From: Mustelus asterias
Taxonomy: Eukaryota
NCBI RefSeq assembly: GCF_964213995.1
Contig: NW_027590116.1
Coordinates: forward strand, 186,001-250,000
Direction of reading: 5' to 3'
Length of the DNA stretch: 64,000 bases
Shown here: positions 1 through 64,000 of the stretch, one piece after another
Position numbering within the stretch: the first letter of the stretch is position 1
Layout of the letters: each line of letters starts with the position of its first letter
The notes under the pieces: generated by a model
What the model saw: only the letters and a program-made list of their open reading frames with translations
Told to the model about the DNA's origin: nothing
Database searches by the model: none
Position numbers and translations under genes: made by a program

Positions 1-589
1 ATTCTCTCGCCTAGCGTTCCGCTAGGACTGGGCCTCAGAAAGAGCAGCACTCTCTCAAAACCTCGCCCTCCTATATTGTGCCACCTCCCCTGCACTGAAC
101 ACCCAGCAGTTCATTTCTCTCTCAGTATATTCAATTCCAAAGTGTAGTTCCCATTATAATATAACCTATGACAGTGCAGCATCCCATTTAGCATGCTTGC
201 TTTCATTTGGGGAAATAGGGCGCACCTCTACCGAAAGCCGATTGCTTATTTTTCCCCACCATTCTCGACTTGATCCTATCAATTTGTTGGCGGATCACAT
301 TCCTCTCCATGCTTATTCCACTGTTTGGCGTGCAATAGCCCTGTGTTCAAGCGACAGCAAGCCGACTCTTCATACGTCATACTGATGCTGTTGTTGGCAT
401 TTTCCCCTCCATTTTTCATTGGCCATGAGGTTACAGATTGTCTTTGTATAATGCTTCTGATTTTATCCCACAGCACCTTCCAGACACCTATGCTTTTCCA
501 AGTACTGTGTGAAATTCAATGTTGCACTGTGGTAATGTGACACCACATGTACATTCAGTGTGAAGAAAAAGCAGCATCTTCAATGCGAC

Positions 590-1172
590 TGCATGGTGGC
601 ACGGTGGTTAGAACTGCTGCCTCACAGTTCCAGGGATCCGTGTTCAATTCCAGTCTCGGATGGTTGTGTGGAATTTGCATCGTCTGCCTATGTCTCCCTC
701 TGGGTGCTCAAGTCTAATGATTTGGAGGTTAGGTGGATTGGACATGATCAATTGCCATTGTTGCCCCCAGGGTATCCCGGGAGCGGCACGGTGGAACAAT
801 GGCTAGCATTGTTGCCTCACAGCGCCAGGAACCTGGGTTCCATTCCAGGCTTCGGTGATTGTCTGTGTGGAGACTGCACATTCTCCTGTGTCGGCGTCGG
901 ATTCCTCTGGATGCTCCACCAGAATGTGGCGACTAAAGAATATTCGCAGTAACTTCATTGCATTGTTAATGTGAGCCGACCTGAAAGACTTAAAAATAAA
1001 CTTTAAACATGAACATTTAAAAAAGTATAGGTTCGATGGGGTCACCAATGGCAAATGTGTGGGATTACTAGTGTAGGACGGTGTAGCGTGTCTGGGTGAA
1101 ATAAAATGTCAGAGAGTAGGTCGACTCATGAAGTGCCCGATGACATCTTCTGAACTGTAGGGATTCTATATA
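590..1172 (+). mobile_element. Old HE1/V-SINE-like SINE split by a second SINE
   Basis: Head and core at 590-775; 3' part with CTGTAGGGATTCTAT tail at ~1027-1172. Confidence 0.65.
781..1008 (+). mobile_element. HE1/V-SINE-like SINE with alternative 3' tail, nested in the previous SINE
   Basis: GCGGCACGGTGG head. The tail GTGGCGACT...CAGTAACTTCATTGCA...AATAAACTTT is also seen at 5390-5698. Confidence 0.7.
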
Positions 1173-1189
1173 TGAAGAGGCAACGCATC

Positions 1190-1311
1190 ATTGAACCGTG
1201 GGAGGAAAGGAGCAACCGGGAAAACCCAAGCAGACTAAAGGACATGAAGGCTTGAACTAACCTTGCTCCCTGGCGCTGTGAGCGAGCAGTGCTAACATTG
1301 TGCCACTGTGC
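1190..1311 (-). mobile_element. SINE 5' fragment
   Basis: Reverse complement of the tRNA-like head (CCCTGGCGCTGTGAG...AGTGCTAAC...TGTGCCACTGTGC). Confidence 0.6.
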
Positions 1312-2451
1312 AACCACTTACTACTATATACTGCATTTATTTTCCAATGTTATTGGCGGCTCTACAAATCAAAACGAAATTCTTCAAATCCATGCTGTTT
1401 CAACAAATCAGAATGTAATACATACTACTCAATCTTCCTTGAGCCTTCACTTTTACAAAGGGAAAAAAGCACTGTCTAAGCAACAATTACTCAAAGAAAT
1501 ATATACATATTCTCCACTTCCAGTCAGGTGCTGTGTAAATATTATCTGTACCAATTTTACTGAGATCACAGCCTTCTTGTAATATGCTGTTCGCAAATGC
1601 ACACAACATTCGAGCTGTACTCACATTTTTCCGCACATTGTGGAGACAAATTGAATGTATCCCAGACAGAATGTGGCCCTTGGTAATTATGCACCTGACT
1701 GTTTGGAGATGAAGGACTGTTTTAATTATTTCCTCCAACACTTTTCCTGTTTAATCAATTCACCCATTACTCTTCTAAACTACAGCGGGTACAAGCCGAG
1801 CCTGTCCAAACATTCCACATGAGGCTATCTGCCCATAGCAGGCACTAGCCTGCTAAACCATTTCTGAAATACCTTGTTTGCACCGTCCCTTAAATCAGTT
1901 ACAAAAACTGTATAGGTCACTCCCGATGGGGTTCCACGTGTACTCTGTACAAATGAATGATAAACTCCACACCATTTGATTAATTCGCGTTGCAATAAAC
2001 TATAACATTCCATTTGCTTTCTCAGTCAGTCGCTTTATTTGCATAATGGGTTTGTGTGGTTCATACAGGAAAACACTCAGATCCCTCGGCATATCAGAGT
2101 TCTGCATTCTCTGATAAGATATTAGTTTTCTTCTTCCTGTCAAAGTGGAAAATTTCACATGCTAATTGAACAGGCCTTTTTCCATTCTCAGAACGCATGT
2201 GTTTTTTTTTGCTGAAATGAAGGAGGTTAAATTCATTTGTTTATTAAGTGACAGCGCCTAAGTTAATTCTTGAAGGATCATTACTTATCCCAGTTGAGCT
2301 TTCCCTCTTCTATTAATCAGGGAGCACCTTTATTGTTTTACACGCAGTGTCAGCAGCTGCATCATCTCCAGCACTAAGAGACATCAATCATTACATCGAA
2401 AGGGAAAAGATAGATCCGAATCTAAGAACAATAGTTTTTAATAGTACAGCA

Positions 2452-2632
2452 ATGGAGCAGAATCTGAGAACACTTGAGCGGACTGGTACAACAGTGAACA
2501 GGAGTTTCTCCTTTCTGCTTCACTATCTTTCTGAAAGATATGACCGTTTGTCATTAGCCAATCGGATCAGTGTTATACTTGATATGATTGCGACGCTGTA
2601 CTATCCAATCCTCGCTGCTTTTGGTCTAACTG
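2452..2632 (+). pseudogene. GPR139-like GPCR gene 1, coding exon 1 (N-terminus and start of TM1)
   Basis: ATG at 2452 (MEQNLRT...ATLYYPILAAFGLT) ends at a phase-1 donor ACT G|GTAAGT (GT 2633-2634). The YYPILAAxG motif resembles TM1 of GPR139 (YYSLLLCLGLPAN). Confidence 0.85.
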
Positions 2633-3790
2633 GTAAGTCTGTCCATCAGAAATTCATTTTGTCAGCTGCATGACACTCTCTTACTGATCCTGTTAAACGT
2701 TTGGAATCTGAACCGATTCTGTTCAGTTCCCTTTGCAACTTCTAATTCTGGCAGGGAACCAAACTATTTTCAGCCACCGTGAATTGTTTGAACTTGAGAT
2801 TTCCAAATCCTTATCTTATCCGTGTCCCATGCTGCCTCTTAACAACTCTGTGCAAAGCCCATCAGCATTCTGTAAAAGCCAATCAGCTGCACAAACCCTC
2901 ATTTGTACCATTGCGAGCTGAAAAACTGGCCATGTTAATGTTCTCCTCTTCACTTTAACAACATCCAATGTTCATATCTCACAGTCGTTATAAAACGTGG
3001 CTACTTGCATTCTCAAGCACAACAAATCTCGTTCACATCCCATTGTTATGCCCACGGATTGGCATCAGCTCCCGATCCGGCATCAACCCGATCTTTGATG
3101 GCCCCACATTTCCCTTTGGATGCTCAGTGTGCTCGACCGTAAACAATAATCCAGCTTGAAATCCAATTTGTGTCTTCTCACTCGGTGTTCCATCCAAAAT
3201 CAGCACAGAATATTGCATTGCATTATTAGTGTCTCACTGTCCCGGCCTCAAACTTTAATCTGATTTTCATATATCAAGGTAACTCTATCCCTGTGCTCCA
3301 GATTAATTTTACCACTTATGTTGTCTGCCAATGTTGCTCCCTTAAAAGTGCATCACCCGCACTTCCCCACACTGTCCTTCATCTGCATTGTTCATTTACT
3401 ATCCAACCAATTTGTCGATGTCCTTTTGAATTTCAAAACCGTCCTTCTCACAACTTGCAATCCCTCCTAGTTTTGTCATTTGCAAACTTTTGAACTGTTC
3501 CCACACAGCAATATTTAGATTATTTATATCATGGAGTAAGGTCAAATGTTGTCTCCTCGGTGAACTCCTATGCAAACTTTCCTGCGGCCCGAGAAATGTC
3601 CAGCAAGCATTGCTCTATTTTGCCGATCACTCGGCTAATTATGCAACCACGTTGCTACTGTTCTTTTTATTCTATGTACTAAAACTTTTCTCACCCGTCT
3701 ACTGTATCACATTGTACCGAATGCTTTCCAAATGCCCAAGTGCACCACAGCAACAACATTGACCGTATGGACCATTTCTGTTGCCTCTTA

Positions 3791-4126
3791 CATAGAAACT
3801 CTACAGTACAGAAAGAGGCCATTCGGCCCATCGAGTCTGCACCGAACTCAAACCCACCCAGGCCCTACCCCCACATCCCTACATATTTACCCACTAATTC
3901 CTCTAACCTACGCATCCCAGGACACTAAGGGCAATTTTTAGCATGGCCAATCAACCTAACCCGCACATCTTTGAACTGTTGGAGGAAATCGGAGCACCCG
4001 GAGGAAACCCACGCACACACGAGGAGAATGTGCAAACTCCACACAGACAGTGATCCATGACGAGAATCGAACCCAGGTCCCTGGAGCTGTGAAGCAGCGG
4101 TGTTAACCACTGTGCTACCGTGCCGC
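3791..4126 (-). mobile_element. Full-length HE1/V-SINE-like SINE
   Basis: A/B-box head, core TGTGGAGTTTGCACATTCTCC, CR1-type tail. Confidence 0.88.
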
Positions 4127-4859
4127 TATGTGACGGCTCTCTGCAGAGAACTCCAGCAACTTAGTTAACACGGTTTCGACTTTAAATATTCATGCTGCTC
4201 TTGTTAATCAACATTCAATTCGTCATTTAACTAGGAATTGCACCAGGAATAATTGTTTCTGGAAGTTTTTGCACCACTGAAGTTAAACTCACTGGTCTGT
4301 ATTTCCTGGTCTCATCGATAAACCTGCTTTGCACAAGCGCATAAGATCAGTAATTCCGCAGTCCTCTGGCACCGCCCTGAGTCCTGGGAAAAGTTTAGTG
4401 TTATGTTCAGCAGCTCTGAAATTTCCACGTTCACATTTTTCTTCCGTGTACTACTGGAGTCAGGAACCTACATATGTTCTAATCTGGTAGCTCCACAATT
4501 CATTGCATTTTCATAATTTAACCCTCCCTTAGGTAAGTAACAGTAATTGTTTTCTACCCTATTTGTTTGCAAATATTTGACGTCAGGTATTCTCCGAATG
4601 AATTAAACAGGATAGTGTTTCTTCTTCTGTATCATTCCCCATCAAAAAAGATTTGTCACTTGAGGTTCATTAGTGCGTTGTTGTGGAAGCAAAGATCCAA
4701 TAAATCGAGTGAAACGCACGGCGAGCAGATTCCATGCTGGATTTCACACGAGGCTGCTTGAACTGTGTCATTGTTTGGACTGGTCTTAACGCGATCACAA
4801 ACAGCCATTCCATGTGATTTGAGTCACTTTTTCGAAAGTTGGTCTGTTCAGTTGTAACC

Positions 4860-6870
4860 ACTGTTCTCAAATCCATGGCCCGGAAGACCGCAGGTCCAAC
4901 ATTCCCACTAAGCCTGGATCATCTCGGGTTAAGGAGAGCGCAGAAGGGCAGACAGGAGGTGCAGCAGACCGAGAGCTGCAGCAGATATGTTGCAAGATAA
5001 GGAGATATCAGTTCGGTGAGGCTGCAACACGAGATGAATTGACTGGCAAACAGCACATGTAGTGAGCGATAGACAGAGCCAAACAATACCACAACCAATA
5101 GCGCAGATCTAAATGTTGCAGTCCTGGAGATCCAGTCCTGAATGGCGCTGGTCAAATCAATAACTTCGTGGAGGATGAGTCACCACCAGTATCAGCACAT
5201 CAGTGCAAGATGAAAGGCTGCAGTGTGTTTAGGAAACTTCAACCAAAAGTGTGGTAAAACGTATCCGACTTCTCTTGAGGTCCCCAGTTTCACATATAAT
5301 TTTCTTCAACCAATTAGATTCACTCCTTCTAAGGAGGAGAAACGGCTGTCGCCACTGTAAACTCCGAAGACAGTGACAGGCAGTAACCTGCAGCACGATG
5401 GCTCAGTGGTTAGCTTTGCTGCCTCACAGCACCAGGGACATTGGGCCGATTCCGGCCTCGGGTCTCTGTCTGTGTGGAGTTTGCAGGCTCTCATTGCATC
5501 TGCATGGGTTTCCTCCAGATGCTCCGGTTTCCTCACACAGTCCGAAAAACCTGATGGTTCGGTATTTTTGGCCATGCTAAATTCTCCCTCAGTGTACCCA
5601 AGAGGTGCCCGAGTGTGGCGACGAGGTGGATTTTCACAGTATCTTCAATGCACTGTTCATGCAAGCCGACTTGTGACATTAATAAGTGTAAACTAAACTC
5701 GCATTCCATCAACATTCCATGATGCAGAACATATCACGGCCCGAGCAAATATGGCAGCCGGCATTTAGCTGGAAATCTGCCAACATACCCAGCTGCTAAT
5801 GGTGAGAAAGGGAAGGACATATCAACCCCAGTCAATTAACACCCCTTCAGTCTAGTCCGGATTATGATAAATGTAGCAGCAGGTGCCAAGATTATTGCTA
5901 CACAGCGGCAGTTATTCAGCATTTCCCTGCTCACAGTCTTATAGTTTGTGTTCTGCAAGGCTAAATGAGCTGTTGAAGTCATTGCCTCCAAAATATGAAC
6001 TAAGCAGGTGAACTCAGGGGTATTACCGTGAATGTGGTTGACCTGATTTGGGATGAATGAACACCAGCAAAAGCAGATCTGAATTCAATGGAATTCAGGA
6101 AGAATGTTGCAGATCCGACATAACGCAATGTCTGATGGTTGGAAATGTTGGACCTCAGTCTTGTCAGTCCAGGTACATTATTGCAGAAGGGCCTCAGAAT
6201 TACCAACCTAACCCCAGCCAAGTGTAGCTGCTTCATCATTGACCATCCTCTCATCATGAAATCAGAATTGGGGATGTTGCCTGAAGATTTCACCATATTT
6301 AGTATCATTTCTGCCTCCATGGACACTGATGAATTCCATTTATGAATGCAGAAAAACCTGAACAATATCCAGGGTGAGGCTGAAAATTTGAAAATGTAAT
6401 TCACACCACAGAACTGCTCGCTAGATGCCTCCTTCAAAAACAGCGAATTCAACCATCACACCCTCGATATTCATTAGAATTTCCATCACTGAATCTCTAT
6501 CTAGATCCGGTGGGGTGGTGGGGCGGGGGGGGGGGGGATGGTTAAAATCGACCAGAAACTGAGATGGATTAGCCACATTATTACTGTGGAGAAACGAGCC
6601 AATCAGAGGTCACGTGTCCTGCCGATGATAATTCACCTGGTCAATCTCCAAAACCTGTCCAGCATCTCCAAGGAACAATTCCGGACAATACGGTGTTAAC
6701 CATCCGTTTGATGGATGTATGCATCTTCACCAACACTCAGGAAGCTTGGCACCATCAGGAAAGATTCAATCCAGTTGAGTGATAGGCAACACATTCAACA
6801 CTGACTCTCTCCACCATGTCATACATTGTCAGCAGGATGCGCTGCTTTCCATTTAGAAAACACAGTGAAC
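4860..6870 (+). mobile_element. Ancient CR1/L2-clade LINE relic in gene 1 intron, interrupted by a SINE
   Basis: Degenerate RT block AGCTGCTTCATCATTGACC...GGGGATGTTGCCTGAAGAT. The same family is seen at ~24300-24740 and ~63260-63430. Confidence 0.55.
5390..5698 (+). mobile_element. HE1/V-SINE-like SINE, alternative-tail subfamily
   Basis: Head and core plus GTGTGGCGAC...GGATTTTCACAGT...ACTTGTGACATTAATAA tail. Confidence 0.8.
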
Positions 6871-6899
6871 ATCAACGACTCGTACTGTCCAATTCTCAC

Positions 6900-7530
6900 A
6901 CCCTCACTAACTCATCAAACAACTTCTAGTCATACTCTGTCACTCAGCTGCCACAAACACACTCATTCCCTCGCCCCCGCCCCCAGTCACAATCACAGAC
7001 CCAATACAGTATAAACTTACAATGTCCAACCCCTCCCACCAAATACATACACCCGCGCACACACTCACTCTCTCTCTCACCCACACGCAATCACTCACTC
7101 TCTGACTCAGACAGATGCACACGAACAATCCAGACACTCACGCTCTCCCAATTACAACCACACTCAAACTTTCTCTGCAACTCACTCATTTCCCAATTCC
7201 AACAAAAGAACAAACCGAATTTCTCATTCCCACACACACAGATACACGAGCCGCCTCGCTCACACTCAGACAGAGACACACAAACAATGGCAAAACACAG
7301 TCTATTTCCCTCTCACACTCACACAAACACGCATACACTCCCAATTCCACATGCAAGCGAACTTTCACAAACACACTTAAACATTCTCTTGTCTGCTTCC
7401 CACGCGCACAGACACAAACATTTTATCTCTTGCACACCTTTCTCTCACACACACAATGATGCTCACTTTCACATTCCCACAATCGCTCTCCCACATTCGC
7501 CTCATGCTCTGCCCCGTCTCTCTGATACAA
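6900..7530. repeat. CA/CT-rich degenerate microsatellite region
   Basis: Low-complexity sequence next to the assembly gap. Confidence 0.8.
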
Positions 7531-7817
7531 NNNNNNNNNNNNNNNNNNNNNNNNNNNNNNNNNNNNNNNNNNNNNNNNNNNNNNNNNNNNNNNNNNNNNN
7601 NNNNNNNNNNNNNNNNNNNNNNNNNNNNNNNNNNNNNNNNNNNNNNNNNNNNNNNNNNNNNNNNNNNNNNNNNNNNNNNNNNNNNNNNNNNNNNNNNNNN
7701 NNNNNNNNNNNNNNNNNNNNNNNNNNNNNNNNNNNNNNNNNNNNNNNNNNNNNNNNNNNNNNNNNNNNNNNNNNNNNNNNNNNNNNNNNNNNNNNNNNNN
7801 NNNNNNNNNNNNNNNNN
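7531..7817. other. Assembly gap (287 N) in gene 1 intron
   Basis: N run. Confidence 1.
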
Positions 7818-7954
7818 CTTTTGTTCAGGCCGAATATTAGCAAACAACAGTGAATGGAGGAATAACGCTGAACATCTCAATAAAGTTTTAATCAAAGTGT
7901 TTACTTTGTTCAATGCCCGTTGTCTGTCTCACTGTTTATTTCACTCTCTTGCAG

Positions 7955-8226
7955 CTAACCTACTTACTGGGTTGATACTAACCCGTGGAAGATGTGGTCT
8001 TTCCACATGGGTCACTTGCTACCTGGTGGCCATGGCAACAGCAGATCTATTTGTCATTATCTTCGACGTGATTTTGAAACAGATTCCACGTGTTTATCTT
8101 TTAAATTTCTTTAATTTGCTGCGCTCTCTCCAAGTGTGCAATATCCACACTGCATTTCTTCAAACAGCCACGGACTGTTCTGTCTGGTTCACCGTGACTT
8201 TCACCTTTGATAGATTTCTGGCCATA
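7955..8226 (+). pseudogene. GPR139-like GPCR gene 1, exon 2 5' part (TM1-TM3)
   Basis: Polypyrimidine tract and TTGCAG acceptor (AG 7953-7954). Reads (A)NLLTGLILTRGRCGLSTWVTCYLVAMATADL...DCSVWFTVTFTFDRFLAI, then is cut by the CR1 3' tail. Confidence 0.9.
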
Positions 8227-8325
8227 TAAGAACATAAGAACATAAGAAATAGGAGCAGGAGTAGGCCATCTAGCCCCTCGAGTCTGCCCCGCCATTATAT
8301 AAGATCATGGCTGATCTGACGTGGA

Positions 8326-11300
8326 TCAGTACCACTTACCCGCCTGATCCCCATAACCCTTAATTCCCTTACCGATCAGGAATCCATCCATCCGCGCTTT
8401 AAACATATTCAGCGAGGTAGCCTCCACCACCTCAGTGGGCAGAGAATTCCAGAGATTCACCACCCTCTGGGAGAAGAAGTTCCTCCTCAACTCTGTCTTA
8501 AACTGACCCCCCTTCATTTTGAGGCTGTGTCCTCTAGTTTTAACTTCCTTACTAAGTGGAAAGAATCTCTCCGCCTCCACCCTATCCTGCCCCCGCATTA
8601 TCTTATAAGTCTCCATAAGATCCCCCCTCATCCTTCTAAACTCCAACGAGTACAAACCCAATCTCCTCAGCCTCTCCTCATAATCCAAACCCCTCATCTC
8701 CGGTATCAACCTGGTGAACCTTCTCTGCACTCCCTCCAATGCCAATATATCCTTCCTCATATAAGGGGACCAATACTGCACACAGTATTCCAGCTGCGGC
8801 CTCACCAATGCCCTGTACAGGTGCATCAAGACATCCCTGCTTTTATATTCTATCCCCCTCGCAATATAGGCCAACATCCCATTTGCCTTCTTGATCACCT
8901 GTTGTACCTGCAGACTGGGCTTTTGCGTCTCATGCACAAGGACCCCCAGGTCCCTTTGCACGGTAGCATGTTTTAATTTGTTTCCATTGAGATAGTAATC
9001 CCATTTGTTATTATTTCCTCCAAAGTGTATAACCTCGCATTTCTCAACGTTATACTCCATTTGCCATATCCTCGCCCACTCACTCAGCCTGTCCAAATCT
9101 CTCTGCAGATCTTCTCCGTCCTCCACACGATTCACTTTTCCACTTATCTTTGTGTCGTCTGCAAACTTCGTTAACCTACACTCCGTCCCCTCCTCCAGAT
9201 CATCTATATAAATGGTAAACAGTTGCGGCCCGAGTACCGATCCCTGCGGCACGCCACTAGTTACCTTCCTCCAACCGGAAAAACACCCATTTATTCCGAC
9301 TCTTTCCTTCCTGTCGGATAGCCAGTCCCCAATCCACTTTAACACACTACCCCCAACTCCGTGTGCCCTAATCTTCTTCAGCAGCCTTTTATGGGGCACC
9401 TTATCAAACGCCTTTTGGAAATCCAAAAACACCGCATCCACCGGTTCTCCTCCATCAACCGCCCTAGTCACATCTTCATAAAAATCCAACATGTTCGTCA
9501 AGCACGACTTTCCCCTCATGAATCCATGCTGCGTCTGATTGATCGAACCATTTCTATCCAGATGCCCTGCTATCTCCTCTTTAATAATGGATTCCAGCAT
9601 TTTCCCTCCTACAGACGTTAAGCTGACCGGCCTATAGTTACCCGCCTTTTGTCTCCTTCCTTTTTTAAACAGCGGCGTAACATTAGCCGTTTTCCAATCA
9701 ACCGGCAGTACCCCAGAATGCAACGAGTTTTGATAAATAATCACTAACGCATCCACTATTACCTCTGACATTTCTTTCAATACCCTGGGATGCATTCCAT
9801 TTGGACCCGGGGACTTGTCCACCTTCAGTCCCATTAGTCTACCCAGCACTGCTCTCTGGTAACATTAATTGTATTAAGTATTTCTCCTGCTGCCAACCCT
9901 CTATCGTTAATATTTGGCAAACTATTTGTGTCCTCCACCGTGAAGACCGACACAAAAAACTTATTTAAAGACTCAGCCATATCCTCATTTCCCACTATTA
10001 ACTCCCCCCTCTCGTCCTCCAAGGGTCCAACATTCACTCTAGCCACTCTGTTCCTTTTTATATATTTAGAAAAACTTTTACTATCATTTTTTTATATTAA
10101 TTGCTAGCCTAGCTTCATAGTCTATCCTTCCTTTCTTTATCGCTTTCTTAGTATCTCTTTGTTGTTTCTTAAATTTTTCCCAATCACTTGTTTCTCCACT
10201 ATTTTTGGCCACTCTGTACGCAGCTGTTTTTATTTTAATACTCTCCTTTATTTCCTTCGTTATCCACGGCTGGTTCTCCCTTTTCTTACAATCCTTGTTT
10301 TTTGCTGGAATATATTTTTGCTGAGAACTGAAAAGGATCTCCTTAAAAATCCTCCACTGTTCCTCAGCTATCCTACCTGCCAGCCTGCTCTCCCAGTCTA
10401 CCTTAGCCAATTCATCCCTCATCCTATCATAATTCCCTCTGTTCAAACAGAGGACACTGGTTTGAGACCAAACTTTCTCCTCTTCCATCTGAATCAGAAA
10501 TTCGACCATATTGTGGTCACTAGACCCAAGAGGGTCCTTCACAATAAGATCCTTAATTCTACCTACCTCGTTACACAATACCAGATCCAAAATAGCTCGT
10601 TCCCTCGTTGGTTCCGTAACATGCTGTTCAAGGAAACTATCCCGACAGCATTCTAAGAACTCTTCCTCCATTCCACCCTTACCGACTTGAGTCTGCCAGT
10701 CAATGTGCATGTTGAAGTCCCCCATGATTATTGCCGTTCCGTTTTTACACGCATCCCTTATCTGCTTGTTTACAGCCCTCCCTACCTCAACATTATTATT
10801 TGGGGGCCTATATACCACACCTACTAGTGTCTTTCTCCCTCTACTATTCCTCATCTCTACCCATAATGATTCCACGTTTTGTTCCTCAGAGCCTATGTCA
10901 TCCCTCAGTACTACCCTGATATTATCTCTTATTAATAGCGCGACCCCACCACCTTTTCCTTCCTGTCTATTCTTCCTAAACGCCTGATACCCCTGGATAT
11001 TCATCTCCCAGTCCTGGTCACCTTTCAGCCACGTTTCTGTAATGGCTACTAGATCGTACCCACTTGTGCTGATTTGCACCATCAACTCATTCACCTTGTT
11101 CCGAATGCTTCGTGCATTCAGGCAAAGTGTCCTTATTCCAGCTTTTATCTGGACCCGCTTTGATGAGTCGCGAACACCCTCTCCCTCTACTCCCTTATCT
11201 AAATTACCGCCTTCATTCACTTGCAACCTCTCCTCTACCATTAATTTTGTAATTCCCCTTACCCCTGCATCCTCCACCCCATCAATTAGTTCCTTGATCC

Positions 11301-11331
11301 TAGTCAACTCTTCTAGCTCCCCTCCCCCCAA
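8326..11331 (-). CDS. CR1 ORF2 (endonuclease + reverse transcriptase) with two 1-nt indels
   Basis: EN motifs NARS, TETW, YRPP, GDFN and SDH; RT motifs [27 protein letters not shown] and FADD. Frame breaks at the A-run near 10090 and at ~9850. Confidence 0.9.
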
Positions 11332-11336
11332 CCTAT

Positions 11337-12275
11337 CTAGTTCAAATTCTCCCCAGTAGCCTTAGCCAACCTACCGGCCAGGATATTGGTCCCCGTGTGA
11401 TTCAAGTTACACCCGTTTTTTGTATACAGATCACCCCTGCCCCTAAAGAGGTCCCAATGGTCCAGGAACCTGAATCCCTGCCCCCTGCACCAGTCCCTCA
11501 GCCACACATTCATCCTCCACCTCACTCCATTCCTGCCCTCACCTTCCCGTGGCACAGGCAGTAATCCTGAGATTACTACCTTTGCTTTCCTCTTTCTCAG
11601 CTGTCTCCCTAATTCCCTGTACTCCCTTTTCATGACCCCTTCTCCCTTCCTACCCACATCAGCGGTACCAATATGTACCGCTACCTCAGGCTCCTCTCCC
11701 TCCCACCTCAGGATTTCCGGGACGCGACTAGCGACATCCTGGATCCCGGCCCCAGGGAGGCAGACCATCATGCGAAAATTCCGCCTACCTCCGCAGAAAC
11801 GCCTGTCTGTCCCCTTCACCATCGAGTCCCCGATTAATACCGCCTTCCTCCTCTTTTCCTTAGCCCTCTGAGTTACAGGGGTGGACTCCACTGCGGAGAC
11901 AAGGCCACTGCTGCTTCCCCCAGGCGGGCTGTCCCCCCCAGCAGTACTCAAGCAGGAGTACTTGTTGTGCAGGGGCAAATCCACCGGGGTGCTCTCAACC
12001 ACCCTAGCCTTACCCTTCCTGGCCGTCACCCACTTGGCCTCCTCCCGTGGCCCTGGTGTGACCACCTGATGATAGGTCTTGTCTATCACCTCCTCATTCT
12101 CCCTCATCAGCCTAAGATCCTCGAGCTGTAGTTCCAGCTCCCTAACACGGTCCCTCAGGAACCGCAGCTCGACACATCCCTCACAGATGTGGATGTCCGG
12201 GAGGCAAGATGCCTCCAGGACCTCCCACATCCTACACTGGGAACAACACACTGGTTTCACACTCATACTGGACAC
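11337..12275 (-). CDS. CR1 ORF1 protein (zinc-finger/leucine zipper + SGNH esterase-like domain), 312 aa
   Basis: CCSQC...CEGC zinc finger, coiled coil LRDRVRELELQLEDL, esterase blocks IGDS and VHIGT, VVISGLLP. The ORF is open. Confidence 0.88.
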   Translation of the reverse strand: MSSMSVKPVCCSQCRMWEVLEASCLPDIHICEGCVELRFLRDRVRELELQLEDLRLMRENEEVIDKTYHQVVTPGPREEAKWVTARKGKARVVESTPVDLPLHNKYSCLSTAGGDSPPGGSSSGLVSAVESTPVTQRAKEKRRKAVLIGDSMVKGTDRRFCGGRRNFRMMVCLPGAGIQDVASRVPEILRWEGEEPEVAVHIGTADVGRKGEGVMKREYRELGRQLRKRKAKVVISGLLPVPREGEGRNGVRWRMNVWLRDWCRGQGFRFLDHWDLFRGRGDLYTKNGCNLNHTGTNILAGRLAKATGENLN

Positions 12276-12601
12276 TTAATCTCAAGTAAGACAGTGAAAA
12301 GTTAATAAGAGTGTAAGGAAACAAAACTCACCCCTGCTCGTCCAAGCCCTGTGAGCCAAAGCCCTGACAGCTCACTCAACTTCCCACTCACTCTGCTGCC
12401 CGCTACGATGCTGCCCGCTGTATACTTTGGTGCACTTTTAAACCCTCCAAAAACTTCCCCTGGCCTCTCCTGGCCTGACTTCCGGTTTTGAAAAAAACCT
12501 CCGATTTTAAACCCAAAATTAACTGAAAAAATAAATAATTAATTACAGTCAGAAAACCCACTTTCTTCCCCTCAGCCTGCTCCTGGGAACAACTCCTTAA
12601 A

Positions 12602-13234
12602 ATATGTTGCAGAAATCTGAAAAGGTAACACTGCACCGTGAAATCCGCAGTGGTGACTCTGGGAACAGTCACTGGGTTGAGCTGTTTAAAAAACGTGTTC
12701 TGGTGTTTTACGTTCACAGCTTCATATGCGTTTACAAAAGGACTATGGCTTTGTAGACGTATAAGTGGCTTTATAACCTCCCCTATTTGGGGATCAATCG
12801 AATTGCTGCAATATATTTTAACACCTTCTATTCCACTTGTCCTGATTATAATGCTCAATACCTTCACCGTCAGAAACATTTTAGTGACCAGCAGAGCCCG
12901 CAGGAGACTCCATGCTCAGAGCATTGAGAAGACTCATTTTGATCCAGAAATGGAGAATCGGAGGAAATCCATTATTTTACTGTTTGCTATATCAGCGAAT
13001 TTTATTCTGTTATGGGCATTGTTGGTGTTTTATTCCATACAGACATGCATGACGTTTCTCCAGATTACGGATATTGCTGTGGACTATTTTATCATAAAAT
13101 TGGGCACCATGTTTCAACTTCTAAGTTGCTGCACAAACACTTGCATCTATGCAATAACACAGACAAAGTTCAGGCAGCAGGTGAGAACTATGCTAAAATA
13201 TCCCTTCAGTAGAATTGTGAAATCTATCCAATGA
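12602..13234 (+). pseudogene. GPR139-like GPCR gene 1, exon 2 3' part (ICL2-TM7)
   Basis: Resumes ICCRNLKR*HCTVKSAVV (in-frame TAA 12626-12628), then DPEMENRRKSIILLFAIS and FQLLSCCTNTCIY, ending at TGA 13234. The reconstructed protein is about 360 aa. Confidence 0.9.
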
Positions 13235-13483
13235 TTCGAATAGATGAATAATTGAAATTTCCCATAAAGTCAATATCTAATTTTACTTGGAAATGGACCA
13301 ATTATTTTAAATTGTAGACAGCGTGTGGTTGGTTTATGTCGCTGTCCATGTGCAGCAAATATCCCTGCACTAATAGAACATGTGGTGCATCTTAATCTAT
13401 GATAGGAACGGTTGGGGGATGGTTGGGAGGGGAATGACAGAGTGGGGGGGGGGGGTGGGTGGCGTTGGGTGCAGAGCCTGTCA

Positions 13484-15178
13484 TTGCATCGGTATTCACG
13501 AAGGAGAGGGGCGTGTTAACCGGGAGTGTCTCGGAGGGAGGTGTTGACCCGTTAGAGAAAATCTCCATTACGAGAGAGGAAGTGTTAGGTTTTTTAGGGA
13601 ACATTAAAACTGACAAAGCCCCAGGGCCTGATGGCATCTATCCTCGACTGCTCAGGGAGACGAGAGAGGAAATTGCTGGGCCTCTGACGGAAATCTTTGT
13701 CGCTTCTTTGGACACGGGTGAGGTCCCTGAGGATTGGAGGATAGCGAATGTGGTCCCGTTGTTTAAGAAGGGTAGCAGGGATAACCCAGGAAATTATAGG
13801 CCGGTGAGCTTGACGTCCGTGGTAGGGAAGTTGTTGGAGAGGATTCTTAGAGACAGGATGTATGTGCATTTAGAACGGAACAATCTCATTAGTGACAGAC
13901 AGCATGGTTTTGTAAGAGGGAGGTCGTGCCTTACAAATTTGGTGGAGTTTTTTGAGGAAGTGGCAAAAACGGTTGATGAAGGAAGGGCCGTGGATGTCGT
14001 CTATATGGATTTCAGTAAGGCATTTGACAAAGTCCCACATGGCAGGTTGGTTAAGAAGGGTAAGGCTCATGGGATACAAGGAGAAGTGGCTCGATGGGTG
14101 GAGAACTGGCTTGGCCATAGGAGACAGAGGGTAGTGGTCGAAGGGTCTTTTTCCGGCTGGAGGTCTGTGACCAGTGGTGTTCCGCAGGGCTCTGTACTGG
14201 GACCTCTGCTATTTGTGATATATATAAATGATTTGGAGGAAGGTGTAACTGGTGTAATCAGCAAGTTTGCGGATGACACAAAGATGGCTGGAATTGCGGA
14301 TAGCGAAGAGCATTGTCGGGCAATACAGCAGGATATAGATAGGCTGGAAAATTGGGCGGAGAGGTGGCAGATGGAATTTAATCCGGATAAATGCGAAGTG
14401 ATGCATTTTGGAAGAAATAATGTAGGGAGGAGTTATGCAATAAATGGCAGAGTCATCAGGAGTATAGAAACACAGAGGGACCTAGGTGTGCAAGTCCACA
14501 AATCCTTGAAGGTGGCAACACAGGTGGAGAAGGTGGTGAAGAAGGCATATGGTATGCTTGCCTTTATAGGACGGGGTATAGAGTATAAAAGCTGGAGTCT
14601 GATGATGCAGCTGTATAGAATGCTGGTTAGGCCGCATTTGGAGTACTGCGTCCAGTTCTGGTCGCCGCACTACCAGAAGGACGTGGAGGCATTGGAGAGA
14701 GTGCAGAGAAGGTTTACCAGGATGTTGCCTGGTATGGAGGGTCTTAACTATGAGGAGAGATTGGGTAGACTGGGGTTGTTCTCCTTGGAAAGACGGAGAA
14801 TGAGGGGAGATCTAATAGAGGTATACAAGATTATGAAGGGTATAGATAGGGTGAACAGTGGGAAGCTTTTTCCCAGGTCGGAGGTGACGATCACGAGGGG
14901 TCACGGGCTCAAGCTGAGAGGGGCGAAGTATAACTCAGACATCAGAGGGACGTTTTTTACACAGAGGGTGGTTGGGGCCTGGAATGCGCTGCCAAGTAGT
15001 GTGGTGGAGGCAGGCACGCTGACATCGTTTAAGACTTACCTGGATCGTCACATGAGCAGCCTGGGAATGGAGGGATGCAAACGATTGGTCTAGTTGGACC
15101 AAGGAGCGGCACAGGCTTGGAGGGCCGAAGGGCCTGTTTCCTGTGCTGTACTGTTCTTTCTTGTTCTTTGTTCTTTGT
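13484..15178 (+). mobile_element. 5'-truncated young CR1 LINE (second subfamily) with an uninterrupted RT frame
   Basis: Open RT frame to 15093 (FADD), 3'UTR GGGCCGAAGGGCCTG stem, (TTCTTTG)n tail. Confidence 0.93.
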
Positions 15179-16044
15179 ATTATGGCAACAGACTGGCTGA
15201 AGAATATCTCTATTGCAACAGGGATGGAATGCAGTCAAAATGATGGTAGCAGAGCAGGGCGGAGGATTGCCGCTAATCGAACAAAGCATGTAAGGTGCCA
15301 GCACTGTGCTGGCAGAGCATGGGTAAGAGCTCTATGCGCTTTCACAGAGTAGGGATGGGACCTGTCACTTTGGTAATATGTTGATGAGTTTGGAATGATG
15401 TTAATCTCTTAGTAACGCAATACAAATTGTGCTGCCATTGTGGTGAAACGTGCAGCCATGGGATTTCTCTTTAGTTGCAGCGATGTGGTGTGGCAGTTTT
15501 CAGCCAGAATTGGAGGATCTGTTTATGTTGGTATGCGTTAACAATATTTCAGAGTCTATGTTAGATTTTGTGCCTATTAGATTCAGGGCCCCCATTAGTT
15601 TCAGGGTCTTTGTCAGTATAAAGGTCTCTTTCAGTTGCAGCAACATGAATTGCAGTCTCACCGAAGAGCCCCCATTCCAGACCCCTCCCCCTTCAATCAC
15701 TGCAAATCACAAACACTTTTAGAACAGTACAACTGCATCTAATGGGAACTCTCTGTTTGGACATTGTCATGTGAGCGTACATTAAAGCAATGTAAATGCC
15801 ATGCAGCTTACAGCTTGAGCGATGTCATTGGGGGGCTGCAGCTAAGCTGTGGCAGTCAGGTGATAGGGTTTGTTTCCTTTGGGCTTTCAGTTACGTTTTT
15901 GGAAGCAGTTTACCTGCAAGCTAAGAAGCAGACTGCATTTCTCCCTGTTTTTTCTCTTTGTTTGGTTCTGCCTTAAAGGATCTGTGTTCTGGGAAAATAG
16001 ATCCGACTACAACCTCTTCTGACTTTCTTCACAAGGAAAACATG

Positions 16045-16235
16045 GCAAATAGGAATGGGAGGAGACTATTCAGCCCATCGCAGGCCTGCACCGACAACTG
16101 TCCCACCCTATCCCATAACACTGCAAACTTACCCTGCCGATTCCCCTGAAACTAGAGACAATTTGTCATGGCCCATCAACCTAACCCTCACATCTTTTGA
16201 CTGTGGGAGGGAGACGGAGCACCCGGAGGAAACCA
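16045..16235 (-). mobile_element. SINE 3' fragment
   Basis: GGAGACTATTCAGCCCATCG...ACTGTGGGAGG...GGAGCACCCGG. Confidence 0.65.
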
Positions 16236-16282
16236 TGGTCAGCCATGATCACAATGGATGGCACAATGGATTGCAATAGATC

Positions 16283-16541
16283 ACAGGCTTTGAATTGAGG
16301 CCTAGTCACATAGGCCTTGAATTGATGGCTTGTCACATACAACTGGAATTGAGGCCTAGTCACACAGGCCTTGAATTGAGTCTTCATCACACAGGCCTTG
16401 AATTGAGGCCTAGTAACACCCAACTTGAATTGAAGCTTGGTCATATAGACCTTAAACTGAGGCCGAGTCTGCAGGTTTTGTATTGAGGTCGAGTCACACA
16501 GAAGTTGAATTGAGTCCTAGTCACACTGACCTTGAATTGAG
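16283..16541. repeat. 27-bp minisatellite, left part (consensus TGAATTGAGGCCTAGTCACACAGGCCT)
   Basis: About 9.5 degenerate tandem units counted by eye. Confidence 0.9.
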
Positions 16542-17757
16542 AAGGAGGCCAAAGAGCTGGATGAGGGTAAAGCAGTTGATGTGGTGTATATGGATTTCAG
16601 TAAAGCGTTTGATGAGGTTCCCCACAGTTAGACATTTCAGAAGATACGGAGGCATGGGATTGAGGGTGATTTAGTGCTTTGGATCAGGAATTGGCAAGCT
16701 GTAAGAAGACAGAGGTTGGTGGTTGATGGGAAATGTTCATCCTGGAGTTCAGTTACGAGTGGTGTCCCGCAAGGATCTGTTTTGGGTCCACTGCTGCTTG
16801 TCATTTTTATAAATGTCCTGGATGAGGGCGTAGAAGGATGGGTTAGTAAATTTGCGGATGACAGTAAAGTCGGTGGTTGTGGACACTGCTGAAGGTTGTT
16901 GCAGGTTACAGAGAGACACAGATAAGTTGCAGTGCTGGGCCTGAGAGGTGGCAAATGGAGTTCAATGCGGAAAAGTGTGAGATGATTCACTTTGGAAGGA
17001 GTAACAGGACTACAAAGTACTGGGCTAATGGTAAGATCCTCGGTCGTGTGGATGAACAGAGAGATCTCGGTGTCCATGTACAAAGATCCCTGAAAGTTGG
17101 CACCTAGGTTGATAGAGTTGTTAAGAAGGCGTATTGAGTGTTAGCTTTTATTGGAAGAGGGATTGAGTTTTGGAACCAGGAGGTCATGTTGCAGCTGTTC
17201 AAAACTCTGGTGCAGCTGCACTTGGAGTATTGCATACAGTTCTGGTCGCCACATTATAGGAAGGATGTGGAAGCATTGGAAAGGGTGCAGAGGAGATTTA
17301 CTAGGATGTTGCCTGGTATGGTGGGAAGGTCTTCTGAGGAAAGGCTGAGGGACTTACGGTTGTTTTCGTTGGAGAGAAGAAGGTTAAGAGGTGACTTAAT
17401 AGAGGCATACAAGATGATGAGAGGATTAGATAGGGTGGATAGTGAGAGACTTTTTCCTCGGATGGTGACAGCTAGCACGAGGAGATATAGCTTTAAATTG
17501 AGTGGTGATAGATATAGGACAGATGTCAGTGGTAGGTTCTTTACTCAGAGAGTAGTAAGGGCGTGGAATGCCCTGCCTGCAGCAGTAGTGGACTCGCCAA
17601 CATTTAGGGCATTTAAATGGTAATTGGATAAACATATGGATGATATTGGAATAGTGTAGGTTAGATGGGCTTGAGATTGGTTTCACTGGTCGGTGCAACA
17701 TTGAGGGCCGAAGGGCCTGTACTGCGCTGTAATGTTCTATGTTCTATGTTCTATGAG
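16538..17757 (+). mobile_element. 5'-truncated decayed CR1 LINE inserted in the 27-bp minisatellite
   Basis: RT fragments ([15 protein letters not shown]) with stops and frameshifts, (TTCTATG)n tail, and TGAG at both junctions. Confidence 0.9.
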
Positions 17758-17856
17758 GCCTAGTCAGACAGAACTTGAATTGAGAACTAGTCACACAGCC
17801 CTTAAATTGAAGCCCAGTCGCACAGGCTCTGAATTGACGCCTAGTCAGAAAAGCTG
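17754..17856. repeat. 27-bp minisatellite, right part
   Basis: About 3.5 further units resume in register after the CR1 tail. Confidence 0.85.
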
Positions 17857-19419
17857 CATTATACCTCAGGTGCAAAGAACAAGTCCCTGTCCCACCGCAC
17901 CCCCCTCCCCCACCCCTAGTGAAACTGAACAACCCTTTGCATCCACAAATCCCACCACCCTGTCTGAAAACACAAGCAGGACCCAGGCTCAGGAATGTGA
18001 ATTTCAGCTCCCTCTCCCTCCCGAGTGCTTCGCAGTGAGAGAGGGAGACTGAAAATGTTACAAACAGAAACTCAGTAAAAGTAGATTGAAGCGCTGCCCG
18101 GGTCTCTCACACAGCACCGTGACATTACTGAGAGTAAAGCACAGGCACTGTCCAATTGGTCAATTAAACCGGGTCCCAATCGCAGCCTTTTTCATTCTAA
18201 GCCCCTGTGAGAACTCGACTGAAACTTCTTTTCTATAGCTCTGCCTTACCCTGTTCCTCTCTATATCCCACCCTCCTTTCCCTCAATCTTTTATGTTTAA
18301 AATGTGGACACTGATGCAGTGTGAAGAATATGTGGCGGGTTTACGAAGCACAGAGCATGAACGCACACCAAGATCCCCCCCCCCCCCCCCGCCCACACAC
18401 ACACACAGTCTGAACATGTCCAGATACAACGTGATATTTAAGTGTGGATTTCGGTAAAGCTATTGGGCAATGAGGGACCACACCTCTCCCTCTCCCTCTC
18501 TCTCCCTCCCTCCGCCCATATTCCTTCCACCCCTCCCCAGTTAAAATAATAACAAGTCACTCCAGGTTTGTTGCTGTTTGTGCATCTGACATGAACAGGG
18601 AACCTTCCACTTCTACGGCAGTCACTCCTCTCTGTTTCCCTCTCTGATTCCCTCTCTTTGTTACCTCCACTATCTCTGTCCCGATCCACATCCCTCCTCT
18701 CTCTCTCTCTCCTGCTACTGATGATCTAACTCTGTTCTCTCTCTCTCTGCCTGTTCATCTCCCCCTATCTCTGTGCGCACCCATCGCCCTCCTCTCTCTC
18801 ACTCGCCTGCTCTGGATAATCTCTCTCTCTCTGATGATGAATCTGGATTGAAATGCTCTCTGAAAGATTTCTGTCTGACCATTTTAAATCATGTCACCCT
18901 GTGACCACTCTTTCTGTTGATCACTGATTCACATCGAGAAATGAGGCTGGGGGCAGCCGTGGGAAATGGAAGTAATCACAGTCAGTTGTCAGTACACTGA
19001 ATTTGGTGAGCGAAACCACAGTCTCCCAACAGGATAGGCTGCAAGAAAAAGATGCACAGCAAGATCCCACAAGCAAACGGCTCAGTTACCCTCCAGTTCC
19101 CCCCTCTCTCACTGTTACCCTAAATTTCCCATTTATCTCCCTCTCTCTGATAACTCGAAATCAAAGGAGAATGATGGGAGACAGAGAAAGAGAGAGGGAG
19201 AGCAGGAAAACCCACAATCTCTTCCTGAATAAAATGAATTAAGATCCACTTCATTAAAGCAGAGAATGCTCCTATGAAAATTTTCCCCGCAACAGCCGAA
19301 CGGCGTCGCTGCTCTGCTGCCCTTGCTGGATGCTTGCCTTAATTCGAACACGGAGGGTGTATTCTGCAGTTCCACTTTCTGGAAGCAGTGTCTGCGTCTA
19401 TGAAAATTAGCTTGCCCAA

Positions 19420-19655
19420 CACTATTGATAATTATAGTTTCCAGGTCCTCACCTGCCATAGTCTTGTGGTCATAAATTTTTGGCATTTTGTTTGTGTCTT
19501 CCACTGTGAAGACTGACACAAAATATCTGTTCAATGCCTCGTCCATTTCCTCCTTGCCAGTTATTACAACCCCGTTCTCATCCTCTGAAGGCCCAATGTT
19601 TACTTTAGCCAATCGTTTTCGTTTTTTTAAATTTGTTGAAACTTCTGCTATCTCT
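19420..19655 (-). mobile_element. CR1 ORF2 internal fragment
   Basis: AKVNIGPSEDENG...ALNRYFVSVFTVEDT, homologous to 43970-44180. Confidence 0.8.
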
Positions 19656-19739
19656 TAGGCTCAGATAGGAAAAGTATTATTTTATGCATGACATGTGGCA
19701 GCATCCTTAATGCCAACCTTACCAGGCTTCAGAAAGGAG

Positions 19740-21330
19740 ATGGATGATGCCTGTCCTCCAGTTAATGACGTGTGTGAAATATTAGATGCAATGCGCATTA
19801 AGAGAGAGAAGTGCTGGTGGGACAACCATGCCTGAAAGGAGATAGATGATCAGAGCCCGATTAATTTCTTCTCATGCACTGAAATGAAGCTTAGGATGAA
19901 AGACTAAATTTCCTGAGGATCAGCTTTCAATCTTCACGCGGCAGAGGGCAGAGTACTGAAAGCCTGAAGGCCTATGCACGTTGTACTTTTGTTTACACAC
20001 AAGTGTGATTGATAGGCCAAATGGCTATAAGCCAGTCACTCTGTGACAGTGGGTGTACAGTTTAATAGAATATTTTCTCAGAGACTGGATGAAGTGTCAC
20101 TTAGAACGGCAAGTGTTAATCAAGGGCAGTCTCCGTGACTTTGCTCTGGATAAGTTGTATATTAAAATCTTAATTAAAATATTTGAGGAGCTAAAACGGA
20201 TGATTGATCAGGTCCATTTTGCACATGTGGTCAACATGGATTTAGTCGGGAATATGATCTTTGAAACGTGGCTGGGAGGTAAAATCCCGTGTTACAGCAG
20301 AATATGCAAGGTTGGATTGGCTCAGTCACCGGAAACAAGGGATTATAATTCACACATTTTGGTGAATGGAATGTGGTTTCCAGTGGAATTTCACATAGCT
20401 CAGTCCTGGCCTCCTGCTGTTGTTATCACATTCCATTGACATGGAGTTATCGGTGGCAGGCATGATTGGTAAATTATCTGTTGATTCAAAAAGCGATCGA
20501 ACGTTAATGGTGAAAACCATAGCAGTTTTCTCCAGAATGACACCAATATTTGGGTTTAGAAATCAGAAAAGTGGCAAATAGAAGTCAGTTGGAGAAGTGT
20601 GAAGTGATGCAGTTCGGAGGGAACAGAAAACAATGGAATTCATCACAACTGAAAAGATTTTGGGAACTGTGAAGGAAATTAGAGTTATTGCAGTTTGTGT
20701 CCAAATTTCCCTGAAAGTGACAGGACAGGTCGGTAATCTGGTAAAGAAGGAAAATGCAATGCTTTCCTTAATTGGACCTAGTCGAGAATATCAACCCAGT
20801 GCGGTGATGCCGGATTAATAGAAAAACACCTGTTAGGCCACAGCTGGACGTCTGCATCCGGTTCCGTCAATCAGATTACAACGAGAATATAATTGTATTT
20901 GCTTAATTGTGTAAAAAGACTTGCAAGAATCGTGCTGAGCTTGATAATTGTACATATGAGGAAATCTGGGCAGCTTAACATTGTTCACCGGGGAACACAG
21001 TCGGATGAGTTGTAACTTGATTGAATCATCGAAGTCTCTGTTGGTTCTAAAATGAGTTAGCAAGAAATATCTGTCTCGCCTAATGGATAGAACAATTACT
21101 GGGGAGCATAGTTTTAAGTGGCTTGATGGGAAAACTGGAGGTTGCATTTGGCCAATTGTTTTTCATGCAAAGGGCAGCTGTAGTCCGGAATTAACCTCTT
21201 CAGTTGAAACAGAAACCTAAACTGATAAAACTGTACCGGGGTGCGAATCTGAATTGCTGTAACTGACAAGGGTATCAGTCGAGTTCAGTTCCGTCTGATG
21301 GGAATATATCAACACAGACACGATCACTGA
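19740..21330 (+). mobile_element. Highly decayed ancient CR1 RT region
   Basis: Collinear degenerate matches to CR1 RT, e.g. AAGTGGCAAATAGAA...GAAGTGTGAAGTGATGCA. No long ORF. Confidence 0.6.
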
Positions 21331-21949
21331 ATGATCACTTGTCCGTACCCTACTTTTTATGATGTTCTATATTTTTTGTTTCAGTATCTATGCAGCATGT
21401 TTTGTATCTGATTTAATGTGTACATTTACGTGCTGTGTTACGCAAGTTGCACTCTGTTTCTCTTTCTCCCGCTTTGACAACCTTTGCTCACCGTGTATCA
21501 TTCCAATTCATTTTTCTCAGATTCTGCTCCAGTGTTTCTGGAGACGCTGTTTTCTGATTATTATCCGTGTTCTAAAATTCCAACACGTTGTTCTCAGCTT
21601 CTGTTTGTTTCACTCCCCTCACTCAAGACGCTGTTCACTCTTTATGACATCGGCGATGCTCCACCTGGCACATAGAGAAGCACTGTTCAAGAGACTATTT
21701 ATTAAGAGAAGAGGGCTGCCCTCCATTGGTACAATTATGATGCGAGGACAATTAAATTAATCACAGTCAGTGAAAAGCAGATTCATTCACACCTTTAAAT
21801 CCCATACGTTTTACTCTCACAATGAAGTAGAGCACGTACCCACTCTGTGTGAGATGTATAGTACTTGCAGATTCAGGATATACTGGAGTCAGCAGAGTCT
21901 TTAAACACTCCTTATCTATGGAATTGAGTCTCTGGACTGTGGGTTCTGA

Positions 21950-22990
21950 ATATTCCACATTCTTTATAAAAAGAGAGCGGGAAAATCCGTGCGACTTCAG
22001 ACCAGTCCATGCAATATTGCTGAAACGATGCATCAAGTTTCAAGTTCCATAATTAGGAACAACATAGTGTTTGCCTTTAAAAAAACAGCAAACAATGACT
22101 CGCACAAGAATGTTAATAATAAATAATGTCCGATAAACTTGTTGCAGTTCTTTGATAAAGTAATGGAAAGGTTGGTGTTGGAGATCATGCACTTTTATAT
22201 GGATTATCAGTTGTCCTTTCATAAACTGATTAAAGTGGTTGTGTCAATTTTGTTGTAACAATGGTTAGAAGACTAAAAAAGAGAAAAGTTGTGGATGATG
22301 CTTTTTTTTACCAGACGTAAAGAACATCTTTCAGACCCTGAGTTAGCCTTGAACAAATGACATACTTATTTCTCATGGGCACAATTTCAATAATTGCGAT
22401 AACGGGTCATTCAATGGAACGTGGTCATCGCTGACACGGTGGCACAGTGGTAAGCACTGCTGCCTCAAAGTTCAAGGACCCGGCTTCGATCCGGACACAG
22501 GTGACTGCGTGAAGTTTGTACGTTTCCCCGAAGTCTGCGTGGTTCTCCATCGGGTGATCAGGTTTCCTCTCACAGCACAAAGATGTCCATGTTTCTTATT
22601 GCCCTAAGATATGGCGGTTGCGTAGGTTCAATCTCACGAAGGTCGATGTGAAGGATGTATAAAACACGGAAAGCAGGAATATATAAAAGACATGGGACAT
22701 TGTTTTAAAGGAGGACAGACAGCGTCAGATGCGTCAACAATCATTTAGGAAGGTGATAGGAGAAATAAAATTATTGCTAAATTCATCCAATGTGGAATTA
22801 AAAAAAGAGGCTTAGAGTGTCAAAACATGTTTCTTATCTCTCACGGAGTACGTGTCAGTTGAGATATTGTGAGTAATTCTGGCCATTGAATATTAGAAAG
22901 CTGCAAAGAGTTTGAAGAGAGTGCAGAGGAGATTTCCTAAAAAAATACCGGGAGAAATCAAAGCTAAGTGAGGGAGACGAGGTAAGATGG
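21950..22990 (+). mobile_element. Decayed CR1 fragments with SINE head inserted at ~22433-22600
   Basis: Degenerate RT pieces and a CACGGTGGCACAGTGGTAAGCACTGCTGCCTCA head. Confidence 0.55.
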
Positions 22991-25509
22991 CTGCTTGTCT
23001 CTCCTTACATCAGAGGAAATAAACCAGGTAATGGAACTAAGTCTGAGAGAGACAGAGAGGCAGACAGACAGACAGAAACAGAGACAGAGACACAGGGAGG
23101 GACAGACACACTGGTCCTCCTTAGACATCCATATATCTGTAACTTCCTTTAACTCCCATAACCTCTCTGCATTGCTCCAAGCTGGCCTCTTGAGTATGCA
23201 CGAGAATCATCCATTCAACATTGCAGAAATGTCAGCAGCTGCTTTAAGCCTAACTCTGCTTTTCTTTTTTCCTAACACGCTCTGTCATCATAAGCCCCTT
23301 TAAGATGCTTTTTACTACTCATTGGCCTGGCCGGATATTTGTCCTCCTTCTTACCAGGGATTCGCAGGACCACAAAACTTTTAAGGCACGGAATGAGTTT
23401 ATTCGTATTGTGCCTGTTCTGGTGTCTGAATGAAAAATACACCCAGTGTCATTGGCCCACCTTCTGCTCCGACCCCACAGTATTTTTCCTTTTCAGATAA
23501 CGAATGCAATTACTCTAGTGAGGTTGAAGCCACTATGTCAGAAGCCTACCATTGATCAAGTGTAAGTGATGTTCTGCCCGAAACCTTCCATGATTCACCT
23601 GGAGGAAGGAATATATTGGTCACTGACATCTTACTGGACTTCCTTTAGGTCTCGATAGTAATGGGAAGGGTGTGTGATGTCATGAAATGCAACGGCAGCA
23701 CCTGTATCAGAAGAAGGACAAGATGGTTTACCTCACAATTGTTGATGTTGGACATCCCTCTAATGTCTAACTGAACCGCAGTGTCCATTTTGACTTAGAC
23801 ACGAGACTGAACAGTAGGCCATTCCACACTTTGAGCCTGCTCCGCCATTCATTATGATCATGGCTGATCTTCAAATTCAATATCCTGATTCCCTATTTCC
23901 CCCATATCCCTTCATCCCTTTAGCCCCATTACTATATCTAATTTATTCTTGAAATGAGACAAGGACTAGTTCGAGTCCGAGTGCAGCTTCTCATTTGGTA
24001 AAATAAACATCGGTCTGAATAGTGCTGTCTTCATTCTGCCCACGTCCCGCGTTCAGTGCAAGTGGAAGTGAGTTTTGTTTATTTTTAGAGCAAATAAGCT
24101 ATCTATTTTTAAAAAAATATCCAATAAACTGAGGGGCAGATATGAGGAGCCACGTCTCAAGGAAGTGAACGTAGGAAGCCCATTCATACTGCCACAAGGA
24201 TATTGTGTTCAATCAGCAAATGACTGCTAACTGAACCGGTACTTCCATGGAGGCAACTTCAGTCCATGGGGATCACCAATTTGGACCAAATTTATTGCTT
24301 CCTCATTCCGTGACAGAACTGGAGCCAATTGGCCAATGGTGTGGCAGTGGAGAGTGTAGTAGATTATGTCAGGAGTAGCAGCAAATATTCTGCAAAATGA
24401 GGTGCCATCCTGGTGAAGCTACATCAATGGAATAATTGCAAGCCCAGCCGCTTGCATTAAGAGAGGTCTGTGACCCCGTGTCAAAAGATCGGACCACAGG
24501 TTTGCAGTCAGGTCACGCTAAGGCGTGGCGCGCAAACATAAAGCAAACTCGTTGCACTTATATCACAAGCCAAAATGATGGAATGCCCAGATCATCAGTG
24601 TAAAAGACATGCAGAAGCATTTGTAACACCTCGAGGCACATTTACGGAAGGATGGTATATCTCGACCTCCTCCTGAAGTCCACAGCATTAAAAAGTGCTC
24701 GTCTTCAGCCAATTTGATCAAGTCTACGTGATATGAAGAAACAGTTAAACTTGCATTTGTTTATGTTTTAGTCTCTTCAGGAAAGTTACAGCTGTGGTTG
24801 TCACCAGTTACGGGAAACATTTGGGAAACCACTTTAGCGCCGTCTTCCACCATCACTCTGACACTCCAGTGGTTATCGATTGAAAATGGGACGATTTGGA
24901 CATCAGCAGTGGGCAGCTTGTATATCGTCCACAGTGATGCACAGTGAAGTATTAGATCCTATCCTGAGCTGGACTCATTACTGTAAAACACTCACACCGT
25001 GCTCAAGGCTCTCAGGCTGGCTGGCAACTGGTGTCTGTTAAATTCCGTGTTCCAGGAAAATATTTAAGAGGCTGTAAACCAGCTCAAAATCATCATGGTC
25101 TGTCAGGGCTCAAATGGCCATCATGGAACTCTTTCTATACACACACTGCATTCAGTAACTTCCAAATGTTCATCCCACTCCTCTATACATGAATAAATTA
25201 AGCTTTCAGCTAATGCCCAGAACTGGGATACAATGAAAACATAAATAAAGTTCGCTGCACAGAGATAGAGCGACACTTTCGGCCCATCGAGTCCAAGCAG
25301 CTGAAATCCAATGATTGATCATTTTGCACAGGGTCCCAAGGAAGAGCTGCTGGGTACAAGCGCTGGAGAGTGATAACATTCGGAAACGTTTTGAAAGGGC
25401 TGGGGTCACGGAGTGGGACAAGTGTGCTTGGGGACAAGAGAGTAGCGGGGTGTTAATTTGGAGATTCAGATCGCGGGTTGAGGTGGGAAAGGGGAATACA
25501 TTGTGTCAT

Positions 25510-25741
25510 CGAATCATGGAATCCCGGCAGTGCAGAAGGAGACTATTCAGCCCATCAGGCCTGCACGACAAAAACCCCACACAGGCCCCATCCCTGTAAA
25601 CTTACGTATTTATTTTGTTAATACTCATGACACAAAGGAACAATTTATCATGGCCAAGTAACCAAATCAATGCACCTTTCAACTGTGGGAAGAAATTGGA
25701 GCATTCGGAGGAAACGTATGCTAACGCGAGGAGAATGTGCC
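25510..25741 (-). mobile_element. SINE 3' half, truncated at the CR1 junction
   Basis: Tail GAATCATGGAATCCC...CAGAAGGAG and core through GGAGAATGTGC. Confidence 0.7.
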
Positions 25742-25744
25742 CCT

Positions 25745-28575
25745 TTGGAACAATATGTAGACAGCCCGACTAGAGAGGGGGCTATACTGGACCTGGTACT
25801 GGGGAACGAGCCCGGTCAGGTCTTCAAAGTTTTGGTAGGGGAACATGTGGCAAATAGTGACCACAATTCTGTTAGCTTTAGGATAGTGATGGAAAAGGAT
25901 GAGTGGTGTCCCAAGGGTAAGGTGTTGGAAATGGGGGAAGGCTAACTTTATTGGGATCAGGCAGAAATTGGCAGCTCTTGATTGGGAGAGGCTGTTTGAG
26001 GGTCAATCCACATCTGGTATGTGGCAGTCTTTTAAGGAACGGTTGTTAGGGCTACTGGACAAGCATGTGCCTGTAAAAAAGAAGGATAGGAAGGGTAGGA
26101 TTAGAGAACCGTGGATAACCAGGGAAATTGAGGGACTGGTCAAAAAGAAAAGAGAGACGTATGTTAGGTCCAAGCAGCTAAAAACGGAGGGAGCTCTGGA
26201 GGAGTACAAAGAAAGTAGGAAAGTACTCAAACGGGGAATTAGAAGAGCAAAAAGGGGTCACGAAATGTTCTTGGCAGACAGGATTAAGGAGAATCCGAAG
26301 GCATTTTATTCATACGTTAGGAACAAAAGGGTTGTCAGGGAAAAAATCGGACCTCTCAGGGACAAAAGTGGGGACTTATGCTTGGAGCCCAAAGAAGTAG
26401 GGGAGATCCTAAATGAATACTTTGCATCGGTATTCACAAAGGAGAGGGATGTGTTGACTGGGAGTGTCTCTGAGGGGAGTGTTGAACCGTTGGAGAAAAT
26501 CTCCATTACAAAGGAGGAAGTGTTAGGTTTGTTAGAGAATATAAAGACTGACAAATCCCCAGGGCCTGATGGAATCTATCCAAGGCTGCTCAGGGAGACG
26601 AGAGGTGAAATCGTTGGGCCTCTGACGCAAATCTTTGTCTCGTCACTGGACGCAGGTGAGGTCCCAGAGGATTGGAGGATAGCCAATGTGTTCCCGTTAT
26701 TTAAGAAGGGTAGGAAGGATAACCCCGGTAATTATAGGCCGGTGAGCTTGACGTCCGTGGTGGGGAAGTTGTTGGAGAAGATTCTTAGAGATAGGATGTA
26801 TGCGCATTTAGAAAGGAATAAACTCATTAACGATAGTCAGAATGGTTTTGTGAGAGGGAGGTCATGCCTCACTAACCTGGTGGTGTTTTTTGAAGAAGTG
26901 ACCAAAATGGTTGACGAAGGAAGGGCCGTGGATGTTGTCTATATGGACTTTAGTAAAGCTTTTGACAAAGTCCCTCATGGTAGGCTAGTGAAAAAGGTTG
27001 GATCTCATGGGATAAAGGGGGAGGTGGCTAGATGGGTGGAGAACTGGCTTGGTCATAGAAGAGAGAGGGTGGTAGTGGAAGGGTCTTTTTTCCTGCTGGA
27101 GGCCTGTGACTAGTGGTGTACCGCAGGGCTCTGTATTGGGACCTCTGCTGTTTGTGATTTATATAAATGATCTGGAAGAAGGAGTAACTGGGGTGATCAG
27201 GAAGTTTGCGGACGACACAAAACTGGCAGGACTTGCAGATAGTGAGGAACATTGTCAGAGGCTACAGAAGGATATAGATAGGCTGGAAATGTGGGCAAGG
27301 AAATGGCAGATGGAGTTCAATCCTGATAAATGCGAAGTGATGCATTTTGGTGGGAATAATGTTGGGAGGAGCAACACGATAAATGGAAGAACCATAAAGG
27401 GTGTAGAGACGCAGAGGGACCTGGGTGTGCAAGTCCACAGATCTTTGAAGGTGACGTCACAGGTGGAGAAGGTGGTGAAGAAGGCATATGGCATGCTTGC
27501 CTTTATAGGACGGGGCATAGAGTATAAAAGTTGGGGTCTGATGTTGCAGATGTATAGAACGTTGGTTCGGCCGCATTTGGAATACTGCGTCCAGTTCTGG
27601 TCGCCACACTACCAGAAGGACGTGGAGGCTTTGGAGAGAGTGCAGAGGAGGTTTACCAGGATGTTGCCTGGTATGGAGGGGCTTGGTTATGAGGAGAGAT
27701 TGGGGAAACTGGGGTTGTTCTCCTTGGAAAGACGGAGGATGAGGGGAGACTGAATAGAGGTGTATAAAATTCTGAAAGTCATAGATAGGGTGAACGGTGG
27801 GAAGCTTTTCCCCGGGTCGGTGGTGACGTTCACGAGGGGTCATAGGTTCAAGGTGAAGGGAGGGGGGAGGTTTAACACAGATATCAGAAGGACATATTTT
27901 ACACAGAGGGTCGTGGGGGCCTGGAATGTGTTGCCGGGCAAGGTGGTGGAGGCGGACACACTGGGAACGTTTAAGACTTATCGAGACAGCTATATGAACG
28001 GAGTGGGAATGGAGGGATACAAAAGAGTGGTTTCGTTTGGACCAGGGAGCGGCGCGGGCTAATTGTTCTTTGTTTCTCGTTTCAAGGCTTCATTCTATGA
28101 TCAACTTGCTGATGCCAGTACAGAGCGAGACTGCGGATAGTTGGGAACCTGTCTCGGGGGCCGGGAATTCATATGCTGTTCGTGGAAGTGGAAAAGAATA
28201 GGGTTGGGAAGCATTTTCCGATCAGGGCCAGTGTGATCTCCTGGACTCGTTTCGATCGCCTCAGGGGGTCGGAGAGGAATTTCCCAGATTTTTTTTCCCC
28301 ATATTGGCCCTGGGGTTTTCACTCTGGGGTTTCGCCTCTCCCTGGAGATCACATGGTCTGGAATGGGGGGGGTGGGGGTGAGTTAATAGGTTGTGATGAA
28401 CAAAGCATCGTAGCTGTGAGGGACAGCTCGGTGGATAGGATATTAGTATGCAGATAGGCTGGAAAATTGGGCGGGGATCCTGGATTCAGGATTCAATCCT
28501 GGACCGGGGAGCGGCGTGGGCTTGGAGGGCCGAAGGGCCTGTTCCTGTGCTGTATTGTTCTTTGTTCTTTGTTTT
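25745..28575 (+). mobile_element. 5'-truncated CR1 LINE (end of EN + RT) with extended 3'UTR
   Basis: ORF pieces 25670-25945, 25899-27113, 27106-27753 and 27760-28062. (TTCTTTG)n tail at ~28557-28573. Confidence 0.92.
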
Positions 28576-28775
28576 GGTTAACTCAAGTTGCACCAGGGAG
28601 AGCCAAAGGGCTCACTTGGACAGTCAGTGACACATTGTCCCGATGGAGCACAGAGTTCCTTGCGCTGAAGACAACCACACGAAAAGGTCATCTGTGAGAT
28701 CTTAGAGCCCTGCCTCTACATTCAATCTGAGATGTTAGAGACTGCAAATACTGTCCCTTATTTGTAACAAAGCTG

Positions 28776-29007
28776 TGATGTGGAGATGCCGGCGTTGGAC
28801 TCAAGTGGGCCTAGTAAGAATTCTCACAACAGCAGGTTAAAGTCCAACAGGTTTATTTGGAATTGGAAGCTTTGCGAGCATTGCTCCTTCATCAGAAGCG
28901 CTGCTCCTTCATCAGGTGAGTCACCTGATGAAGGAGCGGCGCTCCGAAAGCTCGTGATTCCAAATAAACCTATTAGATTTTAACCTGCTTCTGTGAGACT
29001 TTTTGCT
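28776..29007. mobile_element. Palindromic Penelope-like (PLE) terminal-repeat element
   Basis: Inverted repeat 28813-29007 centred on G28920 (CATCAGGTGA-G-TCACCTGATG), carrying hammerhead core motifs typical of PLE pseudo-LTRs. Confidence 0.75.
28918..28960 (+). ncRNA. Minimal type I hammerhead ribozyme motif
   Basis: Stem I GAGUCAC/GUGAUUC, core CUGAUGA(A), stem II GGAGC-GGC-GCUCC, GAAA, palindromic AGCU in place of stem III, cleavage triplet CUC. Confidence 0.72.
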
Positions 29008-29874
29008 CTAAAAAAGATAACATCAGTGTTTGTGAATACAAAACACGTGTATTCTGATAAAGACCCATTTACCTTAATAATGTGCTTTGGGGAAGGATAT
29101 CTGCTGTGTTTACCCAGTCTCATCTACATCTGATTCTGGTCATGCTGCAACGGGGTTAAATTTTAAACGCACCTGGACTATCATTCGGTTTGGTTTGTCA
29201 CGATAATAGCAGGGAGAGAGCAGACGTCAGAACAAGTCAAGGCCTCACTGGCATTTTCTACCTGCAATACACTCGCACGCTGAATCTGACTCGTGAACAA
29301 TGTGTCAGTGTGATTCGTCACCATCCCCGGTATGTCCAGTCCCACTGGCATTGCAGAACCAGCACAGCTGACAGCTGTCTGGCACACATTCTGGATGGAT
29401 TGTGTGTGGGAAATCCTCAACAGTGACTCCGGAAACTATGATTTATCATGACATTCGTGCAAAGGCAGGGAAGTACATCTTCTGCTGACACCCCCTCACA
29501 CCCTCTGTCAGCGGAAAAATCCCTGTTACTCAACGCTAAATAATAGTTGAGGGAATCATTAGCTTCAGATTTCCACCTCTCTCTTTGGTCCATGTCATTT
29601 TCTCAACCACCATGGGAATCACATCATCTTTTGCATGGAAGTTCAAACGTGTATCAGTGTCCTCTGAACAGAAAGGTCTAATCTACTCGGAACTAAGTGC
29701 CAGATTATAATACATTTTTCCAATTCGATATGAGTAACAGATTTCTTAGGCTCAGTCGAATTTACGTCTCCATATTGTGAACTTAAAATCTGAGGCAATT
29801 GTCTGCAACATTTTATACCTGGCACCAATCTCTCACTGAAAAAAATCTGTGCCTTGATTTGATATTCATCAGTT

Positions 29875-30220
29875 GTGAGGCTGTGGCGTCGTGGTATTGT
29901 CGCCAGATTAATAATCCAGAGAACCAGAGTAATTTTCTGGGGTTCTACGTTCGAATGGCACCTGGAGAAATTTTAATTCAATAAAAATATGCAATTGAAA
30001 GTCTACTGATGACCATGAAACCATTACCGATTTTCGTAAAAACCCATCTGGTTCACTGATGCCCGACAGGGAAGGAAATCTACCATCCTTACCTGGTCTG
30101 GGCTACACGTGACTCCAGAAACACAGCAATTTGTTTGACTCTAAAATACCGTCAGGGATGGACAATAAATGCTGGCCCAGCCATCGACGCCCACAACCCA
30201 TGACTGAATAAAAGAAAAAT
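29875..30220 (+). mobile_element. tRNA-derived SINE of a second family (family assignment uncertain)
   Basis: Degenerate A/B-box head, central block AAAAACCCATCTGGTTCACT...GGGAAGGAAATCT...GTGACTCCAG, LINE-type tail AATAAATGCTGGCCCAGCC...GAATAAAA. Confidence 0.65.
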
Positions 30221-30689
30221 AAACCACCGTCAGTTATTATAAACAAATAGTTACATATACAAAAGCGATAAACCCAAACTTCTGAAAACAAAATTAAATA
30301 TCCTGCACAATTGAAACAAGAGACAGGGGAAAGGGGATAGGTAGAATAGATAGACAGATAAAGGAGAGTGAGAGAGAAAGGGTTAGGCAGACATGTCGTG
30401 AGACTAACAATGACAGGGACAGGAACAGAGACAGATTAAGGAATGAAAAAATGAAATGGAGGGAACTATCCGCTAAACATAGCGAATGAAATTCTTACCC
30501 CCCTCCACCGCCCCCCCCCCCCGACCAACACACTACCCCCCCCCACCCCTCCATCCGCCGCTCCACTGCCCCCCGCGCACATATGCTGATATCGTATTGT
30601 ATTGCAGCTACAATTATAGGCTCTCAAAAACATCTATTGCAGACTGACCGGCGAATCACTGTCAGTGACATTGGTCGGTGGATGTATGT

Positions 30690-33600
30690 TGCTACAGGGA
30701 GGGAGCCATTTTCCCTCGAGGGAAAACGCTCCAAATCTTCTTTGCACAAGGTTCAGGAAAGTTTGAACGTGGCATATTCGGTTATAACTCTGCTAACCAG
30801 GTACTGGTTAGTCGGCACTGTTTTGGGAGTTTCAGTGTATTAGCTTTCCAGAGGTCTCGATTGGTGCTCCCAGATGTGATTTAAAATCCATCGTGGTTGG
30901 TGTATTTAAAATCCAATGAATACAACCCTCAACTGAAAGTTATTCTCAGTAATGCGGACCATGAACATATCTTTGGAGTCCAAAAAAACAACCGAGTTTA
31001 TTAATGCATTTAATGGATTGACTCCTGTCCACTTTGCAAAGCAGGCTTTCATGCGATTCCGGACACTGGTTAACCTGGTTGACTCTCAAAGTCTCTCTGC
31101 AATGGCCAAGCCAGTCTTTCAGATGGCTTTGGGGGTTGTGTGTTAAAGTGGATTGGGGACTGGCTATCCGACAGGAAGCAAAGAGTCGGAATAAATGGGT
31201 GTTTTTCCGGTTGGAGGAAGGTAACTAGTGGCGTGCCGCAGGGATCGGTACTCGGGCCGCAACTGTTTACCATTTATATAGATGATCTGGAGGAGGGGAC
31301 GGAGTGTAGGGTAACGAAGTTTGCAGACGACACAAAGATAAGTGGAAAAGTGAATCGTGTGGAGGACGGAGAAGATCTGCAGAGAGATTTGGACAGGCTG
31401 AGTGAGTGGGCGAGGATATGGCAAATGGAGTATAACGTTGATAAATGCGAGGTTATACACTTTGGAGGAAATAATAACAAATGGGATTACTATCTCAATG
31501 GAAACAAATTAAAACATGCTACCGTGCAAAGGGACCTGGGGGTCCTTGTGCATGAGACGCAAAAGCCCAGTCTGCAGGTACAACAGGTGATCAAGAAGGC
31601 AAATGGGATGTTGGCCTATATTGCGAGGGGGATAGAATCTAAAAGCAGGGATGTCTTGATGCACCTGTACAGGGCATTGGTGAGGCCGCAGCTGGAATAC
31701 TGTGTGCAGTATTGGTCCCCTTATATGAGGAAGGATATATTGGCATTGGAGGGAGTGCAGAGAAGGTTCAACAGGTTGATACCGGAGTTGAGGGGTTTGG
31801 ATTATGAGGAGAGGCTGAGGAGATTGGGTTTGTACTCGTTGGAGTTTAGAAGGATGAGGGGGGATCTTATGGAGACTTATAAGATAATGCGGGGGCTGGA
31901 TAGGGTGGAGGCGGAGAGATTCTTTCCACTTAGTAAGGAAGTTAAAACTAGAGGACACAGCCTCAAAATAAAGGGGGGTCGGTTTAAGACAGAGTTGAGG
32001 AGGAACTTCTTCTCCCAGAGGGTGGTGAATCTCTGGAATTCTCTGCCCACTGAGGTGGTGGAGGCTACCTCGCTGAATATGTTGAAAGCGCGGATGGATG
32101 GATTCCTGAGCGGTAAGGGAATTAAGGGTTATGGGGATCAGGCGGGTAAGTGGTACTGATCCACGTCAGATCAGCCATGATCTTATTGAATGGCGGGGCA
32201 GGCTCGAGGGGCTAGATGGCCTACTCCTGCTCCTATTTCTTATGTTCTTATAGATCAGGGCCATTGTTAGGCACCAAAGGCTCCTTCAGCCACGCACACG
32301 TCCGATGAAATAGTGAAAACGAAGTTGAAAGACGGTGAAAATAATTCACAGGTAAACCAGCGGAGGAGATTTCCCTTTAACACAGCGAGATATTGCGACC
32401 TGGACTTTCTGACTGCAAGGATACGGGAAGATATCCAATAGTATATTTCTCAATGAGAATTCAACCAACAAATCACAGTGGCTGCAGTCACTTTTACACA
32501 GCAACCAGCTCGCTGTTGCATGGGGCATGGACCAAACCGGATGGGGAAAGACTTGCTCAAGCATATTCGGCTAAACTGGAAGTCTTCCGGTTAGGCGTGG
32601 AATATACTGTTTTCAGAAGATACCTTGGAGTTAATTTCAGGAACATCGAGGTAATTTTAAAAGGGGCCAAGGCCAAGATCAACGTGAACCCGAATGCTAA
32701 ATATAGCTATTTCAGAGCCAAACCTGGAGAAGGTGGAAACGGAACTACGAAATCATGAAAGGTTGGTACAATCAGTCCTGTGCAATTTGCAGAATGGATT
32801 GTGCCCATTGTCTCTGTTCTTCGGCTTGAAAACACAATCTGTGTGTGTGGTGACAATAAACCTACAGTCAACTGGGTCTCTAAATATTATAAATACCCCA
32901 TGACCTGGACCAAAATGTGTAAACAAGATAACAGGTGGCAATATGTTCTCCTCATTTGACATGAGCCATGCCCAACTTCACTTGAATCGGACGAGTCCTC
33001 CTGGAATACATGTGACATTCAACAACTATAATGGAGTATTTGAGCATACCTATTTGCACTTCGGGGTCACATCAGCATGGGCCATGGGTATCATCAGTGT
33101 ATGTCGCCTTGCAAAGAGTTATATCGAACATCCTTCAAGGGCTACCCAAGTTAACAGTATTTTTTGCTGACGTCTTGGCTACGGGCATTTTAGAACAGGA
33201 ACAGCTGGCCAAAAAGGAAGATGTCTTGCAGAGATTTTCCAGAGCAACAGTTTGCTTGCAGAGAGAGAGAGATCCATTTTCCAAGCAGGTGAAGTAACCT
33301 AATTAGATGATGAGGGATTACTTGTGCTGTGCATAAAGAAAAGGTCATCAAGGAAGCGCGAACCCCAAGGAACGCATAGAGTTAAAATCCTTCTGGAGCT
33401 AATTAGTTATAACAGAACATTTATTCCGAATGTAGCTTCCATGCTGCCACGTTTCTAGTCTAATATGAAAAAGCCTCAGATTTTCCTGGGGAGCTACGCA
33501 GAAAGAGAATATTTCTAAAGAAAACCGTCAGTTACTGTCACCAACTTAGTGGCCCGTTTTGACCCTGAAAAATACCTTATTTTAACTGATGATTCTTCGT

Positions 33601-34440
33601 GCAGTGCTATCAGATTGCTGGCAAGACGGGAGAGAGAATCCCGTCATGTACACCTCCCAGACCCTTGAGGATGCAGAGCGATGATACTTTCAAATTCAGA
33701 AGGAAGGATTGGCGGTCACATTTGGTCTGGAGAAATTTCACCAATACATCTACTGTTAATGTTTTTTTTTATAGTTGCCGATCCAATAGTGCTCTTCATC
33801 AAAGAGGACAAAGCAATCACCACCACTCGGATACAATGCTGCACATTGTTATTGACTGACTACGAATAGATTCTGGAACACCTCCATGGAATCAGGGTAG
33901 CTAATGTGGACAGATCGTGTCACAAGCCTGACTCCTTTATCAACACTCGAAGAGGTTATGAGGACACTGAACCATATGGAGACCTTGCTCGTGTCAGCAA
34001 AGCAGATTAAAGCTCCGATTCAAAAGCACCCAGCCTTATCCAAAATAAGGCACACAATATTACACACTGAATTCTAGCTTGGAAACTCCGAAGAAATTAA
34101 ACCCTAGCTCATTAAGGAAGCCAAACTTAGTGTTGAGAATGGGATCATTCGTTTGCGGTCCCAGGAAAATGTTCTGACCCGAGGTCAAAGCCAAATATTA
34201 ATGGAACAACTTAATGGCCGCCCGGGAGTATATAAATGAAAATGCTGACTGGGAGGTTCTTCTGGTGGCCCAGTGTTGATTCTGAAATCGCAGACTTCTG
34301 GCAGCAAAATCAAAAGCTGCCACCTCAAGCCTCCTTAAACCCAAGGGACGCGCCTGGTATGTGCGCGGTTGCATGTGGACTTTGCTCGTCTCTTTGAGGC
34401 TTCTCTGCTTTTAATAATGATGGAAGCGCACTCCAAGTCG
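30690..34440 (+). mobile_element. Decayed Gypsy-type LTR retrotransposon internal region, interrupted by a CR1
   Basis: Fragmented pol motifs: KGAKAKINVNPNA, CGDNKPTVN, FDMSHA, HFGVTSA, FADVLATG (YLDD equivalent), RNase H EGLAVTFG and integrase HVDFA. The 5' boundary is uncertain. Confidence 0.7.
31128..32250 (+). mobile_element. 5'-truncated young CR1, same subfamily as the 8227-12601 element
   Basis: ORF 31140-32159 differs from the RT C-terminus of 8326-9849 at only about 10 of 339 aa, with the same 3'UTR and tail. Confidence 0.95.
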
Positions 34441-34469
34441 CAGCAGGTGCATCGGATGGGCTCCACGAC

Positions 34470-35245
34470 ATCTCAGGTGATGATCTTGGGCAGGACAAAC
34501 AAGGCAAGGAACCTGAGAACGAAAGGCAGTGACTACCAAAGATCAGAGGGACCACGGTGTGCGTGTACACAGGTCATTTATGGTTGCAGGGCAGGTAGAT
34601 GATGTGAATAAAACGGCATGTGTTTTTCTTTTATTAGCCGTTGCACAGAGTTTAAGACCAGGATTGTTATACTGGAACTGTATAAAACGTTGGCGTGGCC
34701 ACAGCTAGAGTATTGTATGCAGTTCTGGAATCCACATTATAGATGGGATGTGATAACACTGGAAAGGGTTTAAATTAAATTTACCCGGATGTTCCTTTGT
34801 CTGCGGAGTATTAGTCATGAGAGAGAGATTTGATGGAATGGTGTTGTTTCAGTTGGAGCAGGGGGGTGCATGGTTGAGATGTAAATAATTATGAGTGACA
34901 TGGACAGATTAGACAGGAAGAAACTTTTCCCCTCGGTGGAGTGAATCAATGACCAGGGGCCATGGATTTAAGGTAAGGGACAGGAGGATTAGAACGGACC
35001 TGAGGAAAGCCCATTTCACATAGCAGGAGCTGAAAGTCAGTACTCGCTGCCTGAAAGTGTGGTGGTAGCACAAAACCTCGCTACTTTTAAGAAGTATTTA
35101 TATGTAGCCTTGAAATGCCATTGCTTATAAAGCTGTGAGCCAAGTGCTGGCGAATCGGTTTAGAATAGTTAGGTGGTTGTTTTTGACCAGCCGAGAAGTG
35201 ATGGGCCGAAGGGCATTTCCTGTGATGTAGACCTCTATGACTCAA
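34470..35245 (+). mobile_element. Old CR1 3' fragment
   Basis: Degenerate LEYC.QFW.PHY region, GGGCCGAAGGGC stem and CTCTATGACTC tail. Confidence 0.75.
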
Positions 35246-35672
35246 TTACACTGATCTGATATCGAGCGGAAAAGAGAAAATAATTTGGAAAACAAAGATG
35301 GAGTGGGAAAGGAGAAAGAGTAATTGGGAATTTGGGAGAAATCAAGATGAGAGAACTTTAAGAAGCATAAGCACTGAGAAAGGGAGTTTGTAAAAGAGGG
35401 GATGATGCGAGGGAATCGAAAGCAGCGTCCTGTTTACAAATGAAAAATCGATGTTTTAAGGAAAGTTTTTAATATGTCCACCATTCTATAAATAAATTAA
35501 AATCAGAATATTCGAGTTTCTAACCGAATCCCAAAAGTTTATCTGTTTTGCTAAAATCCCTAATGAGATCTACAGTGAGAGAAAGCAGGTGTCAGCAGCT
35601 TGTTTCTTCACCAACCTGTGAGTAACATGATTAGGGGTGTAATTGTTTAACATCACTAAGCATCTACTTCAA

Positions 35673-35680
35673 TATAAATA
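35673..35680 (+). promoter_or_regulatory. Candidate TATA box of GPCR gene 2
   Basis: TATAAATA about 90 bp upstream of the exon 1 ATG. Inferred from position only. Confidence 0.35.
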
Positions 35681-35763
35681 AACCGTTCATTTCTCTTTAC
35701 TGCCTCAGTGTCCAGGAGGACAGTTCTTCTCCATTACCAGCACGGTTCCTTAAGGCACATCCA

Positions 35764-35833
35764 ATGCGTTGGACAGCAATTTCCCAGACAACAGCTGTGT
35801 ACTATCCGATACTCGCAGCAGCTGGAGGACCTG
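35764..35833 (+). pseudogene. GPR139-like GPCR gene 2, coding exon 1
   Basis: MRWTAISQTTAVYYPILAAAGGP followed by phase-1 donor G|GTAAGT. Too short to appear in the ORF track. Confidence 0.85.
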
Positions 35834-36691
35834 GTAAGTTACTTTGATATCTTGAACCTTTGAACTTACTACTGTTTTATTTTCTGTACTGGCTAAATGT
35901 ATTATACCTGCCTTCAACTCTGTGCGAAAAGTGGCGTTCTTGAATTGAATGCCAGCGTATCCATCTGATCTAGAATGCCTTATCCCTTTAGATTACTTCT
36001 TATTGCGACATTTGCCCTTCTGCTGTTCACTCCCACACTTTGTTATAATTTTGATGTATGTTCCTTCCTTGCAATTTAATAATAGGGGTTTCTTCTGATT
36101 TTTCTATTTTTCGATCTTCTGCAACAACATTTTCTTATCTATTGCCAATTACTTATCTCTGCCCACCTTGATTTTAGTGATCTTTATTCTTTATGATGCA
36201 GTGTAGTGTTTTCGTTCTGCTCTTTGTACTTCAGTTTCTTATTGTCTTTCCTGGGCCATTTATCCTGGTTGTTGCCTTCCTCCTGCTGCTTATATTATTG
36301 TTATTTTGTTCTCTGGTGTGTTGTTCATCATTGGTACTGTGTGCTTCCTCAATCCGTTCATCCTGGACATTATCTCCTCTGCTGCACGGATTCATGCTCA
36401 ATTTTACATTACCAATGTACATAGATAAATATCCGCACGTAATGGATCACACACAGCTTCTCATCTATCAGATGAGAGACCACAATGTATCCCGACACCA
36501 TGCACTGGATATTCAGAAAATAAATGAAGGTCACCGGGGATGGGGATTTTAGTTTAGGCAACATCAAATGATTCCAGCAGATGCTCTACTTGTGGTTTTG
36601 AACAGTTCTTGAAATTCAGCATTATTATTGAAATTCTTTCAGCATTTTCGTCTCTTGGTTATATTACTGTTTTCTATTCTATGTCTCACAG

Positions 36692-37608
36692 TGAATATCG
36701 TGACAATCGCAATCCTGTCTTTCAAAAATTGTGGCCTGTCCAAATGCATCACCCGTTATCTGGTGGCTATGGCGACAGCGGATCTCCTGGTCATTGTCTG
36801 TAATGTAATCTTGCACCGCATTGCTACATTGTATTGGCGTGACACGTTCCTGTTCTACACTCCCATGTGCAGACTCATTCTCTACATGTCCCCGGTTGCC
36901 ATTGACATTTCTGTTTGGTTGGACTGTCAGTTTCACCTTTGATCGCCTTGTGGCCATTTGCTGTCAGACGCTGAAGATAAAGTACTGCACCGAGAAAACT
37001 GCTGCTGTGGTTATCAGCATTGTGAGCTCGCTGTTCTGTTTAAAGAACATTCCCTGGCCCTTCCTGAATTTCTGTTATTTCAACAAGCTGCAGAGGGGTT
37101 GCTTATTAGGAGCCAATTTTTATATTTTACCAATGTGGATAGCATTTTCCTGGGTTGAGCAGCTGTTAAGCCCAGTGATTCCTTTCATTTTAATTTTATT
37201 ATTTAACATTGTCACCATCAAACATATTTTAATAGCCAATCGCGGCAGAATGACTCTCCGGCAGCACAGCAATGACGGGAATGAGAAGGATCCCAAGCTG
37301 AGCAACCGCAGAAAATCCATTGTGTTACTATTTGCAATATCCAGTAGTTTCATCCTGCTTTGGATGGCAACAGTTGCATATTTCTTCTATATTAGAATTG
37401 GAGCCATCTTTAATCACAGATCCACAGTTTTACCAGCTTCTCGATATTCCAGGAGGCGGGAATCATGCTGCAGCTTCTGAGCTCCTGCACCACTACAGCC
37501 ATTTACACAATAACCCAGAGACAGTTCAGACATCTACTGTTCAATGTGATAAAAGCTCCCTTTACTCTGCTTGGGAAATTAATGAAATTTGGAGGGAAAC
37601 ATCAGTGA
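36692..37608 (+). pseudogene. GPR139-like GPCR gene 2, exon 2 with two frameshifts
   Basis: CACAG acceptor, then (V)NIVTIAILSFKNCGLSKCITRYLVAMATADL. A +1 indel lies at ~36921 (SVWL/TVSFTFDRL) and a -1 indel at ~37443, after which the frame reads QEAGIMLQLLSSCTTTAIY...GGKHQ to TGA 37606-37608. About 328 aa when corrected. Confidence 0.88.
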
Positions 37609-38199
37609 AGGTGGAACTCCGAGTCTCACTGTCACTATATTGGCATTGAAAAATCTTCACCGAATTTTACCAGAGGATCTAAATATCTTAAATTAACTTT
37701 TTAAATATCTTGATTATCAAAGTTAATTCAACATTAAATTCACCAACATCATAAATTCAATAGATAAAAAAGAGATGCCATTAGCTTATACTATATAGTA
37801 ATTTAACCTTAACATTTTAAGACTGGTTTCAAAAACTGACCGAATGCAAGTCTCACGTGGACTGTGAATTAGAACTTGGATATTTAGTTAATAATAATAT
37901 TTTTAATATTTAATAATGATCCAATGATGTTACCCGGTTCACAGCACCTTGGGGCATAATTCTCTTCATTTATGTCTGGGTTTTATTTGCATATCCATGC
38001 AACACTCTGCTGGTGAAAATGTGACAATCCCCAGTCCACATTCGTTCTGAAATTTATTATGATAATCCCAGTGAGAGCATATTTCCACTTTCAATACATT
38101 TTTTCCACCAGTGTTGAAAAGTGGTCAATGTTGTAATCACGGCGTTATTCAAATTATGAAGTGGAAATCGCAGAAGGAGGAGTTTCAGAAGAGCAGATT

Positions 38200-39590
38200 A
38201 AGCTGACATGCTGCAATCTCTGTGTGTATATTTAATGGATGGGTGGAGGTGTTGCACGGTGGACTAGACCATTGGAAGAGGTTGAAAAGAATGAGGTTCT
38301 TTTGGCGATAAACATTGCCACAGACGAGAGCAAAATAAATTGATGACGGCTGGAGGATGAAAGCATGAAGGATATGCAAACTGGGGACGCTGTTGCACTG
38401 ACACATTGCAAACTGTGGAGATAAAGGACATAATTAAACACAGGACAAAAAGGTGCGGTGTGGAATGGTGGAAATATCCAATAGGGAAAATAGATTGCTG
38501 AAGAGGTATATGATTGGCAGATGGTGAATATCAGACACGGGTTGTTTGATGAGCTTGAAAAGGGGGATCACAGGCGAATGGAAGGGGGATGGATGTTGTT
38601 TAATGAGTAGAATAATGGCAGTGAAGTTCTGGAGGTGGCCATCTGGGTTGCAGACGGTGCGACAGTGGATGATTAACTCATTGTATTGGCACCAACACAA
38701 TGAAAGATGTAGGGGATTTGGTCTGGCAATGTGGGGTGGGGGGCGGGTTTCAAAGGTGTGTTGGATTGTGGAGATGCAGCAATAGATGTGACCCACGTGG
38801 GGGATGGGGCGATGCAAGATCTGCTGTGCGGGAAGTTTGCAGTTAATGATATGGACAACAATCGATTCAAGAGGTTTTGGAGTGAAATTGTGGTCACCTG
38901 GGATGATAGGTGCACTGCATGAAGTTTTGAATAAGTGGGAGTGGGTTGATATGCAGCTTCATGAAGGGCGATTGAAGTGCAGTCGTGGATCGGTAAGAGA
39001 TAAACAATGTGACTTAAGATGTCCTAAATTGACAGCGTTTTTGGGGGAGACATGCTTCGATTAAAGCGATTGCACTGGGAATATCTGCATGATAATAGCC
39101 TTATGAAGATGGGGAATAAGGTGACGGACTGAATAGGAGTATTGGAACTGGAATTACACAGATGGAAGGGAAGTGAGGGAAAATGTTTTGGACCATCAGG
39201 CTGCAGGCTGAGGCGTGAATACTGGGGTGAATTAGATCGTCCTGAAGTTCGGTTGGGAGTGGACAGTGATACCGGTCTGGAGGTGGGCTGGGGGCGAGTG
39301 AGGAGGCCATAAGGTGGGATGCCGGAGTTAAGAAGGCAGGAGCAAAAGTATTTCAGATGTTTGGAACAGATGCGCTAGACACATGGAGACTGAGTCCAGA
39401 TTAGGTGAAGTGTGAGGCACAGAAATGAAAGGTGAAGTGGATGAAGAGGTGATGTGATGGGTGGGCGGAAATAGGGAATTGGTCCCACAGGTGATTGAGA
39501 CTTTGGTGCAGGGTGGGAGGTTAGAACTGGGAATAGATGCGCTCTTCCAGATGTTTTAGTTGGCCAGTAATATGTGGTGGCGAGTATCAC
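38200..39590 (-). mobile_element. Ancient L2-like LINE relic
   Basis: Long G/A-rich degenerate stretch with the composition typical of antisense L2-clade RT. No intact ORF. Confidence 0.4.
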
Positions 39591-39840
39591 AAAATGATGG
39601 AAAATGGAAAGCAGTTCTGAAGGAAATGTTAAAATATATTGAGGAAAAGTGTGAAGTGTTTCACTTGACTGACTGAGATTTGATTAACAATTGAGTTAAT
39701 GGTTGTGGGAAACAGGCTGGAAAGTGAAACTAACATTACAATCTGATCAGTCATGATGTGATCGAATGGTTGAGCTGGCTGGAGCGGCAGATTGACAGAC
39801 TCATATTCATATTCCTTGTGACATTGTGACTAGTTACAAC

Positions 39841-40150
39841 AGCACTGCTGCCTCACAGCGCCAGGGACTAGGGTTCATTTCCAGTTTTGAGTGTCTGTCT
39901 GTGTGGACTTTGCACATTCTCCCCATGTCAGCGTGAGTTTCCTCCAAGTGTTCCAGTTGCCTCCCTCAATCCAAGATGTGCTGGTTAGGTTGATTGGCCA
40001 TGCAAAATTTCCCCTCAGTGTCAGGGAGATTAGCAAGGTTAAAAAGTGCAATAACGGTGATAGTACCTGGGTGGGGTTGTTGTCGGTGCAGGATTGATGG
40101 GCCGAGTGGTCTCCTTCTGCACTGTCAGGATTCTATTCTATGTTTCTATG
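39841..40150 (+). mobile_element. HE1/V-SINE-like SINE
   Basis: AGCACTGCTGCCTCACAGCGCCAGGGAC head and TTCTATTCTATG tail. Confidence 0.8.
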
Positions 40151-40381
40151 AACAAGTACATTGTTTGGCGAATTCCGCGCCCTAAGCACAGCAGCTGGTA
40201 ATACATATCTTGTTTTAATTACCAATTAATTCCCACACATTGCACTGGATCTGGTCATAGAGTCACATATCAATGCCAGACTGGGAAATCTGTACTTCAC
40301 CAGTGACACAATGCTACCAATTATTTCTTTACTTCACACACATTCATTCCCAGGCAGATGACCGACTCAGTCCATTCAATT

Positions 40382-40726
40382 ATCATAGAAATCATAGAAA
40401 CCCTACAGTGCAGAAGGAGGCCATTCGGCCCATCGAGTCTGCGCCGACCACAATCCCACCCAGGCCCGACCCCCACATATTTTTACCCGCTAATTCCTCT
40501 AACCTACGCATCTCAGGACTCTAAGGGGCAATTTTTAACCTGGCCAATCAACCTAACCCGCACATATTTCGACTGTGGGAGGAAACCGGAGCACCCGGAG
40601 GAAACCCACGCAGACACGAGGAGAATGTGCAAACTCCACACAGACAGTGACCCGAGCCGGGAATCGTACCCGGGACCCTGGAGCTGTGAAGCAGCAGTGC
40701 TAGCCACTGTGCTACCGTGCCGCCCC
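40382..40726 (-). mobile_element. Full-length young HE1/V-SINE-like SINE
   Basis: Near-identical to 59015-59356. TATCAT on both flanks (40381-40386, 40729-40734). Confidence 0.9.
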
Positions 40727-42149
40727 GGTATCATCCAAAATAATTCACAGATCAAGATTGTGGAAAGGAAATGTTACTGAACAGGGGGACCAAAAATGGA
40801 AACCCTAAATATGAAAAAATCACAAGCCCGATTATCTCAACTCATGTCGAAATAGCTGATTACATTTTATCATCTTTCCTCTGTACAGATGTTTAATCAC
40901 AAAATAAACATGAATTTTCAAGCATATTTTTCTCCCTGCCTATCGCCGTCCATCATCGCGGAATGGAAGAGAAAGGGCTTGGGATGTTGTAAGTACCACA
41001 CAGCAAACTCTCTTCATCATTTACTGGAAAGATTAATCTCTGTCGAACTCAGTGCTCGGGGGGTGGGCGTATTTTTTCTTTACAACCACACACGTATTCA
41101 CAATAAATGCGGAGGTTTTACAACTATGGATAATATCCATAAAAATAAACATATATATATATATATTAGTTTGTGTCATTTCCAAAGTCTGCGAGCACCA
41201 GTTCCAGAGGACCAGTTTGTCTGGATAAGTTTCTGTCTGGAATCAGCAACTCCAAAATCCTAGAAACGAATAATGAGGCATGGGACTGATGTACTCAGAC
41301 CGCTTGACAGACGGTGTCAGAGATTGTTAAAATTAAGCAGGATTTAAGGAGTTCACAGAGTGTGGTCACAACCTTTTGTCAGAACCGTGAATTGTTGGAG
41401 ATCTTTCTGGTTTGAGTTAAATCAGCTCAACTGAGCTGTGGTTTGGAAAAGAAACAAATGCGATTTGTGGACTTTTTCACACAGCCAGGGGTTCAGTCTG
41501 GAATGTACTGCCTGGAAATATGTTGGAGGTTGTTTCAATCGAGGCATTCAAAGGAGCATTAGATGTTGATATGAGGAGAAACAATATGCAGGGGTTGCGG
41601 GGAAAGGCAGGGGAATGACACGAAGTTCTGATTCTCATTTCGAGAGTCGATGCACCAAATGGTCTCCTTCTGCAAGGTAACAATTCTGTGATTCTGCAAT
41701 TTAGTTATCCATTCTTACCTGAAAGCTGTTACCACTCAAACCAGTTTCCAACAGAACTGTTGTCAAACTAAAGTAAACTTCTGGAGAACCTTCTCAGCAC
41801 TGATTACATTGGCATGGATGGTGATGATCTGTCACTGGGGCTCTATTGGAATCTGCAGTGATAACTATGTGCACGGCATGGTCACTTCTGGTCAACCAGG
41901 TACTTGTATTTGTCTGAAAAACTCAGAATCTTGGTGCCACTAATCCCACCTCTACAAGCTCACCCCAAAATCCATTTCTTGCATCAACAATCTGATATGG
42001 ACAGAAGCTGTCATCCTCCCACACTGCCGTGTGCCAATGTGAAACTTTGTTCCTGGAGATTGAAATTCTGAGTCAACATTCCACATCCTCCTCCTCTCAA
42101 ACCTGGGCTGGAATTCTGCTGTGGCAAACAAAAAATAAAAAGGGGGCAA

Positions 42150-42455
42150 AGGTGGAAGAGAAATGTTACAGTGTGAAGTTATTGATACCAATGTTGAGTT
42201 AACAAGGACGTAACCTACTGAATCGGAAGGTGAGATGCTGTTCCTCCAGTTTGCGTTGGGCTTCACGGGGAAACTGCAGCAGCCGAAGGACAGACATGTC
42301 GATGTGAGAGAAAAGTGTTGATTTGCAATGACAGCAACGGGAGGGTCACAGTTACGCTTGCCGACTGAGCAAACGCCTGCCACAATGTGGGCACTTAATT
42401 TGTGTTTAGTCTCCCCCGTGTGAGGCCACACTGGGAGCAGCTAATATAGTTGCCT
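42150..42455 (-). mobile_element. Penelope-like GIY-YIG endonuclease C-terminal relic
   Basis: HTGETKHKL...DPPVAV, then after a frameshift AQRKLEEQHL.FR. Matches the PLE YIGETKRRL...LPVA.HF...RKLEEQHLIFRL pattern. Confidence 0.65.
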
Positions 42456-43061
42456 CAAAGAGATCCATCCCGCCACAAGCCTACAAACACCCTCCCCTGC
42501 CTACGCCAAAGGACTATCAGTTTAAGGAGTGGTTTACAACAACCTTTTCAAGGACAGGGAAGGTTGAAAATAAGTGTCGGCCTTACGATTGAAGCTCACA
42601 CACAAGAATGAAAATTGGTCCAAAACTCAGGGAATGTTCTACTGGCGTCATGATGCAGGGTGAGTAATCCAAAGTGACCCGACCTCATCATCTCCATACT
42701 GACAGATACAAGAAGGTCACTCGCTGCTTCAGTGAGGTTAATATCAGTGTTTTCCACTTAAAGTGCAAGCGGAGAGGATAATTAATTGATTCAGGAAATG
42801 CTGTTTCAAACAGGATCAGGAAAATTCTTAATCATGCACTCTTATATTTTTATTCAAATGCATTGAAACCATCACAGTGCGGGACAGTTTTGAATAAGAC
42901 ATCTCACTCCAGTTGCATTGCAGGCTCTGGAGTTTTAACTCTTCTATCTCGGAATGTTTCAGCCTCCCAATTCGACAAGTTGTCCATATTTGAACAGTTC
43001 TTGCCATAAAGCTGTCAATAACATTTGATCAAACTTTCGCCGCTCGACAGCGGTACACATA

Positions 43062-45778
43062 CGGTAAGGGAGGTGGTGTAGCTCTGATATTTAAGGATTA
43101 TATCAGGGCGGTAGTGAGAGATGATATCGGTTCTATGGAAAAAAAAGGTTGAATACATTTGGGTCGGAATTAGAAAAAGTAAGGAGAAAAAGTCACTGAT
43201 AGGTGTAGTCCATAGGCCACCAAATAATGACATCATGGTGGGGCGAGAAATAAAAAAAAGAAATAACTGATGAATGTAAAAATGGTACAGCAATTATCAT
43301 GGGGGATTTTAATCTACACATCAATTGGTCAAACCAGGTCGGTCAAGACAGCCTTAAGGAGGAGTTCATCGAATGTATCTGCGATAGCTTCCTTGAACAG
43401 TATGTAATGGAACAGACAATGGAGCAAGCTATCCTAGATCTGGCCCTGTGTAATGAGATGGAAATAATTAATAATCTTGCAGTTAGGGATTCTCTTGGAA
43501 GAAGCGATCACAGTTTGGTTGAACTTAAACTCCAGATGGAGCATGAGAAGGTAAAATCCAATACTCGTGTCTTGTGCTTACACAAAGGAGACTACAAAGT
43601 GATGAGGGAGGAGTTGGCTCAGGCAGAATGGGAGCAAAAACGTTAGGTGGGACAATTGAGGAACAGTGGAGGACTTTCAAAGCGATCTTTCACAGTGCTC
43701 AGCAAAAGTACATACCAGTGATAAGGAAGGGCTGCAGAAAAAGAGAAAATCAGCCCTGGATATCTAAGGAAATAAAGGAGGGAATCAAATTGAAAGGAAA
43801 TGCCTACAAAGTGGCAAAGATGAGTGGGAACCTAGAGGATTGGGAAACCTTTACAGATCAGCAGAAAGCTACGAAAAAAGCTATAAAGAAAAGTAAGATG
43901 GATTATGAGAGTAAATTAGCTCGGAATATAAAAGCAGATAGCAAACGTTTCTACAAATGTATAAAACGAAAAAGAGTGGCTAAAGTAACCATTGGTCCTT
44001 TACAGGATGAGAAGGGGGATGTCATAACTGGAAATGAGAAAACGGCTGAGGCATTGAACAGGTATTATGAGTCGGTCTTCACAGTGGAAGACAAAAGAGC
44101 ATGCCAAAAATTGATGAAAGGATGGCTATGGCAGGTGAGAACCTAGAAACTATCACTATCACGAAAGAGGCAGTGTTGGGCAAGTTAATGGGGCTAAAGG
44201 TAGACAAGTCTCCTGGCCCTGATGGAATGCATCCCAGGGTACTAAAAGAGATGGCAGGAGAAATAGCAAATGCACGAGTGGTAATTTACCAAAATTCGCT
44301 GGTCTCTGGGGTGGTTCCCGCAGATTGGAAAACAGCAAATGTGATCCACTGTTTCAAAAAGTAGGTGGACAAAAGGCAGGTCACGATAGGCCAGTTAGCT
44401 TAACTTCGGTAGTAGGGAAAATGCTTGAATCTATCATCAAGGAAGAAATAGCGAGACTTCTGCATATAAGTTGCCCCATTGGTAAGTCGCACCTTGGGTT
44501 CATGAAGGGAAGGACATTTTTGACTAATTTGGTGGAATTCGTTGAGAACATTAGATGTGCAGTGGACAATGGGGAACCTGTGGATGTGGTCTATCTGGAT
44601 TTCCAGAAGGCATTTAACAAGGTGCTGCAGCAAAGACTGCTGCATAAGATAAAGGTGCACGGTGTTACGGGTAATCTATTAGCATGGATAGAAGATTTGT
44701 TAACGAACAGAAAGCAAAGAGTGGAGGAAAATTGATGTTTTTCTAGTTGGCAATCAGTGACTAGTGGTGTGCCTCAGGGATCATTGTTGGGACAGCAATT
44801 GTTTACGATTTACATAGATGATTTGGAATTGGGGACCGCGTGTAGTGTGTCAAAATTCGCAGATGACACTAAGATGGGTGGGAGAGCAAAGTGTGCAGAG
44901 GACGCTGAAAGTCTGCAAAGGGGTAAGTGAGTGGGCGAGGGTCTGGCAGATGGAGTACAATGCTGGTAAATGTGAGGTCATCCATTTTGGTACGAATAAC
45001 GTCAAAATGGACTATTATTTAAATGGTAAAAATTGCAGCATGCTGCTGTGCAGAGGGACCTGGGTGTCCTTGTGCAGGAATCTCAAGGAGTTGGTTTACA
45101 GGTGCAGCAGGTGATTAAGAAGGCAAATGGATATTTGTCCTCATTGCTGGAGGGATGGAGTTTAAAAGCAGAAAGGTTATGTTGCAGCTGTATAAGGTGC
45201 TGGTGAGGCCACACCTGGAGTTCTGTGTTCAGTTTTGGTCTCCTTGCTTGAGAAAGGATATATTGGCACTGGACGTTGTGCAGAGGAGATTCACGAGGTT
45301 GATTCCAGAGTTGAGAGGGTTGGCTTATGAGGAGAGAGTGAGTCGACTGGGGCTACACTCATTGGAATTCAGAAGAATGACGGGAGATCTTATATAAACA
45401 TATAAGATTCTGAAGGGAGTAGTTAAGATAGAAGCAGGGAAGTTGTTTCCACTGGCGGGTGCAGCGAGAACTCGGGGGCATAGCCTCAAAATAAGGGGAA
45501 GCAGATTTAGGACTGAGTTGAGGAGGGGCCTCTTCACACAAAGAGTTGTGAATCTGCAGAATTCCCTGCCCACTGAAGCAGTTGAGGCTACCTCATTGAA
45601 CGTATTTAAGGCAAGGATAGATAAATTGTTGAACAACAAATGAATTAAGGGTGATGTTGAACGGGCGGGTAAGTGAAGCTGAGTCCACAAAACGATCAGC
45701 CATGTTCTTATTGAATGACGGAGCAGGCTCGACGGGCCAGATGGCCTACTCCTGCTTCTAGTTCTTATGTTCTTGTGT
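43062..45778 (+). mobile_element. Decayed CR1 LINE (EN + RT + 3' tail)
   Basis: GDFN, SDH, DKSPGPDGMHPRVLKE and DFQKAF in multiple frameshifted ORFs. TTCTTATGTTCTT tail. Confidence 0.9.
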
Positions 45779-46099
45779 TCTTAAATAGCGGAGCAGTCAC
45801 CTCGATTTCAGCTGTGCCCATTGCCTTCTTTCATCTGCTTTCAATCCATCAACGGCGCTCTGCACAAATTAATAACTCGCTTCGGGAACAATTGACACAA
45901 ATACTGCACCTTTCAGGAATCATCAGGAAAATTCCAGAGTGGCAGGGAGCTGCTGGCGAGACCAAACATAATAGCTGCTATAAATGTCCTTTGAAAATGT
46001 GGCAGGACGGTCTCCGGTGTGTTGCTGATTACAGTGAAACTCGCCTGGGAAGAAAAACAAAATTCCTAAAGGAGGGACTGTCCTTCATTGAGCAGCTAC

Positions 46100-46980
46100 T
46101 GAGAGGATAATTCCAATTGCATTGGGATCTTGATCAACTGGGCCAGTGGGCTGACGAATGGCAGATGGAGTTTAATTTAGACAAAAGCAAGGCGATGCAT
46201 TTTGATAGATTGAACCAGGGCAGGACTTACTCAGTTAATGGTAGGGTGTTGGGGAGAGTTACAGAACAAAGAGATCTAGTGGTAACTGTTCATAGCTCCT
46301 TGAAAGTGAAGTCACAGTTGGACAGAGTGGTGAATAAGGCATTCGGCATGCTTGGTTTCATCGGTCAGAAAAGGAGTTGGAATGTCTTGTTGAAGTTGTG
46401 CAAGACATTGGTGAGGCCACATTTGGAATACTGTGTGCAATTCTGGTCACCCTATTATAGAAAGGGTATTATTAAACTAGAAAGAGTGCAGAAAATATTT
46501 ACTTGGATGCGACCAGGACTTGATGGATTGAGTTATAAGGAGAGGTTGGATAGACTGGGACTTTTTTCTCTGGAGCGTAGGAGGCTGAGGGGTGATCTTT
46601 TCGAGGTCTATAAAATAATGAGGGGCACAGATCAGCGAGACAGCCAATATCATTTCCCAAAGCTAGGGGAGTCTAAAACTAGAGGGCATAGTTATAAGGT
46701 GAGAGGGGAGATAAACAAAAGTGTCCAGAGGGGCAACTTTTTCACAGAGGGTGGTGAGTGTCTGGAACATGTTGCCAGAGGTAGTAGTAGAGCTGGGTAT
46801 AATTTTGTCTTTTAAAAAGCATTTACATAGTTACATGGGTACGATGGGTTTAGAGGGGTATGGGCCAAATCCGGACAATTGGGATTTGCTTAGGGGTTTA
46901 AAAAAAGGGTGGCATGGACAAGTTGGGCCGAAGGGCCTGTTTCCATGCTGTAAACCTCTATGACTCTATGACTCTATGAT
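46100..46980 (+). mobile_element. 5'-truncated CR1 (further subfamily)
   Basis: ORF 46117-46815 (RPHLEYCVQFWSP) and a (GACTCTAT)n tail. Confidence 0.88.
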
Positions 46981-47941
46981 GACCGTGGCTGCAAAGACAA
47001 GATTTTCTCCGACAACTTTTGCTCATTCCAAATCATTGGGAGAATGTTGTCACAAAACCTGCTTACAGAGAGGAAGCACAAGGTAAATACAACTGAGTTC
47101 ACCCGAGTGTAACCCGAGGCCTGTGAAATGGGGCTCCTCTATGACTGTTACAGAGGTAAATGCATCAATCACAAAGCAAGTTCGACTGTCATTTTTTTCT
47201 TTCATTCAATAATTCATGCCTTGCTCTAATCGGTAAACAGATCTAGGTTGACGGCCATTCAAGAATATATTTCAGTTCACTGAAGTTCCAACTCCCAGAA
47301 CCATAGCCCCACATTTAAAATTCAACAGGCTCCGGGTAATTCTGCGCTGAAAAACCGGTCATGAGTTTGGAATACTGAGCGCCTGACCTGCAAATGGTGA
47401 AAATTTTCCTCAAAATCCAACATATCAAAGCTGGGAAAGAGTGACATTTTAAAATATTTTGACTGAAAGGTCTGAACAAATCTTGCTTTTTAAGTTGAAA
47501 AATAATTTCCAATGGAATTGGGGTGAATATATCATACAGGTGATGTTAAATGTACCCAAACCATATGACAGTAAGTGTTTTTACATGGGATTGCATCAGA
47601 TTTCCAATGATGAGGAAACTTGCAGTTTGAGATTTGCTTTGTGCAGAACATATTGATCATTGCGACAAAGAAAAACGCAGCTGCTGCTGAGAAGGTTTAT
47701 GAAGGTGGTAACATTCAGAACGCTCTGGAGAAAAACAATCCTTACAGCATGCTGAAAAGCTGAAGCTTTGAAGTTGCAAATCCAAGAGGATCTGAAATTA
47801 CCAAAATTGTGCGATTCGTCAGCAATAAAGCCATCCACTTAGTGCTGCACTGAATATGAAAATCTGCTGCTTGGCTTTTGAACTGCTGTCGTCGGTGGCC
47901 GCTAACCTCAGGTGATTAGAGTGTGGTCATAATGAGAGTAG

Positions 47942-48152
47942 AAATCTCCCTGTACACTGTCCCTTCCAAATATCCCCAATACTGGTACAGCACGGGGTTA
48001 CATACAGGGAAAAGCTCGCTCTGCAATGTCCCATTAATCACTCCCAGGACAGGTACAGAACGGCGTTGGATACGGAGTAAACCTCCCTCGACACTGTCCT
48101 CATCAATCATTCCCAGGGCAGGTACAGCCGGGGTTATACAGAATAAAGCTCT
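47942..48152. repeat. ~68-bp tandem repeat, three units
   Basis: Units start at 47942, 48011, 48079 and (partial) 48145. Consensus approximately AAAGCTCCCTCTACACTGTCCCATCAAxCACTCCCAGGACAGGTACAGCACGGGGTTAGATACAGAGT. Confidence 0.8.
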
Positions 48153-50464
48153 GGATCTTAGATGTGTAAGTCCTTTCTGGATAAAGGTTAAGAGATGCCA
48201 TGATGAGAAAATCAGCCTACACAGCATTCCATATGAGTTACATTTGCTTATCAGACGCCCTTAGACTTTCATCTTCAGTGTACCTGAAGAGTCCACCTCG
48301 AAATAATCCACCAGAGATCACAGACCGAACCCTAAAAGTATAAATGATGAAAACATTATTGGCCTTGCTTCCAATCTAAATTTACTCATGGTGACACTAA
48401 TCGATGCTTACTACTTCAATATAACTGGAAATTGTTCCATACAACATTACTGGTCATTTCTCCATGTTGACAATACAGGTGGCAAAGTGTTGCTACCTTC
48501 TTCCCAGGGAAGTCACAACGGTAATGATCTCGACGATGCACATGAGTTTGGCCTCCTAGACTATGAACTCGCTGATTGAGGTAATACATTGAGGAGTGTC
48601 AGGGCGACTGAGATGCTGTGAAAATTTATACCAAACCAGAAATCTATCTGTCACCTGTTAAAAAGGAGTCAAGCTTGGGAATGATCACCCCGTCAGGACC
48701 TGGCTTTTAAAAACATAAAGCAACAGGTGTCATTGTTGAGTGTCATGCAACACTCCAATCCTAGAAAAGAGTTTGGGCTAACCTGTGAAGCATCCCTGTA
48801 TGGCTTTGGGGTGGGACTAGCACATAGATAGCTCAGTGGAAAGGAACATCCAATTAAAAATGCCTCCAGGACCTTCGCCAGAGCAGAAAGAACGCACGCC
48901 CATATTGGTAAAGAAGGGTTGGCGGTAATATTTGGAGCAAAATAAAATCTCTCAATACATTTATTGGTGGACATTTGTGATTGTCAACAATCACGATCCG
49001 ATATTGCGACTATTCAGAGAGGACAAAGCGGTGCTACCGGTAGCATCAGCCCGTGTTCAGCCGAGGGATATATTATTGTCCCACTACAACTATCACTTGG
49101 AACACCGGCTGGGAGGCCACGTAGCAAACGCATAGGCCATGAGTAGCCTGCTTTAGCAGACACACCACTGATGGTGCCACAAGTAGAAGTTACGGTAATG
49201 GCCATAAATTTTCTGGATGTCCGTCCTGTGGCTGAACGTAACAGAACTTTGGATGCAAAATCCTGGGTCCTCTCAAAAGTTAAACAGTTAGTGCTGATGG
49301 GAGAAGTGGAAAGACCAGTACAACCCCAATTCCACCCTTATCGGAGCTCACTGTAGAAGATGGAATACTGTTCTGGGTGACACGATGGGTTTCTCCGTGT
49401 CAGGACCACTCTTCCATACTGGCTGAACTAAATCACAGGAGTGTCCAGAATGAAGATGCTGGCCAGGAGCTATGCTGAGTGGCTGGGAGTGGATACGGAC
49501 ATTGTGGCACTTGTGTGTTGTTGCCAACAATGCCAGCTGGGGCAAGTGTTGCCACCAGCAGCTCGCCTACACCCGTGCAAATGTTTTGGCTTTGGACGCT
49601 GCTCTGCATGGATCATGCAGCCCATTCATCGGTTCGATGTCTCCAGTTATATTGGCGACCGATCCCAAGTGGGTGGACATCCATAGCGTGCACCCGGCGA
49701 CCACAACGGTAACTGGAGAGAAACTTCACACCTCCTTTTCCAAGCATAGGATCCCGGAAGTGCTGATCTCTGACAACGGGACATCACTTTTCCAGCCAGA
49801 TGTTCACCAGGTTCATAAAAATGAATGAGATTCAACATATCAGAATGGCACCACACCATCCATTGTCGAAAAGCCGAGTGGAGAGAGCGGTCCAGACTTT
49901 ACAAGTTGCTGTAAAGAAAGCAGCCCGCAGCCTTAATAGACAACAAACTCTCCCAAATGTTACTTGATATAGGGGAAAACCCTCATACCATGATGGGAAT
50001 AGTGCCTGCGGAATTGCTCACGGGCAGACGACTCCACCTTTGATCTTCCTGAAACTGGTGGGAGAAGAATGGAAACGCAGCAAGAAGCTCAAAGCGGAGG
50101 CCATGGCACCAGCAACCAGGAGAGGCAATTGGAGGCAGGTGAAAAAGTACTGGCTGAAAAATGACGCCAAGGTTCCCGCAGGGTACCGTTGTGTCTAAGG
50201 GTGTCCGGCATCCAATTAAATATGCGTGGGTGAGGCCATCCAGTAAAAATCGTCTGGACCAGGTGTAGGCCTCCAAAGCCCAGCTCATGCCGAAGCCAAC
50301 TATGGCCAGCCGGCCACCATCCCGGACCGGGCTCTCCATCATTTGTATTTAGGATTTTGCAAACGGAAAAGAACAGGGCACATGAAGCCGCGGCTACTCC
50401 ATTGCTTCCTGAGGAATGGAGTGAACCAACACTCTGGCACCCGCTTCATCAGAGAGGAGTGACT

Positions 50465-52265
50465 GTTCGGAACAAAAGAGTTGTCAGGGAGAAAATCGGA
50501 CCTCTCAGGGACAAAGGAGGGGAATTATGCTTAGAACCCAAGGGAATAGGGGAGATCCTAAATGAATACTTTGCATCGGTATTCACGAAAGAGAGGGGCG
50601 TGTTAACCGAGAGTGTCTCGGAGGGAGGTGTTGACCCGTTAGAGAAAATCTCCATTACAAGAGAGGAAGTGTTAGGTTTTTTAGGGAACATTAAAACTGA
50701 CAAAGCCCCAGAGCCTGATGGCATCTATCCTCGACTGCTCAGGGAGACGAGAGATGAAATTGCTGGGCCTCGGACGGAATTCTTTGTCGCTTCTTTGGAC
50801 ACGGGTGAGGTCCCTGAGGATTGGAGGATAGCGAATGTGGTGCCGTTGTTTAAGAACGGTAGCAGGGAAAACCCAGGAAATTATAGGCCGGTGAGCTTGA
50901 CGTCCGTGGTAGGGAAGTTGTTGGAGAGGATTCTTAGAGACAGGATGTATGTGCATTTAGAACGGAACAATCTCATTCGTGACAGACAGCATGGTTTTGT
51001 CAGAGGGAGGTCGTGCCTTACAAATTTGGTGGAGTTTTTTGAGGAAGTGACAAAAAACGGTTGATGAAGGAAGGGCCGTGGATGTCGTCTATATGGATTT
51101 CAGTAAGGCATTTGACAAAGTCCCACATGGCAGATTGGTTAAGAAGGTTAAGGCTCATGGGATACAAGGAGAAGTGACTAGATGGGTGGAGAACTGGCTT
51201 GGCCATAGGAGACAGAGGGTAGTGGTCGAAGGGTCTTTTTCTGGCTGGAGGTCTGTGACCAGTGGTGTTCCGCAGGGCTCTGTACTGGGGCCTCTGCTAT
51301 TTGTGATATATATATATAAATGATTTGGAAGAAGGTGTAACTGGTGTAATCAGCAAGTTTGCGGATGACACGAAGATGGCTGGACTTGCGGATAGCGAAG
51401 AGCATTGTCGGGCAATACAGCAGGATATAGATAGGCTGGAAAATTGGGTGGAGAGGTGGCAGATGGAGCTTAATCCAGATCAATGCGAAGTGATGCATTT
51501 TGGAAGAAATAATGTAGGGAGGAGTTATACAATAAATGGCAGAGTCATCAGGAGTATAGAAACACAGAGGGACCTAGGTGTGCAAGTCCACAAATCCTTG
51601 AAGGTGGCAACACAGGTGGAGAAGGTGGTGAAGAAGGCATATGGTATGCTTGCCTTTATAGGACGGGGTATAGAGTATAAATGCTGGAGTCTGATGTTGC
51701 AGCTGTATAGAACGCTGGTTAGGCCACATTTGGAGTACTGCGTCCAGTTCTGGTCGCCACACTACCAGAAGGACGTGGAGGCGTTAGAGAGAGTGCAGAG
51801 AAGGTTTACCAGGATGTTGCCTGGTATGGAGGGTGTTAGCTATGAGGAGAGATTGGGTAGACTGGGGTTGTTCTCCTTGGAAAGACGGAGAATGAGGGGA
51901 AATCTAATAGAGGTGTACAATATTATGAAGGGTATGGATAGGGTGAACAGTGGGTAGCTTTTTCCCAGGTCGGAGGTGACGATCACGAGGGGTCACGGGC
52001 TCAAGCTGAGAGGGGCGAAGTAAAACTCAGATATCAGTGGGACGTTTTTTACACAGAGGGTGGTGGGGGCCTGGAATGCGCTGCCAAGTAGGGTGGTGGA
52101 GGCAGGCACGCTGACATCGTTTAAGACTTACCTGGATAGTCACATGAGCAGCCTGGGAATGGAGGGATACAAACGATTGGACTAGTTGGACCAAGGAGCG
52201 GCACAGGCTTGGAGGGCCGAAGGGCCTGTTTCCTGTGCTGTACTGCTCTTTGTTCTTTGTTCTTT
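50465..52265 (+). mobile_element. 5'-truncated young CR1, near-identical to 13484-15178
   Basis: Same RT, 3'UTR and (TTCTTTG)n tail. Broken by an A-run indel (~51055), a (TA)n expansion (~51310) and TAG 51955-51957. Confidence 0.93.
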
Positions 52266-52382
52266 ATGTACGCCACCCATGTCAGACATTCTGTCGGCGG
52301 AACCAGACCGGCGCTGAAACATCACGAGGGATGCATGCGGGGCGTGAAGCACTGAGGTTATTTGGACTTAACGTGGGAGGGG

Positions 52383-52616
52383 TGTAACGACCTCAACGAG
52401 GCACATGAGGTTTGTCTCTTGGTGTCTCAGCTCCCTGATTGAGTTGATGATTGCCTGCTCAATCAGGGAGCCTTGCCTGTCCATATGTTGAGGAGTGTCA
52501 GGGCTACTGACGATCTGGATTCTGACTTTGTACCTGAAACACTTTTAAGAGTGGAACTAAGATTGTAAATAAAGGGAATCTGGTGAAGGGACAACGGCCT
52601 CCTGTTAATTATTTCA
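52383..52616 (+). repeat. 3' LTR (234 bp) of the Gypsy element
   Basis: Begins TGTAA right after the PPT, contains AATAAA and ends TTTCA. Homologous to 48520-48620. Confidence 0.75.
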
Positions 52617-52959
52617 GCAATCAGACCTGACCCGTGTTCCTGAGCAATGTGAGGTTGCAATTTTGCAAAGTGATACTAGGTGATTCACATGCGCAGGTAA
52701 AACATAAATCTGTTCCAGCAGAGAATCCGCCGAGGCCCTATCCCCTTTAGACTCACGTATTTACCCCGATATCTCTGTAATACACACATCTTGGAACAGA
52801 CACTAAGGGACAATATAGAATGGCCAGTTCACCTAACCTGCTTAGATTTGGACTCTGGGGGAAAGCTGCAGGAAATCCACACTTACAAATTCCAGAAAGC
52901 CACCCAACCCCATAATCGAAACTGGGACCCGGATACTGTCAGGCCGACAATATTAGGGA

Positions 52960-54500
52960 TGAGGTCTCACCAATCACTGTATAATTAAGTCATAACATCC
53001 TTATTCGATGTTAAGTTCCTCTGATAATTAAACATATCTCTCCATTAGCCGTTTTACCCACTTTCTGAGCCTGTGTGCTAACGTCTTGCAACTTTTGCAC
53101 CGTAAGACCGAGATCCCTCTACAACTTGGGATTCTGCAGCTGTTCTTCGTCTAAGTAATATTCCCTTTTTGATTTTTCCTTCCAAAGTGAAGAACTTCAC
53201 ACTTTCCTCCCTCACTCTCCACCTCCAGATTGTGCACACTCACATAACTCTTCTAGATCTATGTTCAATCTCCTCATGCCCCCCTCACGATATGTTATCT
53301 TCCATTCCTTTGTGTTAAATGCGAAACTAGGCCTCCTATCTTTACTGTCCTCAATTCAATCGTCCATATAAGTTGGAAAAATGTAACGGGCCAGCACAGA
53401 CCTCTGACAGAATGCTAGAATCAATTATATGATTGAAAAACTGAATATTTCCATTAAAGTATAAGGACGAAGAAGAGACTTATGAAAATACGTAACAGAG
53501 GCAGCATCATTTTGTGATGCGGAAAATAGGATTGAGAAATGTCTTGATGCTCACAGAGGCTGTAAGAATCACTGTGTACTAAAGGAGAATCACTCAATTA
53601 TTGCACTTAGTTCATAAATACATGCCATTTAAAAACATGCAAGATAAACGTTTGCTCACAAGACTGGTGGTAATACATTAGCAGCGAGAGAGGATAAAAC
53701 ATCTACCAGGAAGCGGGAAATCTGGATAACTGCTCTCCAATTAGGACGATAAAACTATTGTTTTGCTGCTGTGATCAAATAAAGGTTCCTTAAATATTCA
53801 GAAGGTCGATATATGACCTATGTTTTAGATTATGAGGCCATGTGCATTGCACACAGTTGTGCTCACACTCACAAAGTGACTAAGGGAAATGTGAGGAGGG
53901 CAGATGGGAAATTAAGAGTGTCAGGGAATGTGCGGGAAATGTCATATTGAGTACAAACTGGGACAATTGTAAGTCATACACTTTGTCAGAAGAACAGAAA
54001 CACGGGCTGTTGTTTAAATGCAGAGGGACTACAGAAGATTGCAGTGGAGAAGAGTTTGTTTTTTTCATACATGGATCAGGAAATGTCATCTTACATATAC
54101 AGCAAAAATTGAATGTTGACCTTTACTCAAATAGGACTGCAGCTCACATCGAGGGAACTCCTGCTACAACAGGCCAGTGCATTGGTGAGGCCGCATCCAG
54201 AGTTGTTGCGGACAATTTCTCATATTTATCTAGTAATAAACTTGCATTGCAAGCAGTTCATAGAATTTACTAGGCTGTTTCCAGGAATGACGGAGTTGTT
54301 GTCTGAGAATAAACTGAATAATTTGCGCCCATACCAATGGGAGTTGAGAGAAAAGAGAACGAATCTTACAGACACATGTCATATTTTGACCTTTTCAATA
54401 TCATACGATATTCTCATTCATGGGACCACCAAGAATTACGGGAAACCGTTCCAAAATAACATGAGAAAACTTCAGATTCTGTGTGGATAAAAGTATAGAG
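52960..54500. mobile_element. Decayed CR1 fragments (minus strand ~52960-53410, plus strand ~53560-54500)
   Basis: Degenerate RT C-terminal matches such as ALVRPHPE. Confidence 0.5.
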
Positions 54501-54971
54501 TCCGATTGTCAATTTACCAATGATGACGAATAACAAATGTTAATAGAGGAAAGAACAGGAAGGGGGATAAACACACTCTGATGTGGTGCAGGCTGACCAG
54601 TGTGTGCTGAATTGGATATGGTGGCTGCGAGAATTCACCCCAAACAACGACAGATGTGCTTCATGTTGCTCATTGGAAAATGACCATCTTTGAGTGAATG
54701 CAGCTTCAAGTTAGCACTCATGAGAAATGACGTGGAACTTTCTTTCCAACTTAAAAACAGAGCTAAAAATAGGTCAGAACAACAGGGATTTAACACAGGT
54801 GGCGTCATCTGTTTGTTCAGTATTTCAAAGAACACTAAATAATGAAGTAATTTCTATACCCCGTGGACATTCCGCAGAGTATAAGTTAAGGACTTTCTGA
54901 AAACAACTCAAAGTTTATCTGAGGCAGATTTCCACCAGTATACAGAGAGATAGACTTCTACACGGAATACA

Positions 54972-55038
54972 ATGCATCGTCCAATGCAATGGGTCAAGAA
55001 AGTATTCTATATGGTCATTGCTGTCGTTGGTGTTCCTG
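54972..55038 (+). pseudogene. GPR139-like GPCR gene 3, coding exon 1
   Basis: MHRPMQWVKKVFYMVIAVVGVP followed by phase-1 donor G|GTAAAT, at the same TM1 position as genes 1 and 2. Confidence 0.82.
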
Positions 55039-55184
55039 GTAAATCACAAATGCTTTAAAATTATGTGAATCTATGTGTGAGTCTGTGCCTCCTTTTAATC
55101 TGTTCAATGTGCCATATGCTGTTTAATGTGTTATACGCTGATCTGATGCTGACCATTGTGCAGATATCCGTGCTACCAAATGTG

Positions 55185-55241
55185 GTATTTGCGACCAAAT
55201 AAGCCTGTTGGACTTTAACCTGGTGTTGTGAGACTTCTTAC
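55185..55241 (+). mobile_element. Fragment of the same Penelope-type terminal repeat, without the ribozyme core
   Basis: CCAAATAAGCCTGTTGGACTTTAACCTGGTGTTGTGAGACTTCTTAC matches the arms of 28813-29007. Confidence 0.75.
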
Positions 55242-56629
55242 CGGAAAGTTATAATACAGGTATCTGTGATTGTAGATTAGATTGGCACTAACTCGAGGGG
55301 ACACTGACCATGCAAAATTTGGGCTCTGAGTCACGGCGAAATTGTGCTGATTGTGACTATCAGAGCATGTGAGAATGGAACAGGAGTATTGCATTAGTAC
55401 CTTCCCCACTATTCAATAAGATCACAAATGTCATGACTTTTTCTCAATTCGAATTTCCTCCCGTCTGGCACTAACACTTTAGTCGTTTATTAATCAAATA
55501 AATCTAATAAAATCAGCATTGAATATATTGAATGTCACAACAGCTACGGCTTTCTGAGGAACAGAGTCGACAGACAAATCACTTTCTGTGATTGATAGAA
55601 ATAATCTCTAAACATCCCAAAACCAAGAGAGACCTCTTCCATTTGTATCCTCCCTTCCAAGAGGAGTCACCCACTTGGTACCCATCATTTCAAGAGCCCA
55701 CAAGATCTCAAAAACATTAAAGTAAAATACCGCTGATGCTGAAAAACAGGCACTGAAACAACAAATGTGGAAACATCTCAACCAATCTGGCAGCGATGGC
55801 ACATTATCCCATTGTTTGTGGGAGTGTAATGAGATGAGTTTGCTCAGCACAACAGGTCACCTACCAGGGAGAAGAGAAAAGCAGATTCAAGAATGTGGTT
55901 TTCCACGAATTGTGGAGAGTGAGGAATGGAGGCGGGAACAAGAGCCATGCAAGGATCTATCAGGGAGAATATAGATTCGGACCCTGGTTCAGGGCCACTC
56001 ACTTACCAGGAAAGAACAGGAAGAGGGATCCAGGGAAGTTTTGGGGAGTTTGAAATTAAAACAATTCCTGTCATCGCAGGAAAGTTCGAAGTTAAATGGT
56101 TGGTGATGGAGTTTACTTCGAGATGGGCAAGAACAGATGATGAGACTTTCGTGTTATTTAAAGTTTTATTAATCCTACTGAAACTAATTAAAATAGGGAA
56201 GTCAATTCTTCATATTTCTAACATTATTAATGCAAGAAGTCAGGCTATTTATTTGGCAATATGTTTCAATGTTGATGAGGTTGATTAATATTTTTGGAAT
56301 GTATCAATATTTGTAAGTGTTGTGGTTTATTAATGATGGTATGGCTTGTTGAATCAGTTGCTTTTATTAAAGTAGAAAGGAATAATGGCATTGAAAATTG
56401 TATATTGCGCAATTATGTTTACTATCAGCAGTGTTCAAGTGATCAACTGCAATGAACAGTGAACAGCAGAAGCAGCACCTCTGGAATGGGCCATCATCAT
56501 CTCAGGGATAATTCGGCCACAGTCAACGTTTATTCCCAGCAAAGGGAGAGGCAGAGAGAACAATTACAGTGCTCACTGTATACTGGAAAAGAAAGCGATT
56601 AAGTTCAATAAGAAAAAGTAAGAAAATAT

Positions 56630-56835
56630 CGAGGATGGGGTGTGGAATGGATTGCCTGCAGTGATAGTGGAGTCAGACACTTTAGGAACATTTAAGCGGT
56701 TATTGGATAGGCACATGGAGCACACCAGGATGATAGGGAGTGGGGTAGCTTGATCTTGGTTTCAGATAAAGCTCGGCACAACATCGTGGGCCGAAGGGCC
56801 TGTTCTGTGCTGTACTGTTCTATGTTCTATGTTAA
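56630..56835 (+). mobile_element. CR1 extreme 3' fragment in gene 3 intron
   Basis: GTGGAATG...TTGGATAGGCACATGGA, GGGCCGAAGGGCC stem, (TTCTATG)n tail. Confidence 0.85.
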
Positions 56836-57355
56836 CATGCCGAAGGACCAGATTCACTGTCGAAAGAGAAGAGAACTTACAAACAACTCAAATAAGAGAA
56901 GCAAAGAGAAAGCAGGATAAAATAATGGCTTCTTGTTGTAAGAGAATATCACAGTTTTACTTGGAATAACAGATAGTAAGAGGACGATTGGGACGAATGG
57001 TGGGGGGGTGGGGGGGGATGATTTATGATTAGCGATATAGGTCATAGTTACCATCACATGAAGAGTTAACATTCACTTTTAATAGGGGAGACTGCAAGTC
57101 TCAAGTACCCAATACCTACCAAGCAATCCACCTATGGGACTCATGCATCCTCAGATTGAATTCTTATCTGTAACTCTTCCCCTCCTCCATCATCCACCTC
57201 ACTGTCAGTTCAAGAAGGCCGATCACCTTCTCAAAGGCAACATGGGCTTTCACAAAAAGTGTTGGTCTTCTCAGAGGCGTGCCTCCGCCATGAAATAATA
57301 TGTTAATAAGAGTTGCTGTGTCATTTCCATGTTCTGTTCCCTTCTCTGTCTACAG

Positions 57356-58242
57356 TTAATTTAATGGCGATTCTGGTCCTGCTCCGGGGGAATTGTGGCC
57401 TCTCCAGCTGTACCACTCGCTACCTGGTGGCCATGGCAGCCGGGGATCTGATGGTTATTATCATTGACATCATACTGCGGCGGTTCCCTTTCTATTATTA
57501 CCCACGGTGTTTCCTGGACTTGACCCCCGTGTGCAGCGTTGTCAGTGCCCTTTGCCGTGCAGCAATAGACTGTTCTGTCTGGTTCACCGTCATGTTCACC
57601 TTTGATCGATTTATCGCCATTTGTTCCCAGAAGCTGAAAGCTAAATATTGCACCGAAAAAACTGCGGCTGTGGTTCTTGCAACAACAACCATTCTACTCT
57701 GTCTAAAAAATGTGCCTCGTTACTTTAGATATGAACCCAGGAAAATAATCAACAATGTATCGTGGTACTGTAAAAATAAGAGAATCTATTACACTGATCC
57801 GAGGTGACAGGGGTTCGCTAACTTTTCAACAGCATTAACTCCAATGATCCCATTCGCAGAAATTCTGATCCTTAACGCTCTGATTTTCCGACGCATTTTA
57901 ATGGCCAGCCGAGCTCGCAAGTCACTGAAGGGTCAGAGCAAGGGAGACAAACACAGTGACCCAGAGATGGAGAGTAGAAAGAAGTCTATTATTTTACTCT
58001 TTGCCATATCCAGCAACTTCATAATTCTGTGGTTATTCTATGTTTTATATATGCTTCGTGTGCCAGAACTCTTTTTAGATGGCAGTGGTTATGATATCTT
58101 TGGGGACTTCGCCTATATGCTGCAGAGTTTAAGCTGCTGCACAAACACCTTTATTTACGTGGCCGCTCAGCCCAAATTCAGAACAGAGTTAAAGAAAATA
58201 CTGAAATATCCGTTTGTATCGATTGCTCAGTACATTGACTGA
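57356..58242 (+). pseudogene. GPR139-like GPCR gene 3, exon 2 with one in-frame TGA
   Basis: CTACAG acceptor. ORFs 57313-57807 and 57844-58242 are in the same frame, separated only by TGA 57805-57807 (YYTDPR*QGF; paralogues have Trp near this position). Motifs FDRFIAIC, DPEMESRKKS and LSCCTNTFIY are present. About 317 aa. Confidence 0.9.
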
Positions 58243-59014
58243 AACAACAGTTTAAAAAAATCCATAGGGACAGGAACATGTTGGTCCTGTGAGCAGAGAT
58301 ATGACAGATATCCAGCACAAGAAGAGCAAGATGTGACATGGGGGGAGGAGGTGAAGGGAAGTGTCTGCAGGAATTAACTGCATTGGAGGGATGTGCGCGG
58401 CGCAGGGAGAGAGAGAGAGAGCAGAAGAACCAGAGCTTGACTTCTACAAGGAGGTCAGACAGGGCGAGGGGAAGGCTGCGAAGGACAAGAGGTGAACTTG
58501 ACCTAAACCAGCTTAAAGAGATCAGATACAAAGTATCGCCTGAACATATTGATTGAAACAGTTCCTAAACTTGACAACAGCGGAAAGGGAGGTTGTTAAT
58601 TTCACATTTCGCGGTACCGATTGGACCGAGGAGGGTTTTTAGCTGTCAGCATGCTGCCGCTTCTGGGATCTTGCTGTGTGAAGAGGACAAGTGTGTGGCT
58701 TTCTCCATGACAACAATGTTGCAGAAACAGGTGGAGGGAGAGCGGGAAAGACAGAAAAAAAGAATCAGGGAGAGAGATAGAAGCGGCTGGATGTAGTGTG
58801 TTAGAGGCAGAGGGAGAGATACAAGCTGCTATTGAGGTGCGGGGGTTCTAAATGGGGGACAGGGTCTCCATTTAATTCTGAGGGTCCCTGGATGTGGATT
58901 TCACTGTCCCAGCCTCAGTCTGCCTCACTCTGTACCTCTGTATACTAATTGACCACATTTAAAACGCACTCCACACTTTTGACTGCATCTTTTGTGTCTT
59001 GCTCAGCAAGATTT

Positions 59015-59356
59015 GGGCGGCACGGTAGCACAGTGGTTAGCACTGCTGCTTCACAGCTCCAGGGTCCTGGGTTCGATTCCCGGCTCGGGTCACTGTCTGT
59101 GTGGAGTTTGCACATTCTCCTCGTGTCTGCGTGGGTTTCCTCCGGTGTTCTCCCACAGTCCAAAGATGTGCGGGTTAGGTTGATTGGCCAGGTTAAAAAA
59201 ATTGCCCCTTAGAGTCCTGGGATCCGTAGGTTGGAGGGATTAGCAGGTAAAATATGTGGGGGTAGGGCCTGGGTGGGATTGTGGTCGGTGCAGACTCGAT
59301 GGGCCGAATGGCCTCCTTCTGCACTGTAGGATTTCTATGATTCTATTTCTATTCTA
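59015..59356 (+). mobile_element. Full-length young HE1/V-SINE-like SINE
   Basis: A box TAGCACAGTGG, B box GTTCGATTC, core, and CR1-like tail (TTTCTAT)n. Confidence 0.9.
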
Positions 59357-59458
59357 AGATCAGGGGCTTCGTTTTTAAAAAAAAACCATCATGCTTTTCA
59401 TGAGGGACGCTTCCCCTTTCAGGGACAGAAGTGATATACCCAGACTTGAGAAAGTGCC

Positions 59459-59596
59459 NNNNNNNNNNNNNNNNNNNNNNNNNNNNNNNNNNNNNNNNNN
59501 NNNNNNNNNNNNNNNNNNNNNNNNNNNNNNNNNNNNNNNNNNNNNNNNNNNNNNNNNNNNNNNNNNNNNNNNNNNNNNNNNNNNNNNNNNNNNNNN
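59459..59596. other. Assembly gap (138 N)
   Basis: N run. Confidence 1.
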
Positions 59597-60190
59597 TGTG
59601 TTTGTCTGGCCGTGTGTCTTGGTGTGTTTTTATGTATGTGTGTGTGTCTGCGTGTGAGAGTGTTTGTGTGTCTGTGTGTGTGCACCTGTCTATGTTTGTG
59701 CGTGCTGCACGTTGCTGTGTGTTTGCCCCAGTGTCAGTGCATGCATCTGTGTGCGTTTGTGCTTGTGTGTGTGCGTGTGTGCCCGCCTGCGTGTATGTCC
59801 CAGTATCTGTGTGTGTTCCTCAGTGTTGTGTGTCCATGTGTGTTTGTGTGCCTCAGTGCGTGTGTCTCAGTGTTTGTGTTTGTCTGTGTGCGTGTGTCTG
59901 TGTGTGTCTGTTTCTATGACTGTATCTCTGTGCGTGTGCCTGTGTGTGTGTGTTTTTCTCGGTGTGTGTTTGTGTCTGTGTTCATTTGATTGTGTGTGCA
60001 TGCGTGTGTGTCTCTGTCTCAGTTTGTGTTTCTGTGTGTGCAGCTATTTTTTTCCCGTGTGTGTTTGTGTCTATGTGTCTTCTTGTGTGTGCCAATATAT
60101 GTGTGTGCATGTGTGTGAGCGTGAGTGTATGTGTGTTTGTTTGTCTCAGTGCGTTTGTCTGTGCATGCGTGTGTGCATGTGGGTGTGACG
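59597..60190. repeat. TG-rich degenerate microsatellite
   Basis: Low complexity; the source of the spurious Cys/Val-rich ORFs. Confidence 0.9.
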
Positions 60191-62384
60191 GGAGACAGAG
60201 CGAGGGAAGACAGTGAGGGGCGACTTTGAGGCGTCGCACAGTGCTGGAATAATGCGAAGGAGAAAGAGTGAGGGGGAGAGAGTGGGATGGACAGAACAAG
60301 GTGGAAAAGCGCAAGGGGGAATGGAGCGATGTTCAGGACCATAACGGGAAAAGAGCTGGTGAGAATGTGCTGGAAGAGAGATTGAGGGGGAGAAGAAGTG
60401 ACTGGGAGACGGGTTTTCGGGCGTGAAGCAATCGTGTGATGGGAGAGAGTAAGAGGGGGAAGGAATAAAGGAGTTGAGGGAGTGAGATGATGGGTAAGAG
60501 TGGGGCAGATGGGGTGAGAGAGAGAGATTGATGAGGTGACAGGAGAGTCAATAGAAAGCAATTGGGTAGAATATACTGCCCAGTTTGAATTTCGTATCAA
60601 ATCATGAATTCAAACTTTCTAACTGAAAGAATTCACATCCGCGGATTCCAGTTAAAAGTCGAAGTGACCCTCCCATTGTGATGTTGCAGAAGATGTTGTA
60701 TTGAGTAAATGGAAACTTTATATCTCACAAGAAGAAAATAAAATGTCATGCTGATTTCAACAGAAAGCAAATCCAAATTGAGTTAAGAAGAACAAAACTG
60801 TACACAATGCTCCAGGTCTGGCCTGGCCAAGGCTCTCTGCAATGGCAGCAAGACATCTTTACTGCTTTACACAAATCCCCTTGCGATGAAGGCCGATGAA
60901 CCATTATCCTTGCTAACTGATTGTGGTCCCATCATGCTCGCTTTTGTGTGGCTTCAACACCATTTAAACAAGTTCATTCAGTGGGCAAATACATAGGGAA
61001 TGCAGTGTAACGTAGATAAAAATAATATAATGCAATTAAATGTGAATTTATCCATTTTGGATTGAGAAACAGAACGGTCCAGTATTCATTAATTGGTGAC
61101 AGAATAAATTTGAGAAAATTCAGAAATCAAATTCCCGACAAAGTGTTGGATTGGACAATTTCAATTATAAACCCAGAATTAAAGTTCAAACATACAAATT
61201 GACATTCTGAAACAGGATGGTGCCTCACAACTTCAATGTTGTGATTCTCTGGCATCTGAGGATCTCCATTTAGTCACTATCTTTGCCTCTCTTCATGCGT
61301 ATGGAGACTTGGAAACTCGAGACATTGGGAAAAGATTTCATTCCTGTTTTTCAAAGTGACACAATCGAATTTATAGCTTCCACAATAACCAAGCCCTGAA
61401 TCTCCCATCCAAATAATCTTAAATCTGTCTAAAGATAGCGCCCAATTCCACGATGCAGCAGTTTAAGTTTTGACACATTGACCAAACCAATTGTGGATAC
61501 TTTTTCAGGATGCAAAAAACAGTTTCAACTGGGAGAATCCGAGGGGGGAAATGCAATTCTAAGATGCAAAAATGAAATGAAATCCTAGGCCTCTCTGTTG
61601 CTGCACCGATATTCACATCGTCCCGTTTAATTTAAATTGTCCTTCCACTGTGAAAATTAAACCTATCAGCCTCAGTTAGAGCATTAATAAGTGAAAGAGC
61701 ATCAATTGCCATTTTCAGAAGCTTTTTCCAAAACAAACCACATGTGGTGTTGCAAAATGTTCCTGAATTTCACCCATAAAAGCCGAAAATAATAAACATT
61801 GTCGAAGACCAAATGTCCCCAGGATTCGGACTCACCATCCAGCAGAAACAGAGTTGCTCTTTATCGGCCCTTTCCATTTTCTTTCGAAAATATCTTTCCC
61901 TGTCTGGAAATATCTGATTTAGGATCAGGAGCAGGCCACTCAGCCCATGAACCAGTGACAGTGAGGGGAAGAGAGGTTCAAGGGGAGAAAGGGAGAGGGG
62001 GGAGTGAGTGAGGCGAGGATGGGGGGGGTGGGTGGACAGTGAGTAGGCAGGGTGAGCGAGGGGGAAGAGAGCGATACAAACAAATCCAACTGTCTCACTC
62101 ATTCCCAATAGTTCTGTATCAATCCCAAAACTAATCCCACTTCCGCACTCTCTCCCCAAGACGAATTTGACATCCCGTTCTCAACCAGCCACTTGGAGGG
62201 GGTTTCAGAGAGGGAGAGAGACAGGAAAGAAATGGAGGGAAACGAAGAGAGAGAAGAAGGATAGCAATGGATTGAGAGTTGCAGAGAGAGTGAGAGAGAG
62301 AAAGGAAGCAATTTCGATGGAGACTGTTGGATACTGTTGCTGCGAATCTGAGGACAGTTGCCTTGAAGGTATCACGCAGAGCAC

Positions 62385-62945
62385 TACAAACGGAATCAGA
62401 GAGATACGCAGTCCGGAAATAGGCCCTTCGGCCCAACTCGTTCATGCCGACCAAGTTTGCTCGATGGAAGATCTCCCATTTTCCTGCGTTTAGCCGATAT
62501 CCCTCTAACCTTTTCCCATCCATGCACCCGTCCAATGCCTTTTAAATATCGTGATTGTTCCTGCCTATACCAGCTCTTCTTTCAGCTCATTCGATGTACA
62601 CACCTTCCTCTGAATGAAAAGGTTGCCCCTCAAGTCCCTTTTAATTCTTTCCTCTCAACTTAAAGCTATGCTGTCTGGTTTTGGTCTGCCCCATCCTTGG
62701 GGAAGATACCTTGGCTATTCACCTCATCCATGCCTCTCATGGCTTTATAAACCTCGATAATTTCACACTTCATCCTCCTAAACTCCAGCCTATCTCACCT
62801 CTCCTTTTCATTCAAACTTTCCAATCCCAGTGACATCCTTGTAAATATTCTCTACAGCTTCAAGTTTAATACCACCTTTCCTGTCGCAGGGAGACCAGAA
62901 TTTACGCAGTACTCTAAATGTGGCCTTATCAAAGTCGTGTAGATA
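62385..62945 (-). mobile_element. Old CR1 3' fragment
   Basis: AGGCCCTTCGGCCCAAC (reverse of the 3' stem) followed by antisense RT C-terminus. Confidence 0.75.
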
Positions 62946-63519
62946 TGTAACATCGCATAATAGGAGAAGTACGAGGCCATTCTGCCCCTCAATTCTGCTG
63001 CTCCAGTCGCTATAACCGTGGCTGATCTGAAATGCTTCTCTCCCCATAACCCTGTAAATATTTTCCCTTCAGATTCCCATTCAAATTTCTCTTGAAGTCC
63101 CTGACTGAATCTTCTTCCACCACCTTCGGGAAGTACATTCTATACCGTAGCCACTCACTATATTGAAAATAATTCCTCCTGCTCCCTCTGTCGCCATTTA
63201 TCTTAAATCAGCATCCTTTCTTTTTCAGCTCTTCCGCCAATGTGCCCATTATCTCAAAAGCAATTGTCTCAGTCCCAGCACGTCGCTGCAGGAGTTCCTC
63301 ATGGTTAGTGTTCTCGGCCTAACCATCTTCAGCTGCTCCGTCAATGACCTTCCCTTCATCATAAGGACAGAGGCCGATTGTTCACTGATGATTGCACAAC
63401 ATTCAGCACCATTCATGGCTCCTCAAATACTGGAATAGAAAATGTGAAAATACGAAGCAGATCAGGCAGCATCTGTGGCGAGAGAAACAGATAATTAGCA
63501 GACACACCTGCTACAGAGG

Positions 63520-63900
63520 GACTGCTGAGAAGGTTCACCAGTCTAATTCCTGGGATGGCAAAATTGAAGTATGAGGACAGATTTGGTCGACTGGCCCTGT
63601 AGTCAGTGGATTTTTGAAGAATGAGAGGGGATCTCATTGAAAGGTATAAAATTCTGATCAGGCTGGACAGGCTGGGTGCGGGGATGCTCTTTCCTCTGGC
63701 TTTCGAACCTAGAACAATGGGGTCATTATCTCAGGATACGGGGAAGACCATTTCCATCTGAGACCAGGAGAAATATCTTCACCCAGAGGATGGTGAAACT
63801 GGAATCCTGTACCACTGAAAGCTGTGGAGGCCAAGTCACTAAATATATTTGATGGGCACTAGATTGTCTCAGTGATAACAATGTAGGCCTTGTATGAGAA
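63520..63900 (+). mobile_element. Old CR1 3' fragment
   Basis: AGAAGGTTCACCAG...AGAATGAGAGGGGATCTCATTGAA, i.e. RRFTRLIPGM...RMRGDLIE. Confidence 0.75.
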
Positions 63901-64000
63901 AACACTGTTCGAAACAATCTAAGTTTTTACAAGCTCATGCTGGTATGAGTCAACACAGCACTAGAGCTCTCTCAGTTATTACAATCTGGGCATTGTATAC

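What the first reader, a model, noticed from the sequence alone, without database searches (positions are those of the whole stretch)
28918..28960. Minimal hammerhead ribozyme with an intact core between the GPCR genes
Seen in sequence (+ strand): stem I GAGUCAC (28918-24) pairs with GUGAUUC (28954-60, one G-U). The core CUGAUGA (28925-31) is followed by one extra A, stem II GGAGC/GCUCC with a 3-nt loop, GAAA (28946-49) and then GCUC. Stem III is reduced to the self-complementary AGCU, which cannot fold back on itself. Established: Penelope-like retroelements carry such minimal type I hammerheads, thought to cleave as dimers, and an extra residue between A9 and G10.1 occurs in natural hammerheads. 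Inference: this copy could self-cleave after C28953 if paired with a second copy, cutting readthrough transcripts in the cluster.
Basis: partly seen in the sequence, partly recalled or inferred. Interest (0 to 1): 0.7.

Follow-up and report, generated by a model that had tools for sequence, protein, structure and literature searches.

The report
Masked hammerhead in Penelope fold-back stub
This is a real tiny hammerhead-ribozyme motif of a known kind, carried by a short mirror-image stub of a very abundant Penelope-like jumping gene; it is predicted to be folded shut by its own mirror arm and is unlikely to cut the neighbouring receptor genes' RNA, while its sister stubs suggest the motif likely sits at the capped start of the jumping gene's own messenger RNA.

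Summary
The motif is present exactly as described and is not chance (0 of 150 shuffles). It is the pseudo-LTR hammerhead of a Neptune-type Penelope-like element (PLE): one 35-base flank has 154,065 exact matches in this genome, longer copies encode RT plus GIY-YIG, and subfamilies covary. The window copy is the right arm of a 232-base fold-back insertion (28776-29007). Its antisense arm masks the core in any read-through RNA (predicted 27-33 kcal/mol penalty), no same-strand partner lies in 124 kb, three of the seven stem I pairs are a junction accident, and 2 of 9 duplicates of the locus break the pair next to the core. A role in cutting GPCR read-through RNA is not supported. Family-level: about half of this subfamily's copies start 3-11 bases before the core, about 32 bases after a TATA-like box, often with an extra G; the element's far end stops at its ATG. 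Such stubs are likely cDNAs of the capped, uncut 125-base 5' leader. The scan reported this family many times in this genome, and the cap-G pattern in other genomes. Ordinary locus; modest family-level interest.

The parts
28776..29007 (.). Whole fold-back insertion of a Penelope-like element: two back-to-back copies of the element's end piece (pseudo-LTR), tail on the left arm only
   Evidence: Inverted repeats, boundaries from alignment with dispersed copies, minus arm spelled out
28921..28960 (+). Minimal type I hammerhead: stem I 5' 28921-24, core CUGAUGA 28925-31, extra A 28932, stem II 28933-45, GAAA 28946-49, palindromic AGCU 28949-52, C17 28953, stem I 3' 28954-57
   Evidence: Sequence; 1 difference from subfamily majority, in loop II
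28918..28920 (+).
   Evidence: outer pairs formed in 2, 18, 18 of 52 rows
28921..28922 (.). Fold-back junction: 2-base overlap of the arms; on the minus strand base 28922 reads as a G just before ACTCAC, the likely cap-derived G
   Evidence: Sequence; same junction in 5 of 50 listed fold-backs (by eye); G excess
28961..29007 (+). 3' flank of the pseudo-LTR on the right arm, no tail; 8 differences in 47 bases from the subfamily majority
28813..28922 (-). Left arm: second hammerhead, broken (20-base internal duplication 28877-95/28897-915, G12 lost at 28874, stem I 3' strand changed)
   Evidence: no descriptor hit on the minus strand
28776..28812 (-). PLE 'tail': last 36 bases of the element's 5' leader plus the A of its ATG
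   Evidence: in 3 of 30 loci the same tail runs on into a shared ORF start (MATIDTANCRL...)
28763..28775 (+). Possible decayed target-site duplication, left copy (9 of 13 bases match 29007-29019)
   Evidence: sister insertions show ~11-14 base duplications; weak, AT-rich
29007..29019 (+). Possible decayed target-site duplication, right copy
2584..13234 (+). Upstream class A GPCR gene (exon 1 2584-2632; exon 2 split by a LINE insertion at about 8240-12580); ends 15.7 kb before the motif
35764..37580 (+). Downstream class A GPCR gene (exon 1 35764-35833, exon 2 from 36690, two frameshifts); starts 6.8 kb after the motif, so the motif is intergenic

Best explanation
The motif is the pseudo-LTR hammerhead of an abundant Neptune-type Penelope-like retroelement, left here as one arm of a short fold-back insertion that is likely inert, because its own antisense arm is predicted to mask the core in any read-through RNA. 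Shown: membership of the repeat family, the RT plus GIY-YIG ORF upstream of the same motif in longer copies, the inverted pair with a one-sided tail, covariation among subfamilies, and decay of the motif in copies and in duplicates of this locus. Inferred mechanism of origin: the element's mRNA starts, capped, about 6 bases before the core and about 32 bases after a TATA-like box; the element's RT began at two sites just before the ATG (tail end and tail-less end), copied the uncut 125-base leader twice to the cap, and the two cDNA ends were joined by a 2-base overlap. The insertion predates the duplication of this GPCR cluster segment. Inferred function: the ribozyme was selected in the source elements, where a cut would remove the cap and first 35 bases of the element's own mRNA, probably only with help from the element's protein or a second copy.
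For: Family size: 7,457 exact matches of a 35-base ribozyme pattern and 154,065 of a 35-base 3' flank, controls 0. Longer copies: endonuclease C-terminus, 3' UTR, then the same motif; ORFs of 537 and 520 aa with RVT_1 (E 4e-11, 4e-7), GIY-YIG (E 0.0014, below the Pfam cut-off) and a CX4CXXC linker. Architecture: 144 of 209 sampled copies are in back-to-back pairs, tail on exactly one arm in 63 of 72 pairs, as described for PLEs (PMC8557442, passages). Covariation in 132 of 209 copies with exact core boxes: first stem I pair C-G 82 / U-A 39; N7 C/A/U; H17 U 71, A 38, C 20, G 3; 15.2-16.2 GC in 127; covariation score 0.178 vs 0.140 shuffled (0 of 500) and 0.03-0.09 slid. Masking: 27-33 kcal/mol. 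No same-strand partner in 124 kb. Decay: G12A variant 1,763 vs tolerated C11.1U 2,389 vs intact 7,457; 3 variable sites of 43 in the motif vs 60 of 1,568 outside in 9 duplicates, two of them breaking the pair 28924-28954. Start pile-up: 30 of 62 copies end at -3..-11 from C3 versus 3 at -12..-29 (35 by script, 5 moved by eye); 14 of 27 in an independent sample, 0 of 27 at the cut. Extra G before ACTCAC in 67 of 84 stubs, 39 of 56 after dropping 28 where the partner arm could supply it (by eye, p 1e-9); 9 G, 1 T, 0 A in stored loci. Tail ends at the ATG.
Against: The right-arm ribozyme has 1 difference in 40 bases against 8 in 47 in its own 3' flank; this is what selection for the motif would give, but the copy was noticed because it is intact, and 120 of 178 sampled copies that reach stem I also keep an intact core. 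Core positions differ less from subfamily majorities (1.7%) than unbiased flanks (3.0-4.9%), which I read as selection in source elements but cannot separate from selection on copies. G12A is 26% rarer than C11.1U. Only 2 of 5 whole-structure measures beat shuffles in ways that relatedness could also give; the pair-count measures did not (408 and 444 of 500). Most copies with ACTCAC still have C before it (13,352) and 40 of 50 stored stubs do, so the start may be spread over a few bases or be a reverse-transcription stop. Folding energies omit tertiary core contacts and proteins. The cap-G and junction tallies are by eye from the first 100 listed matches on one contig.
Confidence: 0.85

Rival explanations
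1. One reading: this copy self-cleaves as a dimer and cuts read-through transcripts between the GPCR genes.
For: Core intact, stems form in isolation; same strand as the GPCR genes; fewer changes in the motif than in its 3' flank; a two-molecule double hammerhead is only 1.7 kcal/mol above two monomers.
Against: Masked by the antisense arm, which is transcribed first; no same-strand partner in 124 kb; the best two-molecule fold is a non-ribozyme duplex 15.5 kcal/mol lower; broken in 2 of 9 duplicates; all three GPCR genes in the window carry a stop, frameshifts or an insertion.
Confidence: 0.03
2. The stubs are a separate non-autonomous, SINE- or retrozyme-like family that is transcribed and copied as a unit, and this is one member.
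For: 987 short fold-backs centred just before the core; the same junction in 5 of 50; animal retrozymes derive from pLTRs (10.64898/2026.07.22.740005).
Against: Junctions differ in 45 of 50; arm lengths run continuously from tens of bases to 3 kb; stubs lack the TATA-like box; no tandem array here; fold-backs carry their own target duplications and subfamily marks of long copies.
Confidence: 0.07
3. The pile-up of starts before the core marks a reverse-transcription stop at the ribozyme's stem I or a joining hot spot, not a capped start; the locus is still an inert relic.
For: Starts spread over -3..-11; many stubs have C, not G, before ACTCAC; quasi-palindrome at the junction favours microhomology joins.
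Against: G excess persists where the partner arm cannot supply it (39 of 56); spacing to the TATA-like box is 32 bases; stops would be expected at the 3' side of a stem, not past its 5' side (inference).
Confidence: 0.15
4. The fold-back matters as a 100-bp RNA hairpin (editing, small-RNA or termination signal) rather than as a ribozyme.
For: Predicted -113 kcal/mol hairpin on either strand; kept in 10 duplicates.
Against: Arms only 80% complementary and still diverging; thousands of like fold-backs genome-wide.
Confidence: 0.04

Closest known systems
Minimal hammerheads (min-HHR) of metazoan Penelope-like elements (Cervera and De la Pena 2014, PMC4209133; results, discussion and part of methods read)
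   Same: Type I, core boxes intact, extra base between 9 and 10.1, G10.1-C11.1, palindromic 15.2-16.2, no helix III loop, short helix I, place in the pLTR, mostly solo or in opposite-strand pairs, many subfamilies.
   Different: Helix II is 5-6 bp rather than 7-8 as in Schistosoma; copy number far higher than the 4,000-9,000 quoted for coelacanth and Xenopus; the text read does not list sharks (its supplements were not read and may).
EN+ Penelope-like elements, Neptune clade (Craig et al. 2021, PMC8557442; passages)
   Same: RT then CX2-5CXXC linker then GIY-YIG with two cysteines between the boxes; 5'-truncated copies, inverted copy at the 5' end, 30-40 base tail on one end.
   Different: Neptune versus Nematis not resolved by a tree; this insertion keeps only the leader.
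Poseidon element of Anolis, PAc (Frangieh et al. 2024, PMC11167929; main text read)
   Same: Two RT start sites bounding the tail near the ORF start; uncut RNA is the insertion template; ribozyme near the ORF start.
   Different: In PAc the cut lies 26 bases inside the ORF and the tail inside the ORF; here the cut is about 90 bases before the ATG and the tail ends at the ATG. Activity here untested.
Full-length L1 insertions with a cap-derived G (PMC11702581; passages)
   Same: Extra G at the 5' junction read as reverse transcription of the cap.
   Different: Different element class; here the copies are only 125-base leaders and usually paired as fold-backs.
Non-LTR retrozymes of animals (10.64898/2026.07.22.740005; parts 1 and 3 of 5 and passages)
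   Same: Hammerhead-bearing pLTR-derived repeats; reported in one chondrichthyan.
   Different: Retrozymes are direct tandem repeats that supply the dimer; this copy is inverted and solitary.

Membership tests
Minimal type I hammerhead of PLEs | Core CUGANGA, GAAA, UH with helices I and II | tested here: met
   helix I is 4 bp in the element's own sequence
Minimal type I hammerhead of PLEs | Extra base after A9, G10.1-C11.1, palindromic 15.2-16.2 without loop III | tested here: met
   family: extra A 132 of 132, G-C/G-U 128 of 132, GC 127 of 132
Minimal type I hammerhead of PLEs | Covariation across subfamilies | tested here: met
   C-G/U-A at the first stem I pair, H17 not G in 129 of 132, with the caveat that one change is inherited by many rows
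Minimal type I hammerhead of PLEs | Location in the pLTR of an RT/GIY-YIG element | tested here: met
Minimal type I hammerhead of PLEs | Self-cleavage as a dimer or with protein help | not testable with these tools
   Needs in vitro assay; masked in native context by prediction
Rfam hammerhead families | Score against a curated covariance model | tested here: not met
   No hammerhead match at E<=5 in the window
EN+ PLE, Neptune clade | RT followed by C-terminal GIY-YIG endonuclease | tested here: met
   Sister copies L061, L062; GIY-YIG hit below Pfam's cut-off; the window copy itself has no ORF
EN+ PLE, Neptune clade | CX2-5CXXC linker before the endonuclease | tested here: met
   CX4CXXC at residue 399 of the L061 ORF; shared with Nematis
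EN+ PLE, Neptune clade | RT phylogeny with Neptune rather than Nematis | not tested
   No reference sequences in hand; Neptune inferred from the linker and vertebrate host
EN+ PLE insertion structure | Inverted 5'-truncated copy and one-sided tail | tested here: met
   Window; 63 of 72 pairs
Non-LTR retrozyme | Direct tandem repeats each with a hammerhead | tested here: not met
   No same-strand copy in 124 kb
Domesticated host hammerheads (intronic or UTR, recalled: RECK, Clec2) | Locus-specific conservation and a monomer-competent helix III | tested here: not met
   No helix III; not conserved among 9 duplicates; other species not tested

The most novel reading that the evidence does not exclude
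Penelope hammerheads are cap-proximal off-switches: the element's mRNA starts six bases before the core, so a (protein-assisted) cut removes the cap and first 35 bases upstream of the ATG, and the thousands of G-capped fold-back stubs in this genome are fossil cDNAs of leaders that escaped the cut, made by two RT starts on one RNA.
Probability: 0.45. Interest if true: 0.55.

Novelty: new member of a known kind. Interest (0 to 1): 0.24.

Why it matters
The locus itself is one of more than 150,000 relics and tells little about GPCR regulation. The family does bear on an open question, what PLE hammerheads are for (called unclear in PMC8557442; not needed for insertion in vitro in PMC11167929): if the motif is the first thing after the cap and the inserted copies come from uncut RNA, a role in trimming precursors for insertion becomes unlikely and a role in limiting the element's own translation becomes directly testable.

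Tried and rejected
Rfam scan: no hammerhead hit. Sequencing runs: no RNA holder listed; laying two guessed-RNA and two other runs gave only contigs, dominated by repeat copies, and says nothing on expression or ends. The duplicate comparison mis-oriented minus-strand loci because the palindrome matches both ways; redone, which is the one cited. The target-site regex found nothing; redone. Column counts came from a motif-biased selection and are not used for core-versus-flank rates (one search is). Cut-site footprint, a lead from earlier notes: not seen for this subfamily (0 of 27 starts at the cut; 0 of 50 fold-backs centred on the cut, by eye); 6 of 50 have one arm starting at the cut, but through the CAC/GTG overlap with an arm starting before the core, so joining alone can explain them; subfamilies C and D show a few starts at the cut (4 of 50, 2 of 45), not followed up. 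Literature searches for hammerhead+Penelope+shark, Penelope/Neptune in sharks (55), PLE promoter (56), cap G (62), twin priming (63) and capped start (72) listed no paper that, in what I read, reports a cap-G or start at the hammerhead for PLEs; subscription papers and supplements were not seen. D. virilis Penelope has a TATA-less internal promoter (PMC2377424, passages), so the TATA reading does not generalise by default. No protein homolog search or tree was run.

Full report
Observation. Folded alone, 28918-28960 forms both stems; it is the only descriptor hit in the window, 1 of 150 resampled windows gave any hit and none an equally good one. Rfam has no match. The left arm holds a second, broken hammerhead on the minus strand and a 37-base tail.

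What it belongs to. The genome is 3.68 Gb; a cartilaginous fish is my recalled reading of the repeats and genes and comes from no call of mine other than earlier notes. A 35-base ribozyme pattern has 7,457 exact matches and a 35-base 3' flank 154,065, reversed controls 0. In longer copies the motif follows an endonuclease C-terminus and 3' UTR; ORFs of 537 and 520 aa hit RVT_1 and weakly GIY-YIG and carry a CX4CXXC linker, the Neptune/Nematis mark (PMC8557442, passages). Of 209 copies picked by endonuclease or 3' flank, not by the ribozyme, 144 lie in back-to-back pairs and 63 of 72 pairs have the tail on one arm only, the published PLE insertion structure.

Is it a real hammerhead family? Among the 132 of 209 copies with exact core boxes, the pair next to the core is C-G in 82 and U-A in 39, position 7 is free, position 17 avoids G (3 of 132), the extra A is invariant and 15.2-16.2 is GC in 127. 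On 52 aligned rows of equal length (52 of 91 candidates; longer stem II variants left out) covariation exceeds all 500 shuffles and all slid controls, though pair-count measures do not. These are the features listed for min-HHRs (PMC4209133). The family's stem I is 3-4 bp; the window's outer three pairs come from the opposite arm. So the ribozyme was selected in source elements.

Does this copy work? Likely not. The antisense arm is transcribed first and pairs with the core: predicted probability of the hammerhead fold 0.19 alone, 5e-9 from 28905, 3e-24 in the whole element. No same-strand hammerhead lies in the window plus 30 kb each side. Nine near-identical duplicates of the locus on other contigs show 3 variable sites in 43 bases against 60 in 1,568 outside, and two break the pair 28924-28954. 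Genome-wide the G12A variant (1,763) is nearly as common as the tolerated C11.1U (2,389). The motif is intergenic, 15.7 kb after one GPCR gene and 6.8 kb before the next; all three GPCR genes here have a stop, frameshifts or a LINE insertion. Published minimal motifs cut weakly as dimers or only with the element's protein (PMC11167929). Against this reading: the right-arm motif differs from its subfamily at 1 of 40 bases and its flank at 8 of 47, and cores differ less than flanks across copies (1.7% vs 3.0-4.9%); ascertainment and selection in source elements explain this but were not separated.

How it arose. In this subfamily 14 of 27 copies start at -11..-4 from C3 and none at the cut (153 of 209 copies used, endonuclease-picked loci left out); in a second sample 30 of 62 start at -3..-11 and 3 at -12..-29 (35 by script, 5 reassigned by eye). 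987 fold-backs are centred here and 5 of the 50 listed have the window's exact junction. I then asked for a cap signature: where the base before ACTCAC is not the templated C, it is G in 67 of 84 stubs (16 long copies of the 100 listed set aside), and in 39 of 56 after removing 28 where the partner arm could supply it (by eye). An extra G marks capped full-length L1 insertions (PMC11702581). The TATA-like box is 32 bases upstream, and the tail ends at the element's ATG (3 of 30 loci continue into a shared ORF start). The window's minus arm reads G-ACTCAC through to the A of that ATG: a copy of the whole 125-base leader with the cut site intact. This fits internal RT starts at both ends of the tail and an uncut template. 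Limits: C before ACTCAC remains the majority (13,352), no RNA evidence was available, and tallies are from one contig. After this test I found that the scan had reported the same cap-G pattern in other genomes.

Comparison and verdict. Works like and is a member of the PLE min-HHR class on every sequence feature tested; activity untested. Not a retrozyme (no tandem), not a domesticated host ribozyme (no helix III, no local conservation). The locus is an ordinary relic; the family-level point, a ribozyme directly behind the cap, is modestly interesting and already noted by the scan. Interest 0.24.

Noticed in passing
window 2584-13234, 35764-37580, 54972-58242: Three two-exon class A GPCR genes on the + strand, each broken (LINE insertion and stop; two frameshifts; in-frame TGA at 57805). 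The segment around the motif has 9 duplicates at 98-99% identity on small contigs, so the cluster is recently amplified or partly uncollapsed.
   Followed up: partly
window 55195-55241: Solo 47-base piece of the same PLE 3' flank, without ribozyme, in the intron of the third GPCR gene.
   Followed up: partly
window 28877-28915 and L009: The 20-base duplication in the left arm is absent from the most diverged duplicate (L009); the extra unit has the loop sequence that L009 keeps on the right arm, so it was probably copied across the fold-back.
   Followed up: partly
L013, L058, L076, L106, L107, L110, L135, L236 and others: Complete fold-back insertions often carry target duplications of about 11-14 bases; not tabulated further.
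   Followed up: partly
L231, L234, L236: Copies that join the ORF start directly to the 3' pseudo-LTR after about 25-35 codons, i.e. internally deleted short elements.
   Followed up: no
L101, L114, L130: A few copies of subfamilies C and D begin exactly at the predicted cut, unlike the window's subfamily.
   Followed up: no
window 25890-28570, 8326-12275, 13438-15093, 31083-32159: Several LINE copies with RVT_1 domains (CR1-like by recall), one ending about 200 bases left of the fold-back.
   Followed up: no
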